In this document: positions 1 through 64,000 of the stretch, piece after piece | Position numbering within the stretch: the stretch's first letter is position 1 | Layout: each line of letters opens with the position of its first letter | DNA from: Candidatus Methanomethylicia archaeon | Lineage (GTDB): Archaea > Thermoproteota > Methanomethylicia > Nezhaarchaeales > B40-G2 | Direction of reading: 5' to 3' | NCBI GenBank assembly: GCA_029259155.1 | Contig: JAPDJI010000006.1 | Span: 5,657-69,656 of the forward strand | Length of the DNA stretch: 64,000 nucleotides | The notes under the pieces: model-generated | What the model saw: the letters and a program-made list of their open reading frames with translations, nothing else | The model's database searches: none | What the model was told of the DNA's origin: nothing | Translations under genes and position numbers: made by a program

Positions 1-1
1 T

Positions 2-928
2 GTGCTTCCTATCCACTTACTTGCAGGTACATCGACTAGCGTCGACGTGAAAGTCTACGTTCCCGAACAGGCATCATCGGTGGGCTTCTCCGTAGAGGTG
101 CATTACCTCTTACATGGCTTAGAGCATACCCTAACAAGGGTTTTCAGCCTACCTACCATTGAGGCTCTTAAGCCTCTCTCCATCGAGGCCGATAGCTATG
201 AACTATCTCCGGACGCGCTAAACTCCATTAAGTTGACGTTAACCAACACCGCTACTCAGCCCATAACCAATTTAACCTTAAGCTTGTCTGGACAAGCCCT
301 CTCGTTGATAGGGTCAAACGAAGTATGGGTTGAGGAGGTAGAAGCCGGGGGGATCGAAGAAGTAGAAGTAGTGGTTAGGCCCTCAAGTCAAGCTGACAGC
401 TACCTCCTGACAGTTCAAGTAAACTACGCTGTAGGGGATATGGCGTACTCAGATACCTTCAACCTATTCTTCACCAAGTCTACGAGGCCTCGACTCTCCT
501 TCTCCTCAATAGAGGTCTCTAGGACTGGCGAGTACGTCTATGTACGTGGACAAGTAATAAACGTCGGTAGGAGCGCTGCTAACTACGTCAACGTTACGGC
601 TAGCTCTGAGCAGCTTAGTTTTGAAAAAGGATCGACCTATATAGGTACCTTAGAGCCTGGGGAAGCAGCCAGCTTTCTCCTTACGAGCCCTATTGAGGAG
701 CCTGGTATCTATTATGTCACCTTGAGTGGCTTTTACGCTGATGAAGCAGGTTCATGGTTCGTGGAGGTTAGAGAAGTTCAGATCACGGTTGAAGAAGTTC
801 CTGGTGTTGAAGGGGCTAGAGCTGTATCAATACACGAGCTTCTTCTCCCCGTTGCAGGGCTGGGTATTGGACTGTTTATAGCTGGCTTGGTAATCGGAAG
901 GTATGTGGGAGGACGCCGTGAGGCTTAG
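2..928 (+). CDS. Partial (5' end outside window) secreted repeat protein with CARDB-like beta-sandwich motifs (NxGxxxA, e.g. VINVGRSAANYVNV) and a C-terminal TM anchor; ends with TAG
   Basis: ORF open from the window edge. Repeated Ser/Thr/Val-rich beta-strand segments and a C-terminal hydrophobic helix LLLPVAGLGIGLFIAGLVIG followed by basic residues. Lies directly upstream of an FtsX permease, a typical pairing. Confidence 0.45.
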   Translation: MLPIHLLAGTSTSVDVKVYVPEQASSVGFSVEVHYLLHGLEHTLTRVFSLPTIEALKPLSIEADSYELSPDALNSIKLTLTNTATQPITNLTLSLSGQALSLIGSNEVWVEEVEAGGIEEVEVVVRPSSQADSYLLTVQVNYAVGDMAYSDTFNLFFTKSTRPRLSFSSIEVSRTGEYVYVRGQVINVGRSAANYVNVTASSEQLSFEKGSTYIGTLEPGEAASFLLTSPIEEPGIYYVTLSGFYADEAGSWFVEVREVQITVEEVPGVEGARAVSIHELLLPVAGLGIGLFIAGLVIGRYVGGRREA

Positions 929-2090
929 CGACCAGTTTAAGTTTGCCTTAAGGGCTCTCATGGGAAGGAAACTACGTAGCGGCTTAACTCTTCTAGGCAT
1001 CGTAGTAGGCGTTGTGCTGCTCGTCGCAGTATTTGTGGTGGCTGATAGCGTGACTGCTTCGGTCGAGCAAACTTTACTGAAAGGTGGAGCTAACCAAGTA
1101 TACGTCATAGCGGGGGAACGTTACCTTACGGATAGCGACAGGTCGCTGTTAGAGTCCATCCCCCACGTTACCGCCACAATAAGCTACTTCTACTATGAAC
1201 CGGTCACTGTAAGTTTTGGTGGCGCTTCAGAGACCGCTGCAGCAGTCTTCGTCGAACCTGAAGGTCTACTAAGCCTTTACCCAGGCTTAGAGGCAGAGGA
1301 GGGTGTTGTTGAGATAACCCCTTCGGAGTGCTTAGTGGGAGGTAGGTTGGCTGAGGAGCTCGGGGGAATGGTGAAGAGCGGCGACCTCATACAGGTGTCG
1401 GCTATGGGTAAGACAACCTCGCTGAGGGTTGCAGGTGTTCTTAAGCGATATGGCTTCACCTTCGCTGGCTGGGTGGACATGAGCGTAATAGCGTCGATAG
1501 ACGTGGTTCAGCGACAGGGCGCTTTGAAGTATTACCCCTATGTCCTAGTGATAGTAGATCGCCCAGATAACGTGGAGGTAGTCGTCGACTTGATTAAGGA
1601 TCTATATAGTGGATCCGTGAGCCTTTTCGTGATAAAGGACATAGTGCGCCAAATAATGAACGCAATGGAAAGCACGACCCTAATCATAGGTGGAGTGGCC
1701 GCTGTAACGCTCGTGGTAGCTGCGGTCGGCTTGATGAACGCCATGTTTACCGCTGTAGCTGAGCGCACACGTATCATAGGTGTATTGAGGGCTTTAGGGG
1801 TTAAGAAGAGGGATGTCATGTTCCTTTTCCTGATAGAGGCTTTGGCCTTAACCTCTATAGGCCTTGCCATAGGCTTACCTTTAGGCCTCACTATAGGTGC
1901 CTTGCTTGTCTCCTATGGTGGTTTTTCCCCAGGCCCCACGGGAAGGGTTATGGAACTACCCATCACGATAGAGCTAAGCCACCTTCTTCTTGTAATACTG
2001 GTCCCTCTCCTTCTTTCGTTGATAGGAGCATTACCTCCAGCTTATAGAGCTAGTAGCCTTGAACCAGCTCAAGCTTTAAGACAGGAATAA
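903..2090 (+). CDS. ABC transporter permease, FtsX/MacB-like (N-terminal TM, large extracytoplasmic domain, C-terminal 3-TM FtsX domain)
   Basis: N-terminus FKFALRALMGRKLRSGLTLLGIVVGVVLLVAV matches the FtsX/MacB permease start; C-terminal TM cluster. The true start is probably a little downstream of 903 (overlaps the previous stop). Confidence 0.75.
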   Translation: MWEDAVRLSDQFKFALRALMGRKLRSGLTLLGIVVGVVLLVAVFVVADSVTASVEQTLLKGGANQVYVIAGERYLTDSDRSLLESIPHVTATISYFYYEPVTVSFGGASETAAAVFVEPEGLLSLYPGLEAEEGVVEITPSECLVGGRLAEELGGMVKSGDLIQVSAMGKTTSLRVAGVLKRYGFTFAGWVDMSVIASIDVVQRQGALKYYPYVLVIVDRPDNVEVVVDLIKDLYSGSVSLFVIKDIVRQIMNAMESTTLIIGGVAAVTLVVAAVGLMNAMFTAVAERTRIIGVLRALGVKKRDVMFLFLIEALALTSIGLAIGLPLGLTIGALLVSYGGFSPGPTGRVMELPITIELSHLLLVILVPLLLSLIGALPPAYRASSLEPAQALRQE

Positions 2091-2114
2091 TATATTTTCT
2101 CAGAGGCTGAAGAG

Positions 2115-2354
2115 TTGTCGGCCCCAGAGCTTTTCATGTTAAGCCTCGCGTTGATAATGTTGGGCTTTCTACTGGTCTTTGCAGCTATCCTCCTATGGGG
2201 CGTTAGGAGTGGGGAGAAAGTTAGTGGTGGAGGGGTTTTACTGCTCGGACCCATACCTATAATCTTCGGTTCCGACGTGAAGGCGGTAAAGGCGGTCGCG
2301 GCTCTTGCCATCATCTTAATGCTCCTAGTTTTACTGTTCTTCACCCTAAGGTGA
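2115..2354 (+). CDS. Small two-TM membrane protein (DUF131-like archaeal family)
   Basis: 79 aa, two hydrophobic helices flanking a GGG loop; tightly spaced with the downstream gene. Confidence 0.4.
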   Translation: MSAPELFMLSLALIMLGFLLVFAAILLWGVRSGEKVSGGGVLLLGPIPIIFGSDVKAVKAVAALAIILMLLVLLFFTLR

Positions 2355-2360
2355 TGGCGC

Positions 2361-3443
2361 TTGATCCTAGTCAAGACTCCCTTAGGTATGGAAAGGATAG
2401 CGGCTTCACGTATAACTGAGCTGGATGTAAACGTGGAAGTAGAGGCTAAGCCTTATGGTTACCCTGGCCTCGTCCTTGTTAAGGATGGATCTGAGGAGCT
2501 AGCCTCTAAGATTAAGGGCGAGGTCATAGAGGCTGAAAGGGTTCTGTTAGCTGATGAGGCGGTGAGCGCTGACATCGACTCTATAGTCAGCGCAGCGGTC
2601 AAGGTGGCTAAGCATAAGTTAACCGGCGCAAAGAGCTTCGCGGTAAGGACTGTCAGGAGGGGTTCTCACAGCTTTACTAGCATAGACGTAAACGTAAAGG
2701 TAGGAGCAGCTGTGAAGGCTGAGTTAGGCCTTCCTGTGGATCTAAGGAACCCTGATAAAATGCTTTGCATAGAGGTCTTGAAGGATTTAGTCCTCATAGG
2801 TGTGATGGAAGGCTCAGAGCTCCACCATAAACTCGGTCCGGGTAAACACTCAGTCCTCCCTTATCTTAGAAAGGCAGCCGTGGTTCAGATGCCTTACTTA
2901 GATTCCTTGGACGCTGCAAGGGAAATGGGCATAAGGATAGGCAGAGAGGTACAGACCTTTGAGGTCAAGGAGCTGGTAGTGGCCTTCATAGGCTCTGTGA
3001 AAGCCAGGGAACTTCAAGCTTTCCTTAATGGCGTCTTCGAGGGGATTAATTCGCGCTTTGAGATTCAACGACGTATCTACGCTCATACCGTGCATAAAGT
3101 GCCGGTTTACGTACAGGATCTTTACCAACTAGTAAGGGATAGGATGAAGGAGCCCCTCATAGTCTTTGAACCTGAAGGGCGTCCAGCCTCGACTTTGACC
3201 GAGGAGCTAGCCTCCTTTTTTACCGAGAGACATGGCAGGGTTAATCTCTTGTTAGGTTCCCGTGAAGGTATTCCTAGCGGCGTGTTTAGGTTCGCTGATC
3301 TAGTCGTCGACCTATGCCCTGGCGTAACCATAGCTACTGATCTAGCTGCTGCGTCAGCTCTCATAGCAATTGCAAGCGCCGTGGAGGAATGGCTTATTTC
3401 ACACGAGGAACAAAAGGCTAAGCAAGCCATGTCGGTTTCGTAA
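2361..3443 (+). CDS. Putative RNA methyltransferase: N-terminal THUMP-like domain plus C-terminal SPOUT (SpoU/TrmH-like) fold
   Basis: C-terminal LLLGSREGIPSG...ADLVVDLCPGVTIATDLAAASALIAIASAV resembles the SPOUT motif II/III region; N-terminal half resembles THUMP RNA-binding domains. Confidence 0.45.
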   Translation: MILVKTPLGMERIAASRITELDVNVEVEAKPYGYPGLVLVKDGSEELASKIKGEVIEAERVLLADEAVSADIDSIVSAAVKVAKHKLTGAKSFAVRTVRRGSHSFTSIDVNVKVGAAVKAELGLPVDLRNPDKMLCIEVLKDLVLIGVMEGSELHHKLGPGKHSVLPYLRKAAVVQMPYLDSLDAAREMGIRIGREVQTFEVKELVVAFIGSVKARELQAFLNGVFEGINSRFEIQRRIYAHTVHKVPVYVQDLYQLVRDRMKEPLIVFEPEGRPASTLTEELASFFTERHGRVNLLLGSREGIPSGVFRFADLVVDLCPGVTIATDLAAASALIAIASAVEEWLISHEEQKAKQAMSVS

Positions 3444-3798
3444 TAGAACCCCCTCCTCATTGGTGGTGGAGTTGAGGACTTTGACGAGTCTAACGACCCC
3501 TCTTCTAATTCTAGCTTTAATAATCTCATCGGCGAGCCTGTCAAGCATGGCTAACCACGTAGCTGTAAAGCCAGAGATGGCCGACATAAACAGCGACAAC
3601 GTCATAGGAGACAATCAGTTCCTAAACAACGAGATCCATGATGTTTACGTGGAGCCTGAGAGTCAGGGTTAAGTTTCAGCTCGTGGAGGAGCTCAAGGCA
3701 CCAGCTCCTATGATTGGCACCTCTTTACAAGACGCGATAATTCTTCAAGTTTCTTTAAAAAGCCTGCTTCCTCTCAGCAGAAGACCGCTGTCTTAGTC

Positions 3799-4074
3799 CT
3801 ATCTGTTGTCAACAGGTCCCCTAGCCTCTACCATCTTCTCCAACTTTTTCTCCAAAGTCATTAACTCATATTGAATTGAAAAAGCCTCCGCTAGGTCTTC
3901 GTATACCTTCCTGTAGCCTTCATAGTTCTTATTCTTCGGCAACTCCCCTCTTCTAATCTTTAGTTCAATGTCCTCTGGGCCGGAGGCTCCATAAGCTTTA
4001 AGGAGATCCTCTAGCCGCTTCTTCAGGCCCAAGTATTCACTTAACACTTTCAACAGTTCATCTAAAGCTGCCAC
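3799..4074 (-). CDS. Hypothetical small protein (91 aa, charged/helical)
   Basis: ORF only; downstream of the HMGL-like synthase on the same strand. Confidence 0.3.
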   Translation of the reverse strand: MAALDELLKVLSEYLGLKKRLEDLLKAYGASGPEDIELKIRRGELPKNKNYEGYRKVYEDLAEAFSIQYELMTLEKKLEKMVEARGPVDNR

Positions 4075-4106
4075 TATACCTATAGCGCCCCATAAGAGGG
4101 ATAATT

Positions 4107-5471
4107 TCAGTAGCGCTTAAGTATTAGCCTAGTCCGAGTTCCCGCTACACCTTTAATCGCTCTTATTCTATCTAGCCTCTCGTTAAGCTCGACGATGGAG
4201 CTGGCTGAAAGCCTAACCTCAATGTCGAACTCTCCGCTTAGCTCGAAGACCTCTTCTACTCCCTCTATGCTCAGGATGCGCTTAGCTACTGAAGCGGTGT
4301 GTATATTGCTGGTGCACTGCACCATTACTGAGGCTTCTATTCTTTTAGGTACCTCAACGCTCGGTTTGATCCCTAATACTTCCTCGACGAAGGAAGCAAG
4401 GTCCATGTCGCCGTGTAGGCGTAGAGCTGGCCTGCTCCTCAAGGCCTTTAACACAACGTTCACCTGCTCATTATCCAGCTTTAATCCAAGCTTTTCCAAC
4501 TTGTTTCTAAGAGCCTTGACTGAACAGTACTTCGAAACCTCTATCTCTACCTTCCTGCCAGCTTCTTCAGGCTTTATAGGCCAAAGAACATTTAATCCTT
4601 CAAGCGCCAAGTCCATGCGCGGCCCTGTCTTAACCGTGAAGCTATAGTCTCCTACTACTGGGCTATGGGTGGGTAGAGGTATACCGCTATATTTTTCCAC
4701 GAGCATGGATAGGCGTGGAAGGCCATTTAACCTAACGGTCTCTATTTTAGCTAAGGTCTTTAAGGCTACTGCTACCTCAGCCATTGACGTTATGCCTGGG
4801 CCTTCACCTATGCCGTTAACTGCTACGTGTACTCCTTCAGCTCCTCCGCTTAAGGCGGCTATTGCATTAGCTACCGCCAACCCCATACCGTCATAGCACT
4901 TTGCCTCCAGCTTTGCTCCTACTTTTTTCTTGACCTCTTCGAAGAGGGATCTAACCTCGTTAGGACCCAATAAGCTAGAGGTATCTACTAGGCAGAGTGT
5001 ATCAGCTCCTTCACTAACCGCTTGTTCACAGAGAACCAGTAGATCTTGAAGAGCTGTTTGGGAAGCCCATTCAATAAGCAGGGTGACCTTAACGCCTCTC
5101 TCAAGCGCAGCCTTGATTCCCTCCTTCAGCTCCTTTTCCCAGCTAAGCCCTAGTCTATTTGAAGCCTCTTTCCATGCGGAGGTCGCCAGCATTACTCTAT
5201 CGATGTTGCACTCGATGGCTGCTTCAACTTCTTCAGCAGATAACCAAGCTCTAGCCGCTACTTCAGCTTGTAGGCCTTCACCTGCCACCTCTCTAACAGC
5301 CTCGAAGTCTTCATCACTAATAGCTGGCCTACCTACTTCGATGACGTCTACCCCTATCCTATCTAGCTCTCTTGCAACCTCTACTTTCTGATCTACAGTG
5401 AAGGAAACCCCGGCAGCCAGTTCACCTTCACACAGTGTTGAGTCGACGATCTTTATCTTCAAGCAAGACAC
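4107..5471 (-). CDS. HMGL-like (DRE-TIM) 2-oxoacid condensing enzyme, homocitrate/2-isopropylmalate synthase family, with C-terminal RAM (Lrp/AsnC-type) regulatory domain
   Basis: N-terminal IKIVDSTLCEGE...GVDVIEVG TIM-barrel motifs of the LeuA/NifV/HCS family; C-terminal EGVEEVFELSGEFDIEVRLSASSIVELNERLDRIRAIKGV typical of a RAM domain. Confidence 0.7.
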   Translation of the reverse strand: MSCLKIKIVDSTLCEGELAAGVSFTVDQKVEVARELDRIGVDVIEVGRPAISDEDFEAVREVAGEGLQAEVAARAWLSAEEVEAAIECNIDRVMLATSAWKEASNRLGLSWEKELKEGIKAALERGVKVTLLIEWASQTALQDLLVLCEQAVSEGADTLCLVDTSSLLGPNEVRSLFEEVKKKVGAKLEAKCYDGMGLAVANAIAALSGGAEGVHVAVNGIGEGPGITSMAEVAVALKTLAKIETVRLNGLPRLSMLVEKYSGIPLPTHSPVVGDYSFTVKTGPRMDLALEGLNVLWPIKPEEAGRKVEIEVSKYCSVKALRNKLEKLGLKLDNEQVNVVLKALRSRPALRLHGDMDLASFVEEVLGIKPSVEVPKRIEASVMVQCTSNIHTASVAKRILSIEGVEEVFELSGEFDIEVRLSASSIVELNERLDRIRAIKGVAGTRTRLILKRY

Positions 5472-5565
5472 CTACGCCTGCCTAACCCTATCGGGCTCCA
5501 TTTAAGCCTTATGAGTACGCCTAGACGGGGGGTACCTCAACCCTTAACTCAAGTTAAGAGGGGAG

Positions 5566-5754
5566 TCACTTCTCTATAGCTATTGCGAAGTCTGGGCATA
5601 GGAGTTCGCAGAGCTTACAGGCCAAGCATTTATCATCTATCGGCTTAGGAGGCTCTCCCTCAACCTCTGCTGGGCGAAGTGCTTTACTTGGACAGAACTC
5701 GACGCATATGCCACACCCCTTACATAGCTTCTCATCTATGTAAATCCTGGCCAT
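5566..5754 (-). CDS. porD: 2-oxoacid:ferredoxin oxidoreductase delta subunit (2x[4Fe-4S] ferredoxin)
   Basis: 62 aa with CKGCGICVEFCP and CLACKLCELLCP; last gene of a 4-gene OFOR operon; 1-nt start/stop overlap with the gamma subunit. Confidence 0.8.
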   Translation of the reverse strand: MARIYIDEKLCKGCGICVEFCPSKALRPAEVEGEPPKPIDDKCLACKLCELLCPDFAIAIEK

Positions 5755-6320
5755 TAAACCACCACTAAACTGAAGCCTAACCTTAAGGCTTCAAGTGCAA
5801 CTGACCCTCTCACCTTAGCTCTAACTTCAGGCAGCTCTTCAATCAAAGCTTTTTCGAGGCTACGTAAACTCGGAATGCCCATCAGCTTCGATAAAGCTCC
5901 AACTAAAATTAGATTGCCAAGTAATGGCTTCTTCAACTTCTCTTCAGCTAATCTGAAGGCCGGGATAGTAACAGCTTTATAATTCTCGGTCGATACTTCC
6001 TTCACCTTCTCATCAATCACCAGCAGCCCTCCCAGCTTCAGTTTTCGGAGAGCTTTTCTAGCCACTCTCTCACTCATAATTATCAGGGCATCGAGCCTAG
6101 AAGTAAAAGGATAGGCTATAGGCCCGTCTGAAAGCACTAACTCGCTTAGGCTCAACGTACCCCTAACCTCCGCTCCATAACTGACAGATTGAGAAGCGTT
6201 GAATCCATCAAGCACTGCCGCCTTCCCTATGATAGATCCCGCCACTAAAACTCCCTGTCCACCTATCCCTGCTACTCCTACCTCAAGCCTCAAGCCCAGC
6301 CTTCCTCCCAGCTCTTTCAA
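5754..6320 (-). CDS. porG: 2-oxoacid:ferredoxin oxidoreductase gamma subunit
   Basis: GIGGQGVLVAGSIIGKAA motif typical of POR/VOR gamma; operon context. Confidence 0.8.
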   Translation of the reverse strand: MKELGGRLGLRLEVGVAGIGGQGVLVAGSIIGKAAVLDGFNASQSVSYGAEVRGTLSLSELVLSDGPIAYPFTSRLDALIIMSERVARKALRKLKLGGLLVIDEKVKEVSTENYKAVTIPAFRLAEEKLKKPLLGNLILVGALSKLMGIPSLRSLEKALIEELPEVRAKVRGSVALEALRLGFSLVVV

Positions 6321-7110
6321 TCATTAACTTGTAGGTTTCAACAAAGCCCGGCTTCTCTCTGTCGGCGTAAACCCCGACTAGGATTCTTCCTTCCACATCT
6401 ATGCCGCTGGCCTTACTAACGTCTAGGCTTCTCCGGAGCATCCACTTCATCATCTCAGCTGGCTTAGCCATTTTATTGCGCCTACCGAACTGTGTAGGAC
6501 AATGCGACAAGGCTTCGACGTAAGCAAACCCCTTCCTCTCTAAGGCCCTTCTAATAGCATTTTTCAGCATTACAGCGTGGGCCACGGTCCACCTAGCTAC
6601 GTAGCTTGCCCCTGCATCAGCAACTAGCCTTGCCACATCCATTCCGGGCTCAGGGTTTCCATAGGGAGTAGTGCTGGTGTAGGAGCCTTGCGGCGTGGTT
6701 GGAGCGGTCTGACCCCCAGTCATGCCATAGATCATGTTGTTAACCATTATCACCTTTATCTCTAGGTTTCTTCTAGCTGCATGTATTAGGTGGCTTAGCC
6801 CTATTCCTGCTAAGTCGCCGTCTCCCCCGAAAACTACTACTTCCTTATCCGGCCTAACCATCTTGATCCCTGTAGCCACAGGTATGCTCCTACCATGAAG
6901 TGTATGTATGGTATCGGCCTTAAAATGAGGAGAAGGTATCCAGGAGGAGCAGCCTATTCCGCTACAAAACACGAAGTTGCCCAGGTCTTCGTAGCCTAAC
7001 TCCTCGACTGCCTTAAAGAAACAGTTTGCCACGATACCGCAGCCACATCCTGGACAGAAAGGAGTAGGTAAGACTTCTTCGCGTAGGTATTTAAGAGCGA
7101 AGTGCCTCAT
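6283..7110 (-). CDS. porB: 2-oxoacid:ferredoxin oxidoreductase beta subunit (TPP-binding)
   Basis: CPGCGCG N-terminal motif and GDG...NN TPP-binding region; 4-nt overlap with the alpha subunit. Confidence 0.85.
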   Translation of the reverse strand: MRHFALKYLREEVLPTPFCPGCGCGIVANCFFKAVEELGYEDLGNFVFCSGIGCSSWIPSPHFKADTIHTLHGRSIPVATGIKMVRPDKEVVVFGGDGDLAGIGLSHLIHAARRNLEIKVIMVNNMIYGMTGGQTAPTTPQGSYTSTTPYGNPEPGMDVARLVADAGASYVARWTVAHAVMLKNAIRRALERKGFAYVEALSHCPTQFGRRNKMAKPAEMMKWMLRRSLDVSKASGIDVEGRILVGVYADREKPGFVETYKLMIERAGRKAGLEA

Positions 7111-8258
7111 CTACGCCACCTCAAGAGTTGGTTGACCACTTCCCTAGGGGTGATCGGCCTTCCGCCACCTACCTTATTCAACCCTACTACGCGGCAAGCC
7201 TCCCGCGCCACTCTTCTTACCTCTAAAGATATTTGTCCAAGATTAAGCTCGGGTACGACTATCACATCTACCCTCTCTGAAAGAGCTTTTACAGGTTTAT
7301 CGGGGAAGGGCCAGATGGTCTTCAATCTAACGTGGCCTACCTTTACCCCCTTATCTTCAGCCATCTTTATCGCTTCATATACGCTCCTAGAGGTGCAGCC
7401 GTAAGACACTACTCCTACCTCAGCTTCCTCTATGCCTTGCAGCTCTACCTTAACTATGTCGTCGACGTGATCCATTATCTTCCTAACTAGCCTAGTCACC
7501 AACTTACTATGTACCATGGGCGATGCGGTGTGCCTGTAGCCATATTCATCATGGGTCGATCCGGTGACGAGGAGGTTGAAGCCATCGCCGAGCCTAGGCA
7601 TGGGTGGCACACCGTTAGGTTTAATGGATCCGAAGGGGGCTTCGTCAAGGCTATATGGTCTTCGCCTCTCCACGAGTACTATTTTGTCCTCAGAGGGGAC
7701 CTCCACCCTCTCCCTCAAGTGCCCTACTATTTCATCAGCTAAAACTATGACTGGGCATCGATAACGCTCAGAAAGGTTAAACGCCTCCACGGTTAAGTCG
7801 AACATTTCTTGAGCTGAGTTAGGACATAGAGCAATAATGGCTTGATCTCCGTGTCTACCCCATCTAGCTTGCATGACATCTCCTTGTCCACATTTAGTGG
7901 CTTGGCCCGTAGCTGGTCCCAGACGTTGAACATCCACTATTACGCCTGGGGTCTCCGTCATTACCATGTACCCTATTGCCTCCTGCATGAGGCTAAATCC
8001 AGGGCCGCTAGTCGCTGTCATTGCCTTAGCCCCCGCCCATGAAGCTCCGATTACTGCGTTGATGGCTGCAATCTCGTCTTCGACCTGTAGAAATACTCCC
8101 TTTAAGAGGGGGAGCCTTGACGCCATCCTCTCCATGATCTCCCTCTGAGGCGTAATAGGGTATCCGGCAAAGAAGCTACATTCCGCCGCTAGGGCACCCT
8201 CAGCGCAGGCTACATTCCCCTCCCAAAAATGAACTCCAGCTAGTACTCTCTTCTCCAT
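7107..8258 (-). CDS. porA: 2-oxoacid:ferredoxin oxidoreductase alpha subunit
   Basis: N-terminal GNVACAEGALAAECSFFAGYPITP and overall POR/KOR alpha architecture; first gene of the operon. Substrate specificity not determinable. Confidence 0.85.
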   Translation of the reverse strand: MEKRVLAGVHFWEGNVACAEGALAAECSFFAGYPITPQREIMERMASRLPLLKGVFLQVEDEIAAINAVIGASWAGAKAMTATSGPGFSLMQEAIGYMVMTETPGVIVDVQRLGPATGQATKCGQGDVMQARWGRHGDQAIIALCPNSAQEMFDLTVEAFNLSERYRCPVIVLADEIVGHLRERVEVPSEDKIVLVERRRPYSLDEAPFGSIKPNGVPPMPRLGDGFNLLVTGSTHDEYGYRHTASPMVHSKLVTRLVRKIMDHVDDIVKVELQGIEEAEVGVVSYGCTSRSVYEAIKMAEDKGVKVGHVRLKTIWPFPDKPVKALSERVDVIVVPELNLGQISLEVRRVAREACRVVGLNKVGGGRPITPREVVNQLLRWRR

Positions 8259-9023
8259 GATTAGCCTAGTAGAAGGCTGCCTTCATGCATTTAAGCTTTA
8301 TCAGCTCTCCACACAGCTTCTCAACGCTTTGCCACCTAGTGCCTTCTTGGTGGTAAATTAGTCGACGGAATCAAAGTAAGAACATATATGTTCCTCTTGG
8401 ACAGCTATTTTATTAAAAAAACACTTCTTAACACCTAAACCATAAGTCCTACATAAGGCTAGGGATGGACATGAAGCTGTGTATTGGAGGGGTTTATACG
8501 AAGAACGAAGACGCCATAACTGTTCTCGTTAACCATTACGGCATGTTGCTGAAAGCCGGAAGCAAGCGCTACACCTTCTACGTTGAGCATAGAGGAGTAA
8601 ATTAACCGTAAAAGAGGTAGCTGAGTTAAAGGAGTTAAGGAGAAAGTACCTACATGATAGTACCCTGAGTAGTGGATTAAGCAGAAGACTTTGGACCTTT
8701 TCAGCAATGATTGGGATAAAGAGGCTGAGTTGAGGGAAGAGGCGGAGGGTTGATGTCGAGGACGCTTGGCTTTAAGTGCTTGCCGCTTGGGGGTTAGTGT
8801 TGTTGGCTAAGCTAATGGCTCCTTAGTGGCTGCATGGAATGAGTTTAGTTGGGCGTGGATAACAACTGTCCGCGCCGTGGGGTTTGCGTTAAGGGTTAGT
8901 AGGGTGTTTCCTTAAGTCATCGTCGCCTAGTAGAGCCTTTATCGTTGACTGTCCTCGACGAGGCTGTCTGTGTTTACGGCTTTTGCTTCAATTAAGCATG
9001 CTTTCTCCATGAGCTAGGCGCCC

Positions 9024-9374
9024 TCAGTGACTAGGGTTAAACCTGTCGTGCTTAGCTACGTATAGGTAGGCAGCGTCGTGGAACGTTAGTTTGAGCTTGG
9101 AGGCTAGCTTCATGATCCCTGTGTAGTCCTGGAGGCTCCTCTTTTCAACCTCCTTTTCAAAGGCCCTTCTATCAACCTCGCTGACCCTCGCTCCATGGCT
9201 CTCGATCAACTCCTTAAGCTTCCTTGAAATTCTAATGCTGATCGTCACACTATTTAACGTAGCATGCCTGACATATTTACGGTTGAAATAGCTATGCATG
9301 TTGTGGAGGGCACGGTTCAGGTTAGGAGTTAGCTTTGTTGTCGTGCGGTGTTGGTTAGCAGGAGAAGCGCCCAT
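9024..9374 (-). pseudogene. Degenerate toxin-antitoxin remnant: VapB-like ribbon-helix-helix antitoxin segment fused to a PIN-domain C-terminal-like tail
   Basis: SVTISIRISRKLKELIESHGARVSEVDRRAFEKEVEK resembles archaeal VapB-type antitoxins; the tail LTFHDAAYLYVAKH resembles the last conserved PIN motif; no intact PIN partner nearby. Confidence 0.3.
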
Positions 9375-9867
9375 TGTCTTTGGCTTCGCGGACCCTTTGC
9401 ACTACGTTCTCAAGCCACCCTATCGTCTTCACGTTCCTGATGTCGAACGCTGGGACGTAGGGCTTGATGTCCAATAGAGGGGTTCCGTCGACTATGTCCA
9501 CGTCCTGTATGTGGAGCGTGTTGCCCTCTCTTCGCAGTAACCTGACTATCGATATCCCTATGGGGTTAGGTCTTGGAGGAGCCCGTGTAGCGAAGATTCC
9601 CTGTGGCTGGTTGTTCATGTAGGGTTTAACCTTCAACAGGCTCTCCTTTACGAGGTGGAAGTGGTATATGAGGATGATGTGGGAGAAGCCCTCTAAGCCA
9701 TCTAGCCCCTCCGCGTACTCTGGGTATACCTCGACGGTCCCTTTGACGCCTTCAGCGGCTGCGGGCTATATTGGGGTGCCCTTGGGCTCTTTAAAGGGCG
9801 TATGTATAAACCCTATGGGCTTATAGGTTATGTGAGTACTCGAGGAAAGGAATGGCGTGTTTAACAC
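9355..9867 (-). pseudogene. trmO: trmO/tsaA (YaeB, UPF0066) homolog interrupted by an in-frame TAG at the conserved Gln of the G-x-P-R/I-Q-P motif
   Basis: Translation from GTG (9867) gives MLNTPFLSSSTHITYKPIGFIHTPFKEPKGTPI-[TAG 9766..9768]-PAAAEGVKGTVEVYPEYAEGLDGLEGFSHIILIYHFH...RAPPRPNPIGISIVRLL...DGTPLLDIKPY. All YaeB hallmarks are present and in a single frame. Confidence 0.6.
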
Positions 9868-10149
9868 CCTTAGTTGGGTTAGCTGGGCTTAAGTTAAGAG
9901 TTAGCCTCATTAACAGGCTTGTCGCCTCCGGCTTTCAAGGTGTTGTTGAGGCTCCTAGGTGCTCTCCTAGCTGAGGGCTTAATTGAGCTTGATGCGGCCT
10001 GAGGGGGTGTTTAAGCGAGCTGGCCGCGGTTAAGGGATGCGTCCAACCTCACCGACGCTAGAGGCTTAAGTCGGCTCACTGTTGATAGGGCTTTTCTTGG
10101 AGGGAGGAGGTGTCGGCTACTACGCGCCCGAAGAGGCTTCGCTGGAGCT

Positions 10150-10330
10150 TTAAGTCATGGTTTTAGCTGCGTTCTCAACGTCTAGCTGTAAGGCCTCAGC
10201 TCTCTCAAGGTATCCTCTCGCGAGCTTAGCCCTATATTCGGCCTCCTTTGAAGGATTCAGCTTCAAGCCTTACCCCTGGATGGGCTCAAGCTCTTCGCTT
10301 AGAGACTTAGCTAGGCTCATAGCTGGCGCT
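10150..10330 (-). pseudogene. PaREP1-like gene fragment with an internal stop
   Basis: Minus-strand translation MSLAKSLSEELEPIQG*GLKLNPSKEAEYRAKLARGYLERAEALQ resembles the N-terminal region of PaREP1 family proteins and is interrupted by TAA. Confidence 0.25.
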
Positions 10331-10472
10331 ACGCTGGTAAGAAGACCGTATCCCATGCAACTACCTTAAAAGGCGCTACACCGCGGTGCTGAAGCGATGA
10401 TCGTGCCCAGCTTTTTTGCGAGGACATAACACTTTAAGTTGGTGGGTTAACGTAGGGTTCTTGGGGTAGGCC

Positions 10473-11660
10473 GTGGCTTACGTCTCGTCCGCTCGCCTCG
10501 ACGCTGCACGAAGAATCATGGAGGAGTTCGCCTGCTCGACAGGCCTACTTCCTGAAGGCTATCCACGGCGCTACCTATGGACAGATGCCTTCGCGGTGTT
10601 CAACTTCTTGGAGCTCCATAGGCTTACAGGCGAGGCGCTCTATAAGCAGCTCGCGTTGCGCCTTGTAGAACAGGTTCACCACGTCTTGGGAAAGCATCGC
10701 GGAGACGATGGGCGTAGCGGCTGGATAAGCGGGCTTGAAGACCGTGAGGCTGAGGAACACCCGACGGCCCGCGGCTTAAGGATAGGCAAGAAGCTACCTG
10801 AGCGCGGACCAGACGAGCCTTACGACCCTATCTTGGAGTGGGAGCGCGACGGTCAATACTACCACTACCTCACTAAGTGGATGCTCGCCCTATGCAGGGT
10901 AGCTCAGGCGACAGGCGACGCTAAGTACCTTAGATGCTCCGTGGAGCTAGCCGAGGTAGCACACGCCGCCTTCACTTACACCTCGTCTCTCGATGGCCGC
11001 AAGCACCTATACTGGAAGATGAGTATAGACCTCTCCCGCCCCCTAGTACCTCAGGAAGGTCAGCACGACGCGCTCGACGGCCTCATAACCTACGCTGAGC
11101 TTCAAGCAGCCTCGCCGGCGGGGTCGCTGCACCTAAGGAACCAGGTAACGGATGCTCTAAGCATGTGTAGGGAAAGAGATTGGAGTGAGTGGGTTACTGA
11201 TGACCTGCTCGGCGTAGGTGAGCTCTTAAGCCTCTCCTTCAGGGCGGCGAGGCTAATTCTCGAGGGCATGGACTACTTAGCTGAGCTGCTATACCCTCTG
11301 CTCGAGGCTGCGCACGTTAGCCTTAGAGCTTACCTGTCTAAGGACTTCTTCAACCTTCCAGCCAGCCGTAGGCTCGCCTTCCGCGAGCTCGGCCTCTCGA
11401 TAGGCCTTCACGCCGCTGAGAGGCTTAAAGCCCTGGCCGGGAAGTTACGCGCCCTCCACCATCCATTACTTAAGGACGTAGGAAGGTTTACTTCGATGAA
11501 CGAGGAGATTGAAAGGTTCTGGCTTAACCCAGCAAGCTGGGAGGCTGATACTTGGGTGGAGCACCGGGACATTAACATGGTCATGCTGGCGACGAGCCTA
11601 ATACCCGATGGATACCTCGGTCGACTACCCAGCTCTGTGCAGCGTGAAGATCTACGTTGA
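10473..11660 (+). CDS. Conserved hypothetical protein (395 aa), possibly an all-alpha (alpha/alpha toroid-like) enzyme
   Basis: Long ORF with good codon-usage coherence; no motif I can assign with confidence. Confidence 0.45.
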   Translation: MAYVSSARLDAARRIMEEFACSTGLLPEGYPRRYLWTDAFAVFNFLELHRLTGEALYKQLALRLVEQVHHVLGKHRGDDGRSGWISGLEDREAEEHPTARGLRIGKKLPERGPDEPYDPILEWERDGQYYHYLTKWMLALCRVAQATGDAKYLRCSVELAEVAHAAFTYTSSLDGRKHLYWKMSIDLSRPLVPQEGQHDALDGLITYAELQAASPAGSLHLRNQVTDALSMCRERDWSEWVTDDLLGVGELLSLSFRAARLILEGMDYLAELLYPLLEAAHVSLRAYLSKDFFNLPASRRLAFRELGLSIGLHAAERLKALAGKLRALHHPLLKDVGRFTSMNEEIERFWLNPASWEADTWVEHRDINMVMLATSLIPDGYLGRLPSSVQREDLR

Positions 11661-11972
11661 GTGTGAACTTCATTGAAGAATAGCGGATCAGCAACATACG
11701 TCACAAACCCAGTAAGATTGAATTGGCCGGTTAAAGGGAAGACGCTGGGTGACTGTCTTACGTAAGCTTTGAAGGGAGGCATTGAAAGCGATCGAGAAGT
11801 GCAATAACAATGCTTTTTTATAGCCTGGAGCTTAAAAGAGGATGCGAATATGATGTGAGAGCCTTGAAGTGTTCCGGCTGCGGCGCTTGTATGGACTTAG
11901 GCAAGGGGCCGCCGTTGATGAAGGCGCCAGCCACTTGCGTTAGGGCGAAGAGTAAGTAGGCTGGACGTAGCC

Positions 11973-12362
11973 ATGTACCGGAGGAGGGCTAAGCCACGCA
12001 CGAGGCCCCTAAGCTCCAGGAGCCATGAGTACTGGGACTTCAGGACGGACGTGTTGGTGGTAGCTGAGAAGGACTCGGTTGCTAAGGCCATCGGCCGAGG
12101 ACTGTCAATAAGCGGGCGAAGCTTTCCGATGAAAAATTGTCTACTCAAAGCTTCCATAAAGGCTGAGGGAGGCACTGTGTGGACGACAGGTTTTGATAAA
12201 CATTACAAGCATTTTGAGGTCTCCTTTAGCTTAACTGATGAAGAGACGCTCGTGGAGGCGAGGATTGAACAGCTAGGCGCCTTATTGTCACATGGCAATG
12301 ATGAGAGAGCTCAGCGATGGATAAAGACGATCTTCAACACCATTATTCAAGCATCCTCCTAA
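11973..12362 (+). CDS. Hypothetical protein (129 aa)
   Basis: ORF only. Confidence 0.25.
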   Translation: MYRRRAKPRTRPLSSRSHEYWDFRTDVLVVAEKDSVAKAIGRGLSISGRSFPMKNCLLKASIKAEGGTVWTTGFDKHYKHFEVSFSLTDEETLVEARIEQLGALLSHGNDERAQRWIKTIFNTIIQASS

Positions 12363-12422
12363 CCGTGTTAAACCGATAGAAAACCCGATAAACCCCTATC
12401 TGCCTGATAAGCGCGGCTAAAT

Positions 12423-12692
12423 ATGGCAAAGAAATATGCGCTTATCGTTGCTTTGGGCAAGGACCGTCCAGGCCTCATAGCTGGCTTAGCCTCAGCCGTG
12501 GCTGAGGTGGGAGGTAACATAGAGGATCTGGATGAAGTGGTGATGAAGGGGGTTTTCGTCATGAACCTGCTCATCAGCCTCGAGGGAGATCAGAGAAGCT
12601 TCGAAGAGCTACGCAGCCATATTTTAGAGAAAGGCAAAGAACTGGGGTTAAGGGTGGAGGTTCACGATCCTAAAGAGGAGGGTTGGGTTTAG
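12423..12692 (+). CDS. Standalone ACT-domain protein (89 aa)
   Basis: ALIVALGKDRPGLIAGLASAVAEVGGNIEDL is a canonical ACT N-terminus; it immediately precedes serB, which carries a second ACT domain. Confidence 0.6.
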   Translation: MAKKYALIVALGKDRPGLIAGLASAVAEVGGNIEDLDEVVMKGVFVMNLLISLEGDQRSFEELRSHILEKGKELGLRVEVHDPKEEGWV

Positions 12693-13633
12693 GCTTGAGA
12701 GTTGTGGTTACTGTAGCTGGCTTCGATAGACCTGGTATAGTAGCTGGTATAACCGAAGCTTTGGCATCGCTGAACGCCAACATCGTTAAGGCGAGAGCCT
12801 CCTCCCTTCTAAACCTCTTTGTAATGGTACTTCTGGTCGACCTGGCAGAGGTGAAGGTCCCCTTTAAGGTAGTGGAGGACGTACTCAAGGAAAGAGGCAA
12901 TGAAATAGGTGTAGGCGTATCTATAGAGACGGAAGACGGCTTCCTCAAAGAACGGCGACTCGTGGCATTTGATGCTGACGGTACATTAATAGATGGCGAG
13001 GTCATCGACGAGCTAGCTAAGGAAGCAGGAGTGGAAAAAGAGGTCAAGGAGATCACGAGGAAGGCTATGGAAGGTGAGATAAGCTTCAAGGAAGCCCTTA
13101 AAATGAGGACAGCCTTGCTTAAAGGCCTCCCGATAGACCGGGTCAAGAAGGTAGCTAATAGGATTAAGGTGGTTCCTGGAGCGCAGGAAATGATCTCAAC
13201 GTTAAGGAGCGCAGGCTTCATTACCGTGTTGATAACGGGAGGCTTTGATATAATCGCTGAGGAGGTAGGACGTAAATTAGGGTTTGACTACGTCTTCGCT
13301 AACCGCCTCGTTGTCAAGGACGGTGTACTGACAGGAGAGGTGGAGGGGGGCATCATGGATCCTGAAGATAAATTAAGGGTATTAAAGGAAGTAGCTGAAA
13401 AACATGGAATTAAGCTAGAGGAGTGCGTAGCTATAGGGGATGGGGCCAACGACCTGTTGATAATAAAGAATGTAGGTCTAGGGATAGGCTTCAACCCTAA
13501 ACGTGTGGTTAAGGAACAGGCTAAGGCTCTTGTCGGCATAAAGGACATGAGGGCGGTCTTAGCCCTAATGGGCTTCGGTCAGCTAAAACGAGACATCGAA
13601 GCCAAGGTAAAACAATCCAACGCTAATAGTTAA
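12683..13633 (+). CDS. serB: Phosphoserine phosphatase SerB with N-terminal ACT domain (HAD superfamily)
   Basis: VTVAGFDRPGIVAGITEALA (ACT) followed by the HAD motifs FDADGTL, ...ITGGF, GDGANDL. The real start is probably the TTG/GTG at about 12695-12704. Confidence 0.8.
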   Translation: MGLGLRVVVTVAGFDRPGIVAGITEALASLNANIVKARASSLLNLFVMVLLVDLAEVKVPFKVVEDVLKERGNEIGVGVSIETEDGFLKERRLVAFDADGTLIDGEVIDELAKEAGVEKEVKEITRKAMEGEISFKEALKMRTALLKGLPIDRVKKVANRIKVVPGAQEMISTLRSAGFITVLITGGFDIIAEEVGRKLGFDYVFANRLVVKDGVLTGEVEGGIMDPEDKLRVLKEVAEKHGIKLEECVAIGDGANDLLIIKNVGLGIGFNPKRVVKEQAKALVGIKDMRAVLALMGFGQLKRDIEAKVKQSNANS

Positions 13634-13649
13634 AAAATGAAGTATTAGG

Positions 13650-13937
13650 TCACTTCGATAAGCGTTCTATTAGCTTCTCGATGGGTATAGCGGGCATGGT
13701 TAAAGTATCGATGGTCCCCCTGGCGCCCAGCTCAATAGCTACCTTAGCTACGGTTTCGTTGTCTGGGGCCTCTATGATGTTTACGAAGTCATAAGGGCCA
13801 AGGAGTAAAAACTGACTTAACACCTTTACACCCATAGCCTCTATCTCCTTATTGACCTCAAGGATACGTTTAGGGTTATCCTTCACCGTTTCCCTACCTT
13901 CACTTGTCAGCTTAGTTAACATTACATAAAAAGGCAT
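13650..13937 (-). CDS. GYD-domain protein
   Basis: 95 aa, MPFYVMLTKLTSEGRETVKDNP...LLLGPYDFVNIIEAPDNETVAKV matches GYD family features. Confidence 0.55.
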   Translation of the reverse strand: MPFYVMLTKLTSEGRETVKDNPKRILEVNKEIEAMGVKVLSQFLLLGPYDFVNIIEAPDNETVAKVAIELGARGTIDTLTMPAIPIEKLIERLSK

Positions 13938-13989
13938 GCATACACCCCTGTTCCTAGTTTAAGAAGTCACTCTGTGTTAAGGATTATGT

Positions 13990-15417
13990 CTAGGCTCCTC
14001 CAGTTTTAAAGAGCTCATCTAGTGTTGCTTGGCTTCCTCTACGTTTACGTTTGATCACTGAGAGGAAATCATCGCGTACCGGCCGATAAACCTCGTCGTA
14101 AAAACGTTGTTGATCCAGTAGGGTGGTGCGCGGGAAGTTCCTTAAGTAGTCAAGCGCCGCTTTCCAAGCTTCCTCGTAAGGTATAATGGCCTCTATACGT
14201 TTAGCTATCTGTCTATCGTAGTCGCTAGGCTTCTGCTCCATGTCACCTATGGCGAACCAGCCTCTGGGTGAAAGGTAAGCTCCTTCATCTCCAATCTGCT
14301 CCATTTTCTTCTCGCCGTGCACGTATGTAGTTAACGTGGCGCGGCGTCTAGGTTGAAGGAGGCGGTCTCTGGCGTAGCGTTTAGCCCATGCATAGAAGAC
14401 GGCTCGATTAAGGCCGAAGGACTTTGCCTTCTCGAGATCCCCAGTCACTAAGTAATAGCGGGCAGCTTGTAGGAGGCCCATGACCTGAAACCTACCCAGC
14501 CTACCTGTAGGGGCTTTAAGTCCATGTACGGTGGCTGGTCGAACCTCTTCGGCCTCCACAACAGTTCTAGCTTGCCCTGTCTTAACATAGCCAGGCCAGC
14601 CATCGTAGCCTCCAACCTCTACCAACGCCTTTTCAGCCAGTTTATCCCCTTCTCCTTCCTCGTACTTCCTCCACGAAGGGTCATGTTTAAAGCTCTCAGG
14701 TCTAGCCCAATCCGGATGAAAACTGATCAGCTTATCGGGTTTAAAGCATACGCAGCATAGATCTAGTTTGCGGTGAAGCGATAGGGGGGCGGTGAAAACC
14801 CTCTTCAAGTCGATCTTGTTCTCAACCTTAAGTGGCCTATCGCCTGTCGGAGCTAATGAAGCTATCTTTTTCAGCTCACTCTTAACGGAGCGTAAAACAT
14901 ATTCCACGACGGAGAACGCCACGTCGAGAGGATTATGCTTAGCGAGGAGGTCGGGGGAGAAGGCTCTTTCATGTATATGTACGTGTATGCCTCGACCTGA
15001 CCACTTCAAGAATAAAGATTCCTCTACTCCTTCCTTCTCGAGCTTCGATACTATTGTTTCAGCTGCATCTAAGGCTTGACGCCAGCTTTCAAGGCTTGCG
15101 TCCACGTCCCAGACTGGAGACGTGAATGTTATGTTGAAGGGTTTATCGAGGTCTTCAGCAAGCTCAAGCTTAGCGTAAAGGTTTATAGAGGCATAGAAGG
15201 TTCTAGGCTTAAGCCCCTTGAACCTCTTAATCAGCTTCTCCAAATCCTCAGTTGTATCAATGGTTATGGGTCTCTCTCCTCTCCTCCAGTATCTTAAGAA
15301 AACCCTTCCCTCCTTCTCCTCCCCCTCTAAAGCAACCCAACGCCCCCTACAGTACGACACTACCTCCTCCTTAACTTCAGGCCTAGAGTAGTAGGCTAAG
15401 ACCTCCTCGTAGTCCAA
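13990..15417 (-). CDS. Archaeo-eukaryotic primase (AEP) catalytic subunit, PriS-like, with about 260-aa C-terminal extension
   Basis: AEP motifs I (VWDVDAS), II (KWSGRGIHVHI) and III (KIDLKRVFTAPLSLHRK) are present in order; no zinc-knuckle Cys cluster between motifs I and II. Confidence 0.5.
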   Translation of the reverse strand: MDYEEVLAYYSRPEVKEEVVSYCRGRWVALEGEEKEGRVFLRYWRRGERPITIDTTEDLEKLIKRFKGLKPRTFYASINLYAKLELAEDLDKPFNITFTSPVWDVDASLESWRQALDAAETIVSKLEKEGVEESLFLKWSGRGIHVHIHERAFSPDLLAKHNPLDVAFSVVEYVLRSVKSELKKIASLAPTGDRPLKVENKIDLKRVFTAPLSLHRKLDLCCVCFKPDKLISFHPDWARPESFKHDPSWRKYEEGEGDKLAEKALVEVGGYDGWPGYVKTGQARTVVEAEEVRPATVHGLKAPTGRLGRFQVMGLLQAARYYLVTGDLEKAKSFGLNRAVFYAWAKRYARDRLLQPRRRATLTTYVHGEKKMEQIGDEGAYLSPRGWFAIGDMEQKPSDYDRQIAKRIEAIIPYEEAWKAALDYLRNFPRTTLLDQQRFYDEVYRPVRDDFLSVIKRKRRGSQATLDELFKTGGA

Positions 15418-15504
15418 GCTAGTCGCCTAGAGTAAAAGGAGGCTGCTCAGCCTCTTACATTTTCCTACCTAAAACTAAAAATGGTCCTCTAAGAGACTAT
15501 ACTC

Positions 15505-16296
15505 GTGATCGTATTGCTTTCCAAGTTGAAGGAACTCTCTTCAAAGCTACAAGCTCTCCTAAAGCTAGAATCTCAACCCGTGGCAGTTAAGCTAGTTAAG
15601 GAGTCCTCGGAGATTAAAGGTTTCAAAACTCCGGGCGAGATGAAGGTTAAATTAGCGGTCTGCCAGACCCTAGCCATGTCTTGGAGGTATGGATGGAGCG
15701 TTGCTGTAACTAATGAAGAATGTGCATGTCAGGTTGCTAAAGTTATCTTCGGCTGGTTAAAAGTGGACCTAGAAACTTTCGCGAGCGCTTTCCTTAAGTG
15801 TGGCTTCTTTAAAGATATGTGCGCCGCTATTAAAGGTGTAAAGTCATCTCTAGAGGAATGCAATATCTGCCCCGACAGCTGCTTCGCTGTAGCCTCTACT
15901 CCTATGTCGAAGGCTCCATGGCTCCCAGACGTGGTGTTAATGTACTGTAACCCAGCTCAATCTCAGCTGCTAGCCTTAGGCTACTCTTACATTAACGGGG
16001 ACAGCGTGGAGATAAAGTATTCAGGTAAACACGCATCGTGTGGTTATGCCATCGCTAAAACGTTTAGCTCCAAGAAGCCTGTCCTCGTTCCTCCAGGCGG
16101 AGGGGACAAAGTGTTTGCCGCATGTGACCCAGGCCACGTCATCTTCGCCCTCCCGCCGAGTCTTCTGGAAGGAGTAGTTGAAGGCATTGAACATGTACGG
16201 CAAGCTGGCGTTACTAACTACCCAACTCCTATCTTCTTAAGGTTTGAACCTCAACTTCCTCAACCCTTCAGGGAGCTTGAGAGAGAGGTCGAGTAG
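15505..16296 (+). CDS. DUF169-family (COG2043-like) conserved archaeal protein; ends with TAG
   Basis: 263 aa with multiple conserved Cys; divergent from the AEP gene; 41 nt upstream of the MutS-like gene. Confidence 0.45.
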   Translation: MIVLLSKLKELSSKLQALLKLESQPVAVKLVKESSEIKGFKTPGEMKVKLAVCQTLAMSWRYGWSVAVTNEECACQVAKVIFGWLKVDLETFASAFLKCGFFKDMCAAIKGVKSSLEECNICPDSCFAVASTPMSKAPWLPDVVLMYCNPAQSQLLALGYSYINGDSVEIKYSGKHASCGYAIAKTFSSKKPVLVPPGGGDKVFAACDPGHVIFALPPSLLEGVVEGIEHVRQAGVTNYPTPIFLRFEPQLPQPFRELEREVE

Positions 16297-16337
16297 TTTA
16301 CCCAAGCCTTTTTAGGCTTAGAGCCTAGAGCTTATCG

Positions 16338-18302
16338 ATGTCCTACCCCTCACTAATCCTAGCTCTAGGGGCCAGAGTCCGTAAACTCCCCAGCTTTCAG
16401 CATCCTTTCCTCGAAGACTGTTTAGACCTATGCGACCTAGCCTCAGCCTCTACGCTGCTCAAGATTAGCGTTGAAGAAGCTTCTAGGCTAGCTTTAAGGT
16501 TAAAGGAGGTTAAAGCTAAAGTTAAGCTATCAGATGTGGCTTGCACTAAGGATGCCAGAAAGGTGTTAAAGGAAGTTCTAACAGAAGCGGCTCGCTACCC
16601 TGTTTTGGAGCCAGCTAGGCACAGCCTTCTCCTTACCCTACCTTCCTTGAGCTTAGAGGAGGCTCAAGGAAGGTTAAGGCTAGTGGAGGAGGCGATGAAA
16701 CTACTTAGAGAGATAGACTACGAGGAGGTCAAGGCTAAGCTGCTGCAGGCTTCTTTCGAGCGAGCTAAGCTCCCTATCCTTAACGTGGCTCTTGCTCTGA
16801 CCAGTAAGAAGCTCTATGAAGAAGCTGAGGCTATGTATACACCTTTCATCAAGGTGGAGCTCATAGACTCGGCTGAGAAGGCTAGAAACGTGGTGGAGGA
16901 GAACGATGTAACCCTAACCATGACGCAGCTGCCTGTCGACGAGCCGGGCTTGGTTCCAATAGCTGGGCTTGAAGACATAGAGGTGGTTCCCCATATCATC
17001 GCCTCACTCTACTCTGCTTGGAGAAAGCCTCTTGAAGCCTTTCTTGAACTCGCTGAGATTTACGGCGAGTTCTCAGTCTTCAAAGCTTTTAGAGAGGACA
17101 GCTCGCTGGAACTTGTCAAGGAAGTGGCTCGCCTCATGTCCCTCTACTCCCCTGAGGGGGAGGACATCGAAGAAGCCTTTGGCTGGCTTGAAGCTGAGGT
17201 TAAGTCCTTAGCCAGGAGGGTGTTAAGGGAAGGCGGAGGAGCTGAATCGTTTAAAGAAGGAGCTAGAAGCCTACTAGCTGAGGCTACAGATAGGTTTAAT
17301 CTAAGCTGGAGGGCTCAAAAACTTCTTGAAGAAGCTCTCGAGGAGGTTGAAGCTCCTTACTTTGAGCTACCTAGATATAAGCTGGAGGCTTTGAGAAGCC
17401 TCAACCGCAGGGAGGTTGGTGAGAAGCGTTTCCTTGAAGCTAGAGAGCTGGTTAAGAAGCTCTATAAGGTTAGAGAAAGCGTGAAGCGGTGCTTAAAGTC
17501 CCTGATAGACTTCGACCTTTCGCTGGCGTTGGCTAGGTTCAGCCTTGACTATGATCTAAGGCCTGCTAAGCTCGTTAATAAGCTCGGTTTGGGCTTCATC
17601 AATGCTCGAAACCTAACCCTACTACGTGAAGAAAAGCTGGGTATAGCCAAGGTTCAGCCAGTTTCCTACGCTATAGGAGATACCGAGATCAAGTTGCTGG
17701 GCGCGACTCCACAGCGCGTCGTGCTCTTGACAGGTGCTAATAGCGGTGGTAAGACGACACTCCTCCTCACCATAACCCAGATCCACCTCATGGCATTACT
17801 AGGGCTCCCAGTTCCAGCTGAAAAAGCAGAGGTTCCCTTAATGCCGCTATTCCTCCTGAGACGTAGGACAGCTAAGAGGCTTGGAAGCCTGGAGTATGCT
17901 ATTAGGCGTTTAAGGCTCATCTTCACTAAGCCTGGACCCAAACTAGTCCTCATAGACGAGTTCGAGGCTCTCACGGAGCCTGGAGCCATGGGGAGGATGA
18001 TGGCTGCCCTCCTTAACAACCTCCCTCGCCGCTCGTTAACGGTATTCGTTACCCACCTCTCCAGGGAAATAATCCCTCACCTACGCGTCCCATTTAGGGT
18101 GGATGGAATAGAGGCTAAGGGTTTGGACGAACGGGGCGAACTTATCGTAGATCGACAGCCTCTATTTAACCACGTAGGCGCAAGCACCCCTGAGCTAATT
18201 GTAAGCAAGCTCCAACACGAAACTGCCAGTAGGAGGTTGAGGAGGCTCTATGAGAGCATGTTGGCAAGCTTGAGACAGGAACCTCTAAAACCTTTAATCT
18301 AG
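16338..18302 (+). CDS. MutS-family ATPase (MutS2-like domain V) with long N-terminal helical region; ends with TAG
   Basis: Walker A LLTGANSGGKTTLL and Walker B region LVLIDEFEALTEPGAMGRMMAAL matching the MutS2 D-E...T-D/E-P pattern. Confidence 0.7.
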   Translation: MSYPSLILALGARVRKLPSFQHPFLEDCLDLCDLASASTLLKISVEEASRLALRLKEVKAKVKLSDVACTKDARKVLKEVLTEAARYPVLEPARHSLLLTLPSLSLEEAQGRLRLVEEAMKLLREIDYEEVKAKLLQASFERAKLPILNVALALTSKKLYEEAEAMYTPFIKVELIDSAEKARNVVEENDVTLTMTQLPVDEPGLVPIAGLEDIEVVPHIIASLYSAWRKPLEAFLELAEIYGEFSVFKAFREDSSLELVKEVARLMSLYSPEGEDIEEAFGWLEAEVKSLARRVLREGGGAESFKEGARSLLAEATDRFNLSWRAQKLLEEALEEVEAPYFELPRYKLEALRSLNRREVGEKRFLEARELVKKLYKVRESVKRCLKSLIDFDLSLALARFSLDYDLRPAKLVNKLGLGFINARNLTLLREEKLGIAKVQPVSYAIGDTEIKLLGATPQRVVLLTGANSGGKTTLLLTITQIHLMALLGLPVPAEKAEVPLMPLFLLRRRTAKRLGSLEYAIRRLRLIFTKPGPKLVLIDEFEALTEPGAMGRMMAALLNNLPRRSLTVFVTHLSREIIPHLRVPFRVDGIEAKGLDERGELIVDRQPLFNHVGASTPELIVSKLQHETASRRLRRLYESMLASLRQEPLKPLI

Positions 18303-19495
18303 CCTCGGCTGGCTTGAAGACTCCACAAAGCTAGAAGGAGCATGGCGACGGTGCTGAGGGAGGCAGCGAACATGAAAGCGTAGGATGGGCTAACCAGCTC
18401 CCACAAGGCTCCAGCTATAAGGTTGCCTACTATTATGGTCAGTCCCGTAAGGGCATGGTAGATACCTAAGCCTGTTCCTTTAAGCTCACCGCACACGTCA
18501 GCTACGAGGGCTCTCTCTACGCCCTCCACGCTGGCGTAGGCTAAGCCGTACAGCGCGAAGAGCATGACCATCCACCAAGACACTGAAGCATAAATGAACA
18601 ACGAAAAGGTGAAGGCGAACATTGCATACCCTACTGCTAGGACTCTGCTCTTCCCAACTCTGTCAGCTAAGGTCCCCATGGGATAGGAGAATACGGCGTA
18701 CACCACGTTAAAGAATACGTATAGCAGTAGGGGGGCAGCTGTCGATGCCCATCCTTCAAAGAGTAAGCTGACCCTTAACAGGGGGAACATGTAGCTGAGG
18801 TTTCCAGCCGCAAACAAGGTAGTGATGGGTAGAAGAAGTTTAAACCGTTTAGGTAGATTTCTCAGCGATAAGATGAAACCTCTAGTCGTTACGTAGTGTA
18901 CGGTTTCTTTAACGAAATAGAGAGGTATGAGGGCCATGAAGGCTATAACTCCGGCCATCAAAAAGAATGATCTAAAATCCATGTTAACCAAGCTAAGTAG
19001 GACGAAGGCTACTATCGACCCTATGACAGCCCCAGCTGTGTCCAGGGCTCGGTGAAGACCAAAAGCCCTACCTCTCCAACTTTCAATTGCAGACTCAGCG
19101 ATGAGGGCATCTCTAGGAGGAGTCCTGATACCTTTACCCGCCTTCTCCGCTACCCTTAATCCTAACACGTGCTGCCAGCTTCCAACTAAGGTCAAACCCA
19201 TCTTTGAGATAGATGAGGTCAAGTAGCCTAATGCTACGAGAATTTTACGCCTACCTAACCTATCTGACGCATAGCCAGCCGTTAACCTGAGTATGCTTGC
19301 TATGCCGTCGCCGAGGCCACCGATTAATCCTATAGCTAAGCCTCCTCCGCCTAGCGAGGCTATGAAAAGTGGAAGGGCGGGCATGATCATTTCACTGCTC
19401 ACATCGGTGATGAAGCTGACTGCCCCTAAGAGAGCAACGTTCAGCCCCAAAGCGCCGATCGCGCCTTTCTTACCCGACATCATGCGCATCGTCAA
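18299..19495 (-). CDS. MFS transporter
   Basis: 398 aa, about 12 TM, motif GYASDRLGRRKILV typical of MFS loop 2-3. Confidence 0.75.
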   Translation of the reverse strand: MTMRMMSGKKGAIGALGLNVALLGAVSFITDVSSEMIMPALPLFIASLGGGGLAIGLIGGLGDGIASILRLTAGYASDRLGRRKILVALGYLTSSISKMGLTLVGSWQHVLGLRVAEKAGKGIRTPPRDALIAESAIESWRGRAFGLHRALDTAGAVIGSIVAFVLLSLVNMDFRSFFLMAGVIAFMALIPLYFVKETVHYVTTRGFILSLRNLPKRFKLLLPITTLFAAGNLSYMFPLLRVSLLFEGWASTAAPLLLYVFFNVVYAVFSYPMGTLADRVGKSRVLAVGYAMFAFTFSLFIYASVSWWMVMLFALYGLAYASVEGVERALVADVCGELKGTGLGIYHALTGLTIIVGNLIAGALWELVSPSYAFMFAASLSTVAMLLLALWSLQASRG

Positions 19496-19693
19496 CCTTT
19501 CAATAGGACCGAAGACTACTTTAGGTTTCTGCAGGGAGCTTCAAGGTCAAGCTTGCTTACGGTCTCCAACAAGTCTGGGATGAGAGGCTTGCGATGGATG
19601 AGGGAGGTTAATGAGTCCATCGCTAAGGGCTGAGGCCTAAAAAACCTTGATGAGACTAACTGAGGCTGGTAACATGAAACTTTATCTTTAGCA

Positions 19694-20764
19694 GTGCCGA
19701 AGTGGGGAGAGGTGTACCTTGTGAGGAGGGTGATCTATAACGTCACAGCTAAGTGTAATCTTCATTGTAGACACTGCTATGCTGCAGAGCTCCAAGGAGG
19801 TGTAGAGCTCTCTACTGATGAAGCTCTGGGGGTAGTTGAGGAAGTAGCTAGGTGCTTTGGGAAGGACACCAAGCTCATATTTAGTGGAGGCGAGCCTCTA
19901 CTTCGCGAAGACGTCTACGACCTTATAGAACATGCTTCAAGGCTAGGTTTACGGGCTTCGCTTGCTACCAATGGAACCTTAATCACTGAGCAAGTAGCTG
20001 AGAAATTAAGAAAATCGGGGTTGACTGAGGTTTCAATAAGCTTAGATGCGGCATCTCCCGAGATCCATGACCAGATCAGGGGGCAAGGGAACTTCGAGAA
20101 AGCTCTAGAAGGACTTAAAGCCTGTAGGAGAGCTGGACTTGAGATACTCATTGACCCCTGCGTGTTCAGTTTCAACGTTGAGCAAGTTCTAGAGCTTCTA
20201 GGTTTAGCTGAAGAGCTGGGAGCTAAAGGACTAAGAATTTTCCACTATATTCCCATGGGTAGAGGTAAACATGAGCTGCCTAGCGCGCAACTAACGACGG
20301 ATAAGTACAGTGAATGGCTTCAACGCCTCTACAACGAGCAACTACGTAAACCAAACATATCCATATACGTGACGCAGACCCCACAATACACACTGCTTCT
20401 AGCCAAGGGTGTAGAAACAGGTTCATCTATAGCCTCTAAGATGTATGAGGAGCTTAAACCGGGATGTAGAGCAGGAACCCACACGCTTTCAATTAAACAT
20501 AACGGCGACGTCACTCCTTGCCCGCTTTGGACGACAGCTCTCGGTAACCTCCGCTCTCAAAGTCTACGTGAAGCCTTAAACTCTGAGCTTGCCAGGAAGC
20601 TTAGAGATAAGCAGCGTTACCTGAAAGGTAAATGCGCCGACTGTATCTACGTTGATGTATGTGGCGGGTGCCGTGTAAGAGCCTATCAAGCTACAGGCGA
20701 TTACTTCAGCGAGGATCCATTATGTAGCGAAGTTTTCTATAAGCCTCGTGGCGAGGAGGCTTGA
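19694..20764 (+). CDS. Radical SAM enzyme with C-terminal SPASM domain (AhbD/PqqE/anSME-like maturase family)
   Basis: CNLHCRHCY radical SAM cluster motif; SPASM Cys pattern CRAGTHTLSIKHNGDVTPCP ... CADCIYVDVCGGCRVRA. Confidence 0.8.
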   Translation: MPKWGEVYLVRRVIYNVTAKCNLHCRHCYAAELQGGVELSTDEALGVVEEVARCFGKDTKLIFSGGEPLLREDVYDLIEHASRLGLRASLATNGTLITEQVAEKLRKSGLTEVSISLDAASPEIHDQIRGQGNFEKALEGLKACRRAGLEILIDPCVFSFNVEQVLELLGLAEELGAKGLRIFHYIPMGRGKHELPSAQLTTDKYSEWLQRLYNEQLRKPNISIYVTQTPQYTLLLAKGVETGSSIASKMYEELKPGCRAGTHTLSIKHNGDVTPCPLWTTALGNLRSQSLREALNSELARKLRDKQRYLKGKCADCIYVDVCGGCRVRAYQATGDYFSEDPLCSEVFYKPRGEEA

Positions 20765-21606
20765 ATAAGGCTAAGTTTGTTAGAATGGAGGCTAGACTCA
20801 AGAAGAAACTATACCGTGAAGTAGCGCTTAAGTCCCTTAAAGCGCTGATACATGATAGTGGCCCCTACTTTATCTTTGACTGCGGCTGCGGCGAAGCCTA
20901 CGAAGCGGTATATGGTTTCTTCCCAGTTCTCAGGCGCCTTAAGCTTAATGCCGAGATAACCATACTTCTACTCGACCTCTCAAAGAAAGCTTTGGAAAAG
21001 GCTTTACGTAAACTAAAACAGACTTCCTCAAAAGGGATCGTTGAAGTTTACGCTGTGGTCTGTGATGTAGCTCATTTACCCTTTAATAAGGTGGTGGTTG
21101 ATAGAGCGCTCGGCTTCTATGGATCAATACTTCACGAGCTATATATGCGAAAGTCTCTTAATGAAGCCTTGAGCGAAGCCAGAAGGTATTACAGGCTGAT
21201 GGCTGGCTATGACTACGTCGACCCAGACCCTCGAGGAGAATTTAAGATTAAAATAACCGACTTAAACGCTGATTTGAGGAAAAGAATCTTTAGGTTAGCC
21301 GAGAAGCTTGGAGAACAAGTCGATGATCTATGTAGGCTTTCTCTGGTCCTTGAAGCAGTGTATCAGCTTAGCTTTCCCGGCGGCCAACCTCTAAGTCACC
21401 TCCACTTTACTAGGAAGGCCTCCTCTATGCGCCGCCTCCTGAGCCGCCAAGGCTTAAGGTTAAGGTGGACGAAGAGATACGACATAGCTCCTGAAGTGGG
21501 CTTTAGGCTTAAGGCACTGGGGGCTGCTCATCTTTCCTTTCCCTTTCCGTTAAAGGGAAGATTAGCATGGCTTGCTGAGCGATATAAACACTCAAAAGAT
21601 TTTTAA
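20761..21606 (+). CDS. Class I SAM-dependent methyltransferase-like protein, translationally coupled to the radical SAM gene
   Basis: FIFDCGCGEAYEA resembles MTase motif I; 4-nt overlap with the upstream stop. Confidence 0.45.
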   Translation: MNKAKFVRMEARLKKKLYREVALKSLKALIHDSGPYFIFDCGCGEAYEAVYGFFPVLRRLKLNAEITILLLDLSKKALEKALRKLKQTSSKGIVEVYAVVCDVAHLPFNKVVVDRALGFYGSILHELYMRKSLNEALSEARRYYRLMAGYDYVDPDPRGEFKIKITDLNADLRKRIFRLAEKLGEQVDDLCRLSLVLEAVYQLSFPGGQPLSHLHFTRKASSMRRLLSRQGLRLRWTKRYDIAPEVGFRLKALGAAHLSFPFPLKGRLAWLAERYKHSKDF

Positions 21607-21669
21607 GTACGAAACAGCCCACCGAAAAAGTAAAGACTTGGTGTTGAGTAAGGAGGGAAGGTTGATCAT

Positions 21670-21999
21670 ATGAGTAAAGACCAAGCAGTAGGAGCACTCC
21701 TCGTCTTAATATCCATAGTAGTCATGGTACTATACATATGGTTAGTGTTCTTTCCAGGATATCCTCCAGGACTATTGCCTCCCGGCATAGATGTCATAAT
21801 ACTGAAGTTAACGGGCACCGTCGCCATAATCATAGTCTTCGGCATACTAGCATGGATAGGCTATACGCTCGCCACCACCCCACCGCCTAAACCTATTGAG
21901 GAGATAGAGAAGGAGCTCGAGGAGGAGCTAAAGGAAACCGAGAAGAAAGAACAGGAGAAACCTGAAGAAGCTAAACCTGAAGGAGAGGGAACTAGCTAA
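21670..21999 (+). CDS. Small membrane protein (2 TM) with acidic/lysine-rich C-terminal tail
   Basis: 109 aa; TM helices then PPKPIEEIEKELEEELKETEKKEQEKPEEAKPEGEG. Confidence 0.4.
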   Translation: MSKDQAVGALLVLISIVVMVLYIWLVFFPGYPPGLLPPGIDVIILKLTGTVAIIIVFGILAWIGYTLATTPPPKPIEEIEKELEEELKETEKKEQEKPEEAKPEGEGTS

Positions 22000-22089
22000 G
22001 GGAGTTTCCAACCCTACATTCTTACATTTATTTCTAGCTTAGCTTAAGGCGGACTGAAGCTTTTAAGGGGCTAGGTCGCAGTTTCACCT

Positions 22090-22752
22090 ATGGAGACCGA
22101 TGAAGGAGACCTTGCCAAGGTGGTTGAGGCTCTAAAACGTATTGATACCTACCCGGAAGAACTAGGCTTAGACTTAACTAAACCTGAAGGTAGGTTCAAG
22201 TGGCTGTTGGCATCTATCCTGTTCGCTAAACGTATACCGGTCGAGATCGCTAAACGTACCTTCAAGCGCTTCATGGAGGAGGGCTTAACAAGCCCTAAAG
22301 CCTTATTGAAGGCTGGCTGGAATAAGCTCGTTGAAGTACTCGATGCTGGAGGCTACGTACGCTACGATTTCTCCACGGCCTCCAACCTATTAGAAGCCAT
22401 GGAGACCCTTGAAAACCTAGGAGGCTTAGAGGAGCTCTACGAGACGTCTACGAGCCCTGTGGACTTGGAACGTAGATTGATGAGCCTTAAAGGTGTAGGA
22501 CCCACTGCGGTAAGTATTTTCTTACGGGAACTACGTGGAGTCTGGAGTAAAGCTAGGCCCAAGCTTTCAAGTTTCGCTTTAGAGGTCTCTAGAAAACTTA
22601 GGCTTCCTGAGGACCTAGCGGTGGTGCTGGAGCCTAGGCTGGTTAAACTTTTCATAGAGTACTGTAAACGTGGGCGCTGTCCATTATGTCCAGTTAAAAA
22701 CTTTTGTTGTGAAGAGGTTGCGAAAAAGTCGACAGGTAAAAGGCATGGTTAA
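22090..22752 (+). CDS. HhH-GPD superfamily DNA glycosylase-like protein with C-terminal Cys cluster
   Basis: LKGVGPTAVSIFLRELRG helix-hairpin-helix region; C-terminal CKRGRCPLCPVKNFCC resembling an Fe-S cluster loop. Confidence 0.5.
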   Translation: METDEGDLAKVVEALKRIDTYPEELGLDLTKPEGRFKWLLASILFAKRIPVEIAKRTFKRFMEEGLTSPKALLKAGWNKLVEVLDAGGYVRYDFSTASNLLEAMETLENLGGLEELYETSTSPVDLERRLMSLKGVGPTAVSIFLRELRGVWSKARPKLSSFALEVSRKLRLPEDLAVVLEPRLVKLFIEYCKRGRCPLCPVKNFCCEEVAKKSTGKRHG

Positions 22753-22761
22753 TAGGCCTTA

Positions 22762-23160
22762 CTATGTACTGAGCCTCTCCTTAACGAGGTCTAGGAACTC
22801 GCCTGCTTTCTTTACCTCGAACTGTATGAGCCCTGAATCTAAGATGTCTTCATGTAAGAGCTCTCCTTTAAACAGTCGGCTCCTAGCAATGAACCTCTCG
22901 TATAGTCCTCTCTTGGCGAGTTCAGGGTCGTTTCCTTCAAGCGACATTAGCAGCCTCCTCCTATCATAGTGACTTCTCGGAAGCTGAGAGTACAATTTGA
23001 GTATGAGTGCGTCAGCTGCCTGTATGACTGCTTCCCAAGCCCTCGAAGCAGCGTCTCGCATCTTTATCATGCTGTTCTCGGCGACGCCTTCCTCAAGACA
23101 TTTTAAGGCTTCTTTATAGAGTTGGGAGGCTGAACTTATTAGGCCATCCGAGGTCTCCAA
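22762..23160 (-). CDS. PaREP1/HEPN-like all-helical protein
   Basis: 132 aa; QLYKEALKCLEEGVAE...ASRAWEAVIQAADALI pattern typical of Thermoproteales PaREP1-family proteins. Confidence 0.4.
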   Translation of the reverse strand: METSDGLISSASQLYKEALKCLEEGVAENSMIKMRDAASRAWEAVIQAADALILKLYSQLPRSHYDRRRLLMSLEGNDPELAKRGLYERFIARSRLFKGELLHEDILDSGLIQFEVKKAGEFLDLVKERLST

Positions 23161-23316
23161 ACTTCCCAGCCCTTAGGCTGCTAGGTCTCCCTCTATTTAA
23201 GGTAGACGGCGTAGTGGAAAGTGAGGTATTACTATTACTTTTTCTAGCGGCTTCGCTAACAGGCCCTCGCCTCCTTTATATCCAAGCGCTCCTCAACAAC
23301 TATTTGTAAGTTAACC

Positions 23317-23985
23317 ATGCTTGACGTTAAAAGATGTAGGAGATGCGGTATTTATACCGAGCTTTCTGATCATTGCGGAGAGCCTTGCGACACGGTGTTA
23401 GAGGGAGGTATGAGGCTTAGGTTGAGTAGGTTTATGACTGCTCTATTGAGGCATGCTGCTCCCAAGTATGGCTTGTCGCTTGATCCTGAAGGTTGGGTTA
23501 GCCTTGGCAAGCTCCTAGGCGTGATGAGGTCTAGGTATCCTTGGCTGCGTGCGGAGCACCTACTTGCCGTGGCCCATACCGACCCTAAGGGTAGGTTTGA
23601 GGTGAGGGAGGGATTGATCAGAGCAAGGTATGGTCATACCTTACATGTGGAGCTAAGCTACCCTGAAGACCTGGAAATTAAGTTGTTATATCATGGGACC
23701 ACTTCATCCAAGGTCGGCACTATCCTACGTGAAGGCCTCAAGCCCATGAGGAGAAGGATGGTACACCTATCTCCTACCTTAGAGGATGCGTTAATCAACG
23801 CTTTAAGGTGGAGGCGAACACCATCAATCATAGTGGTGGATACTGATAAGCTTAGGAGTAGAGGTGTTAAGGTCTTCAGAGCCAGCCATAGAGTCTACTT
23901 GGCGAAATATGTGCCTCCCTCATGCATCGTCAAGGTAATAAAGGACATTAAACCTTATACATTTGAGCGTAGTAGCTTATCCTAA
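23317..23985 (+). CDS. kptA: RNA 2'-phosphotransferase KptA/Tpt1 with short N-terminal Cys-rich extension
   Basis: LSRFMTALLRHAAPKYGLSLDPEGWVSL, IRARYGHTLHV, LYHGTTSSKVGTILREGLKPMRRRMVHLS match Tpt1 motifs; N-terminal CRRCG...HCGEPC. Confidence 0.75.
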   Translation: MLDVKRCRRCGIYTELSDHCGEPCDTVLEGGMRLRLSRFMTALLRHAAPKYGLSLDPEGWVSLGKLLGVMRSRYPWLRAEHLLAVAHTDPKGRFEVREGLIRARYGHTLHVELSYPEDLEIKLLYHGTTSSKVGTILREGLKPMRRRMVHLSPTLEDALINALRWRRTPSIIVVDTDKLRSRGVKVFRASHRVYLAKYVPPSCIVKVIKDIKPYTFERSSLS

Positions 23986-23999
23986 GTAGGTGTTAGGAC

Positions 24000-24095
24000 A
24001 TGGCTAAGAAGAGGTTTTCTCGGATAGCAGGCTTAATGATAATGCTAATCCTGCTCCTCTCCATAGTAGCCTCCGCCATCCTCTTCATGATATAG
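24000..24095 (+). CDS. Candidate small membrane peptide (31 aa) upstream of rps25e
   Basis: ATG at 24000; MAKKRFSRIAGLMIMLILLLSIVASAILFMI: basic N-terminus plus one TM helix; below the 60-aa ORF-track cutoff. Confidence 0.25.
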   Translation: MAKKRFSRIAGLMIMLILLLSIVASAILFMI

Positions 24096-24143
24096 AGTTG
24101 GCTTAATAAACCACCACGTAACTCTATCCCTGGGTCGACCTAT

Positions 24144-24494
24144 ATGGGAGGAACCAAGAAGAAGAGCCTAAGCCAATTGGAGAAGCAGCAACAGCTTAAG
24201 GAGAAGAGGGAAAGGGAAAAGGCGGAAAGGGAGAAGCGTAAGAGGGAGGAGAAGGCGGAGAGAGATAGAAGCGTACGCATGTTAATAGCCTCTGATGAAC
24301 AGGTTAAAATCATAGAGCAGGAGGCGTTATCGAACGGTTACGTAACTCCCTACACCGTGGCTTCACGGCTTAATGTGAGGATAAGCGTAGCTAAGCTTCT
24401 CTTAAGAGACGTTGCGGCTCGAGGCATCATAAAACCAGTATCTAAGAGTTCTAGGACAATAATCTATGCTCCAGTCTCCGCTGCAAGCAGCTAA
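24144..24494 (+). CDS. rps25e: Ribosomal protein S25e
   Basis: Lys/Glu-rich N-terminus followed by the winged-helix region VTPYTVASRLNVRISVAKLLLRDVAARGII typical of S25e. Confidence 0.7.
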   Translation: MGGTKKKSLSQLEKQQQLKEKREREKAEREKRKREEKAERDRSVRMLIASDEQVKIIEQEALSNGYVTPYTVASRLNVRISVAKLLLRDVAARGIIKPVSKSSRTIIYAPVSAASS

Positions 24495-24609
24495 GAATAC
24501 ACTTAAACGTGAAGGCTGCGTGGTTATTATTGAAGGAATTAACTATTCTGGTTTAATCGGGGATCGCGGGATTTTTAAATGGGTATAGGTCTAAAGGTTT
24601 GGTGTAATT

Positions 24610-25146
24610 TTGCTCGATCTGCTTAGTGAAACATTCGAGCCTACAGGTGTTGGAAGCCTCCTCTTCTTGCTACTGCCTCTATTGATTTGTTGCTTAGCTT
24701 CAACCTTTCTACGTGGAGGCTCAGCTAGTCAAGCTCAAGCCACAACAGCTTTAGAGGTCGATTCATGGTTTACCCCTAAGAACATCAATGACGCGTTCAA
24801 TGAAGTATGTAAAGAAGTTGATAAATGGCGAGAACAATCTACAGCCTCAACCAGCGACAAAAAAGTGGTAGGACGTTTTCGGGTTTTACAATCCATCCCT
24901 CCAAGGCTTCATAGCGTATTTGATGAAAGAGAGGGTGAGATCACGTTTGAGTTGACCAAGGTTGAAGGGGGCGGTACATCGGTTAGGGTGAAGTATAGCC
25001 CAACAGCTAGGCAGCGTATATACGCGTTTAGGGCACAATCTGACGTTAAGGTTCCCTCGGCCTTAACGCTCAGTTGCCCTTCATGTGGTAGATCTGTTCT
25101 GAAAGACTATGAAGCGTGTCCTTATTGTGGAAGCAAGCTTAAGTGA
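24610..25146 (+). CDS. Membrane-anchored protein with C-terminal zinc-ribbon
   Basis: N-terminal TM/signal-anchor; C-terminal CPSCGRSV...CPYCGSKL. Confidence 0.4.
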   Translation: MLDLLSETFEPTGVGSLLFLLLPLLICCLASTFLRGGSASQAQATTALEVDSWFTPKNINDAFNEVCKEVDKWREQSTASTSDKKVVGRFRVLQSIPPRLHSVFDEREGEITFELTKVEGGGTSVRVKYSPTARQRIYAFRAQSDVKVPSALTLSCPSCGRSVLKDYEACPYCGSKLK

Positions 25147-25607
25147 TACATATGGCTGCTTTAAACTTAGAGAAGCTCATTGCTCACCGCCACTGGGTAA
25201 CGGTGAAGGTTGGCAGTAAGAGCATACGGGTTTGTGCCCGGTGTACAGGCTGTATAGTAGGCTTTTTCTCACTCCTCTTTCTCACTTTACATGTCAATTT
25301 CGAGTTTTTCAGAGCTTTATCACCGTATCTACAACTCACTGTATGTCTCCTTCTGGCGATGCCTGCAATGGTCGACTGGCTGACGCAGACCTACGGTTTA
25401 AGGAGCAGCACCAATAAATTAAGGATCATCACGGGATTCCTAGAAGGGATTAGTGTAGCCTTCCTATCCCTCGCTGCCATCCCCTTCATTATCAAGATGC
25501 TAACCTTGTTATCTATCGGTGGAGGAGCCTTCACTTTAGGTTTTCTTTTAAACTCCAAGTTTAATGGAGGGGAAAATGACACCGCGACTTCATTTAGTAG
25601 TCGCTGA
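25143..25607 (+). CDS. DUF2085-like membrane protein
   Basis: CARCTGCIVGFF motif and 4 TM segments; 4-nt overlap with the upstream gene. Confidence 0.5.
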   Translation: MIHMAALNLEKLIAHRHWVTVKVGSKSIRVCARCTGCIVGFFSLLFLTLHVNFEFFRALSPYLQLTVCLLLAMPAMVDWLTQTYGLRSSTNKLRIITGFLEGISVAFLSLAAIPFIIKMLTLLSIGGGAFTLGFLLNSKFNGGENDTATSFSSR

Positions 25608-25639
25608 AGTTTTACCACGAAGCACTCAGTAAGGATTGG

Positions 25640-26194
25640 CTAGGTAAACTCTGCGAGCGATAATCCTCTCCTAACTTTAGGCAACTTCTCTGTGGCGTTA
25701 ATTACCCCGCTAGGGGTTCTTTCGACGTAGCCTAGCTCTAACAGCTTCTTTAACACCTTGCCGGGGTCTTTTACGCCTAGAGCTTTAAGGTCGTCAAGGA
25801 ACCTCAGCTCACCTACGCTCCAGTAATCGTTAAGGTAAGCTACCGCAACCTCTAAGTCCTCCTTCACCTCTTCGAGCGTAAGTGTGGCTGGTGTAACTGT
25901 CTTCGCTACGGTTATGCTCGGCATTGGTTCAGGGGGTGAAGTTTCAGTTTTTAACAGCTTAACCACGCTGGGAGCTGCTAATCCATCTAATCCCTCGACT
26001 ACACGGTATCCTTGCGGGGCTTCAGCCACCCCTCTTGAAACCATCTCGTTCAATATTACCGCTACTACAAGCATCGATCCCATGTCTTCGCGCTGAGCCC
26101 ATTCAACGAGTTCTTCGAAGCTGGCTTCTCCACCTTTCTCCTCTATGGCTTTACGGTAGCGTTCTAGGAGCTTCTCAAAGGCGTCTTCGCTCAA
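25640..26194 (-). CDS. Hypothetical protein, probable tandem winged-helix fold
   Basis: 184 aa; co-directional with, and 38 nt downstream of, the Hjc-like gene. Confidence 0.3.
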   Translation of the reverse strand: MSEDAFEKLLERYRKAIEEKGGEASFEELVEWAQREDMGSMLVVAVILNEMVSRGVAEAPQGYRVVEGLDGLAAPSVVKLLKTETSPPEPMPSITVAKTVTPATLTLEEVKEDLEVAVAYLNDYWSVGELRFLDDLKALGVKDPGKVLKKLLELGYVERTPSGVINATEKLPKVRRGLSLAEFT

Positions 26195-26231
26195 AACAAG
26201 TCCTCCACTAGTCTCTCTGGAGACAGGAGGC

Positions 26232-26882
26232 TTAAACCTCCAACGCCTCTTCTTTATCTACATTAACACTTTCGATGAGCTTAAGCCTCTCTGCTTGTAG
26301 CCTCTCAAACTTAGCTCTCCTCTCATACTTCTTTCGCCGACTCCTAGCTATAGTTACGAATATCCTCCTAGACTTCTCTCTATACTCTACTCTGAGCGTA
26401 ACCTCCCTGTCCATCCACTCGTCTTTCATTAATATGTGTCTGACCTTTTTTCGGTGGGGGAACCTGACTACCACTATAGGTATGGCTGTAAACCCCCTCG
26501 TCTGAAGTTGATGATACTTTGCGTGAAGCTTAGCGTAGTCTTCAGGTCGAACGTGGAAGATGTCTCTCCTAGATACCTTACATTCTAATAGCTTAACCTG
26601 AGGCGCCTTGTTGAAGACTAGGATATCGACGCCTCCAAAGCTATGTTGGCTCTTAAAGACCACGCCTCCACGTTTAAACCTGTTATATAAGAACCTTTCA
26701 AAGCGCTCTCCATCAGGGTATATCTTCGACCTGTAAATGTAGCTCTTTAAAGTCTCTTCAAGCTTGTTTTTTGCTTCATCCACCCTGCCGTCCTCTAGAA
26801 GCTTTATGGCCTCTCCAAGCGCCCTATCGAAGCGATGATGGTAGAGCTTCACATCATCCGCCCCAGGGAGCCGGGTCAACAC
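26232..26882 (-). CDS. Hjc-like (archaeal Holliday junction resolvase family, PD-(D/E)xK) nuclease with N- and C-terminal extensions
   Basis: ERFLYNRFKRGGVVFKSQHSFGGVDILVFNKAPQVKLLECKVS matches the Hjc E...S-x-G-x-D...E-x-K catalytic core; 216 aa against about 135 for canonical Hjc; basic C-terminal tail. Confidence 0.45.
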   Translation of the reverse strand: MLTRLPGADDVKLYHHRFDRALGEAIKLLEDGRVDEAKNKLEETLKSYIYRSKIYPDGERFERFLYNRFKRGGVVFKSQHSFGGVDILVFNKAPQVKLLECKVSRRDIFHVRPEDYAKLHAKYHQLQTRGFTAIPIVVVRFPHRKKVRHILMKDEWMDREVTLRVEYREKSRRIFVTIARSRRKKYERRAKFERLQAERLKLIESVNVDKEEALEV

Positions 26883-26918
26883 TATATTAGAGTGCCACTT
26901 AGCTTTACCGGTTAACAG

Positions 26919-27440
26919 GTGGTTGCCGTGTTAATAGGGTTGATATCAGATACACATGACAATATTCACGCGATCAAGGCAGCCGTATCCTTCTTCAACA
27001 GCGAAGGCGTCGACCTTGTCCTCCATGCAGGGGACTACGTAGCCCCCTTTACTGCTGAATTTTTCAAGGAATTGAAGTGTAGGCTCATAGGCGTGTATGG
27101 TAATGTCGATGGAGATCGGGAGCTGTTGAAGGAGCGCTATATTAACATCGGGGCTGAGATCAAGGGGTTTATGGCTGTGCTTGACCTGTCAGGAATTAAG
27201 GTGGCCCTAATACATGGCTCACCTATGGAGCTTGTGAATGCTTTAGCTAAATGTGGAGAATACGACGTGGTGGTACATGGCCACACCCATAGAGCCCGCT
27301 GTGAAAAACTCGGTGTAACACTTGTCGTTAATCCAGGCGAGGCTTGCGGCTATTTAACTGGAAAGGGGACCATAGCGTTGTTAGAGCTGCCAGAGCTAAA
27401 GGTCAACCACGTAGTTCTACACGAACTAAATAAAAACTAG
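26919..27440 (+). CDS. Metallophosphoesterase, YfcE/MJ0936 family; ends with TAG
   Basis: GLISDTHDN, GDYV, GNVDG, GHTH motifs. Confidence 0.8.
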   Translation: MVAVLIGLISDTHDNIHAIKAAVSFFNSEGVDLVLHAGDYVAPFTAEFFKELKCRLIGVYGNVDGDRELLKERYINIGAEIKGFMAVLDLSGIKVALIHGSPMELVNALAKCGEYDVVVHGHTHRARCEKLGVTLVVNPGEACGYLTGKGTIALLELPELKVNHVVLHELNKN

Positions 27441-27448
27441 TTAAATAT

Positions 27449-28105
27449 TCACTGCTCACTACTTACTAAGGCTTCCAAGTCCTTTATGGCTTTTTCAGCC
27501 TCCTCGACATTTACTCCTCTCCCAGCTCCAACGAGGCCCGGCAACCCTCCAGCTACAGCTTCCTCTACGGTGTCGGCGGAAGGTATCTTGCCTTTAATCG
27601 CCACTGGTCTAGGTTCGAGGACAGCTCCTCTCACCGCTATTACGTCTTCTAGCGGTGTGGCAGCTATCATACCTACCACTTTATCTTCTAATTTAACTCT
27701 AAACACGTGGTCCCCTATGGTGGTAGTAGCTACCTTCTCTACTTTATAGGCGAGGCGCTTGGCTAAAGCCTCCTCCACTTCTGCTAAGGTTTTCTCTACG
27801 TGTTTCGCTACTTCTTCATCTGGTACACGTTTGAAGTATTCTATTTTCAAGGTGTTCAGCTTGAACCTGATCTTGCCATCCACGACCTCGTAATCCACCC
27901 TGGCCCTCACTACATCACCTTTATCCGACTCCAGCTTGTCTACGATGATCCTGTAAAGTACTTGATTAAGCTCAGCAGCAGCCCTAGCTATTTCTTTAGA
28001 GTCCACCTCTCCCTTAGCGACTGCTTCTCGTAGCTGGGCAAAGAGGGTTTTCTTGATCTTGTTGGCGTAAGCCCCTGCAATTATGAAGCCTGTACTTAGC
28101 TGCAA
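27449..28105 (-). CDS. Conserved archaeal hypothetical protein (218 aa)
   Basis: ORF with coherent composition; no assignable motif. Confidence 0.4.
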   Translation of the reverse strand: MQLSTGFIIAGAYANKIKKTLFAQLREAVAKGEVDSKEIARAAAELNQVLYRIIVDKLESDKGDVVRARVDYEVVDGKIRFKLNTLKIEYFKRVPDEEVAKHVEKTLAEVEEALAKRLAYKVEKVATTTIGDHVFRVKLEDKVVGMIAATPLEDVIAVRGAVLEPRPVAIKGKIPSADTVEEAVAGGLPGLVGAGRGVNVEEAEKAIKDLEALVSSEQ

Positions 28106-28180
28106 GTCTTTTCACCTCTCCTCTTTTTAATGAATAGGGGGATAAGGCTTTTAAGGTTGATAGTGATGCTGCTGCTGGCT

Positions 28181-29209
28181 TTAAAGCGCCTTTGTCTTAA
28201 CTTTCTTCTTCACTCTTTTGGTAGCTTCAACCATTACTTTCAGCTTGGCTATGGCTATGAGGTGGCCTACATCGTCTTTGAAGTATGACTTAAGCCCCCC
28301 AAACCCACAGTCAGGGTGTATGAGAAGCCGGTCGTATCCGTATATTTCTCCAGCCTTATCGATGAAGGCTTCCACTTCATCTACGCTCTCAACCGCCTCG
28401 CTCCAGGCTTTACGTCCGGCAGCTACGTCCAACATTAACTGAGGGTCTGGATTTGAATCTACGCATCCTAGCCCTAAGATCTTATCATAACCCTCCAGTT
28501 TTTTCCTATCATAAGCTTCGAGGTTTTGCGGAGTTGCCTTAAACGCATGGCTAAGTACTGGGAAACCTGACCTTAACAGTAGGTCGGCCACAGGCTGGGC
28601 GTCGCCACAGCAGTGAAGGGACGGAATGGCTCTTGAGAAGGCTTTCACCACTTTATCCAACGCCTCTAATATGACGTCCTCCTTCAAGCCAGCGTAGAGA
28701 GCATAAGGCAGGACAGGCTCGTCTATGGTTATAATCCTGGCCCCCCCTTCATCATATCCCTTAACTATAGAGGCAACGACGTCTGCTAAAGCCAATACCA
28801 CGTCTGGGTACTCCACAGCTCTATGTTCCTTCGTGACCTTAATCACTGACGCTAACGTAACTGGGCCTGTAACCGGAACTTTTAGGCCTATCACTTTCCC
28901 CATCATCCCGCTCTTGGAGAGGTGCTCCATCGCTAAGTCGAGGTACTCTAAGCCAATAGGCTTAGCTGGAGTTTTAGGTTCTCCTACAAGCCAAACTTCA
29001 CCTTCCCTTATCTCTACTCCACAACCCTGCTCAGCTAGTGGCTCGAGGAACATAAGGTTCATGTCGAGGAGTTGGCCGTAACATGGATAATCTATCCCTG
29101 CCTCTACCTGATCTCTCAAGGCTCGAGCCATGTTTTCGTAGGAGTGAGGTAGAGGAAAGCTCCCTATCACTGTGGTTCTAAGCTTCCCGTAAAGCTCCTC
29201 CACCTTCAA
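28181..29209 (-). CDS. Cobalamin-independent methionine synthase-like (MetE C-terminal domain homolog, short archaeal form)
   Basis: N-terminal TTVIGSFPLP and a UROD/MetE-like barrel; 342 aa typical of archaeal MetE-like proteins. Confidence 0.7.
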   Translation of the reverse strand: MKVEELYGKLRTTVIGSFPLPHSYENMARALRDQVEAGIDYPCYGQLLDMNLMFLEPLAEQGCGVEIREGEVWLVGEPKTPAKPIGLEYLDLAMEHLSKSGMMGKVIGLKVPVTGPVTLASVIKVTKEHRAVEYPDVVLALADVVASIVKGYDEGGARIITIDEPVLPYALYAGLKEDVILEALDKVVKAFSRAIPSLHCCGDAQPVADLLLRSGFPVLSHAFKATPQNLEAYDRKKLEGYDKILGLGCVDSNPDPQLMLDVAAGRKAWSEAVESVDEVEAFIDKAGEIYGYDRLLIHPDCGFGGLKSYFKDDVGHLIAIAKLKVMVEATKRVKKKVKTKAL

Positions 29210-29793
29210 CTCTCTACCCCTGCGATGTCTGCTATAGCTCTAAGCAACTTAGCTTTGCAGACCTCGCAGAACTCCGAGGTCTTATAATCGGTGTCAGCTA
29301 TGGTGTTACTGAACCTCATCACGCAGGTTGGGTTATGGCAATGGTTTAGCCCCAGCGTATGTCCAAGCTCGTGTACAGCTTCCTTCAAGGCTCTCTCCAT
29401 AAATAACTCCTCATCAACTCCTCCATACAGGCTTGCTTTGAGCCTAGCTAGGTATATGACGGCGTAGTTTCCCCTTACCTCGGCCTCACCGAAGACAAAG
29501 TTTAAGCCAGGGACGTAGGCATCTACATCAGCTACTCCTAGCACCTTTACGTCCGGCGGCTTAGGGCCGTGAAGCTCCTTTAACGCTTTCATTATCGCCG
29601 GTGATAGGTATTGGTGTCTCCACTCATCGAAAGCCCATGCAGGTAGGTCGAGAACTTCCTCAGCCACCACGCAGGCGGAGCTCGGTATCCTTACTTCCAC
29701 TCCTCTACTTAGGTAATCGAGGACTTCCTTGTTTATCTTGCCTATGGGTTGAAGAAACACCGTTATCCAAGCAGCTTTCACACCCCTGAGCAT
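29206..29793 (-). CDS. amzA: Archaemetzincin (zinc metalloprotease AmzA)
   Basis: HELGHTLGLNHC plus CVMRF...CEVC, the archaemetzincin signature; 4-nt overlap with the metE-like gene. Confidence 0.8.
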   Translation of the reverse strand: MLRGVKAAWITVFLQPIGKINKEVLDYLSRGVEVRIPSSACVVAEEVLDLPAWAFDEWRHQYLSPAIMKALKELHGPKPPDVKVLGVADVDAYVPGLNFVFGEAEVRGNYAVIYLARLKASLYGGVDEELFMERALKEAVHELGHTLGLNHCHNPTCVMRFSNTIADTDYKTSEFCEVCKAKLLRAIADIAGVES

Positions 29794-29797
29794 CTTT

Positions 29798-30886
29798 TTA
29801 CCTCCAAACTCCAGGCCAGTAAGGCGATAGCAGCCGCTTCACCGTGTTGATGGTATCGTCTACGCGGTTTAGCACCCATTTATCCTCAAGTATAACGTCG
29901 TCCTTCACGCTCACCTCTTCTACTCCTGCCAGCACGGCGGTGGCCAAGTAAAATGCCCTAGCCGCTGCTTCAACGTCATATCCGCCAGCGAGCTCTATCA
30001 TTACGCGGCCCTCACATATTTCATCGCTCGCTGAAGCTATTAATCTTGCTACTTCGATGTAACAGCTCATGGTTAGGTCGAGGGAGGTCAAGGGATCGCT
30101 GTAGTAGGTATCTGCGCCTAGAAGGAGAAACAACATGTCAGGTTTAAACGCCTTAAATAAGGGTAGGAAGAGCTCTTTGAGGGCTTTCAAGTATGCTTGG
30201 TTAGAGGTCCCTGGAGGTAAAGGTATGTTTACCGTGAAGCCTCTACCCTCGCCTTCACCTATCTCCTCAGCTCTGCCCGTGCCTGGATAGAGGGTTCTTG
30301 GGTCTTGGTGAAGCGACATGTAGAGCACAGAAGGGTCTTCATAGAAGATCTCATGGATGCCGTTGCCGTGATGAGCATCGCAGTCGAGGACGAATACCTT
30401 TGAGGCCAAGCCTTTACGTTGAACATACCTTATAGCTACAGCCTCCTGATTAAAATAACAAAATCCGAAGGATTTACCTACGTGGCTTCTCGTAGCGTGG
30501 TGGCCACCAAACATCGCGCACTGGACCGCTACGTTAAGCTCGCCCTTCAACACCATCTCGCACCCCTGCATTACCCCGCCTGTCTGTATCAAAGCCCTCT
30601 CGTAGGTTCCTGGAGGCACGGGAGTATCTCCATCAAGCCATCCACCTCTAACGCTAAGGAACTTTATGGCATCCAGCAACGACCTATCATGAACAGCTAG
30701 AAGGTTCTCCTCCGTCGCTACTAAGCTAGTCTCCACCACCCTCACGTTTGGTCGTTCAAGTATTCTGTTCTCCCTAAGGAGTTTCATGTATGCTTCATGG
30801 CGCTCCCTACCCTTAAAGGGATGTAGCTCCCCGAAACTATGTTGAAGCAGCTCCTCTCTATGGAGAATGCCAAGCCTCCGTTTCAT
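29798..30886 (-). CDS. Histone deacetylase-family enzyme (AcuC/acetylpolyamine amidohydrolase-like)
   Basis: VLDCDAHHGNGIHEIF and other HDAC-fold motifs; first gene of the operon with amzA and the metE-like gene. Confidence 0.8.
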   Translation of the reverse strand: MKRRLGILHREELLQHSFGELHPFKGRERHEAYMKLLRENRILERPNVRVVETSLVATEENLLAVHDRSLLDAIKFLSVRGGWLDGDTPVPPGTYERALIQTGGVMQGCEMVLKGELNVAVQCAMFGGHHATRSHVGKSFGFCYFNQEAVAIRYVQRKGLASKVFVLDCDAHHGNGIHEIFYEDPSVLYMSLHQDPRTLYPGTGRAEEIGEGEGRGFTVNIPLPPGTSNQAYLKALKELFLPLFKAFKPDMLFLLLGADTYYSDPLTSLDLTMSCYIEVARLIASASDEICEGRVMIELAGGYDVEAAARAFYLATAVLAGVEEVSVKDDVILEDKWVLNRVDDTINTVKRLLSPYWPGVWR

Positions 30887-30914
30887 CGACGCTCACAACC
30901 CACCTAGACTACGC

Positions 30915-30925
30915 TCAATTTAAGC
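30915..30925 (-). promoter_or_regulatory. Putative BRE/TATA element for the HDAC-amzA-metE-like operon
   Basis: TTAAAT on the minus strand about 30 nt upstream of the ATG at 30886. Confidence 0.3.
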
Positions 30926-31560
30926 CTTAGTAGTGGTGAAGGCTAAAGCTTTCTAGCTTGCCTAGGAAGAGGTTAAAAGTACGCTGTTCTCGCATAAAGC
31001 TGCAAGGGTCCCAAAGATACGTACACGTATCCGTTAAGGGTGACTGACGTATCGATGAATTGATGGATTGAAAGATACATGTAACGCAACCGCATAGGAG
31101 AGCGAAAAACGGAAACCAGGCCCATAACCCATTAAGGAGAAAAAAATTCTCCTTAGCGATTGGTTAGACCGCTCTAAACGACCTGTTCAGATCGTTTTCA
31201 AGACAGCCTTTCCACCAGCCGACCATATAAGGTCTAGCTCTCTAATAACCTACCCGGTTATGGCCAAAAACGTGAATGGCATTTATTCTTCCCTAGTATA
31301 GAAACGTTCCTTCAGAATTTATACTAGAATATAAGTTTCTATGTATAATTTTTCATGTAATTATGGAACCATAATCCCCCCACTCTGGTGTAAACTATTC
31401 TGCCTTTTTCCTTAGAGTGTTATAGTCTATTGAGCGGTCTGGAAACCTTGAAGAGGGATCGCCATGAACTTAAGCTTCAAGCCGGAGGAGGTTTTGTACA
31501 ATGAGGTCGTCGAGTTAATGGTGAGTGGGGATTTAACTGGCTTCTAGGAGGACGTTAAAG

Positions 31561-31573
31561 CTTATTAATTTAG
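31561..31573 (+). promoter_or_regulatory. Putative TATA-like element upstream of uppS
   Basis: cttattaatttag about 30-40 nt upstream of the TTG start at 31602, in an AT-rich intergenic region. Confidence 0.25.
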
Positions 31574-31601
31574 AACTTCATTCTATCGAAGGGTCACAAG
31601 C

Positions 31602-32384
31602 TTGTTAAAGGCCCTACTCAAACTACTACGGATTTACCCACTGTATGAGAAGTGGCTATGGCATCAGGTTAAAGGTAAACCTATACCTCAACACATAGGA
31701 GTTATCCTGGATGGCAACCGTAGGTGGGCTCAGAACAGGCTATACAAGCCGTGGCTAGGCCACTTTTACGGTGCCGATAAGGCAGAGGAGCTCTTAGACT
31801 GGTGTTTGAAGCTGGGTGTGAAGACATTAACGCTCTACGCTTTTTCAACCGAGAACTTCGAGAGGCCTCCTAATGAGGTGGAGGCTATCTTCAAGGTGAT
31901 AGAGGAGAAGCTGCTTAAACTGACGGATGATCCTAGGATCTATAGACATAAAGTAAAGGTTAAACTGCTTGGGAGGCGCGACCTCCTACCACCTAACCTT
32001 AGGAGGCTTTTCGAGGAAGTTGAACGTAAAACCGAAAACTTTGACCAACACTTCCTCAACATAGCTGTAGCCTATGGAGGGAGAGCTGAGATAGCTGACG
32101 CTGTCAAACGTATAGCTGAGGCAGTGGCGCGAGGAGAGATTGCGCCTGAGGAGGTGGACGAGGAGCTCATAGAACGCCACCTATACACGGCACATCTGCC
32201 CAACCCACACCCAGACCTTATCATAAGGACATCGGGTGAGGAGCGGCTTAGCGGCTTTCTCCTATGGCAGTCAGCGTACAGTGAACTATGTTTTCTCGAT
32301 GTCTACTGGCCGGAGTTTAGGAAGATAGACCTCCTTAGAGCAATAAGGGTATATCAGTCTAGGCAACGGAGATTTGGACGCTGA
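31602..32384 (+). CDS. uppS: Undecaprenyl (cis-prenyl) diphosphate synthase
   Basis: HIGVILDGNRRWA and downstream cis-IPPS motifs. Confidence 0.85.
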   Translation: MLKALLKLLRIYPLYEKWLWHQVKGKPIPQHIGVILDGNRRWAQNRLYKPWLGHFYGADKAEELLDWCLKLGVKTLTLYAFSTENFERPPNEVEAIFKVIEEKLLKLTDDPRIYRHKVKVKLLGRRDLLPPNLRRLFEEVERKTENFDQHFLNIAVAYGGRAEIADAVKRIAEAVARGEIAPEEVDEELIERHLYTAHLPNPHPDLIIRTSGEERLSGFLLWQSAYSELCFLDVYWPEFRKIDLLRAIRVYQSRQRRFGR

Positions 32385-32413
32385 GAAAGCCTCAGATTCG
32401 GCCCTGACCATAC

Positions 32414-32842
32414 CTACCTTAAAATGTGCGCCACTTCAACTCCAAGCTTCTGAAGATACCTCGCTATGAAGCGTCTATGACAACCTCTAGGGTTCTCCTC
32501 CAGACAGAGGAGACAGGTACGTTTTTGGCTCGCTAACTTTAACAGCTCTTTTATTCCGTCCTTAAAGCTCTTCGTATCCATGTAGCGTTCAAAGCCTCCG
32601 CGACGGTAGCCTCCAAGCCTATCTCCCATCCATACATAGCTTATCCCAGCTTCCTTAAGCCACCGCTCCATGTTCTCTCGCGCGAAGTCACCCTGCTTGG
32701 ACTTGGGCCACCTCCTGATGTCTACGACTAGCTCTATTCCACTGGCTTTCAACATGCTTAAGACTCGCTCGCGGCTACGTGAGCCATAGCCTATGGTCCA
32801 AATTTTCAAAGCTCTCTCCGTCAATGTCCTGCTCAAATACAT
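32414..32842 (-). CDS. DUF488-family protein
   Basis: IWTIGYGSRS...LVVDIRRWPKSKQGDF...GISYVWMGDRLGG matches DUF488. Confidence 0.6.
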   Translation of the reverse strand: MYLSRTLTERALKIWTIGYGSRSRERVLSMLKASGIELVVDIRRWPKSKQGDFARENMERWLKEAGISYVWMGDRLGGYRRGGFERYMDTKSFKDGIKELLKLASQKRTCLLCLEENPRGCHRRFIARYLQKLGVEVAHILR

Positions 32843-32930
32843 AATATATGGGCTTCACTAATCCTTTTCCTCTGCGTAGCCCTTAAACATGAGCTGTCTT
32901 TTACTATGAGCGAGATACTGGTGGTTTATC

Positions 32931-33545
32931 TTGGACCTCTGGGAGGCTATAAAAACGAGGAGGAGTATCCGTAAGCTTACAGGGGAGTTAAGCTTCAGCA
33001 GCCTCCTTAAACCTTTGGAAGCGGCTAGATGGGCTCCTAGCGCTCATAATGCTCAGCCATGGAGGTTTCTTCTAATTTTAGATCCTCAAGTTAAAAGAAG
33101 CTTGGCTGAAGCTATGGCTGAAGCTTGGGTCAAGGACCTCATAGCCGACGGCGTAGAGAAAGAAGCCGCTGAGAAGGCAGCTTATAGGTCGGTGATGATG
33201 ATTGTCAGTAGCCCAGTTGCTATAGTTGTCTGTTTAACCATGGAAGATATGCAGAAATATCCTGATGAGCGTAGGAGGAGGGCTGAATATTTAATGGCGG
33301 TTCAAAGCGTTGCGGCAGCCGCGCAGAACCTGCTTTTAGCGCTACATGCTGAAGGTCTGGGTGCATGCTGGCTTTGTGCCCCGCTATTTTGCCAGGAAGC
33401 TGTTAGAGGGGCTCTCGGGATCCCAAGCGACGTAGAGCCGCAGGCCTTGGTAATTGTAGGGCGTCCAGCCGAATCCCCCCTCCCCCCGCCTAGGAGGCAG
33501 TTAAATGAGGTGTTGTTCATCAATAGGTGGGGTGTTAAGCCTTGA
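32931..33545 (+). CDS. Nitroreductase-family flavoprotein (FbiB C-terminal domain-like), translationally coupled to cofD
   Basis: RRSIRKL...APSAHNAQPWRF nitroreductase motif; 4-nt overlap with cofD. Confidence 0.7.
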   Translation: MDLWEAIKTRRSIRKLTGELSFSSLLKPLEAARWAPSAHNAQPWRFLLILDPQVKRSLAEAMAEAWVKDLIADGVEKEAAEKAAYRSVMMIVSSPVAIVVCLTMEDMQKYPDERRRRAEYLMAVQSVAAAAQNLLLALHAEGLGACWLCAPLFCQEAVRGALGIPSDVEPQALVIVGRPAESPLPPPRRQLNEVLFINRWGVKP

Positions 33546-34471
33546 TAACGGCGTTGGCAGGTGGTGTAGGAGCCTCAAAGCTCCTTAGAGGCTTGGTGGA
33601 GGTGGTGGATCCCAGAGAGCTCACGGTGATAGTGAATACCGGGGATGATATAGATCTCTTCGGCCTCTATATCTCACCTGACGTGGATATAGTCACATAC
33701 ACCTTAGCCGGCTTGGTGGATGAGGAGAAGGGTTGGGGTTTCAAGGATGATACCTTCCACTGTCTTGAAACGCTGAAGCTTTATGGTTACGATACGTGGT
33801 TTAAGCTTGGCGACCGCGACTTAGCCACCCACATCCATAGGACCTTGTTGATGAAGGCTGGTTTAACGCTGTCTCAAGCCACTGCTATGATCTCTAAAGC
33901 GTTAGGAGTGCGCTCTAAGATACTGCCGATGAGTAACGATAGGGTCACCTCTATGGTCAAGACGGACCGTGGCGTGATGACTTTTGAGGAGTACTTGGTC
34001 AAGCATAGCATGGTCCCTGAAGTACGAGATGTGTTCTACGCAGGGGTCGAGGATGCTAAACCTGCTCCAGGAGTGGTTGAAGCGTTGGAGGAGGCTAAGG
34101 TTATCGTGATATGTCCAAGCAACCCTGTGGTCAGCATAGGTCCTATACTATCTATCCGAGGTGTACGTGATGCTCTGCGACGTGCTCAGGCTAGGATAGT
34201 GGCGGTATCTCCAATTATAGGCGGCAGGCCTGTAAAGGGGCCAGCTGACAAATTGATGAGAGCATTAGGAGTAGAGGTATCAGCTTACGGAGTGGCTGAA
34301 ATGTACAGGGATTTTCTGGATATCATGTTAATAGACGAGGCGGACGTTAAGCTTAGACCGAGGATAGAGACGCTGGGCATTAAGGTTGCGGCCACCTCGA
34401 CCTTAATGAAGAGCCTCGAAGATAAAATTAGGCTAGCCAGGTTAGTCCTTAAGGAAGGGCTTAAGCATTAA
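33542..34471 (+). CDS. cofD: 2-phospho-L-lactate transferase (F420 biosynthesis)
   Basis: ALAGGVGASKLLRGL N-terminus and the TGDDIDLFGLYISPD region typical of CofD/FbiA. Confidence 0.8.
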   Translation: MITALAGGVGASKLLRGLVEVVDPRELTVIVNTGDDIDLFGLYISPDVDIVTYTLAGLVDEEKGWGFKDDTFHCLETLKLYGYDTWFKLGDRDLATHIHRTLLMKAGLTLSQATAMISKALGVRSKILPMSNDRVTSMVKTDRGVMTFEEYLVKHSMVPEVRDVFYAGVEDAKPAPGVVEALEEAKVIVICPSNPVVSIGPILSIRGVRDALRRAQARIVAVSPIIGGRPVKGPADKLMRALGVEVSAYGVAEMYRDFLDIMLIDEADVKLRPRIETLGIKVAATSTLMKSLEDKIRLARLVLKEGLKH

Positions 34472-34678
34472 CGTGAAAGCCCCTCCAGAATGGAAACTAG
34501 GTACTCCTTAAACTTCTTGAATAATGCTCTTCCAGCCTTGGTTGGGTAGCACCTCTAACCGTTATGTTCTATGAAGGGCATGTCCAGTATTGATGCTCTC
34601 TTTACTTGGAAATCCGCCTTGCTTGAAGCATGAGTAAAAGAATAAAGTTAAAAGTAGCCTACCTGTTAGCTGGGCTCC

Positions 34679-35323
34679 ATGTTGAAGGTTTTTGCTGCTG
34701 TCCCGGTTAAGGAGCTATCTTCAGCCAAGACTAGGCTATCTAAGTTACTATCCCCCGACTTCAAGGAGGTCTTTGTCTTAGCTATGTTGAGAGACGTATT
34801 GGATGCTTTAATGTCATCGAGCTCCCTGAGTGAAGTGATGGTGATTTCCTCAGACCCTGAAATATTAGAGGAGGCTTCAAGGCGAGGAGCCGTAGGGATC
34901 GATGAAGGGGAGCCTAGAGGGATCAATGAGGCTTTAAGGTTGGCGGTCGATGAGGCCTTAAGACGGGGCGCTGAGGCATTGCTTATCGTGCCGTGCGATG
35001 TCCCTCTCATTAAGGCCTCAGACATAGAAAAGTTGATGAGCTTCTTGGAGCCCCCTCCTTCCATGGTTATTTCCCCCTCAAAAAATAGGGAAGGTACCAA
35101 TGCTTTGCTCCTGGCTCCCCCGAACGTCATAGCTCTTCGTTTTGGCCCTCAAAGTTTCCAGAACCATTTAGAGGAGGCGTCTTTAAGAGGGGTCAACGTA
35201 AAGATCTACGAGTCTTCAAGCCTGGCGCTGGATATAGATGAGGAGGAAGACCTTCAGATCCTAAAGCGGATGAAGGGAGAGGGACGTGTCATAGCTCTCC
35301 TAGAGTCTTTTGGTTTTCGATAA
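34679..35323 (+). CDS. cofC: 2-phospho-L-lactate guanylyltransferase (F420 biosynthesis)
   Basis: MLKVFAAVPVKELSSAKTRLS N-terminus and MobA-like NTP-transferase fold typical of CofC/FbiD. Confidence 0.7.
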   Translation: MLKVFAAVPVKELSSAKTRLSKLLSPDFKEVFVLAMLRDVLDALMSSSSLSEVMVISSDPEILEEASRRGAVGIDEGEPRGINEALRLAVDEALRRGAEALLIVPCDVPLIKASDIEKLMSFLEPPPSMVISPSKNREGTNALLLAPPNVIALRFGPQSFQNHLEEASLRGVNVKIYESSSLALDIDEEEDLQILKRMKGEGRVIALLESFGFR

Positions 35324-35416
35324 CTCTTTGATGTAACCAGCAGGGCGTTTTGGTCCCGGGACACTTTTTAAAGAGCCTTCTACGTAACAAGTTTTGACGG
35401 TTGGAGGCGCGGTGTT

Positions 35417-35872
35417 TTGGAGAAGCGGATGAGTTGGGACGAGTACTTTATGGAGATGGCCAAGCTGGTCAGTAAGCGTAGTACCTGTTTAAGGAGGCAT
35501 ACGGGCGCTGTGCTCGTGAAGGATAACCGTATAATTGCTACTGGCTATAATGGAGCCCCTAAAGGGTTACCCCACTGCGCGGAGGTTGGCTGTATGAGGG
35601 AGGCTTTAAAGGTGCCTTCAGGTCAGCGACATGAGCTCTGTAGAGGGCTACATGCGGAGCAGAACGCCATTATTCAGGCAGCGGTGTTCGGCGTAAGCAC
35701 TAGGGGCGCTACGCTGTACACTACGACCTATCCCTGCGTGATATGCGCCAAGATGATTATTAATGCCGAGATCGGGGAGGTAGTGTACGATGACGACTAC
35801 GAGGACGACTTAGCCAAGCGAATGCTCAGCGAGGCGAGGATTAAGGTTAGGAGGTTTAAGACACGACGCTAG
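35417..35872 (+). CDS. dCMP/cytidine deaminase family zinc enzyme
   Basis: HAEQNAI and PCVICAKMI zinc-binding motifs. Confidence 0.75.
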
Positions 35873-37286
35873 CAGCCCGCTCCGCTGCCTCGATCAACGG
35901 GTCTGGATGTAGGCCTAGGGCGAGGCAGATCAAGGCCAGGGCGAACATGGGTATTAGCATGGCGAACGATACTCTAACCCTCCCCAGCCTCCTGCGGGTC
36001 AACATGACTCGGTTGATAAAGCGGAGCCAAGCAGCTGAGAACACCGCCATCATCACCGCTGCGGCCACGGTGGGCGCCAGTAGCCCCACGTCGACCCCGG
36101 CCATGTAAATGAGGAGCTCGCTCACGAATATGTTCAGGCCAGGGATGCCGATGATGGATAAGGAACCTATAAGTCCCGCTGCGCTAGCCTCAGGCATGAA
36201 CCATAGCATGTCGCCCAGCGTCCTAATGTTCCTGACCTTCACCTCATGGACTATGCAACCAGCGTAGAGGAAGAGGAGGCTCTTCACTATCTCATGGTTC
36301 AAGGTGTGAGCCACTGCTGCTACAGCCGCTCCGTGAGCGAAGAGGCCTAGGGCGAAGACCACTAAGCCCATCTCGTTGATGCTTGAGTAAGCCATGAAGC
36401 GCTTGATGTCAAGCTGAGAGAAGGATAGAATGGCTGTGTAGCTAAGCATCGCAAGCCCACATCCCCACACTAGCCAGCTAACTGACCTCAATGACTCTAG
36501 GCTCCAGCAGCCATACAATATCCTTAGGAAGCCGTAGGCCGCGACCTCTATCATCAACCCTGATAGCATGGCGCTGACGGGTGCGGGTGCTTCTGAGTGA
36601 GCATCAGGGAGCCATACGTGAAGCAGGGGGATCACGCCCATCTTAATCAGTAAGCCTATGGACACGGAGGCCGCTGCGAAGACTTCAAGGGGGCTGTCTA
36701 GGCCAAGTTCCTTCACGGCCAGGAGGTTAAAGGTCCCCTTTAAGGCGTAGAGCGATAGCAGGCCGAAGAGGAGGGTTGTTGAGGCCACGTGGGAGATGAG
36801 TAAGTATAGCATCGCTGCCCTAGGTGCCTCAGCGCCCTCCCCGTAAAGGTGAATGAGGGCGTAAGAAGACCAGACCATGAGCTCCCAGAAGAGGTAGAAG
36901 GCTATCATGTCCACTGACATCAAGCATCCAATCATGCCTGAGGTGAAGAGCAGGAGGAGGCCGCTGTAGAGCTGAGAGCCGTGCTCCACATACTTAGTGC
37001 TGTAGGTTAGGCAGGCGTGGCTGATGAAGGAGGCTAGTACCACGAAGGCCGCATTAAGCTCGTCGAAGCACAGCAGCCAGCTAAAGGCCAGCGAGCCTCC
37101 GTGGCCCCAGGAAGCCTCGAAGCACGCTCCCCCTTGGAGGTAGAGCTTGGTCGATAAGGTAAGCGCGGCAATCAACGCGGTGAGCGCAGCGGCCCAGGCC
37201 GCTGTTGGTGGAAGCTTACGCGAGCAGAGCGTATTGAAGCAGCCCACGGCAAGGGGGATTAATAGAATTAAGGCAGCCTCAAACAT
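35856..37286 (-). CDS. Complex I/Mrp antiporter-like subunit, NuoM/MrpD-like
   Basis: [23 protein letters not shown] closely matches the NuoM signature; 14 TM. Confidence 0.7.
36559..36623. repeat. 65-nt tract identical to 38495..38559 (inside paralogous antiporter-like genes)
   Basis: cctgatagcatggcgctgacgggtgcgggtgcttctgagtgagcatcagggagccatacgtgaag occurs in both genes; identity extends to about 72 nt with one mismatch. Confidence 0.9.
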
Positions 37287-39177
37287 GTTTAACCAGCCTC
37301 CAAGCTAGTGTTGCGAGCAGCGAGGCGGTGAAGGCGAGGAGCCAGGCTTGATTAAGCGATGCAGCAAGGAGAGCGGTGAGGAGGGCTGAGAGGGCTAGGC
37401 TTACATCGACCATCCTCCTCAATAGCTCTGCGGGGTGTCTCCTTCTAAGCGCTTGGCCTAGTGGGAGGCTGGAGGCCTTAGAGAAGAAGGCTGACTCGTG
37501 GGTCCTGGCTACCTCCTTGGCGGTCAGCATGGCCGCGTCGGGCAAATCATCTAAGAAGCCAGCTCTAAGCTTAGCTTCGGAGCCTTGGCTTAGGAGCCTC
37601 GACATCCTTAGAAACGACGAGGCCAGCCAGGAATACGCGTAGTCCACGCCGAGCCCAGAGGTCAGCAACGATGTGAGCCTCCTCGGGGCCGTGCAGTTGC
37701 CTATTTGATAATAGGCCCACCATAGGGCCAGGCCGGCCAGTGCGCATAGTAGGGTAGAGGCCATCAGGAAGAGGCTGAGCCTTACTTCGAGGGATTCCAC
37801 GATTCCGAGCGTGACCATCCACCTAGCAGGGGTAATGAGCAGCACGCCTAGAGGAAGGCCTAGGAGGCAAGCTGAGGCAAGCGCTAGCATGGGAGGCAGG
37901 GTGGTGGACGGCGGCGAGGCCTCGACGAGCCTGTAGGAGGAGCCGTAGATGAAGCCGAGTAGCCTAGCCACGTAGGCCACGGTGAGGGCAGAGCCCAGCA
38001 TCATTAACCCAGCCACCCAGAGCCTCCCCTCCTCGAGGGCTGTGTCTATTATCAGGTCCTTGGTGAAGAAGGCGTTGAGAGGAGGGATGGCTGCGAGGGC
38101 TAGGGCACCTATAGCGAAGGCAGCTCCATGAAGCCTTAGGTCGGTCCCCACCCCCCTAAGCACCCTTAAGTCCCTAGACCCAGCAGCGTGGCTTAACACG
38201 CCGGCGGCTAGGAAGAGGAGGGACTTGAAGAGGGCATGGCTGAAGGCGTGTAGGCCTGCTGCCACTAAGCCCAGCGTGGAAGCTAGGCCGAGGGAGGCCA
38301 CCATGTACCCTAGCTGGCTTATGGAAGAGAAGGCCAACACCCTCTTCACGTCAAGCTCGACTAGGGCTGCTGCCCCTCCATAAAGCAGGGTTACTACCCC
38401 CCCGAGGAGTAGTAGGGGGGCCAGCCCCTCAGCTATTTCCACGCTTAAGTCCATGGTCCTAATCAGCATGTAGACCCCGACGTGTACCATCAATCCTGAT
38501 AGCATGGCGCTGACGGGTGCGGGTGCTTCTGAGTGAGCATCAGGGAGCCATACGTGAAGTGGGTAGATGGCCACCTTGAAGGCTAGCCCAGCGACCATTA
38601 AGGCGCAGGCCAGCTTCAAGCCCCACGTAGCCTCGTGGGCTGCTAAGAAGCGTAGCTGAGCGAGGTCGAAGGTATGGGTGGTCATGTAGAAGGTGACTAT
38701 GGACACTACCATCAACGCGCCGCCTAGGTGAGTGAAAATGAAGTACTTAGTAGCTATCGACAGCGCTTTCTCCTTGGGACACTCAGCCCAGTGGGCTATA
38801 AGGAGGTAGGAAGGTATCAACATGAACTCCCAGAACACGTAGAAGAGCACGAAGTTTCTTGAGGTCACTGAGCCAGCCATGCCGAGGGCGAAGAGGCATA
38901 GCAGGCCGAAGAACCTGGACCTATCAGTCTCCACGTAGCTGTGAGAGTAGACGCTGGCGAGGAGCGATATGGTGAGCACGAGGACTATGAAAGCCTGGGA
39001 GAGTAGGTCGTTGAAGAAGGGTAGGTCAATGGGGTCGGGGATGAAGAGGAAGGCGAGAGACATAGCCAAACCAAGTGAAGCTGCGAGACCTGCGTGTTCC
39101 TCAAGCCTATCGCTCACCGCTATGGTTAGAAGCACACCAGTGGCGGAGAGAACCATGAGAGAGTAGAGGGTACCCAT
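37279..39177 (-). CDS. Complex I/Mrp antiporter-like subunit, NuoL/MrpA-like (632 aa)
   Basis: [33 protein letters not shown] and a length consistent with NuoL including a long C-terminal region. Confidence 0.7.
   Translation of the reverse strand: MGTLYSLMVLSATGVLLTIAVSDRLEEHAGLAASLGLAMSLAFLFIPDPIDLPFFNDLLSQAFIVLVLTISLLASVYSHSYVETDRSRFFGLLCLFALGMAGSVTSRNFVLFYVFWEFMLIPSYLLIAHWAECPKEKALSIATKYFIFTHLGGALMVVSIVTFYMTTHTFDLAQLRFLAAHEATWGLKLACALMVAGLAFKVAIYPLHVWLPDAHSEAPAPVSAMLSGLMVHVGVYMLIRTMDLSVEIAEGLAPLLLLGGVVTLLYGGAAALVELDVKRVLAFSSISQLGYMVASLGLASTLGLVAAGLHAFSHALFKSLLFLAAGVLSHAAGSRDLRVLRGVGTDLRLHGAAFAIGALALAAIPPLNAFFTKDLIIDTALEEGRLWVAGLMMLGSALTVAYVARLLGFIYGSSYRLVEASPPSTTLPPMLALASACLLGLPLGVLLITPARWMVTLGIVESLEVRLSLFLMASTLLCALAGLALWWAYYQIGNCTAPRRLTSLLTSGLGVDYAYSWLASSFLRMSRLLSQGSEAKLRAGFLDDLPDAAMLTAKEVARTHESAFFSKASSLPLGQALRRRHPAELLRRMVDVSLALSALLTALLAASLNQAWLLAFTASLLATLAWRLVKHV
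38495..38559. repeat. 65-nt tract identical to 36559..36623
   Basis: See the paired repeat. Confidence 0.9.
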
Positions 39178-39181
39178 CGAC

Positions 39182-40633
39182 CTAGACCTCCATCATCCAA
39201 CTCTCCTCCAAGCAGGCTACGGCCGCCTTGTGAGCTGACTCAAGGAACGGTGAAGGAGCGAGGCCTATGAGGAAGCAACTTATGATCAGCGAGATTATTA
39301 GGGCTCGGAGGCCCCAGCTAGCTCCACGCTGCGTGGATGGCCCCTCCCCGGCCCTGCTGTACATGGAGTAGAGAGCCCTCATGAAAGATGCCAGCATAAC
39401 TAGGTCGAGCACGATGAAGGCCGCCGCTACCCATAGGAGACCCTCCTCAACCATCGATAGGAACACTAAGAACTTGCTGTGGAAGCCGTTGAGTGGGGGC
39501 ACAGCGCAGCTACTGAGCGAGGCTATAAGGAAGCCAGTGGTGCCTAGTAGCACGTGTTTATAGGCACCCTTTAAGGCATAGATTCTCCTTCCCTGAGAGG
39601 ACTGTATGAAGAGCGCTATGCTGGCGAAGAAGAGGTTCTTAATTAACACGAGGTTGAGCACGTGGAAGAAGACTCCTTGAAGGGCCGTATGGTTAGCTAT
39701 GCCCCAAGCCATCATCAACACACCCCCCTCCCCCACTGAGGTACAGGTTACGAGGCGCTTAAGGTCGTCCTGGCCGAGCGCAAGTAGGTAGCCAGCAGCC
39801 ATGTTTACAACAGCGGCCGCGAGGAAGAAGTCCTTCAAGGCTGGTAAGAGGGGACGGTACACGGTGAATAACATGCGGGTCGCTCCATAGAAGCCGACGA
39901 CTCTCACCGCAGCAGCCATGAACGCGCTCGAGGGGCTTGGAGCCCATGGGTTAACCCCCGGGAACCATATATGGGCTGGGAACACCGCTAACTTCACCCA
40001 AAAACCTCCCAGCACGAGGGGTAGGGTCAGCCATAGAGCCTGAGGCGGAATAGTGGAAGCCACCTCAGGTATCATGGTCGACCCTGCCTGAAGAGCTAGT
40101 ACCGCGAAGCCGAGCACGAGGAGGATGGTGGAGGCCGCGTCGAAGGCTAAGTAGAGCGCTAAGCTCTCCCTAGGCCCTGTATCTATGCCGACCTCGTCAG
40201 GTAGGCGGGGGGCCATGAAGTAGTAGGAGGCCAAGTTCATCAATAGGTAGAAGAGGAGAAAGCTAAGGAGGTCGCCACAGTAAATAAGGCTCACGATCCC
40301 CAGCAGGGATAAGGTGAGGGAAGCATAGTAAGCAGGATCGTTTAGCTTCTTTAAGTAAGTAGCTGCTAAGAGCATGGCGGCAGCTCCAGCCATGGTGAAC
40401 TTCTCGAGGAGCAGTGCTCCATAGGCGTCCAGGAAGAGAAGGCTTGGAGACCTAGAGAGCACGGCTGGGGTATCCTCGACAAGGGGGGCTGCTAAAAACG
40501 AAGCTGCTAGGCAGGCTAGGGAGCCTACTACAGCTACGTAGCTAGTAAGCTTAGCTCCACGCTTCACTACCGCTGAGGCTGAGGTGGCTACAGCTGTAAC
40601 AATAGCCGCCTGTAGAGGCAGTGAGGCTAGCAA
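39182..40633 (-). CDS. Complex I/Mrp antiporter-like subunit, NuoN/MrpD-like
   Basis: HIWFPGVNPWAPSPSSAFMAAAV motif; 14 TM. Confidence 0.65.
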   Translation of the reverse strand: MLASLPLQAAIVTAVATSASAVVKRGAKLTSYVAVVGSLACLAASFLAAPLVEDTPAVLSRSPSLLFLDAYGALLLEKFTMAGAAAMLLAATYLKKLNDPAYYASLTLSLLGIVSLIYCGDLLSFLLFYLLMNLASYYFMAPRLPDEVGIDTGPRESLALYLAFDAASTILLVLGFAVLALQAGSTMIPEVASTIPPQALWLTLPLVLGGFWVKLAVFPAHIWFPGVNPWAPSPSSAFMAAAVRVVGFYGATRMLFTVYRPLLPALKDFFLAAAVVNMAAGYLLALGQDDLKRLVTCTSVGEGGVLMMAWGIANHTALQGVFFHVLNLVLIKNLFFASIALFIQSSQGRRIYALKGAYKHVLLGTTGFLIASLSSCAVPPLNGFHSKFLVFLSMVEEGLLWVAAAFIVLDLVMLASFMRALYSMYSRAGEGPSTQRGASWGLRALIISLIISCFLIGLAPSPFLESAHKAAVACLEESWMMEV

Positions 40634-40649
40634 TTCACAAGGCCTCCAA

Positions 40650-41300
40650 TCAGAGGCCGAGGAAGTGTAGCCTATGCCTTCTCCTTAATAGGATGACTGC
40701 GTCTCCCTGCTCCAGCTGAGGTACTTCGTTAGGTAGTAAGGCGGCCCCCCCTCTGAGTATGAGGAGGGGGTAGGTGTCTTTGAGCTTCCTGCGTATGTCC
40801 AGCGGCCTAAGCCCCTTTAGCCTAGAGCCTTCGTCCACGGACACCTCCTCGACCTCTATGTCCTTGCGCACCATCTCAAGTAGCTCGAAGAGGCTTATTC
40901 TCCTAATCTTAGCGTAGATCCTTAACACCGAGGAATCTACGTGGTTGACCAGCTCGTGAAAGCCCAGCGACCTACAGACCTCAGCGTAGGAGGCGTGCTT
41001 TATTCGAACAAGCACCCTTCTAGCTCCTAGGTTCTTGGCTAGGAGGGAAGCAATGAGGTTCACTGGGTCGCTCCCTGTCAGGGCGGCGAAGACGTCAGCC
41101 CTCCCCACGCCCGCCTCGATTAACACGCGTGGGTCAGTGGCACTTCCGGTGAAGACGTTAACCTCAGCCTCGAGAGACTTGGCTAGCCTCTCGGTGACCT
41201 CTGGGCTAGTGTCGATGGCCGCTACTTTGTAGCCGTGGAGCACCATCCTCCTCACCGTGGCCTCTCCAACGTCGCCTAAGCCGGCCACTATGATAAACAA
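40650..41300 (-). CDS. trkA: TrkA/RCK protein (TrkA-N Rossmann plus TrkA-C)
   Basis: IIVAGLGDVG (GxGxxG) and C-terminal RCK_C. Confidence 0.75.
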   Translation of the reverse strand: MFIIVAGLGDVGEATVRRMVLHGYKVAAIDTSPEVTERLAKSLEAEVNVFTGSATDPRVLIEAGVGRADVFAALTGSDPVNLIASLLAKNLGARRVLVRIKHASYAEVCRSLGFHELVNHVDSSVLRIYAKIRRISLFELLEMVRKDIEVEEVSVDEGSRLKGLRPLDIRRKLKDTYPLLILRGGAALLPNEVPQLEQGDAVILLRRRHRLHFLGL

Positions 41301-41932
41301 CCACTAGCCCCCTCCTTGTGTCTGATTAACACGAGGACATCGCCCGGCTCCAGCGTCAAGTCGGGGTCGGGGAACTTCACCTCCCCCTCTGACAACACGA
41401 AGGCTGGGTAGGAGTTCTTCAGAACCTCCTCACCGAGCTCCTTGATCTTCCTCCACGCTAGCTCCGAGCCCTCCCCTATCTCGACGTGCTCGACGTCGAC
41501 GAAGTGCTCACCTATAGAGACTACGTCGGCCAGCTTAAAGCCATGGACAGATGCATCGATCCTAAACGCTGTGGCCTCGGCTGGGCTACAGATCTCGGTG
41601 AGGCCGACCATCCTACAGGCCTCCACGTACACCGGGTTCTCGACCCTCACCAACACCCTCCTAGCTCCCTGATGCTTAGCCAGTAGAGCTGAGACTAAGT
41701 TTACATCGTCGCTCCCCGTCAACGCTAAGAAGGTGTCAGCTTCCTCAACCCTCACCTGTTCCATGACGTGGGGGTCTGTTACGTCACCCTTCACCACCTC
41801 AACCCCCCTTGCCTCAAGCTCCCTGCAAGCAGCCTCATCGCGCTCGATCACCACGACGTGATAGCCAAGCCCCTTCAAGTAGGTCGCCAGCGCCCTCCCG
41901 ATGTCGCCTCCTCCGGCTATCACTACCTTCAC
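41288..41932 (-). CDS. trkA: TrkA/RCK protein (TrkA-N plus TrkA-C)
   Basis: VVIAGGGDIGRALA and C-terminal RCK_C; 13-nt overlap with the next trkA. Confidence 0.75.
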   Translation of the reverse strand: MKVVIAGGGDIGRALATYLKGLGYHVVVIERDEAACRELEARGVEVVKGDVTDPHVMEQVRVEEADTFLALTGSDDVNLVSALLAKHQGARRVLVRVENPVYVEACRMVGLTEICSPAEATAFRIDASVHGFKLADVVSIGEHFVDVEHVEIGEGSELAWRKIKELGEEVLKNSYPAFVLSEGEVKFPDPDLTLEPGDVLVLIRHKEGASGCLS

Positions 41933-42027
41933 TCCCTACCTCACCGCCGACCTTAAACTCTTAGATACGTAAAAGGGTATCGCCGTAAAGGAAATAGGTC
42001 GGCTAGTAAAAGAAACTATAGATAGGC

Positions 42028-42675
42028 TTGTTCGTGGTCATAGCTGGCGGCGGTGGTGTTGGTAAAGCTCTGGCTAAGAGGCTTATTGAGAGAGGGGAGA
42101 GGGTCGTCGTAGTGGACAAGGACCCCTCGACGTGCTCTATGCTTCGAGAGGAGCTGGGCGTCGAGGTGGTAGAGGGCGATGCTACCAACATGAACGTCCT
42201 CCAGCGCGCTGGCGTCGAACACTGTGACGCCCTCTTCGCCCTAGTTGGCCAGGGCAACATCAACGTCATGATAGCGTTGGCTGCCACTGTCTGTGGCTGT
42301 AAGGCTGGGAGGGTTGTAGTGAGGGTGGACAACGACCGCTACCTTGAAGTGTGTAGCATGCTCGGCTTGAAGGAGGTCGTGAACCCAGCTAAATCGGTGG
42401 CCGTAGTGGTGTCCGAGATGGTTAGAGGTGTCAAGCTAACCACGTTGGCGGAGATGTACTACAAGGGTTACATCGACGTAGAGAGCGTAAAGGCAGAGGA
42501 TGAACAGTATCTACAGGCCCTCGTAACTAAGATTGCCCATATGGTAGGTCAAGAATGCCACCCTATCCTCGTGATAAGGAACAGTAAGATCATGCTTCCT
42601 GAGCCTAACCTCAAGCTCAAGGCAGGGGATGAGGTAGTTCTCATAAAGCGGAGGAGTTTGATGTGCGCGTCGTGA
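42028..42675 (+). CDS. trkA: TrkA/RCK protein (TrkA-N plus TrkA-C)
   Basis: VVIAGGGGVGKALA; divergent from the minus-strand trkA pair. Confidence 0.75.
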   Translation: MFVVIAGGGGVGKALAKRLIERGERVVVVDKDPSTCSMLREELGVEVVEGDATNMNVLQRAGVEHCDALFALVGQGNINVMIALAATVCGCKAGRVVVRVDNDRYLEVCSMLGLKEVVNPAKSVAVVVSEMVRGVKLTTLAEMYYKGYIDVESVKAEDEQYLQALVTKIAHMVGQECHPILVIRNSKIMLPEPNLKLKAGDEVVLIKRRSLMCAS

Positions 42676-43289
42676 TAGCTGGAGGAGGAGATCTCGGGGA
42701 GTCGGTCGCCAGGATCTTAAAAATTCAAGGCGTACACGTCACCATAGTAGATCGAAGTAGGAAAACTTGTGAGAAGCTTGCTAAAAGGCTAGATGTGGAC
42801 TTTGTTGAAGGAGATGTCAGTGACCCATTAACGCTGGAAGAGGCGAGAATTGAGGAGGCTTCGGCTTTCCTAGCTTTAACGGGCGATGACTCCATTAACA
42901 CTATCTCCTCGCTCATAGCTAAGCGATACGGAGTTCCAAGAATAATAGCTAGAATAGAAGACTCGAGCTATGCTCGCGTATGTGAGGCTAATGGGGTGGA
43001 GGTCGTCAGCTTCGTTGAATCAGCCTCTATGATGTTGGAGGCCATATTGTATCACAATAAGCTGATCGAACTAACCTCATTAATAGAGGAGGAGGGGTTG
43101 GACATAGAGCGCATAGATTACCACGGTAAAACAGGGGAGTTAAAAATTAAGCATAATGACGCCTACCCAATTATGGTGGTGAGGGGCGGCGAAGTCTTCC
43201 TGCCCAATCCAGGGCTTAAGCTTAAAGATGGTGACAGAATATTCATCATAAAAAGGCGTAAGAAGCTCTTCTACATACCTGAGCTTTAA
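42663..43289 (+). CDS. trkA: TrkA/RCK protein (TrkA-N plus TrkA-C)
   Basis: VVIAGGGDLGESVA; 13-nt overlap with the previous gene. Confidence 0.75.
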   Translation: MRVVIAGGGDLGESVARILKIQGVHVTIVDRSRKTCEKLAKRLDVDFVEGDVSDPLTLEEARIEEASAFLALTGDDSINTISSLIAKRYGVPRIIARIEDSSYARVCEANGVEVVSFVESASMMLEAILYHNKLIELTSLIEEEGLDIERIDYHGKTGELKIKHNDAYPIMVVRGGEVFLPNPGLKLKDGDRIFIIKRRKKLFYIPEL

Positions 43290-44731
43290 AGCACTATACC
43301 TGTCGAGAAGTAAAGAGCTGTGCCTATGAGGATGACGATGAACCATAGGAGAAGATCTAAGAACCTTTTACGCCTCGTTAACCCAGGCCTTCTGGTCAGC
43401 TGTGACGGATAAATAGTTATGTTTAGCCTCTTGGCCACTAAGAAGGAGATCATGGATGCTATCAGCATAGGTGCGAATAAGCTGAAGTTACTGCATGTTT
43501 CACATAGGAGTAGGATAGTAGACATGGGTACTCTACCGGCAGCGGCGTAGAGCGCAGCCATCCCAGCGACTATGTAGGCAACATGCGCCCCTGACCTAAC
43601 TATGAATTCAGGAAATAGCGCATCGAGAGCTAATGCGTAAGCTCCACCTATCATCGCTCCGCAGAAAAGCGAAGGTACTATTACACCTCCAGCTCCAGCG
43701 CTAGCTATGGAAAAAGTGCTAGCCAAGATTTTTCCGAAGTATAAAAGGAGGAAAACCCATATCAGAAGGTGGCCAAAGCTATTAAAGAGCTCCGTGAAAT
43801 CTATGGTTTCCTGTATTACCCAGTAGCCCATTCCCCATAAATAGAGCTCCCCTAGCATTAAAAGCCCTAACAACACGACGAGGCCGTCGAGCAGTCCTCC
43901 AATAGCTGGCCTTAAAGGTCTAGGTATTTTAGAGTCTCTAATCGGGTAATGGAAGGCATAGAATATTTTAGTCCATAGAGCAGCTGCAATAACCGATACA
44001 AGCCCCAGCAACGCCATGCCTGCGACGTGAAATAAGCTGTAAGCTACGTTGGGGTTCAGTATTAACATGTCATGGAACTTTGGAAAAGTTACGAGAGGCT
44101 CTGAGCCTAAAAGGGAGTTGAACAGCAGAAAACCTACTACCGAAGATATCAGGGCTGACGGTAAAGCTTCCACCTCGACGTCTTCAGAGTATAGGACCTC
44201 GCTAGCAAAGATCCCCCCACCGAGGGGGGCACTGAAGATTCCTCCTAAAGCCCCTGCAGCTCCACAGATAGCCACTATCTTAGCGTCTCTACGCGTAAAC
44301 TTCATGAACCTCCCAAGCCATGTTTTCTTAAAGAAGAGGTTGATGGCTGCGGCGACGGCGCTGCCTGAATATGCCATAGGACATTCTCTGCCAGCGCTGC
44401 CACCTGTACCTATGGTTAGGGAGGCGGTCAAGATTTTCAATACCCCTTTGCCCGGGTTTGTATACCCATGATGTAGGTGGACGAGCTCTATCATGCCATC
44501 GGTGGAGCATGGAATGTAGAATGCATCTTTGTCTAGAAGGTAATTAAGTAAGCCTACGGCTAAACCGCCTGCAAAAGGTATGAGGGCTACCATAAACAAT
44601 AAGCCTTGACTACGAGCTTGATTGACGAGATCTAAGAAGAACTCTATGGAGAACTTCAAGGAAACAGTAAAGGCTATGCCTGCGATTCCACCGAGAAGTC
44701 CTGAAAGGAGGCCAAAGATCACCCATTTCAT
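43286..44731 (-). CDS. ClC-family chloride channel / Cl-/H+ antiporter
   Basis: GSAGRECP and GGIFASEV motifs corresponding to the ClC selectivity-filter regions G(K/R)EGP and GxFxP; about 10-12 TM. Confidence 0.65.
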   Translation of the reverse strand: MKWVIFGLLSGLLGGIAGIAFTVSLKFSIEFFLDLVNQARSQGLLFMVALIPFAGGLAVGLLNYLLDKDAFYIPCSTDGMIELVHLHHGYTNPGKGVLKILTASLTIGTGGSAGRECPMAYSGSAVAAAINLFFKKTWLGRFMKFTRRDAKIVAICGAAGALGGIFSAPLGGGIFASEVLYSEDVEVEALPSALISSVVGFLLFNSLLGSEPLVTFPKFHDMLILNPNVAYSLFHVAGMALLGLVSVIAAALWTKIFYAFHYPIRDSKIPRPLRPAIGGLLDGLVVLLGLLMLGELYLWGMGYWVIQETIDFTELFNSFGHLLIWVFLLLYFGKILASTFSIASAGAGGVIVPSLFCGAMIGGAYALALDALFPEFIVRSGAHVAYIVAGMAALYAAAGRVPMSTILLLCETCSNFSLFAPMLIASMISFLVAKRLNITIYPSQLTRRPGLTRRKRFLDLLLWFIVILIGTALYFSTGIVL

Positions 44732-44993
44732 AATTCTATTACTTAATATTTCATGTACATTTAGGATCGTTGAGAGGCCACCCCGGAACTCTCATTTCCC
44801 TATAGTTAGGACTATCTCCCCCCTGTGATGGCAACTTATGAATAAACTTTTTGCTGTTTTTTCAAGGTAGCGTAGGGCGAGTGAAAACTACGACGACTTA
44901 AGTACTATTGCTGTTGAGAAATGTAGCGCTGTGTCTATTATGGTGACAGCGAACAACATAAGATGGTCGTCCTGAAACTTTGGGGAGATGTGG

Positions 44994-46130
44994 CTAAGAC
45001 CCGCCGCTTAACTTGAAGAAGTTTAAAATGGTCTTTGCAGCTATTCTTGCACCGTTCAAGACGTCTGCGACTTTAACGTACTCGTCTTTAACGTGCGCCT
45101 GCCCCCTGGTCATGGTACCTATAGACACTATAGGCACATTGAACAGCCTGTGAAGTTGAGCTGCATCTATCCAACCTTTAGCCACGGTTGGCCAAGCCTT
45201 AAAGCCTTCGTCTTTAGCTGCTTCCAAGGCAGCCTTCGCTATGGGGCTTGACGGCTCAATCACGTAGCCTTTCAGCCCGCCCTTTAGCCTGACCTTAAAA
45301 CCATGTTTAAGTGCTCTATTTGCCACCTCTAGCACGCGCCTTACGGCATCTTTAGGGCTTAAGGTAGGTAGGAGCCTAAAGTTCACGTTCATGTAACATG
45401 AGTCAGGTACCATGGTGGGCCACTCACCTCCCTTAATGACTGTGACGGTAACGTTCTCGACGACCGGTAGAGGTCTTTCCATCCGCTGTAAAATTCTTGG
45501 GGATCGTAGCTCGCTGATAAGGTCGTAGGCCCTATAGATGGCGTTGACTCCAAGCTCAGGCTCTGAGGAATGATAAGCCTTACCTTCCACTATCACCTCC
45601 ACGTTAGCTATACCTCTACATCCTATCACTACTTCACATTGTCTGTCTTCAGCATCTATATAATGGTCTAGGCATATGCCAGCGTCGACGTCCACCTTGT
45701 CCTTCAACCCTCTCCTCGCCCTCACCTTACCTCCTCCCTCTTCCCTCGATGTGAAGAGAAGCACAAGCCTCCCGGGGAGGTGCTGAGTAACGAGCGCCTT
45801 GGCTATGGTCAACATCGCCGCCACTCCTGCCTTATTGTCTGAGGCCCCTCTACCGTACACCTTACCTTCTCTAAGCATACCTGAGTAGGGATCTATGGTC
45901 CATCCGTTTCCCGGCGGGACCGTGTCAAGGTGAGCGTTTAGTAAGACCCTGCGTTTTCCGCTACCTAGCTCGGCTATGACGTTGAAGTAGCCATCTACCT
46001 CGGCTCTCAGCCCCATCTCCTGTAGCTTAGAAACTACTAGCTTCGCAACTTTTTCTTCTCCTCTAGGAGGGCTTGGAATCTTAACTAGTTCCTGAAGGGT
46101 TTTAACCAAGTAATCTGAGTCCAGCTCCAT
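44994..46130 (-). CDS. M20-family metallohydrolase (ArgE/DapE/LysK-like)
   Basis: HLDTVPPGNGWTIDPY ... GRGASDNKAG metal-binding motifs. Confidence 0.75.
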   Translation of the reverse strand: MELDSDYLVKTLQELVKIPSPPRGEEKVAKLVVSKLQEMGLRAEVDGYFNVIAELGSGKRRVLLNAHLDTVPPGNGWTIDPYSGMLREGKVYGRGASDNKAGVAAMLTIAKALVTQHLPGRLVLLFTSREEGGGKVRARRGLKDKVDVDAGICLDHYIDAEDRQCEVVIGCRGIANVEVIVEGKAYHSSEPELGVNAIYRAYDLISELRSPRILQRMERPLPVVENVTVTVIKGGEWPTMVPDSCYMNVNFRLLPTLSPKDAVRRVLEVANRALKHGFKVRLKGGLKGYVIEPSSPIAKAALEAAKDEGFKAWPTVAKGWIDAAQLHRLFNVPIVSIGTMTRGQAHVKDEYVKVADVLNGARIAAKTILNFFKLSGGS

Positions 46131-46169
46131 ACAGGAGCCTTTTATACTGCTAGCTTCTTAAAGCCTATT

Positions 46170-46514
46170 GTGGACGTAGAAGCTAAGATTTTAGGGGCGA
46201 AGGCAGCGGAGAAGTCTCTAAATCGTTATGGGGCCCTTCTCGAAGGAGTTGCTGTCTACCTTAGCGACTGCTGTCTTGACGGTAAACCCTACGCTGAAAT
46301 ATACGTCTTCCTTGAAGAACTTCCTATCGAAGAGGAGGATATAGCCTCAGAGATTCTAGCCTCAATTAAGGAAGGTGAGTGTGCAGGCGTATCAGTGTTT
46401 GTCTTCACTTTAAGCGAAGTTGAGCGTAGAAGAGGCAGCCTAATAGAGGCGTTGAAGGTCTCCCACATAGCTTACGACAGGTCTGGTAGAATTAAGCGCC
46501 TCTTGGAAACCTAG
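46170..46514 (+). CDS. Hypothetical protein (114 aa)
   Basis: ORF only. Confidence 0.3.
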   Translation: MDVEAKILGAKAAEKSLNRYGALLEGVAVYLSDCCLDGKPYAEIYVFLEELPIEEEDIASEILASIKEGECAGVSVFVFTLSEVERRRGSLIEALKVSHIAYDRSGRIKRLLET

Positions 46515-46581
46515 AAGTCAAGGTAACGTACTTTCCCTACGTTATAGATGGGTCTTAAAGGCGTGCCTCAAGCATGGTATG

Positions 46582-48009
46582 TCATAGCCTTTCCCAAAGC
46601 TCCGAGGTGAATAGAGCTAGGATAGGTAGCAGTTCTAAGCGTCCAACCCACATACACCAGACCAAGGCCAGCTTCGAAGTAGCGTTAAGGCTGAAAAGAT
46701 CCAAGTACGCTGGTCCGACACCGCCCTCCGCTGATAAAGTGGCTGATAGAGCTGATGTGAAGGGTATGCCTTGGGCTGTTATGATAAGTGTAGAGACAAA
46801 AGCTACGGCCAAGTAGATGAAGAAGAAGCTAGCTACTCTTAACGCGTCTTCAACGTTCATGATCCTTCCTCCGACTTTGAGAGGTTTAATGGACTTTGGA
46901 GGAAGCATGGTTTTATGTACTTCATGTGACGCTAGCTTGAAGAGCACTATCATCCTCGCCACCTTGATAGCTCCAGCGGTGGAGCATAGCGATCCACCTA
47001 CGACCATCAATATCATCAATATCCACTTAGACGCCTCGGGAAGAGAATTAACATCCATGCTGGTGAAACCGGTTGTCGTAGCTATGGAAACTGTCTGAAA
47101 TACACCTAGCCTAAATGCATGTAGTGTACTAACGTTTAGATGAAGAACTATATCGAGGGAGACTATGATCGAAGCTACGGCTATAATCATTAACATTACC
47201 TTAAGCTCCAGGTTCCTCCAAACCTCATCGTTCCTCCCTTTAAGTAGATAGAGGTGGACGTGGAAGTTGGTGGCCCCTATAATCATGAACACCACTAGTA
47301 CGCTCTCTACCCAGGGGTTATGAAACCCCTCTATATTAAGTGTCTTTGTTGAAAATCCTCCAGTGGCCAACGTGGTAAAGGAGTGGCATAGAGCGTCGAA
47401 GCCCGAGAGGCCTAGGTAAGTCAGCAAAATAGCGCACAGGAAGGTGTAAAGCGTGTATATTAGCCAAAGATCCTTAACCGTGTCCCATGCCCTAATCGTA
47501 AGTTTCTCCTCTCTAGCTTCAGCTACGTAAAGCCTCCAAACTCCAATTCCACGTGGAGTCATAAAGAGGATGAAGAACAATACGATTCCAAGCCCTCCAA
47601 GCCATTGAGTTAAGGCCCTCCAGAAGAGTAAGCTATGAGGGACATCTTCAAGATTGCTCAGTAAGGTCATGCCAGTAGCCGTAAACCCAGACATGGCTTC
47701 AAAGAAAGCGTCCAGGGGTGCCATGTCATGTAGGTATGGAAGAGAGCCAATACCTGTTATCAGGAGCCAACCCATTGCTGAGAAGAACAAGGCCTGAGCT
47801 GGATTGATCTCGTCAGGGATGGGTAGCTTCGCGCTAAAGAAACCGCCTACAATCATGAGGGGGAGAGCTACTGAAAGCAGCTCTTCAAGAACCATCCACT
47901 CCTCATAGATTACAGCTACAAGACTAGGGGCTAAGAGCACGAGCCCAAGCAACAATGTGAGCCTCGCGAAGAGAGCAGGTAGTGCCAGTTTCTTCAATCC
48001 TGACACCAA
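46582..48009 (-). CDS. trkH: TrkH/KtrB-family K+ transporter membrane subunit
   Basis: MSGFTATGMT and SIATTTGFTSMD pore-loop motifs. Confidence 0.75.
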   Translation of the reverse strand: MVSGLKKLALPALFARLTLLLGLVLLAPSLVAVIYEEWMVLEELLSVALPLMIVGGFFSAKLPIPDEINPAQALFFSAMGWLLITGIGSLPYLHDMAPLDAFFEAMSGFTATGMTLLSNLEDVPHSLLFWRALTQWLGGLGIVLFFILFMTPRGIGVWRLYVAEAREEKLTIRAWDTVKDLWLIYTLYTFLCAILLTYLGLSGFDALCHSFTTLATGGFSTKTLNIEGFHNPWVESVLVVFMIIGATNFHVHLYLLKGRNDEVWRNLELKVMLMIIAVASIIVSLDIVLHLNVSTLHAFRLGVFQTVSIATTTGFTSMDVNSLPEASKWILMILMVVGGSLCSTAGAIKVARMIVLFKLASHEVHKTMLPPKSIKPLKVGGRIMNVEDALRVASFFFIYLAVAFVSTLIITAQGIPFTSALSATLSAEGGVGPAYLDLFSLNATSKLALVWCMWVGRLELLPILALFTSELWERL

Positions 48010-48166
48010 GTTTGACGAGGCATGGGGATATTAACCGTCGGTTTAAGCTTTTTGCTATTCACGTACCCATGAACAAGTAAAAGATATAAGTAGAATGCCA
48101 CGCTTCCCTTTTGCCTTAGAGAGGCTTCAACGCCGCGTGGATGGCTGAGGGGGAAGGTGCGTAGCG

Positions 48167-48433
48167 GTGTCGGCAGAGGCCGGCGAGATCCTGATAGGTA
48201 GGAAGCCTGCAGCAAGCTACATACAGGCGATCCTAACCGCGGCCGCTAGAGGAATCAGTGAAGTAGTGTTGAAGGCTAGAGGCAGGAACATTAGCAAGGC
48301 AGTAGACGTCAGCCAACTTGCCCTAAGAGTAGTGTTAAAGGACTTTGAAGTCTACGATGTGAAAGTAGGCTCTGAGGAAGTTACTGGCGGCCGCAGAGTG
48401 TCAACCATAGAGATAAGGATGAGGAAGAAGTAG
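48167..48433 (+). CDS. albA: Chromatin protein Alba
   Basis: IGRKPAASYIQAILTAAARGISEVVLKARGRNISKAVDVSQL matches Alba. Confidence 0.8.
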   Translation: MSAEAGEILIGRKPAASYIQAILTAAARGISEVVLKARGRNISKAVDVSQLALRVVLKDFEVYDVKVGSEEVTGGRRVSTIEIRMRKK

Positions 48434-48511
48434 ACGGTGAACCACAACCAACCCATCTTTTTCTTATAGGTACTATAAGATTAATTAAACTCCTTTAGAC
48501 TAAATCGTAGG

Positions 48512-48856
48512 GTGTTAAGGTTGTCTCAATATGATATTATGGTGACAACTACAGAGAAGGTCCCCGGCTTCGAAGTAGAAAAGGTTATCGGGCTGGTATG
48601 GGGGTCCTCCATAAAGGCTAGGCACGTAGGCAAGGACATTAAGATGGCTTTAAAACACATCGTGGGCGGCGAACTTACGGATTACGCCGAGATGATGGAG
48701 GATGCAAGGCGGACAGCGCTTAGCCGCATGTTGGAGCATGCTAGACAGCTTGGAGCTGATGCGGTTATAAACATTAGGATGACCACGTCGATGGTTATGT
48801 CCGGGGCCGCTGAGATCATAATTTACGGCACTGCTGTGAAGCTCAAGAAAACTTAG
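48512..48856 (+). CDS. YbjQ/UPF0145 (DUF74) family protein
   Basis: 114 aa; GADAVINIRMTT and AAEIIIYGTAVKL typical of YbjQ. Confidence 0.7.
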   Translation: MLRLSQYDIMVTTTEKVPGFEVEKVIGLVWGSSIKARHVGKDIKMALKHIVGGELTDYAEMMEDARRTALSRMLEHARQLGADAVINIRMTTSMVMSGAAEIIIYGTAVKLKKT

Positions 48857-49514
48857 TTCTGAGTATTAATACCTTGCCGAGGTCGGTTAACCTATAGCTT
48901 TTATCAAGAGTAAGCTCCACTAATCCTCTATCTTCAAGCGCGGAGAGCGTATTTGAGAGTTCTTCCACGCTCTTTCCTTTCATCTGGGCTATTTCTCTTA
49001 ACTTGAGCTCTCTCTGCCTTAGAATTTTTAGAAGTTCCAGCTCTTCGTGGCTGAGGGCATGTAGGAGGGGCTTCACGTTGAACATAGCTCTATGTAAAGG
49101 ATATAGCATAGCTGAGTATGAGAACGCAGAGGCGGCGTAGAGGCTGTACGATAAGGGAGGCTCGATGGGGATATGTATGAAGAGGATGAGGAACGCTAGT
49201 AGCGCTAACCCCATGGCCACTGCCTTAGCTTTGTTTTCCTTAGCTCCGAAAAGCTTGTTGTAGAGGGCTCCTAGCAGGACACCAACCACTATTAAGGTTA
49301 AGGGCAGGAAGATAACGATGGATGACACTATCAAAACCCAAGAGTGGAGAGTCGGTTCAATGGCTTCGAGGCCTACGGAGCTTAGAGCCTCATAGAGCCT
49401 CTCCGGGCTATGGACTAGGACAAAAAGTGTAGCTGAGGTGAGGATGAATATGCATGGAAGGATGGCTATGAAACCTGCCTTAGCCCCAGCATTTGTGGTC
49501 AAGTTAAGCTTCAC
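48843..49514 (-). CDS. Membrane-tethered winged-helix transcriptional regulator (4 TM plus C-terminal wHTH)
   Basis: TM helices then LKILRQRELKLREIAQMKGKSVEELSNTLSALEDRGLVEL; last gene of the ABC-2 operon. Confidence 0.45.
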   Translation of the reverse strand: MKLNLTTNAGAKAGFIAILPCIFILTSATLFVLVHSPERLYEALSSVGLEAIEPTLHSWVLIVSSIVIFLPLTLIVVGVLLGALYNKLFGAKENKAKAVAMGLALLAFLILFIHIPIEPPLSYSLYAASAFSYSAMLYPLHRAMFNVKPLLHALSHEELELLKILRQRELKLREIAQMKGKSVEELSNTLSALEDRGLVELTLDKSYRLTDLGKVLILRTKFS

Positions 49515-50259
49515 ACCTCCTGAACAAGTAGGCGCCTAAAAGCAGGGTGAAGGTACATAGCACGGTTAACACGATGAGGTTTACGATTAATGGAAGCGCC
49601 CCTTGACCAATAAGTGCTCCTCTCAATCCGTCTACAGCATAAGTTAAAGGATCGAGATAAATTATCCACTTCATCCATGTAGGCGCGCTCTCTAAGGGGA
49701 AGAAGGCGGTGGAGAGGAGGATCATGGGCATGATCAACAGGTTCATTATCAAACTAAATCCTTCAAAGTCGCTTAGTCTAGATGCTATTATTAACCCTAT
49801 TCCTACGGCGAAGAAGGAGGTCAACAGCATGAATAGGAGGCCAAGCGTCAGCCCTAAGGCATTAATCTTAACCCCCATGAGGGCGCTTACGGTTAATATA
49901 GCCAAGCCTTGAAACATCGCTACTGTAGATCCTCCAAGCGTTTTCCCCACCACTATGGAAAGCCTGCTTACAGGTGCAACTAAGACTTCCTTCAAGAACC
50001 CGAATTGTCGATCCCAGATTATCAAAACTCCTGAAAACATGGATGAAAAGGCGACCGCTACGACAATCATTCCGGGCGCCAGGAAATCTAGGTAACGGAT
50101 TCCCTCCCTAAAACCGGGAAACCTAGCAGCGCTTAATCCGAAACCTAAGATCACTAAGAAAAGTAGTGGCTGCATAAGGTTGGCTACAAGCCTACTTCGT
50201 GCTCTTATCAGCCGCTTAATTTCCCTAAGCCACAACACGTAGACGGCTTGTAAGTTCAA
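49504..50259 (-). CDS. ABC-2 type transporter permease
   Basis: 6-TM ABC-2 architecture; 4-nt spacing from the ATPase gene. Confidence 0.7.
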   Translation of the reverse strand: MNLQAVYVLWLREIKRLIRARSRLVANLMQPLLFLVILGFGLSAARFPGFREGIRYLDFLAPGMIVVAVAFSSMFSGVLIIWDRQFGFLKEVLVAPVSRLSIVVGKTLGGSTVAMFQGLAILTVSALMGVKINALGLTLGLLFMLLTSFFAVGIGLIIASRLSDFEGFSLIMNLLIMPMILLSTAFFPLESAPTWMKWIIYLDPLTYAVDGLRGALIGQGALPLIVNLIVLTVLCTFTLLLGAYLFRRCEA

Positions 50260-50262
50260 TCC

Positions 50263-51237
50263 TCAATGCCTCCACGGCTTCCCTTGCCTTTCAGCTCTCT
50301 CTTCCAAAGGAACCTTACCCGTCAAATGTATGAACACGTCTTCGAGCGTAGGTCTACGTAAACTCACCGCCTCAACCTCAATAGCCATCTGCTCCGCCAA
50401 CTTAACCACTTTAGGGACTTTCCCCTCCCCCTTCTCTACGTATATGCTTAGATGTTTACCATCCGTCAGCTTCACGTCCTTAACCCAGCCCTCCTTCGCT
50501 AGAACCTCGGCCAGTTCTCGTGCTCTAGCGCAACTTAGAGTTATAACGTCCTTCCCCATCAAATCCTTCAGGTTAGAAGGCGTGTCCGAAGCTATTATCC
50601 TACCTCGATCAATGATAGCTACCCTTCTGGCGAGAAACTCGGCTTCTTCTAAGTAGTGGGTGGTCAGAAACATGGTTACACCTTCATCACGGTTAAGCTT
50701 CAACACATAGTCCCATATAATCCTCCTAGACTGGACGTCAAGACCTAGCGTAGGCTCATCGAGGAAGAGCACTTTAGGGTAATGCATTAAGCCTCTAGCT
50801 AATTCAAGCCTCCGCTTCATACCTCCAGAGTAGTTCCTAACGAGCTCGTCCGCCCTATCAAGTAGGCCGACAAGCTCCAAAACCTCTCTTATACGTTGAG
50901 CTCTACGTTTCCTCTCTATTCCGTACATCCTGGCGTGGAAGTCGAGATTCTCACGGCCGGTAAGCCTATCATCTAGAGCAGGCTCCTGAAACACTACGCC
51001 TATCACTCGCCTCACTTCATCGGGCTGCTTTACCACGTCGAAGCCACAGATCTTAGCTGTGCCCGACGTAGGTCTTAGAAGGGTGGAGAGTATTCTAACT
51101 GTGGTTGTCTTGCCTGCGCCGTTAGGTCCTAGGAAGCCAAAGATCTCTCCTTCCTTGACCGTGAAGGATACATGGTCTATCGCGACTACTCTCCCATTAA
51201 AAACCTTTGTCAGCTCATCGGCCTCGATAGCTGTCAA
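50263..51237 (-). CDS. ABC transporter ATP-binding protein (ABC-2/DrrA-like)
   Basis: Walker A GFLGPNGAGKTT, signature YSGGMKRRLELA, Walker B VLFLDEPT. Confidence 0.85.
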   Translation of the reverse strand: MTAIEADELTKVFNGRVVAIDHVSFTVKEGEIFGFLGPNGAGKTTTVRILSTLLRPTSGTAKICGFDVVKQPDEVRRVIGVVFQEPALDDRLTGRENLDFHARMYGIERKRRAQRIREVLELVGLLDRADELVRNYSGGMKRRLELARGLMHYPKVLFLDEPTLGLDVQSRRIIWDYVLKLNRDEGVTMFLTTHYLEEAEFLARRVAIIDRGRIIASDTPSNLKDLMGKDVITLSCARARELAEVLAKEGWVKDVKLTDGKHLSIYVEKGEGKVPKVVKLAEQMAIEVEAVSLRRPTLEDVFIHLTGKVPLEERAERQGKPWRH

Positions 51238-51354
51238 ACTTCTACACCTTCTTAAACGTCCTTACGTTCTTGTCACGTTTTTCTTCTCTAGAGCTCTCCT
51301 TAGGCTGCTTCATCTTAATATTAATGTTTCCTCACCTATTTTTGGCTGGTTGCC

Positions 51355-51867
51355 TTGATCAATATGGACCGTGAGTATTTGCCCTCCATGTCCATCGAAC
51401 AGGCCTTCCTACCAAATGGACGTAAAGTGGAAGTTAGGATAGTTAGACATCCAGGAGCGGTAGCTATCTTGCCAGTTTTTAATGACCGTCGCTTGATCCT
51501 ACTGAGACAGTATAGACCTACCATTAACAGGTGGCTGGTGGAAATACCCGCTGGGACCCTAAAGCCTGGAGAAACCCCTGAAGACTGTGCGAGACGCGAA
51601 CTCCTAGAAGAGACCGGATACGAAGCTGAGGAGCTAACAAAGCTTTTAGAGGTTTACCTTGCCCCCGGCTACAGCGATGAGCTGCTCCACGTTTTCATAG
51701 CCAAGGGTTTAAGGTTTAAAGGAGCTAGCCCTAGGCTTGACGAGGTGATCGAGACTATGACCATAGAATTAAGCGAGGCTTTAGAAATGGTGGCCCGCAA
51801 CGAGATAAGAGACGCTAAGACCATTGCGGCCTTGCTTTACTTAGCCTCCTTTCAACGTCAGCTTTAA
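51355..51867 (+). CDS. NUDIX hydrolase (ADP-ribose pyrophosphatase-like)
   Basis: Nudix box GETPEDCARRELLEETGY. Confidence 0.75.
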   Translation: MINMDREYLPSMSIEQAFLPNGRKVEVRIVRHPGAVAILPVFNDRRLILLRQYRPTINRWLVEIPAGTLKPGETPEDCARRELLEETGYEAEELTKLLEVYLAPGYSDELLHVFIAKGLRFKGASPRLDEVIETMTIELSEALEMVARNEIRDAKTIAALLYLASFQRQL

Positions 51868-51899
51868 AAAGCCTCTCTTCACCTACTCTGCGACCTTAC

Positions 51900-52283
51900 T
51901 TGCATGAGTTCTCCGTCATGCAGTCGATGGTGGAGATGATCCTTAGCATGGCTGAAGCTAAGGGTGCAGTTAAGGTACTATCGGTTTCCCTGCGTGTAGG
52001 AGAGCTTACTTTCCTTAATCCTGAGCAGTTAAGGTTCGCCTTCGAAGTCTTAACGGAGGGCACCATAGCTCAAGGCGCATCCCTCCTAATAGAGTCTGTT
52101 AAGCCCGCGGTCAGGTGTAGGAGATGTGGCTATGAGGGGGAGGTAGATTACCGGGGAGAAGAAGTACACTTACCTCTCGTCGTGCCCTTATCGGTTAAGT
52201 GTCCGAAGTGTGGCGGCGACGTGGAGCTGATAGCCGGGAGGGAGTGCACTCTAACCTCCATCAAAGTGAAGCTTGATGAGTAG
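51900..52283 (+). CDS. hypA: Hydrogenase nickel-incorporation protein HypA
   Basis: MHEFSVMQSMVEMI N-terminus and zinc site CRRCGYEGE...CPKCGG. Confidence 0.75.
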   Translation: MHEFSVMQSMVEMILSMAEAKGAVKVLSVSLRVGELTFLNPEQLRFAFEVLTEGTIAQGASLLIESVKPAVRCRRCGYEGEVDYRGEEVHLPLVVPLSVKCPKCGGDVELIAGRECTLTSIKVKLDE

Positions 52284-52342
52284 ATGGTTTAACGTTGCTG
52301 TGTTCAATGTATACTACGCTGTTGAGGCTAATGGACGTAGCC

Positions 52343-53257
52343 CTAAGCTTCCTTAAACAGCCCCTTAATGGACGTAGCGCTTAGGTCTTTGGGGGGTACA
52401 AGGTGCAGGTGGAGGCCTACGTCTTCAACAGGATGAAAGCCTAAAGCTAAGCCTACTAACTGCGAGACGTGGAGCACGGGGATAACTTTATCGAGCTCGC
52501 CGAGGTCTCTCATCTGGTACTGCGTCTTATCTATCATTAGCTGGCAGGCAGTACACATCACTAATATTAGGTCTGCGTCTGCGTCCACCATGCTCGTTAC
52601 CTTTAGCCTCGACACCGGGCTAAGGGCTTCTAGGACCCAGGGCCACTTCATGGCTGTGGCGCCGCAACACGTAGCTTTCTCTTCGTAGCTCAGTACGTTC
52701 GCACCGAGCGATAAAGCTATATCTTCTAGTAGATCCTCGCCATCCACGCCCTTAATGGCTTTAGCGTGCATGGCATAAGCGTAGTGACAGCCTACATGAG
52801 TAACCACATTAAGCCCTTTTAGGGAGTCCTGGGCCATCTCGCTTATCTTCTCTCTGAGAAGCCATAGAACCTCAGCCACGTGTAGACACTCTATGTTCTC
52901 TGAAGGACTTTTCTTCAGAGCTACGTTAAACGTCCTGTAGCAGCCGTTGCAAGGCGTCACCACTACGTCGTGTTTGATCAGTCTTCGCATATTGTAGCTG
53001 GTCAACATCTTCAACTCCTCCCTACCTATCATCCCTGCTATTTCAAGCGGTAGGCCGCAGCAGACAACGTGTTCAGGACTGAGTACTTTGAAGCCTAGTT
53101 TCTCAAGCACCTTAATGGAGGAGTAAGTTACGCCGGGGTAAATGCTTGTAGCTATGCAGCCAGGGTAGAACGTTAAGCTCCTCCTCTTTAAGAGCTCCTC
53201 CATCTCAAGCCTCACCTTAAGCTTTCTTGCCCCTCGGCTTAGGCCCTCGCCCCCCAA
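52343..53257 (-). CDS. hdrB: Heterodisulfide reductase subunit B-like (two CCG domains)
   Basis: Two Cys-rich CCG motifs (VVCCGLP, ATCCGAT). The real start is probably the ATG of MEELLKRR near 53206, avoiding the overlap with hdrC. Confidence 0.7.
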   Translation of the reverse strand: MGGEGLSRGARKLKVRLEMEELLKRRSLTFYPGCIATSIYPGVTYSSIKVLEKLGFKVLSPEHVVCCGLPLEIAGMIGREELKMLTSYNMRRLIKHDVVVTPCNGCYRTFNVALKKSPSENIECLHVAEVLWLLREKISEMAQDSLKGLNVVTHVGCHYAYAMHAKAIKGVDGEDLLEDIALSLGANVLSYEEKATCCGATAMKWPWVLEALSPVSRLKVTSMVDADADLILVMCTACQLMIDKTQYQMRDLGELDKVIPVLHVSQLVGLALGFHPVEDVGLHLHLVPPKDLSATSIKGLFKEA

Positions 53258-53669
53258 TGATCTTTCTCAGCTCAGCTCTCACGTATTCTGGGAGCAGGCG
53301 AGGGTTAAGCCCCCTCGGCTCGTTGAAGTCGCGTACCTTATCATTCACAGGCGCCATCATAACTCCTCGGCTCAGTATATTGTCGAGAGCCTCTAAGTAG
53401 ACCTCTAAGTCGCCTCGCTCTAGACCTCTGCTCACGAGCATCCTTCTCAGCGCCTCTACGACCTCAGGTATGTGTACTGCATTGGGACATACGGCCTCAC
53501 AGGTGTGACATAATAGGCAGAGCCAAAGGTGGTCGTGAAGCGCCTCTCTACCCATCGCTACGTTTAGCATGACTCTTCTAGGGCTGAAGCTCATTGTAGC
53601 TCTTGCTGATGGACAGGCAGATGTACATGCTCCACACTGGATACATCTGCGTCCTTCACTGAGTAGCAA
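53217..53669 (-). CDS. hdrC: Heterodisulfide reductase subunit C-like (2x[4Fe-4S])
   Basis: CIQCGACTSACP and CLLCHTCEAVCP. Confidence 0.7.
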   Translation of the reverse strand: MLLSEGRRCIQCGACTSACPSARATMSFSPRRVMLNVAMGREALHDHLWLCLLCHTCEAVCPNAVHIPEVVEALRRMLVSRGLERGDLEVYLEALDNILSRGVMMAPVNDKVRDFNEPRGLNPRLLPEYVRAELRKIIGGRGPKPRGKKA

Positions 53670-54065
53670 TTCTAAAATAACTCTTCACCTCCTATTGAAT
53701 TTATGTCGGAAGTCGAACTCATGCTGTTGGTAGCTAGGGTGCACGGCGCTGAAGTAGTTTCACGGATATGTACTGCCTGCAGGGAATATGAGGATGCTGT
53801 AGCGCTAGCTTTAATCTCGAAGGTGGACGCTGAGAGGCTCGGGCTTAAGGATGGAGACCTCGTTGAGGTGTCTTCTATTACGTCTGTAGTGACCGTTAAG
53901 GTTAAGGTCTCCGATGAGGTACGTGAGGGGCAAGTCTTGATGCCGCAGAGCCCTTGGTCTATGTCGCTCATACCTAGCAGCTGGGCTTCAAGGCCATACC
54001 CTAGGCTTAGCGGACTCAAGGTAACGGTTAAGCGGTCTTCGGGTGAAGCAACCAGCCTTGACAAG

Positions 54066-55373
54066 CTACTCCACTCCTGAGAACTCTTTCCTCAACCTCT
54101 CGAGGTCGCCGCGCTCGAAGAGTATCCTAACCTTTGGGGAGGCGAAGATCTTGATGGCCTCCTCGACTCTTCTCTTAACCAGCTCGAAGCCTGCTGGAAG
54201 AGGTGGTATAGGTCTCGGGGGCGGCGGCACGTACTCTTCTGTGGGAAGCTCTACTTTCCTCGCGTATAGCTCGCCCCTTGGCGCTCTGTAGCCTTCAAGC
54301 ACTTTCTTAAAGAACTCTTCATAGCTAGCTGACCAAGGGGCTCTACCTTTCTCAATCCTCATGTGCTTTCTCCTAACCTCTAAGGCCTCGACAGGACAGG
54401 CCTCCTCGCAGGCTCCACAGTATATGCAAGCTTCCTTGACAGCCGATACCTTGTCTGGTCCCACTGCCTTAGAGACGTATATTGCCTTAGTCGGACAAAT
54501 GTTGATGCAGTTTTTACATCCTGAAGGATCGCACTTATCAGGGTTAACCATGACCACCTCTCCGTCAAAGGGGGGCTCACAGCTTACAGCCTCGGTGGGA
54601 CATACCTTAGCGCATAGCCCACAGTAGACGCAGAGCTCTTCGTCGACCTCCACCGAGCCGCTTACGCGAGGCTTCTCTACGACCCTCGGCGCAGCCTTTG
54701 TACACTCGACCTTTATAGCGTCCGTCGGACATATCTCCTCGCATAGGCCACAGTAGTCGCAGAGCTCCTCGTTGACGATGATTGTTAGCCCCGGCTTAAA
54801 GCTGGGCGCTTCAGGCCGAGTCCACTCAATCCGTAGCGCATCGCAGAGATCTTCGCATAGGCCGCAGTAACAACACTTCTCTAGGTCTACAGCTATCTTG
54901 CCCTCGGCGTACCTATCAGCTGTCTCGTACTTGACAAGGTCTTCCTTCTTAGCCACCTCGACCTTAGCCTTGATGGCTACACGAGGGCACACGCGCTCGC
55001 ATAGGTGGCATGGGATGCACTTGTCCTCATCGATCGATATGGAGCCCTCGACCCTTGGGTACTCCTCCTCGTGCTCGATGTTGACCTTGAGGGCGTGGGT
55101 AGGGCAGATTGACGAACATAGGGGGCATATCACGCACTTGCCCTCGTCTATCATTATGAGGGGGGCCTCCAACTTACCTGAAGCGACCTCCTTAATGGGC
55201 CCCAAGCTAATGGCGTTAGTGGGGCACACCTTGACGCATAGACCGCAGCCCACACAACGATCGATTATGAAGGTTAGCTCCTTACCTAATACAACGCCCT
55301 GCCACCTGTAGAGCAGGAGATTTTCCTCTATCGCTGAGAGCTCGGTGATGGGCTTCTCAGACAAAGCTTCCAC
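54066..55373 (-). CDS. Polyferredoxin with eight [4Fe-4S] motifs (FwdF/MvhB-like)
   Basis: Eight CxxCxxCxxxC(P) motifs counted; 17-nt overlap with the hdrA stop. Confidence 0.75.
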   Translation of the reverse strand: MEALSEKPITELSAIEENLLLYRWQGVVLGKELTFIIDRCVGCGLCVKVCPTNAISLGPIKEVASGKLEAPLIMIDEGKCVICPLCSSICPTHALKVNIEHEEEYPRVEGSISIDEDKCIPCHLCERVCPRVAIKAKVEVAKKEDLVKYETADRYAEGKIAVDLEKCCYCGLCEDLCDALRIEWTRPEAPSFKPGLTIIVNEELCDYCGLCEEICPTDAIKVECTKAAPRVVEKPRVSGSVEVDEELCVYCGLCAKVCPTEAVSCEPPFDGEVVMVNPDKCDPSGCKNCINICPTKAIYVSKAVGPDKVSAVKEACIYCGACEEACPVEALEVRRKHMRIEKGRAPWSASYEEFFKKVLEGYRAPRGELYARKVELPTEEYVPPPPRPIPPLPAGFELVKRRVEEAIKIFASPKVRILFERGDLERLRKEFSGVE

Positions 55374-57768
55374 CTCCAGTGGCCTCGGAGCCTATTGGCC
55401 CGAGGTTAGCCACCTCATCCACGAACCATCTTATCAGCTCCGCCAGCCTCTTTCCCTCAGTCGCTGAAGCCCCGTCGATGTGGAGCCTCCTAGGGTTTAT
55501 GCCTACCTCCTTCAACACTTCCCTGAGGGCTGAGGCCCTTTCATTAGCCTTCGCCCTGCCGGAGCGGTAGTGACAGTCTTGTTCGTGGCAGCCAACTATG
55601 AGCACGCCGTCAGCCCCCAACTCAAAGGCCTCTAGCACGTGTACCGGCGTGACCCTAGCTGAACAAGGCACCCTGATGACCCTCACGTTAGTCGGGTAGG
55701 GAATCTTGCTAGTCCCAGCGTTGTCTGCGGCTGCGTAGCCGCACCACTGGCACATGAAGGCCACTATGAGCGGGAACTCCTTCTTCTCGGACAGCAGGGC
55801 CTTAAGCATGAGCGATATCTGCTCGTTGCTCAGGATCCCGCCGGGAGGAGATAGAGCTCCTGTCGGACACACTGCATAGCATGCTCCACAGCCTCGGCAG
55901 GCTAGCTCATCTACCTCCACCTTCCCCTTCTCCACCTTCAGGGCTCCGAAGAGGCATGCATTTACGCAAGCGAAGCATCGCTTACATGTACTTGGATCAA
56001 TGGTAGGAGCGTAGACCTCAACCTCAACCTCACCTCTCTTGATGAGCTCTGCTGCCCTAGCCGCCGCAAGCCCAGCTTGCATGACAGACTCGGTTATATC
56101 CTTAGGCCCTGTGCACGCTCCCGCCACGAAGATTCCTTTGCTGAAGGTGTCGGCTGGGTTAAGCTTTAAGTGATACTCAGCTAGGAAGTCGTAATCGCTT
56201 AGCTGTAGGCCGAGGAGCTTGGCCAGCTCCCTATTGTCTGGGGGCGCCTCCACGCCTACGCTGAGTACGACGAGGTCGAACTCCTCCTCGACCATCTCTG
56301 AGGAGAGTGTGTCCTCGTAGAAGATCTTGATCCTCCCTTGCTTCGTGGCCCTAAGCTGCCCTACCTTCGCCCTTAGGAAGCGTACGCCCAGCTCCAGGGC
56401 CCTCCTGTAGGCTTCCTCACACGCCTTGCCAATGGCTCTCACGTCGGTGTAGAAGATGGCAACGTCGACGTCGGGGAGCATGAGCTTGGTCTGTATGCTC
56501 TGCTTGATGGCGTTCATGCAACATACTCGGCTACAGTAAGGCCTCCCAATCCTGTCAGACCTGCTCCCCACACACTGTATGAAGGCTACTTTCTTAGGTT
56601 GCGCCCCGTCCGATAACCTAATTATTTTTCCCTTGGTTGGACCCGAGCTATTAAGCATCCTTTCGTACTCGGGCCCCGTCACGACGTCGAGGCACCTGCC
56701 ATAAAGGTATTCTGGAAGCCCCCGCGGGTCAAAGGGCTTGAAGCCGGTGGCTACGATGATGGCCCCTACCTTGAACTCGATGTAAGAGTCTTGGTCCTTG
56801 AAGTTTATAGCTTTAGGATCGCATACCCCGAGGCACGACATGCAGCCAATACACCTACTCATATCTATGTAAGGCGCTGGAGGGACGGTTTCTGGCGAGG
56901 GCTTAACGATGGCCCTCCTCATACCTATACCGTAGTCGTACTCGCTGGGGGCCTCGATGGGGCATACATCGAGGCACTTATTGCACCCGTTGCAGAGCTT
57001 TTCATCGATGTACCGAGCCTTCTTCAACACCTTCACGGTGTAGTTGCCGGGCGCACCCTTGACCTCTACGACCTCGCTCAGCGTGTACACGTCTATTAGG
57101 GGGTGGTTGTACACCTTCGAGAGTTGGGGGCCTAGCACGCAAATGCTGCAGTCAAGGGTTGGATAGACCTTGTCCCACTTGGCCATGTGCCCCCCTATGA
57201 AGCCCTCCTTCTCCACGAGGTATACCTTGATCCCCATGTCGGCAAGGCTTAGAGCGGCTGTGATCCCTGCTACGCCTCCACCTATGACTAGGACCGCTTT
57301 CTCCACGGGCAGCTTTGCTACCTTAGCCTCCCTGGCGTAAGGCGCTGCGGCTATGGCCATGCTGACCAGGTCAGCGGCCTTGACGGTAGCTCTATCTGGG
57401 TCGTGTGCGTGGACCCATGAGCACTGTTCCCTCAGGTTAACTATCTCCACGAAGCCTCTATTGAGGCCAGCCTCCTCAGCGGCGTTCTTGAAGAGCTCGC
57501 TGTGTAGTGTAGGGGTGCAGCATCCTATGATTAAGCGGCTAGCCTTCTCCTCCTTTAAGGCCTCTTTTATTTTTCTTAGGCCATCATCGCTGCAGCAGTG
57601 CTCATGTTCATAGAAGGCTACGTCTGAGTACTTCTCAGATAGAGTTTTAATGACCTTACCTACATTTACTACCCCTGCGATGTTTGAGCCGCAGTGACAG
57701 ATGAAGGTCAGGACCTTGCTGGGAGCTCCCCCCGCACCGTCCAGCCTAGCCGTCTAGACCACCTTCAT
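55357..57768 (-). CDS. hdrA: Heterodisulfide reductase subunit A fused to a C-terminal MvhD domain; the conserved N-terminal Fe-S domain lies upstream of the first canonical start and is preceded by ATG-AAG-GTG-GTC-TAG
   Basis: FAD motif VLVIGGGVAG, inserted ferredoxin motifs, C-terminal FMCQWCGYAAAD...IRVPCSARV (MvhD). The in-frame upstream sequence LTFICHCGSNIAG...IIGCCTPTLH...NLREQCSWVH is the HdrA N-terminal domain. The ORF track starts at GTG 57450; ATG at 57766..57768 is followed by an in-frame TAG at 57754..57756. Confidence 0.7.
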
Positions 57769-57775
57769 TAAGCGT

Positions 57776-59047
57776 TTAGAGCGAGGAGCTCAACCTCTCA
57801 AGGAACACCTCCTCGTCAGCCACGCTGGCTGGAGGCTTAAGGAAGGGTTTAAGCTTCACTTCGACGCCGTCCATCCTCGTAACTGTCCCTCCACTCTCAA
57901 CACCCATTATTGAGAGCGGAACCGAGACTTTCCCGTTAGAGAAGGTCCAGGTAGCCCTCTCCTCTAGGACTATTGTTGGGATCCTCATTAAAGCCTTAAC
58001 TGCTAGAGGGGTTAGTTCCTCGGACACCTCGCTTTTAACTATGAGTGCTGCGTCCACCCCTTCCCGCTCGAGCTGGCAAGTTGCAGTAGCCTCAGGGGAC
58101 ATGTGTTCTTTAAGGGCTGAGAAATCCAGGGCCCGTGGCGCGCCCCCAAGCTTCTTTGTGATGAGGGCTTGGCCCATAGAGTTCACGTACTCAGCCATAG
58201 GCATTATGGAGACCTTCTTTCCAAGCTCAAGCAGCGACCTAGCCAGCTCAGCCATGGAGCTTAAAGCCTCTTCAGGCTTCTCCGACTGAAGTAGTCCGCG
58301 GCCGATGAACATAGCCACGTAGGTGGCCGGCTTAAGGTCCTTAATTATGGATGAGAGGTCCCTTAAAGTTACACCTGCGGCCTCGCCCACCGTGGGGGTC
58401 TTGCTAAACATAAGGTCTCTTAGCGCTCTAGCGAGCTCAGCGTCGCTTCCAGGCCTTAACAGTACTTTATGCTGGGCTATCCTCATGGTATTAGTCTCCC
58501 TAACATCGACCACCGCGACTATCCTGCTCTCTCTGCCCATAGGGGTGCTTCTTCCCCTCGGAAACACGGCGTAGCGACTTGCATGCCTCAGGTGAGTCTC
58601 TGCGGGATCCGCACCCCAGTACAATATGAAATCGGCGTCTTCAAGGATATCGTCCAAGCGAGCGCCTAGGAAAGAGGGGTCGAGGTCTAAGAGGGCGTGG
58701 CAAATGCTCGCTGAGCTATCGTAGAGTCCTCTAAGCTTCTGGGCTAGTTTTACTAGAAGCTCTACAGTCCTATTGGTACTGTTTGCCCCTCCGTAGATAA
58801 GCGGCTTCTTCGCCACCTTTAAGATCTCAGCGGCCTTTTCTAAAGCTTCGTCCACCGACACCTCCTTGAGTCCTCCCTGCTCAGCGATGGCCACCTTCAT
58901 AGGCCTAGCTCCGACGAGCTCCTTGAACCTCTTGGTCCCATGGCTACAAGTACCCAGGACCCTAGTTACCGTGTTGTCTCTTACGTCCACCACTATATCG
59001 TCGCACAGCAACGAGCAACTAGTGCAGGGCACACCCTCTATCTCCAT
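57776..59047 (-). CDS. Formylmethanofuran dehydrogenase subunit B (FwdB/FmdB)-like molybdo/tungstopterin subunit
   Basis: VPCTSCSLLCDDI, ASICHA, DFILYWGADPAETHLRHASR, VAVVDVRET, VTRMDGVEV align motif-for-motif with the FwdB N-terminal Fe-S, the active-site Cys region and the pterin-binding segments. Confidence 0.7.
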   Translation of the reverse strand: MEIEGVPCTSCSLLCDDIVVDVRDNTVTRVLGTCSHGTKRFKELVGARPMKVAIAEQGGLKEVSVDEALEKAAEILKVAKKPLIYGGANSTNRTVELLVKLAQKLRGLYDSSASICHALLDLDPSFLGARLDDILEDADFILYWGADPAETHLRHASRYAVFPRGRSTPMGRESRIVAVVDVRETNTMRIAQHKVLLRPGSDAELARALRDLMFSKTPTVGEAAGVTLRDLSSIIKDLKPATYVAMFIGRGLLQSEKPEEALSSMAELARSLLELGKKVSIMPMAEYVNSMGQALITKKLGGAPRALDFSALKEHMSPEATATCQLEREGVDAALIVKSEVSEELTPLAVKALMRIPTIVLEERATWTFSNGKVSVPLSIMGVESGGTVTRMDGVEVKLKPFLKPPASVADEEVFLERLSSSL

Positions 59048-59514
59048 TAAGCCACCACCTTTATCGCTTCGCTATAACACACAAGCTCGCAAACATTACA
59101 GTTCATCCTATGGGGCGGGTACCTCCTACACTTTTCGAGGTGGAGCACCTTAATTTTACCGTCCTCCACCAGCCATAAAACCTCATCGGACAGCGGGTTT
59201 AGCCCTTTCCCTGCCCTCGTGTCTAAGACAACGTTGGCGGGGCAGGCAATCACACAGTTCCCGCAGCCGATACATTTATCGAGGTCTATATTAACGAGGG
59301 TCTCGGACGCTGAGATAAGGGGGGCCAAGAGTTTCGTGAGCTCAGCCAACTTACCAGAATATTTAGGGTCAGACGTTAGAAGCGGGCAGTCCTCAATCCT
59401 AGCCTGTCTATTGATCAGCTTCATGGCAAAACCCATACATGTCGTACCGCATTTCTTGCAGTTAGTTCCAGGCAAGAGCTTGTAAACTTGGAGGGGGGTT
59501 ATCCGGGTAGACAT
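59047..59514 (-). CDS. Ferredoxin with N-terminal RnfB-type FeS domain (PF04060-like) plus [4Fe-4S] motifs
   Basis: LLPGTNCKKCGTTCMGFAMKL...CP then CIGCGNCVIACP and a C-terminal Cys cluster; 1-nt overlap with the fwdB-like start. Confidence 0.55.
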   Translation of the reverse strand: MSTRITPLQVYKLLPGTNCKKCGTTCMGFAMKLINRQARIEDCPLLTSDPKYSGKLAELTKLLAPLISASETLVNIDLDKCIGCGNCVIACPANVVLDTRAGKGLNPLSDEVLWLVEDGKIKVLHLEKCRRYPPHRMNCNVCELVCYSEAIKVVA

Positions 59515-59654
59515 AAACTCACGCGCCTTAAGTTCACCTCGAATTTTTCGGCTGGCCTAAAAAAGGCCAGGTAGTTAAAGCTTTGGTTGTGCGCCTCTTA
59601 GCTGAACCGCTCTGTGACAATTAAGATAAACTTTTTCATTATTTTGGCTGTAAC

Positions 59655-60728
59655 CTAGAAAAGCATGTACCTTGTCCATAGCCTAGAAGGCTCATACCTA
59701 CCGGCTATAGGTATCTTAAAGCCACAGCTTCTGCACCTCATATCTTCGCTAAGCCTCCAAGCAGTTACCTCGAAGCCAAGCCTCTCCACAACAGCCTCGC
59801 CGCAGCTAGGACAGTAGGTGGTACTTCCTTCACCTCCAGGGACGTTGCCTAAATAGACAAATCTTAATCCTTCCTCTGAAGCGACCCTTCGAGCTCTTCT
59901 GAGAGAATCTATTGGTGTTGGAGGTAGATGGGTGAACTTGAAGTGTGGGTAGAACCTGCTAAAATGTACTGGTGTATCTGGACCTAGCTCATCGTAAAGC
60001 CACTTACACAGCGCTCTAACTTCCTCCAAGCTATCGTTAAGCCCAGGTATCAGCAGAGTAGTGGTCTCTACATGGACTCCTTTACGTTTAAACTCAGCCA
60101 CAGTTCTCAGGACCTCTCTTAGCTCACCTTTACAGTATTCGCGGTAGGTATCCTCCTTGAACGCCTTAATGTCCACATTAGCAGCATCTATGAAATGGAC
60201 GGCTTCATCTAAGGCTTCAGCGCTTATGTAACCGTTGGTGACGAACACTATGAAAATGCCCTCCTTTTTAGCTTCACGTGCCACGTCTAAGTCGTACTCT
60301 AGCCATATAATAGGTTCATTATAGGTGATGGAGATAGAGGGGCACTCGGTTCTTTTAGCGGCCTCGACCACGCTTCTGGGGTCGGCGTACTCTAAGTCAG
60401 CTGTATTCAGCCTAGCTGGCTGAGAAAGATGCCAATTTTGACACCAAGGACACCTAAACGAGCAGCCAATGCTGCTTATCGATAACGTGGCTGACCCTGG
60501 CCAGAAATGGTATAGAGGCTTCTTTTCTATGGGGTCTACCGCCATGGCTGTGAGGCGCCCATAAATAAGGGAGTACAGCCTGCCATCTATGTTAATCCTG
60601 GTGCCGCAGAAGCCGTATCCGCCGGGCTTAATGGTGCACCGTCGAGGGCAAATAGTGCATTGGACATAGCCCTCTTCAAGCTCCACGTAAAACCTAGCCT
60701 CAACCCCTATGTCGACTTGCTGCCTCAT
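59655..60728 (-). CDS. AmmeMemoRadiSam-system radical SAM enzyme (PFL-activase-like)
   Basis: N-terminal CTICPRRC and core GCSFRCPWCQNWHLS match the AmmeMemoRadiSam rSAM family. Confidence 0.75.
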   Translation of the reverse strand: MRQQVDIGVEARFYVELEEGYVQCTICPRRCTIKPGGYGFCGTRINIDGRLYSLIYGRLTAMAVDPIEKKPLYHFWPGSATLSISSIGCSFRCPWCQNWHLSQPARLNTADLEYADPRSVVEAAKRTECPSISITYNEPIIWLEYDLDVAREAKKEGIFIVFVTNGYISAEALDEAVHFIDAANVDIKAFKEDTYREYCKGELREVLRTVAEFKRKGVHVETTTLLIPGLNDSLEEVRALCKWLYDELGPDTPVHFSRFYPHFKFTHLPPTPIDSLRRARRVASEEGLRFVYLGNVPGGEGSTTYCPSCGEAVVERLGFEVTAWRLSEDMRCRSCGFKIPIAGRYEPSRLWTRYMLF

Positions 60729-60785
60729 ACCGATTAACGCCGCCTAGATAAGAAAAGCAAACGTGAAAATAAAAATTCAGTATGC

Positions 60786-61106
60786 CTATAGGATCTCTAC
60801 GGATACCTTTAGTCTCTCTCCTTTCTTAACGTCATCAGCAGCGGCTAGCTGTTTATCGAGGTCCCAGATCTTTAGCAGCCTCCATAGACTGGCAGCCTCA
60901 CCCTTCTTAGAGCCCAGGTCAGCTATGGTCTCAAAGGGCTCAAGCTTCGCTACCGAGATGCGTAGCTTTGCTCCTGTAGGAGCGTCAGCTTCAGCGCTGA
61001 AAGTCTTCTTTCGCTCCTCAGCTGTGAACAGCTCAGCTATGGTCACCTTTCCTCCTTTCTTAACATCTACGCCAGCCACTAGTTCCACAGAACCTAAGCT
61101 AGCCAC
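60786..61106 (-). CDS. Hypothetical protein (106 aa)
   Basis: ORF only. Confidence 0.3.
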   Translation of the reverse strand: MASLGSVELVAGVDVKKGGKVTIAELFTAEERKKTFSAEADAPTGAKLRISVAKLEPFETIADLGSKKGEAASLWRLLKIWDLDKQLAAADDVKKGERLKVSVEIL

Positions 61107-61142
61107 TTCGCCTCACCCCCGCCATGAGGGGCTTGTCAGCTG

Positions 61143-61928
61143 TTAGACGTGTGAGCGGAAAAGCTTTACGCTCACCGCTTCCACGATGTTTGCCACCCCT
61201 ATCGAGGCGGGGGCCTCAATAAAAACGTCTACTTCACTTGTCAACGCCGACCTCGCTACGTTAACTTCTATGAGCTTGGCACCCCTCCACCTAGCTTCTA
61301 AAGGTAAGCTCGCGGCAGGCATCACCACTCCTGACGTGCCTACTATCAGCATAGCATCACATTGGTGGACTTCCTTTAACGCGCTCCTCCACACCTCTGG
61401 ATCGACAGCCTCTCCAAACCAAACGACATCTGGCCTCAAAAGACCACCACAGCTAGGACAAATAGGAGGTAGGTTGCTTGGGGGATCGGTAAGCTTGTCC
61501 TTAAAGCTACAATGGACGCATTTAACCGACCAGATATCTCCATGTAGCTTAATTATTTTCCTTGACCCAGCCCTTTCATGTAAGTCGTCTACATTCTGCG
61601 TCAAGACCGCCTTAATTAAACCCAGCTTTTCCAGCTCAGCTAAGCCTAAGTGGGCTTGATTAGGGGTAGCTTGCTTTATGAGCGTCATTCTCCATTTATA
61701 CCAGTTCCAAACCTTGGTAGGATCCTTGGCGAAGGCTTGAGGCGTAGCGTAATCCTCTGGCCTAAAATCCTTCCAAAGGCCACTAGCACCCCTAAAGGTT
61801 GGTATCCCTGACTCTGCAGAGATACCTGCTCCTGTGAAGGCTACAACATACTTGGAGCCCAATAGGATCTGCGCCGCTCGCTCGGCGAGCAAGCCCTTAC
61901 GCCTAGACTGAAATCTTGGAGCTTCCAC
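61143..61928 (-). CDS. cobB: NAD-dependent protein deacetylase, Sir2 family
   Basis: GAGISAESGIPTFRG, QNVDDLHERAG, zinc site CxxC...CxxC. Confidence 0.85.
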   Translation of the reverse strand: MEAPRFQSRRKGLLAERAAQILLGSKYVVAFTGAGISAESGIPTFRGASGLWKDFRPEDYATPQAFAKDPTKVWNWYKWRMTLIKQATPNQAHLGLAELEKLGLIKAVLTQNVDDLHERAGSRKIIKLHGDIWSVKCVHCSFKDKLTDPPSNLPPICPSCGGLLRPDVVWFGEAVDPEVWRSALKEVHQCDAMLIVGTSGVVMPAASLPLEARWRGAKLIEVNVARSALTSEVDVFIEAPASIGVANIVEAVSVKLFRSHV

Positions 61929-62439
61929 TGCTTGAAGTTTTTTCTCGCTGCATCGCTATGGCCCCTGTCCTTGCAAGCTCCTTTATCCCGTAGCGCTTAA
62001 CGATGTCTAGGAAAGCATCTATCTTCTCTGGGTCGCCTGACAATTCTATGGTAAGGCTTTCAGGTGAAGCGTCTACCACGTGGCCTCTGAAGATCTCCAC
62101 GAACTGCATTACATCCGCCCTCACCGAGGTATTAGGTGTGTGTATCTTAACCATGGCTAGCTCCCTCATCACCGCAGCCTCAGGCTTAAGCCGGCTTACT
62201 TTAACCACGTCGATGAGCTTAGCTAGCTGTTTAACGACCTGTTCCAGTATCTTCTCGTCGCCCATCATGGTCATGGTTATCCTAGAGATTCCCTTTACCT
62301 CTGTGGCACCAACAGTTATCGTGTCTATGTTGAACCCTCTCCTCCTTATCAATGAAGTTACCCGGTGAAGCACACCTGGCTTGTCTTCAACGAGCGCTAA
62401 TACTACGTGTTTACTAGGCGCTATTGCCTTCACCCCCAA
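61903..62439 (-). CDS. ilvH: Acetolactate synthase small (regulatory, ACT) subunit
   Basis: HVVLALVEDKPGVLHRVTSLIRRRGFNIDTITVG...ISRITM matches IlvH/IlvN. Confidence 0.8.
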   Translation of the reverse strand: MGVKAIAPSKHVVLALVEDKPGVLHRVTSLIRRRGFNIDTITVGATEVKGISRITMTMMGDEKILEQVVKQLAKLIDVVKVSRLKPEAAVMRELAMVKIHTPNTSVRADVMQFVEIFRGHVVDASPESLTIELSGDPEKIDAFLDIVKRYGIKELARTGAIAMQREKTSSSGSSKISV

Positions 62440-64000
62440 GTTACCTCGTTTAAGCCTCTTCCTGGGAAGACCATGGGGAACACTTTTTCATCTGGGCTAA
62501 CGGGCACGTCTATTACCGTGGTCACCTCCATCTTCATAGCTTCCTTGACGGCTCCTTCAAACTCTTCGTATGAGCCCACCCGCACTCCATGAGCTCCGAA
62601 AGCCTCCGCTAGCTTCACGAAGTCTGGGAGCCTCTTAAGGTCTATGGCCATGAACCTCCTTCCAAACATTAAGTCTTGCCACTGCCTAACCATACCTAAC
62701 GAGGAATTATTGACCACTACGACGATAACCGGTATGTTCTGTGACACGCTAGTGGCTAGGTCCTGCTCCGTCATTAGGAAGCTTCCGTCCCCGTCGAAGT
62801 CAACCACCACCTTATCAGGCTTAGCTACCTTAGCTCCTAGGGCAGCTGGGAAGCCGAAGCCCATGGTTCCAAGCCCACCCGAAGTTATGAAGGTCCTCGG
62901 CTCATAGACCTCGAAGTTGATGGCCGCCCACATTTGATTTTGACCAACCCCAGTGGTTAATATAGAGTCTCTTGGCAACAGTTTCCTTAAGATTTTAACG
63001 AGCCTCGCAGGCTTAATTCCAGCTTCACCAGCCTCGTATCTATCCTTAAACTGCTCCTTCAGCTCCTTAATCCTCTTAACCCAATGGCTTTCCTCACCTG
63101 CCTTCCTAGTAGCCATGGAGGATAGGGCTTCCTTTATGGCGGTTAACGCGGACTTGGAGTCAGCAACGATGGGTACGTCAACCTTCACGTTTTTACCTAT
63201 TTCCGCCGGGTCTATGTCTATATGAATTATCTTTGCTTTTTGCTCAAAAACATCGAAGCGACCTACCGACCTATCCGAGAACCTCATGCCGACAGCTAGG
63301 ATCACGTCTGCTTTAGTTATTGCTGCATTTGCTTCTCCTCTACCGTGCATCCCTATCATGCCTAAACACAGAGGGTGATTTTCAGGTATAGCTCCCTTAC
63401 CCATTAAGGTGGTCACTACCGGTATCATCAAGGCCTCGACTAGCTCCAAAAGCTCCTTCGTAGCGCCTGAAGATATGACTCCTCCTCCAGCTATAATGAT
63501 GGGTTGCTCAGCCTTCATTAACAGCTCAGCGGCTTTCTTAACCTGCAGCGGGTGGGGGTTTCTAGGAGGGGGTTTAAAGCCTCTAAGCTCCACCTTCTCC
63601 GGGAAGTCGATTTCTTCCTCCTCAGTTTGTACGTCTCTAGGTAAATCTATGAGCACGGGCCCCGGCCTACCCATGGATGCTATATGGAAGGCTGCCTTAA
63701 TCACGCTGGGTATCTCTGAAGGTGAACTTGGCTGAAAGGTATACTTAGTTATGGGGGTGGTTATACCTATAATATCGGCTTCCTGAAACGCGTCTCTACC
63801 TATCATGAGCTTTGGCACTTGTCCAGTTATGGCGACGATGGGGGAGCTGTCCATGTAGGCATTGGCTATCCCCGTTACCAAATTCGTAGCTCCGGGACCA
63901 GATGTTGCAGTACACGTGCCTACTTTACCGCTAGCTCTAGCGTAGCCGTCAGCCATGTGAGCCACGCATTGTTCATGTCTGCCCAGGATGTAGGTTAGCT
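62430..64000 (-). CDS. ilvB: Acetolactate synthase large subunit (TPP/FAD enzyme), 5' end beyond the window
   Basis: HEQCVAHMADGYARASGK...TSGPGATN and the TPP-binding GxGxxxxxxP region; reading frame is open to position 64000. Confidence 0.85.
   Translation of the reverse strand, partial: LTYILGRHEQCVAHMADGYARASGKVGTCTATSGPGATNLVTGIANAYMDSSPIVAITGQVPKLMIGRDAFQEADIIGITTPITKYTFQPSSPSEIPSVIKAAFHIASMGRPGPVLIDLPRDVQTEEEEIDFPEKVELRGFKPPPRNPHPLQVKKAAELLMKAEQPIIIAGGGVISSGATKELLELVEALMIPVVTTLMGKGAIPENHPLCLGMIGMHGRGEANAAITKADVILAVGMRFSDRSVGRFDVFEQKAKIIHIDIDPAEIGKNVKVDVPIVADSKSALTAIKEALSSMATRKAGEESHWVKRIKELKEQFKDRYEAGEAGIKPARLVKILRKLLPRDSILTTGVGQNQMWAAINFEVYEPRTFITSGGLGTMGFGFPAALGAKVAKPDKVVVDFDGDGSFLMTEQDLATSVSQNIPVIVVVVNNSSLGMVRQWQDLMFGRRFMAIDLKRLPDFVKLAEAFGAHGVRVGSYEEFEGAVKEAMKMEVTTVIDVPVSPDEKVFPMVFPGRGLNEVTWG

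Follow-up and report, generated by a model that had tools for sequence, protein, structure and literature searches.

A candidate bifurcating disulfide reductase joined to an FwdB-like pterin module in a Guaymas Methanomethylicia genome

Introduction

What does a set of Hdr genes do when it is found together with FwdB and FwdF homologues and without FwdA and FwdC? The question is raised by a locus (52343-59514) in a Guaymas MAG of Candidatus Methanomethylicia, of which a stretch of 64 kb, here called the window, was analysed. An earlier note had described six co-directional, overlapping or abutting genes and, built from them, an Hdr-type module of flavin-based bifurcation joined to FwdB and FwdF homologues. 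The homology assignments support such a module, lacking FwdA and FwdC. On balance, we favour the reading that the locus encodes a seven-subunit cytoplasmic Fwd-Hdr complex, in which a bifurcating disulfide reductase would be wired to a C1 (CO2/formate) pterin module.

Gene content of the locus

The ORF read-out of the window shows six minus-strand ORFs in the order claimed, and their assignment as ferredoxin, FwdB-like protein, HdrA::MvhD, polyferredoxin, HdrC and HdrB was borne out by profile, PDB and motif matches, with every Hdr and Fwd NCBIfam score under the curated equivalog cut-off. The polyferredoxin and hdrC genes do not abut, because a 396-nt gap between them is occupied by a seventh, FwdD-like ORF on the other strand. 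FwdD had been listed as absent, which is wrong since this ORF encodes an FwdD-like cap.

59047..59514, minus strand, FwdG-like ferredoxin with an N-terminal FeS domain (PF04060, Fer4, PDB FwdG chains)
57776..59047, minus strand, FwdB-like subunit, putatively W/Mo-pterin binding (TIGR03129, PDB FwdB chains, AF2/Foldseek)
57754..57768, minus strand, five-codon upstream frame ATG AAG GTG GTC TAG (direct sequence reading)
55357..57744, minus strand, HdrA fused to MvhD, HdrA2 type (NF040770, 5odc_A, PF02662)
54066..55373, minus strand, FwdF-like polyferredoxin with eight [4Fe-4S] motifs (NF042909, 9sw6_H, 5t5i_F)
53703..54080, plus strand, FwdD-like putative pterin cap (PF01568, NCBIfam FwdD, PDB FwdD chains)
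53217..53669, minus strand, HdrC-like subunit with two [4Fe-4S] motifs (TIGR03290, hdrC models, motifs)
52343..53257, minus strand, HdrB-like subunit with two CCG domains (PF02754, TIGR03288, 5odc_B alignment)

The FwdD-like ORF and the polyferredoxin gene overlap tail to tail by 15 nt at their 3' ends, and the polyferredoxin gene overlaps the hdrA stop by 17 nt. The hypA gene (51900-52283, plus strand), earlier placed immediately upstream, sits past hdrB on its 3' side, the two genes being convergent.

As the earlier note had stated, the 64-kb window contains no FwdA or FwdC gene by tblastn (queried with the L032 proteins) and no hydrogenase by Pfam scans of 45 ORFs of ≥180 aa and several shorter ones. 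The same tblastn analysis found no Ftr, Mer or Cdh genes and the same scans no Mcr; the Pfam scans covered all ORFs of ≥180 aa but four (12670-13221, 49504-50259, 50263-51237 and 61143-61928) and a minority of those of <180 aa. Neither Mcr nor CoM/CoB genes were found in the window by tblastn and Pfam analysis of most ORFs of ≥180 aa. A stretch of 64 kb is too short for these negatives to establish the non-methanogen context proposed earlier.

Disulfide reductase and electron-transfer subunits

HdrA::MvhD matches the HdrA2 model NF040770 over positions 4-777 of 777 (988 bits, cut-off 1100) and aligns with 5odc_A over residues 6-633 (E 3e-185), with the equivalents of Cys194/Cys197 and the N-terminal Cys present. 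It has an N-terminal cluster domain, an FAD/thioredoxin-reductase domain, and inserted and C-terminal ferredoxin domains with four ferredoxin motifs, and its MvhD part is an FlpD match (PF02662, E 8e-48, residues 562-684 of the 697-aa ORF). The HdrC-like protein scores 72 bits to TIGR03290 (cut-off 160), also matches hdrC models, and carries the [4Fe-4S] motifs CIQCGACTSAC and CLLCHTCEAVC. In the HdrB-like protein (PF02754 CCG, E 4e-21; TIGR03288, 134 bits, cut-off 345), the motifs FYPGC, VVCCG, CNGCY, GCHY, TCCG and CTAC align with 5odc_B, and all ten Cys of two non-cubane [4Fe-4S] clusters are present. Together, these three proteins would form a flavin-based electron-bifurcating disulfide reductase.

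The polyferredoxin, in which eight [4Fe-4S] motifs were counted, is closer to FwdF (NF042909, 261 bits, cut-off 375) than to VhuB (95 bits), matches the PDB FwdF chains 9sw6_H and 5t5i_F at E 1e-57, and ends in an extension of about 85 aa with a proline-rich stretch. The ferredoxin (Fer4 in Pfam) has 12 Cys, sufficient for three [4Fe-4S] clusters. Its C-terminal half best matches the FwdG chains 9sfi_U, 5t5i_G and 7bkb_L, to which is added an N-terminal FeS domain of RnfB/CFeSP type (PF04060, E 7.5e-13) matching RnfB and the N-terminus of the CFeSP large subunit. A homologue of this FeS-domain ferredoxin lies directly 5' of the FwdB-like gene in 27/30 TACK/Asgard loci and 40/41 loci of the Methanosarcinales group.

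The electron exit of HdrA is its inserted ferredoxin domain, to which FmdF binds (PMC12350162). By homology with the solved Fdh/Mvh-Hdr-Fmd supercomplexes, the polyferredoxin would dock on the corresponding domain as the low-potential exit, and the chain would run on via the FwdG-like protein and reach the FwdB-like subunit at its [4Fe-4S] cluster; the wire would thus consist of an 8-cluster polyferredoxin and a 3-cluster ferredoxin. Electrons may enter or leave via the MvhD domain. For enzymes of the HdrA2 type, the donor with a precedent is F420H2, and the F420 biosynthesis genes cofD and cofC are within the window.

The FwdB-like subunit and its active site

The FwdB-like protein scores 312.3 bits to TIGR03129, below the curated cut-off of 327.8. 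Every other family scores far lower, with NuoG at 48 bits and formate dehydrogenase alpha (TIGR01591) at 40.3 bits against a cut-off of 666; the better match to formate dehydrogenase or generic molybdopterin families that the earlier note had named as a refutation did not turn up. It matches PDB FwdB chains over its full length (E 1e-54 to 1e-56), and its AF2 model (pLDDT 86.7) fits 5T5M_B/5T5I_B with a Foldseek TM of 0.92 and an rmsd of 2.5 Å, with clearly lower values of about 0.7 for NuoG and FDH. By sequence and fold it stands far nearer to FwdB than to formate dehydrogenase. Its likely partner, the FwdD-like protein, has PF01568 Molydop_binding (E 1.1e-14), FwdD as best NCBIfam match, and 2ki8 (A. 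fulgidus FwdD-2), 9sfi_S and 5t5i_D as best PDB matches; such a cap is the fourth domain of the molybdopterin fold. The two would make up a W/Mo-pterin module of catalytic subunit and cap. Upstream of the FwdD-like ATG, at a distance of 23-30 nt, is an A/T-rich, TATA-like box, TAAAATAA.

The [4Fe-4S] ligands C8, C11, C15 and C34 align with C9, C12, C16 and C35 of 5T5I_B and are invariant in 80/80 locus-derived homologues. The active-site Cys region noted earlier holds, as C116-H117 in ASICHA align with the metal-ligating Cys118 and His119 of FwdB. Of the columns conserved in canonical FwdB, only 40/89 are kept; common residues include PL.YG, D112, D144, H157/R159/H160, R179, D185/R187, D336 and G391/R395/D397. 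These scaffold residues and the FwdD cap are indirect evidence that the subunit may bind a W or Mo bis-pterin cofactor. The active site is otherwise altered: where FwdB has the catalytically important Arg288 (PMC6926001) in MRGHYN, the protein reads PMAEYVN, with Ala285-Glu286 at this place and no Arg or Lys within 5 residues of it. The Cys-His pair, the [4Fe-4S] Cys and the scaffold residues are thus kept and Arg288 is not, and because of this loss the formate/CO2-type chemistry proposed earlier is not secure.

Arg288 is replaced in 24/24 members of the window's clade (Ala in 23, Val in P0015) and is missing from every sampled FwdB-like protein paired with an FeS-domain ferredoxin. At the His119 position, clade members carry H, R or Q, and Cys118, lost in 9/80 locus-derived homologues, is missing in several other lineages. 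These losses would fit an inert FwdB-like/FwdD-like pair that acts as a structural or electron-relay scaffold, in a complex that would simply be a disulfide/ferredoxin reductase of HdrA2 type. F420H2 or another donor would supply it, and its polyferredoxin wires would deliver low-potential electrons to other enzymes, e.g., CODH/ACS. The fast divergence of the subunit, the lack of FwdD at the corresponding site in the two closest relatives (L003/L007 and L087) and the rank of NuoG, whose C-terminal domain would be one parallel, as second-best NCBIfam and fold match also favour it. Precedents exist in FhcB (PDB 6S6Y), the scaffold of the formyltransferase/hydrolase complex (PMC6926001), and in the inactive, Cys-less molybdopterin protein of Methanolobus hdr-fdhB clusters (hdrABC-mvhD-fdhB; PMC12054007), both with an FwdB/FdhA fold, lost catalytic residues and a scaffold role. 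However, the window's protein has the N-terminal [4Fe-4S] domain, the Cys-His pair and the FwdD cap, all three of which FhcB lacks, as well as many scaffold residues. Moreover, Cys118 and P-[ML]-A-E are kept in 23/24 clade members (Ser and Val in P0015), which points to selection on that site. We consider an inert module unlikely.

A W/Mo enzyme neofunctionalised for a substrate other than CO2/formate, driven by or feeding Hdr bifurcation, would account for the remodelled site, in which Cys is combined with Ala-Glu and Gly120 is deleted. The clade shows a conserved active-site pattern of its own (C[HRQ] and P[ML]AE..N versus the canonical CHG and MRGHYN) and stands apart in a neighbour-joining tree, with fold and FeS site intact. 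Against this, one would not usually expect the residue after the Cys to vary if the site were finely tuned, and the neighbourhoods give no candidate substrate but rather CO2/C1 genes (CODH/ACS, Ftr, Mer, FwdA-like, carbonic anhydrase), so we regard such an enzyme as quite unlikely. Under the favoured reading, the pterin site would most likely carry out a two-electron C1 reaction (CO2/formate), coupled to reduction of a disulfide at HdrB.

Occurrence in other archaea

A cluster of ferredoxin, FwdB-like, HdrA::MvhD, polyferredoxin and convergent FwdD genes, with or without HdrCB, recurs in Nezhaarchaeales, Methanomethylicia, Bathyarchaeia, Baldrarchaeota, Jordarchaeota and Thorarchaeota, in at least 24 TACK/Asgard loci, and its parts are found in Methanosarcinales. 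Among 33 TACK/Asgard loci, HdrA::MvhD is present in 25, HdrA adjoins the polyferredoxin gene in 24, and FwdD converges on the latter in 17. Identity to relatives is 39-59% for the FwdB-like protein, the lowest among the core large subunits, versus 53-81% for HdrA. In Nezhaarchaeales loci L012, L025 and L036, the gene order is identical to that of the window, including the opposite-strand FwdD (FwdB 40-43%, HdrA 68-70% identity).

In many relatives, the genes next to the cluster are those of CODH/ACS, CooC/CooT, Ftr, Mer or Mtd. No hydrogenase, FdhB or FrhB recurs around the cluster as a conserved electron-donor module. Homologous pairs of Fd and FwdB-like genes have an FwdA-like gene next to them at Jordarchaeia, Baldrarchaeum and Promethearchaeota loci, and FwdC occurs at a Helarchaeota locus. 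Arg-less FwdB-like genes are accompanied in Jordarchaeum and Baldrarchaeum by FwdD and by an amidohydrolase resembling FwdA (TIGR03121, 328 bits), and a gamma carbonic anhydrase is a further neighbour in Jordarchaeum. In Baldrarchaeota MAG_95, the cluster lies between Ftr/Mtd/Mer and CODH/ACS. Such arrangements could point to a true formylmethanofuran dehydrogenase, with FwdA and FwdC encoded elsewhere in the genome and joining an FwdBDFG-Hdr core as in methanogen supercomplexes. Yet FwdA, FwdC and Ftr were not found in the 64 kb, Arg288 is missing, and Ca. Methanonezhaarchaeum fastidiosum YNP3N is described as having a separate canonical FwdABCD cluster for that task (PMC12700198). We hold this explanation to be very unlikely; in the complex favoured here, no formylmethanofuran would be made because FwdA and FwdC are missing.

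Comparison with known systems

The novelty that the earlier note implied does not stand, as a "Fwd-Hdr" cluster made up of the same genes has been named in YNP3N (Sci Adv 2025, PMC12700198), with FwdB, FwdD, FwdF, FwdG and HdrABC co-located and, in that description, without FwdA/C, Mvh or FdhAB. Judged by its genes, the locus is a member of this known kind of cluster, widespread in archaea. For YNP3N, a cultured methanogen whereas the present host is a MAG, formate-driven bifurcation (formate oxidation) was proposed by inference. The missing Arg288, the opposite-strand FwdD and the wider distribution go without mention in the part of that paper cited here.

The best solved homologues of HdrABC, MvhD, FwdF, FwdG, FwdB and FwdD are all in methanogen Fdh/Mvh/Vhu-Hdr-Fmd/Fwd supercomplexes (reference structures PDB 7BKB, 9SFI and 9SW6). 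Unlike these, the locus lacks FwdA/FwdC as well as a donor module of the hydrogenase or FdhAB kind. Its HdrA and MvhD form one polypeptide, its ferredoxin carries the additional FeS domain, and its FwdB-like protein is without Arg288. With the formate-dependent Hdr (FdhAB-HdrABC-MvhD) of Methanococcus and Methanomicrobiales, the locus would share the concept of coupling Hdr bifurcation to a C1 enzyme with a Mo/W pterin; there, the pterin subunit is of FdhA rather than FwdB type, and the locus has no FdhB flavoprotein.

Methanosarcina HdrA2 (MA2868) is an HdrA::MvhD whose gene likewise adjoins one for a polyferredoxin. This pair is homologous to that of the window, and Methanosarcinales fwdG2B2D2 to the window's Fd(FeS)-FwdB-like-FwdD trio (PMC2838876, PMC5861303). 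In the Methanosarcinales group, fwdG2B2D2 and hdrA2-pfd lie within 10 kb and divergent in 22/43 loci, and FwdB2 likewise lacks Arg288 (CQG / PMVG). There, however, FwdB has FwdD behind it on its own strand, a few kb lie between the units, HdrB2C2 is encoded elsewhere, and identity to the window is about 45% for HdrA and about 33% for FwdB. HdrA2B2C2 uses F420H2 and was assayed without Fwd2 proteins (PMC5861303).

The favoured complex draws on observed subunit identities, cofactor-binding Cys and conserved synteny, together with fold, C1 neighbours and F420 genes; Arg288 loss, FwdB-like divergence, a cap that is not universal, sub-cut-off scores and the lack of a conserved donor module count against it. 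Its assembly, direction of electron flow, substrate and pterin cofactor are predicted from these features.

Start codons of hdrA and hdrB

The complete HdrA domain set holds only if translation starts 5' of 57450. The first canonical start is GTG 57450, whose use would remove the N-terminal cluster domain, which is coded in frame 5' of it; no ATG, GTG or TTG lies between the in-frame TAG (57756-57754) and 57450. The probable start is a non-canonical CTG (57744-57742), to which the GTG start in the closest relative is aligned, and the start-region sequence is identical in two other assemblies (L001 and L002). The true start of HdrB may be an internal Met about 18 codons in. The five-codon frame upstream of hdrA is in the HdrA frame, ends 9 nt 5' of the CTG, and is identical in L001 and L002.

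Gene content of the operon

The earlier note had described six co-directional genes, and their order was borne out by the ORF listing, with all six on the minus strand. Every one of the six assignments is backed by Pfam and NCBIfam profiles, and searches against solved structures led, for every subunit, to the matching chains of methanogen Hdr-Fwd/Fmd supercomplexes. With a seventh gene on the plus strand, the features are as follows.

59514-59047, minus strand: ferredoxin
59047-57776, minus strand: FwdB-like subunit
end at 55357, minus strand: HdrA::MvhD
55373-54066, minus strand: polyferredoxin with eight cluster motifs
53703-54080, plus strand: FwdD-like cap (Molydop_binding domain, E 1e-14)
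53669-53217, minus strand: HdrC
53257-52343, minus strand: HdrB

HdrA matches the NCBIfam model of HdrA2, the Methanosarcina-type fusion with MvhD, from end to end (988 bits), and the polyferredoxin scores far higher with FwdF (261 bits) than with VhuB (95 bits). All of the cysteines expected in HdrB (10/10) and the equivalents of Cys194 and Cys197 in HdrA are present. The polyferredoxin runs about 85 aa past FwdF in a C-terminal extension (residues ~351-435; 54066-54320, minus strand) that includes the proline-rich stretch PPPPRPIPPLP, and its tblastn matches in TACK relatives extend to query residues ~425-435.

The FwdD-like ORF fills the 396-nt space between the polyferredoxin and hdrC genes, and its top NCBIfam and PDB matches are FwdD (2KI8, 9SFI_S, 5T5I_D). 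The pterin cap is thus present, and the claim that FwdD is absent was wrong. The 3' ends of fwdD and the polyferredoxin gene overlap tail to tail by 15 nt, and an A/T-rich box lies 23-30 nt 5' of the fwdD ATG. A minus-strand ORF antisense to fwdD (53672-54064) is of low complexity, has no credible family match and was taken as non-coding.

Upstream, a hairpin (CTGGCC-TTTTTT-AGGCCAG, 59550-59568, minus strand) separates the ferredoxin gene from a radical-SAM gene (59655-60728), which suggests separate transcription of the hdr-fwd operon. Contrary to the placement of hypA immediately upstream, this gene is convergent with hdrB.

Start of HdrA

GenBank annotates HdrA as a truncated protein of 697 aa. 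The N-terminal cluster domain (CHCG...CC...GCCTP) lies in frame 5' of position 57450, where the first canonical start is, and no ATG, GTG or TTG occurs between the in-frame TAG (57756-57754) and that position. A CTG at 57744-57742 lines up with the GTG at which HdrA of the closest relative (L003) starts and is preceded by a five-codon frame, ATG AAG GTG GTC TAG (both within 57742-57768, minus strand). The simplest reading of the sequence is that HdrA would start at this non-canonical CTG, perhaps coupled to the five-codon upstream frame.

Two other explanations were considered. A homopolymer frameshift, with an out-of-frame GTG ahead of a G6 run, was rejected: three assemblies share one and the same sequence here, and the CTG, which is in frame, matches the start (GTG) of L003 in the alignment. 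In the two further assemblies the operon is 99.9% identical and the upstream HdrA sequence exactly the same, while the three differ elsewhere by 7-10 SNPs. Read-through of the TAG, or its decoding as pyrrolysine, is unsupported, as the conserved HdrA alignment starts past the TAG.

Family and active site of the FwdB-like subunit

The FwdB-like protein scores 312.3 bits against TIGR03129, just below the cut-off of 327.8, compared with 48 bits for NuoG and 40 for Fdh-alpha. The FwdB reading of the earlier note therefore stands over formate dehydrogenase and other molybdopterin families. An AF2 model (pLDDT 86.7) superimposes on FwdB with a TM-score of 0.92 versus ~0.7 for NuoG and FDH.

The active site was aligned over 80 locus-derived and 119 database homologues, numbered by the FwdB structure 5T5I_B. 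In FwdB, Cys118 is catalytic, and His119 and Arg288 are catalytically important (PMC6926001). Canonical FwdB/FmdB proteins carry the motifs CHG and MRGHYN, and those among our loci all lie beside FwdA, and beside FwdC where the contig reaches far enough. Arg288 is missing from every ferredoxin-linked FwdB-like protein sampled. The clade of the window's protein has the signature C[HRQ] and P[ML]AE..N, with C116-H117, A285-E286 and a deleted Gly120 in the window itself; Methanosarcinales FwdB2 has CQG and PMVG, and a Thorarchaeota-type group has lost the Cys (118) as well. A search around positions 118 and 288 found no substitute Arg or Lys that the clade conserves; neither R106 nor R250 of the window's protein is conserved.

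None of the four [4Fe-4S] cysteines varies among the locus-derived homologues (80/80). Of 89 columns that are conserved in canonical FwdB, the clade retains only 40, many of them probable cofactor-scaffold residues. A neighbour-joining tree sets the canonical FwdB clade apart from the Arg-less groups.

Distribution and gene neighborhoods

When a genome collection was scanned and mapped by tblastn, the cluster turned up in Nezhaarchaeales, Methanomethylicia/Culexmicrobium, Bathyarchaeia, Baldrarchaeota, Jordarchaeia, Thorarchaeota and others. Among 33 non-redundant TACK/Asgard loci, HdrA::MvhD occurs in 25, HdrA adjoins the polyferredoxin in 24, FwdD is convergent on the polyferredoxin in 17, and HdrCB is found in 11. 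The FeS-domain ferredoxin is directly upstream of the FwdB-like gene in 27/30 loci, and these two genes run with HdrA, as in the window, or diverge from it. The constant unit of the cluster is FwdD facing polyferredoxin-HdrA.

FwdD itself varies in position. The two closest relatives (L003/L007, L087) lack it at this site, between polyferredoxin and hdrC, and in four loci it is the final gene of the cdhABCDE (CODH/ACS) operon. In these Methanomethylicota-type MAGs (L013 14890-21194, also L010, L017 and L021) the FwdD-like gene lies 3 nt past cdhE and is convergent on the Fd-FwdB-HdrA-polyferredoxin operon. In Baldrarchaeum (L030 3776-5726), FwdD and a FwdA-like gene are convergent on polyferredoxin-HdrA, and in Jordarchaeum (L026 7442-12383) FwdD, a FwdA-like gene (TIGR03121 328 bits, below the cut-off), Fd and an Arg-less FwdB-like gene adjoin gamma carbonic anhydrase and FolD. 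Together with the FwdD of the cdh operons, these arrangements suggest that the orphan opposite-strand FwdD is a leftover of a larger Fwd operon.

CODH/ACS, CooC, CooT, Ftr, Mer or Mtd adjoin the cluster in many loci. When neighboring ORFs of 34 loci were clustered, only CODH/ACS, CooC and CooT recurred, and no conserved electron-donor module (hydrogenase, FrhB/FdhB) was found. In L003 (L003/L007 16573-21272), desulfoferrodoxin and rubrerythrin genes come before the cluster and a Psr/Phs-like operon (Fer4_11, NrfD, molybdopterin oxidoreductase) comes after it.

Of 43 loci in Methanosarcinales, 22 have Fd-FwdB-FwdD, which is the fwdG2B2D2 cluster (PMC2838876), within 10 kb of HdrA::MvhD-polyferredoxin (HdrA2-pfd) and divergent from it. 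In Methanolobus, Methanosarcina, Methanohalophilus and related genera (L038-L085, e.g. L047, L074), the distance of such a trio from the divergent hdrA2-polyferredoxin genes is 1-5 kb. The parts of the window's cluster are counterparts of two Methanosarcina gene sets, hdrA2-pfd and fwdG2B2D2.

Function and relation to described systems

Hdr-based electron bifurcation is the source of very low-potential electrons for CO2 fixation in many anaerobes. By homology, HdrA::MvhD-HdrCB would be a bifurcating disulfide reductase, and electrons may pass between it and a W/Mo-pterin module by way of the FwdF-like polyferredoxin and then the FwdG-like ferredoxin. FmdF docks on the inserted ferredoxin domain of HdrA, the low-potential exit, in the solved structure from M. 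hungatei (PMC12350162); with that placement the pterin site would be an output. The paper on Ca. Methanonezhaarchaeum fastidiosum YNP3N made the contrary proposal that it is a formate-oxidising input (PMC12700198). The precedent donor for HdrA2 enzymes is F420H2 (PMC5861303), and because such enzymes use it, the F420 biosynthesis genes of the window are relevant. These lie at 32931-35323 and comprise a nitroreductase-family gene, cofD (33542-34471) and cofC (34679-35323).

The C1-rich neighborhoods favor CO2/formate chemistry at the pterin site. Should the module act on CO2 or formate, no simpler hard-wired bifurcating CO2 reductase or formate dehydrogenase would be known, and the methanogen supercomplex could plausibly have it as a precursor or have left it as a remnant. 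The lack of Arg288, the variation at His119 and the dispensability of FwdD favor instead a scaffold or an enzyme with a new substrate, in which case the consistent Arg288 loss would mark new pterin chemistry or one more catalytic subunit turned scaffold. One far-reaching form of the new-substrate reading, which we consider unlikely, is that the FwdB-like/FwdD-like pair, which lacks Arg288 but conserves Cys and Ala-Glu, constitutes a new W/Mo-pterin subfamily with a substrate or mechanism unlike CO2/formate reduction, powered directly by low-potential electrons of an HdrA2-type bifurcating complex, widespread in Wood-Ljungdahl TACK and Asgard archaea, and the missing physiological partner of Methanosarcina HdrA2-polyferredoxin.

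Judged by sequence, the window's cluster belongs to a type already described from genome data in 2025 as Fwd-Hdr (PMC12700198); names for its parts in Methanosarcina date from 2010 (PMC2838876). A search for literature on fwdG2B2D2/FwdB2 and on HdrA2 with Fwd gave only the 2010 expression study. The literature searched made no mention of FwdD on the opposite strand, of Arg288 being lost across the family, of a CODH/ACS link of the cluster or of the closeness of fwdG2B2D2 to hdrA2-pfd.

The minimal Fwd-Hdr cluster reaches well past methanogens, into Thermoprotei, Bathyarchaeia and Baldr-, Jord- and Thorarchaeota, and CODH/ACS genes are repeatedly next to it. The labels "formylmethanofuran dehydrogenase subunit B" and "hypothetical protein" are poor ground for inferring formate use or a complete Wood-Ljungdahl methyl branch; in GenBank, the operon's proteins belong to a Guaymas-type "Thermoprotei archaeon" MAG (DRJ98, RLF11037-RLF11040), whose FwdB-like and FwdD-like products are annotated as hypothetical.

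Other features of the window

No genes for FwdA, FwdC, Ftr, Mer or CdhA-E were detected by tblastn in the 64-kb window, the sole match being the ferredoxin FeS domain against the CdhE N-terminus. Of the 49 ORFs of 180 aa or more, 45 were scanned with Pfam, as were several shorter ones, and neither hydrogenase nor Mcr was found among them. No tRNA, rRNA or other RNA family was found in the 64 kb (Rfam, gathering thresholds), which leaves no 16S for taxonomy. A scan for sigma-70 promoters and intrinsic terminators gave chance-level counts and, as its design does not cover archaea, was set aside. The large ORFs 10473-11660 (395 aa), 13990-15417 (475 aa) and 16338-18302 (654 aa) have no Pfam family at E <=1e-5; the last has a weak MutS_V match and nothing else.

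An ion-transport island spans 35856-48009, with three Mrp/NuoLMN-type antiporter-like subunits (35856-40633), four TrkA_N genes, a ClC channel and TrkH. The GC content is 0.57 over 35856-41932 compared with 0.49 in the rest of the window, and is also raised in the hdr-fwd operon (0.54).

Follow-up and report, generated by a model that had tools for sequence, protein, structure and literature searches.

An ACG codon at the ancestral start position of an archaeal hdrA gene: a candidate near-cognate initiation site behind a strong Shine–Dalgarno sequence

The hdrA gene described here raises the question of how the conserved N-terminal domain of its product is translated, if it is translated at all. 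The source organism is a Thermoproteota-type archaeon, uncultured and from hot sediment, and the gene lies on the minus strand of a 64,000-nucleotide stretch of its DNA (the window). It is clustered with fwdB-like, fwdF-like and fwdD-like genes, and its partner genes include hdrB, hdrC, a polyferredoxin gene and the fwdB-like gene. According to a preliminary description of the locus, some 100 conserved HdrA codons come before GTG 57450, the earliest canonical start. Our analysis bears this out: the translation quoted there is exact, and no ATG, GTG or TTG precedes that GTG in frame. On the minus strand, nothing interrupts the frame between ACG 57753 and the hdrA stop at 55357. The window has a high coding density and holds no further broken genes and no second hdrA. 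A TPP-enzyme gene at the window end was considered as a second lesion and rejected, since the gene runs off the window. The features at the level of the genes are the following.

55357–57753, minus strand: full-length hdrA frame, 798 codons from ACG and then a TGA stop; HdrA–MvhD/FlpD fusion of the HdrA2 type.
57451–57753, minus strand: segment for the N-terminal [4Fe-4S] domain without ATG, GTG or TTG, 101 codons.
57448–57450, minus strand: GTG at codon 102, inside the N-terminal domain; earliest canonical start and the one chosen in public annotation.
57776–59047, minus strand: fwdB-like gene; 312 bits to TIGR03129 (cutoff 327.8, NCBIfam) and a Pfam Molybdopterin match.

The hdrA product contains the FAD-binding thioredoxin-reductase-like domain and the inserted and C-terminal ferredoxin domains by which HdrA is recognized. 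In Pfam, Pyr_redox_2 and FAD_oxidored match from residue 153 on, Fer4 families match at residues 254–316 and 583–634, and PF02662 (FlpD, E = 6e-48) covers the C-terminal MvhD/FlpD domain at residues 663–785. The solved HdrA structure 5ODC_A is matched at E = 3e-185 over hdrA residues 14–635, and hdrA residues 14–116 pair with 5ODC_A residues 6–108. The NCBIfam HdrA2 model (NF040770) is covered from position 4 to 777 at 987.7 bits, below its cutoff of 1100, and the product is HdrA2-like, not the curated equivalog. Within residues 1–115 there are 23 invariant columns among 19 aligned sequences (18 orthologs and the window). Cys-19, Cys-21, Cys-54 and Cys-79 are invariant in 19/19 and all present in the window hdrA, which retains every family-invariant residue of the N-terminal domain. 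The dN/dS of the segment against the sister species (L005) is 0.11–0.13, and the domain has diverged from outgroups no more than the sister's domain has, with no faster decay. All close orthologs have the domain, contrary to the possibility raised in the preliminary description that HdrA of this lineage genuinely lacks it. By homology, then, the upstream 101 codons are the true N-terminal domain of HdrA. We ranked every window ORF of 150 codons or more, stop to stop, by its start-less leader and found that the hdrA leader, at 101 codons, is the longest, the others reaching at most 38; two shadow ORFs that lie antisense to hdrA and to the fwdB-like gene (58 and 87 codons) were set apart. At the frequency of start-type codons in the rest of hdrA (40/697), a start-less run of 101 codons has P = 0.0026. 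The start-less leader of hdrA exceeds chance.

The preliminary description had proposed that a natural ATG start is cut off from the domain by an in-frame amber codon. The arrangement itself is as it was described: the fwdB-like TAA stop lies at 57778–57776, 22 nt before the ACG, and is followed after seven nucleotides by an ATG, then by AAG GTG GTC and by TAG at 57756–57754, all on the minus strand. The features of this short region are listed below.

57754–57768, minus strand: mini-ORF ATG AAG GTG GTC TAG, four codons; overlaps the Shine–Dalgarno sequence.
57757–57764, minus strand: extended Shine–Dalgarno sequence AGGTGGTC, GGTG core at 57763–57760; predicted duplex −12.3 kcal/mol.
57754–57756, minus strand: TAG, the last triplet of the 5′ spacer from Shine–Dalgarno sequence to start, from ortholog and window-gene parallels.
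57751–57753, minus strand: ACG, proposed near-cognate initiation codon at the ancestral ATG position, from aligned ortholog starts, spacing and frame.
57728–57733, minus strand: G6 run in the N-terminal tail; GGT GCG GGG GGA here and, in the same frame, GGT GAG GGG GGT in ortholog L097 (P0005).

The orthologs assign different roles to these elements. The ACG aligns with the ATG start of five of them (L012, L014, L097, L016 and L074), so that the column reads A, then T in all five or C in the window, then G. The Nezhaarchaeales ortholog L012 has AAGGTGTTATAG-ATG where the window has AAGGTGGTCTAG-ACG, and a by-eye count on the alignment gives 17/24 identical positions in the start region, including the TAG. 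The Shine–Dalgarno sequence and the spacer also align upstream of the ortholog starts. A stop triplet directly before the start recurs in L012 (TAG), L016 (TGA) and L074 (TAA), and a parallel within the window is the gene at 6283–7110, which begins with GGTGGCGTAG-ATG. The upstream ATG 57768–57766 has no Shine–Dalgarno sequence ahead of it; its position is ATC in L012, and the ORF is missing from the sister species L005. Read from the alignment, the TAG is untranslated spacer and not a codon of hdrA, and the mini-ORF is probably fortuitous. The preliminary description was thus right about a conserved Fe–S domain without a canonical start and wrong about the lesion: neither an interrupted natural start nor a nonsense mutation within the gene fits L012, in which TAG directly precedes a normal ATG, and the altered codon is the next one, the ACG.

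Comparison with L005 alone had equated the ACG with the L005 GTG, but MAFFT offered a competing register that set the Shine–Dalgarno sequence and GTG start of L005 against GGCTGGACGGTG. That register raised the possibility of a GTG-to-GCG change, or of one nucleotide lost from the G6 run together with a −1 frameshift. We rejected both, as L097 and L012 identify the long tail and the in-frame G6 run as the ancestral state and L005 as the derived one, with a 27-nt deletion and its start relocated to GTG. On the same alignment the G6 run is ancestral and in frame and not a frameshift site, and the tail from the ACG to the first Cys, 18 codons, falls among the ortholog tails of 16–23 codons and is homologous in frame to that of L097. 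Another relative, L007 (ex4572_27), has a 22-nt deletion at the start region and several split genes nearby, and was dropped because its assembly is too unreliable. From the aligned starts we conclude that the lesion is a change of ATG to ACG at 57753–57751, a T-to-C transition. The closest hdrA ortholog in the protein database is 81% identical, with no relative there between 81% and 100%, so that the change has no datable intermediate lineage; a scan of the genome collection did not return the source species itself, the nearest match being the 81% sister.

The ACG is in frame with the conserved domain and lies 6 nt after the GGTG, the commonest GGTG-to-start spacing among the window genes (10 cases; 19 cases at 5–7 nt). 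Among about 50 hdrA loci, AGGTGGTC ties with that of L031 as the strongest start-proximal Shine–Dalgarno sequence, with duplex energies computed against a generic archaeal 16S 3′ end, the organism's own lying outside the window. An Rfam scan of the window had no matches, hence neither a 16S 3′ end nor a tRNA. There is no canonical start in any frame 3–10 nt after AGGTGGTC, and RNA structure around the start is the same as in shuffled sequences (z = −0.56). By its sequence, the ACG has the attributes expected of a near-cognate site, namely a homologous position, the usual spacing and a constrained ORF without an alternative start. The GGTG-N6-start arrangement is also found in the P. abyssi model mRNA of archaeal initiation studies (PMC6237735).

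We propose that initiation at the ACG, directed by the Shine–Dalgarno sequence, yields full-length HdrA at a reduced level, a reading that we regard as probable, with considerable reservation. The small ribosomal subunit would dock on AGGTGGTC and place the ACG in the P site, and the initiator Met-tRNA would pair with it despite the C·A mismatch in the middle of the codon. The product would be full-length HdrA, M-ARLDGAGGAPSKVLTFICHCG..., its rate of synthesis probably amounting to a small fraction of that from an ATG, the unusually strong Shine–Dalgarno sequence compensating in part and the mini-ORF being incidental. Bacteria tolerate such a middle-position mismatch poorly. The initiation efficiency of ACG in E. 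coli is 0.1–1% of that of AUG, and the N-terminal Met was identified by mass spectrometry (bioRxiv 10.1101/063800). Archaeal aIF1 destabilizes complexes on non-AUG codons (PMC6237735), and in Haloferax volcanii about 30% of the putative alternative initiation sites from ribosome profiling are near-cognate (PMC7261190). In a Thorarchaeota-like hdrA clade the same GGTG-N6 site is followed by GTG (11 cases), TTG (3) or CTG (4), and a weaker codon goes with a stronger Shine–Dalgarno sequence (Mann–Whitney p = 0.006, uncorrected for phylogeny). In the operon studied here, the start of hdrC appears from its sequence to be an ATT preceded by AGGAGGTGA. Together with the CTG starts of four Asgard hdrA genes, this apparent ATT start hints at a recurrent pattern of weak starts. 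It is a tentative, and on balance doubtful, extension of our proposal that the ACG is a genuine, maintained initiation codon and that weak starts (ACG, CTG, ATT) with extra-strong Shine–Dalgarno sequences are a recurrent, selected output setting in archaeal hdr operons. Our literature search for a natural ACG start in a prokaryote found none, only organelle, viral and engineered cases. If genuine, the ACG of hdrA would, to our knowledge, have no precedent as a natural ACG start in Archaea.

The ACG is carried by every haplotype at hand. Four other assemblies (L001–L004) match the 400 nt surrounding the site at 100% identity, and TAG-ACG also occurs in L008 and L094, making six other assemblies in all: JGI 3300014914 and 3300014887, three from ENA and one from Logan. 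They have different linked SNPs, and 49 sites in 8.1 kb distinguish the contigs from the window. A scan of metagenomes with the pattern GGTGGTCNNNNNNGCTAGGCTGGACGG for other start codons at this site returned the two JGI contigs already known, one chance match unrelated to them, and nothing else. Of the hdrA SNPs, 7 are synonymous and 1 is a conservative change, compared with ratios of 6:1 and 4:1 in the neighbouring fwdB-like gene and FeS gene; the 303-nt start-less segment has zero SNPs, and selection within the population is unmeasurable there. The SNP patterns are mosaic, and the ACG allele could have spread by recombination once some SNPs were already in place; the argument from selection loses force accordingly. 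One codon farther down the gene differs in another haplotype.

56176–56178, minus strand: GAG for the family-invariant E526; TAG in one other haplotype, L096 (ERZ25515786, 6.5x coverage).

This TAG is a singleton G-to-T change, with only one further difference in 3.8 kb, and the nonsense allele may be an error. Apart from this internal TAG of L096, hdrA has no further lesion in the window and five other haplotypes, and its rate is not accelerated.

The main rival to initiation at the ACG is that the change from ATG abolished translation and that hdrA is (nearly) non-functional, an early pseudogene yet to decay. We consider this unlikely, though well worth entertaining. ACG is outside the starts of translation table 11, and its efficiency in E. 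coli is low, as cited above; population divergence is only about 0.3%, too small for decay to be visible; one haplotype has the stop at E526; and the start region is unstable in the clade, as the deletions in L005 and L007 illustrate. Against start loss stand the presence of the allele in 6/6 other assemblies on several distinct haplotypes, a SNP ratio in hdrA that indicates constraint like that of the neighbouring genes, and a Shine–Dalgarno sequence that is intact and exceptionally strong; the nonsense allele, from a 6.5x assembly, may be an error. Moreover, hdrB, hdrC, the polyferredoxin gene and the fwdB-like gene are constrained, which would serve no purpose in the absence of HdrA, barring a paralog.

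The other readings leave the ACG aside or alter it. Translation could begin at ATG 57768, in frame with hdrA and close enough behind the fwdB-like stop for termination–reinitiation, and pass the TAG in part, through amber suppression or pyrrolysine-like recoding. This is very unlikely: besides the missing Shine–Dalgarno sequence and the missing ATG in L012 and L005, it requires two inefficient steps in series, and the L012 parallel makes the TAG spacer. TAG is also a normal stop in the window and is not avoided there, ending 24/72 non-shadow ORFs (TAA 26, TGA 22), and no Pyl-related protein was found among the ~17 of roughly 72 window ORFs screened against protein families. All public annotations instead call the ORF from GTG 57450, which gives 697 residues (e.g. 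RLF11038.1 and RLF18292.1), with a weak GAGG motif 4 nt ahead of that GTG. It is nevertheless highly improbable that this shorter protein is the product that functions and that the segment before it is a remnant, as the GTG lies inside a domain that shows no decay and is kept in all close orthologs. The truncated product would lose all four invariant Cys and, because these are missing, would lack the A3 [4Fe-4S] cluster, the link between the bifurcating FAD and the low-potential branch (PMC13518236). An out-of-frame start at GTG 57737–57735 with a −1 slip on the G6 run would agree with the MAFFT pairing of L005 GGGTGGAC...GTG with GGCTGGACGGTG, and GGG-to-GGG re-pairing on the run is possible. 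The L005 arrangement is derived, however, and L097 has the run in the same coding frame, which leaves nothing to repair; the Shine–Dalgarno sequence before this GTG is weak (−4.7 kcal/mol) and an X XXY YYZ slippery heptamer is absent, which together make the slip extremely improbable. C-to-U editing of the mRNA could restore AUG from ACG, yet we know of no such editing in archaea and the window suggests no editing factor, so that we find it hardly credible. In plant organelles, editing of ACG to AUG at start codons is a known mechanism (PMC12548569). For a sequencing or assembly error, also offered in the preliminary description, we found no support, and its probability is close to nil, the identical sequence coming from six further assemblies with different linked SNPs. 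Of the four explanations that the description had listed, non-canonical initiation is the best supported.

If initiation at the ACG is correct, it bears on annotation as well as on mechanism. Every public record of the protein is short by 101 residues and without the [4Fe-4S] domain that feeds the low-potential bifurcation branch, and ACG starts are invisible to gene callers, with the consequence that similar cases would be systematically mis-annotated in metagenome-assembled genomes. Archaea combine Shine–Dalgarno docking with eukaryote-type proofreading of the start codon by aIF1, aIF1A and aIF2. A natural ACG behind a maximal Shine–Dalgarno sequence, if true, would be a test case of Shine–Dalgarno strength versus codon stringency. 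Should start loss be true instead, a population-wide allele in a central energy-conservation gene would have been caught before decay.

Compared with known systems, the proposed initiation at ACG is closest to the near-cognate starts of prokaryotes, with the same one-base distance from AUG, a Shine–Dalgarno sequence at normal spacing, presumed reading as Met by the initiator tRNA and low output expected; it differs in concerning a core energy-metabolism gene in an archaeon with eukaryotic-type initiation factors. ACG, with its middle-base mismatch, is not among the rare starts of table 11 (CTG, ATT, ATC and ATA). Eukaryotic initiation at ACG and CUG, as in AAV VP2, likewise uses ACG at reduced efficiency and has e/aIF1, e/aIF1A and e/aIF2 in common, but it depends on scanning and Kozak context, whereas here a Shine–Dalgarno duplex would place the codon. 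Yeast near-cognate uORFs are a further example (PMC6898956), and in E. coli initiation has been measured from all 64 codons (bioRxiv 10.1101/063800). Plant organelle genes also have ACG at a conserved ATG position, but need an editing machinery that is not known in archaea. Pyrrolysine or amber decoding shares the in-frame TAG before conserved coding sequence, but TAG is a frequent ordinary stop here, and by homology this one lies outside the gene. The protein itself, with an N-terminal four-Cys domain, FAD, two ferredoxin and C-terminal MvhD/FlpD domains, has the same domain order as HdrA of the Mvh–Hdr complex (PDB 5ODC) and the HdrA2-type HdrA–MvhD fusions, from which it differs in its score below the NCBIfam cutoff and its setting among fwdB-like, fwdF-like and fwdD-like genes.

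The hdrA gene follows the fwdB-like gene on the minus strand, and its frame is open far upstream of its first canonical start codon. The preliminary description of this region was correct throughout on the positions of the ATG and the TAG, the open frame, and the first canonical start at GTG 57450. The features are as follows.

57778–57776, minus strand: TAA stop of the fwdB-like gene
57768–57754, minus strand: ATG AAG GTG GTC TAG, beginning 7 nt past that stop
57763–57760, minus strand: GGTG, followed by GTCTAG and then ACG
57753–55357, minus strand: hdrA open frame of 798 codons, from ACG 57753 to the stop at 55357
57450, minus strand: GTG, the first in-frame ATG, GTG or TTG of hdrA, at codon 102
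53693–53685, minus strand: strong Shine-Dalgarno sequence of hdrC, AGGAGGTGA, 7 nt before ATT and 16 nt before TTG 53669, the first canonical start
53678–53676, minus strand: putative ATT start of hdrC, with an in-frame TGA two codons upstream

The public annotation begins HdrA at GTG 57450 (697 aa, P0001). Judged by conservation, the 101 codons upstream of this GTG are genuine HdrA: they retain every column invariant among 19 aligned sequences, including C19, C21, C54, and C79, and the match to the solved HdrA 5ODC_A runs from hdrA residue 14 and 5ODC_A residue 6 onward (E 3e-185). The 798-codon product has an HdrA–MvhD fusion architecture by Pfam, scores 987.7 bits against NCBIfam HdrA2 (under the cutoff of 1100), and includes in the N-terminal part of its translation the predicted peptides ARLDGAGGAPSK and VLTFICHCGSNIAGVVNVGK. 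At the codon usage of hdrA itself, a run of 101 codons without a start codon has a probability of P = 0.0026, and the start-codon-free leader is at most 38 codons in all other credible ORFs of the window. Of the six Val codons in the segment 57451–57753 (minus strand), four are GTA and two GTC, which leaves it no in-frame rescue start; outside the segment, hdrA uses GTG more than any other Val codon (24 of 66).

We fixed the register of the hdrA start regions by aligning orthologs.

Start regions of hdrA in the window and in five orthologs
Window: AATGAAGGTGGTCTAG ACG GCT
L012, Nezhaarchaeales: AATCTAAGGTGTTATAG ATG CTT
L014: ...AAGTGACTTGAG ATG
L097 (protein P0005): ...GCGCGTAGAG ATG
L016, Methanomethylicia: AGGTGGTTGA ATG
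L074, Methanomethylicia: AGGTGATTAA ATG

At the start codon, the first and third positions are A and G throughout; the second is T in the five orthologs and C in the window. The window tail T-ARLDGAGGAPSKV and the L097 tail M-REGGEGGYPPEKV are in-frame homologues, G6 run included, and the distance from ACG to the first Cys, 18 codons, fits the 16–23 of close orthologs. From the start-region alignment and the tail homology together, the TAG very likely belongs to the spacer, and the ACG very likely occupies the place of a former ATG. The TAG had been taken for codon 5 of hdrA; it reads instead as the triplet that closes the 5′ spacer, and in L012 a TAG likewise stands immediately ahead of a normal ATG. 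Nor does the upstream ATG hold up as the natural start, as L012 has ATC there and the mini-ORF that it opens, probably a non-conserved coincidence, overlaps the Shine-Dalgarno sequence. On this alignment, the actual change at the hdrA start is a single transition, ATG to ACG. The stretch GGUCUAG-ACGG-CUAGGCU (57743–57760, minus strand) could fold, through two CUAG palindromes, into a hairpin of 7 bp; the 121-nt start region folds no better than shuffled sequences (z = −0.56).

A sequencing or assembly error, suggested at the outset, has a negligible probability. The 400 nt around the hdrA start are identical in four other assemblies, and TAG-ACG is found in two more; the sources are two JGI metagenomes with derived NCBI MAGs, three ENA assemblies, and one Logan assembly. 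Relative to the window, these contigs show 49 differences in 8.1 kb and therefore represent several distinct haplotypes. Initiation at the upstream ATG with amber readthrough is very unlikely: TAG serves this genome as a normal stop, ending 24 of 72 non-shadow window ORFs (TAA 26, TGA 22), and amber recoding is not indicated. A start at GTG 57737 followed by a −1 slip on the G6 run (57733–57728) is hardly credible, being contradicted by L097, which has the same G6 run in its homologous tail. We give equally little credence to C-to-U editing of the hdrA start (position 57752) in the mRNA.

We lean toward Shine-Dalgarno-directed initiation at ACG as the source of full-length HdrA. The ACG combines the homologous start position with the commonest Shine-Dalgarno spacing, GGTG lying most often 6 nt ahead of the start in window genes that have such a sequence. 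It stands behind AGGTGGTC, for which a duplex of −12.3 kcal/mol is predicted with a generic archaeal 16S 3′ end rather than the organism's own; this Shine-Dalgarno sequence is joint strongest among about 50 hdrA loci, and no canonical start in any frame lies 3–10 nt downstream of it. The 30S subunit would dock there, the initiator tRNA would accept ACG inefficiently, and translation would yield full-length HdrA. In E. coli, ACG initiates at 0.1–1% of AUG and yields an N-terminal Met (bioRxiv 10.1101/063800), and near-cognate codons made up about 30% of the putative alternative sites of initiation in ribosome profiling of Haloferax (PMC7261190). Counting against ACG initiation, aIF1 acts against non-AUG complexes (PMC6237735).

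The principal alternative, possible though unlikely, is that ACG is a start-loss allele and hdrA is on its way to loss. Every haplotype has ACG, which was counted for use of hdrA; mosaic SNP patterns indicate recombination, however, and this weakens the timing argument. Also in favour of use, hdrA carries seven synonymous SNPs and one conservative SNP (V to I) between haplotypes; the neighbouring genes are alike in this, with 6:1 in the fwdB-like gene, 4:1 in the FeS gene, 5:2 in the polyferredoxin gene, and 9:4 in hdrB. The 303-nt start-free segment has zero SNPs, and selection there is not directly assessable. Likewise in favour of use, the N-terminal domain has diverged from Nezhaarchaeales outgroups no further than the canonically started domain of the sister species (81% identical). 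Against this sister dN/dS is 0.11–0.13 in the domain and 0.05 elsewhere in hdrA, with dS saturated; family-wide the domain is about 1.2 times as variable as the rest of the protein. Counting against use, a singleton G to T at window position 56178 turns the codon of the family-invariant E526 from GAG to TAG in ERZ25515786 (L096 position 1450, 6.5x coverage), which matches the window over 3.8 kb but for this change and one other and in which hdrA is called as 424-aa and 256-aa pieces; either a genuine nonsense allele or a mistake due to low coverage would explain it. A functional truncated HdrA from GTG 57450, as annotated, is highly improbable. The N-terminal domain bears the A3 [4Fe-4S] cluster, the link between the bifurcating FAD and the low-potential branch (PMC13518236), and all four invariant Cys are missing from a product begun at that GTG.

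The start region of hdrA is, from the aligned sequences, unstable in this clade. The sister species (L005, L006, L011) has lost 27 nt, a derived change, and starts at a new GTG six codons farther into the frame, its Shine-Dalgarno sequence and GTG having arisen from former coding sequence (positions 2987–3003). Geothermarchaeota ex4572_27 (L007, 2980–3005), whose assembly also has several split genes, lacks 22 nt here, with just 'MFICHC' remaining ahead of the first Cys.

Putative weak starts elsewhere in hdr genes favour initiation at ACG by analogy. In an Asgard/Thorarchaeota-like hdrA clade (comparison loci L027, L032–L046, L064, L071) the conserved site is GGTG-N6-NTG AGY, which holds GTG in 11 species, TTG in three, and CTG in four (L028, L030, L031, L068). 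The weaker start codon goes with the stronger Shine-Dalgarno sequence (−9.0 to −12.3 kcal/mol for CTG versus −5.4 to −8.5 for GTG; p = 0.006, not phylogenetically corrected). The 12-mer AAGGTGGTCTAG ahead of CTG in L031 is identical in the window, and L030 and L031 have no canonical start upstream of the first strand. Within the hdrA operon, hdrC seems from its sequence to start at ATT, where the NCBI record begins it (153 aa; other gene callers, 125 aa); if true, the operon would contain two non-canonical starts.

Between the polyferredoxin gene and hdrC lies a FwdD-like gene (Pfam Molydop_binding, E 1e-14; 53703–54080, plus strand) running opposite to the minus-strand hdr operon, an antisense arrangement kept in L097 and missing in the sister L005; the overlapping minus-strand ORF 53672–54064 has no family match. 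Three neighbouring Proton_antipo_M genes (Nuo/Mrp-type antiporter subunits; 35856–40633, minus strand) hint at an energy-converting complex in the membrane, encoded some 15 kb away from the hdr cluster. Rfam returned no RNA family, tRNA included, over the 64-kb window.

Database entries for this HdrA are all short of one whole cofactor-binding domain. A non-functional ACG would be a commonplace inactivating mutation seen at an early stage. Among the papers searched, none described a natural prokaryotic ACG start. Near-cognate initiation occurs in all domains of life. A functional hdrA ACG would involve no new mechanism. ACG starts are familiar in eukaryotic and viral mRNAs; in plant organelles they are present as well, but are edited to AUG.
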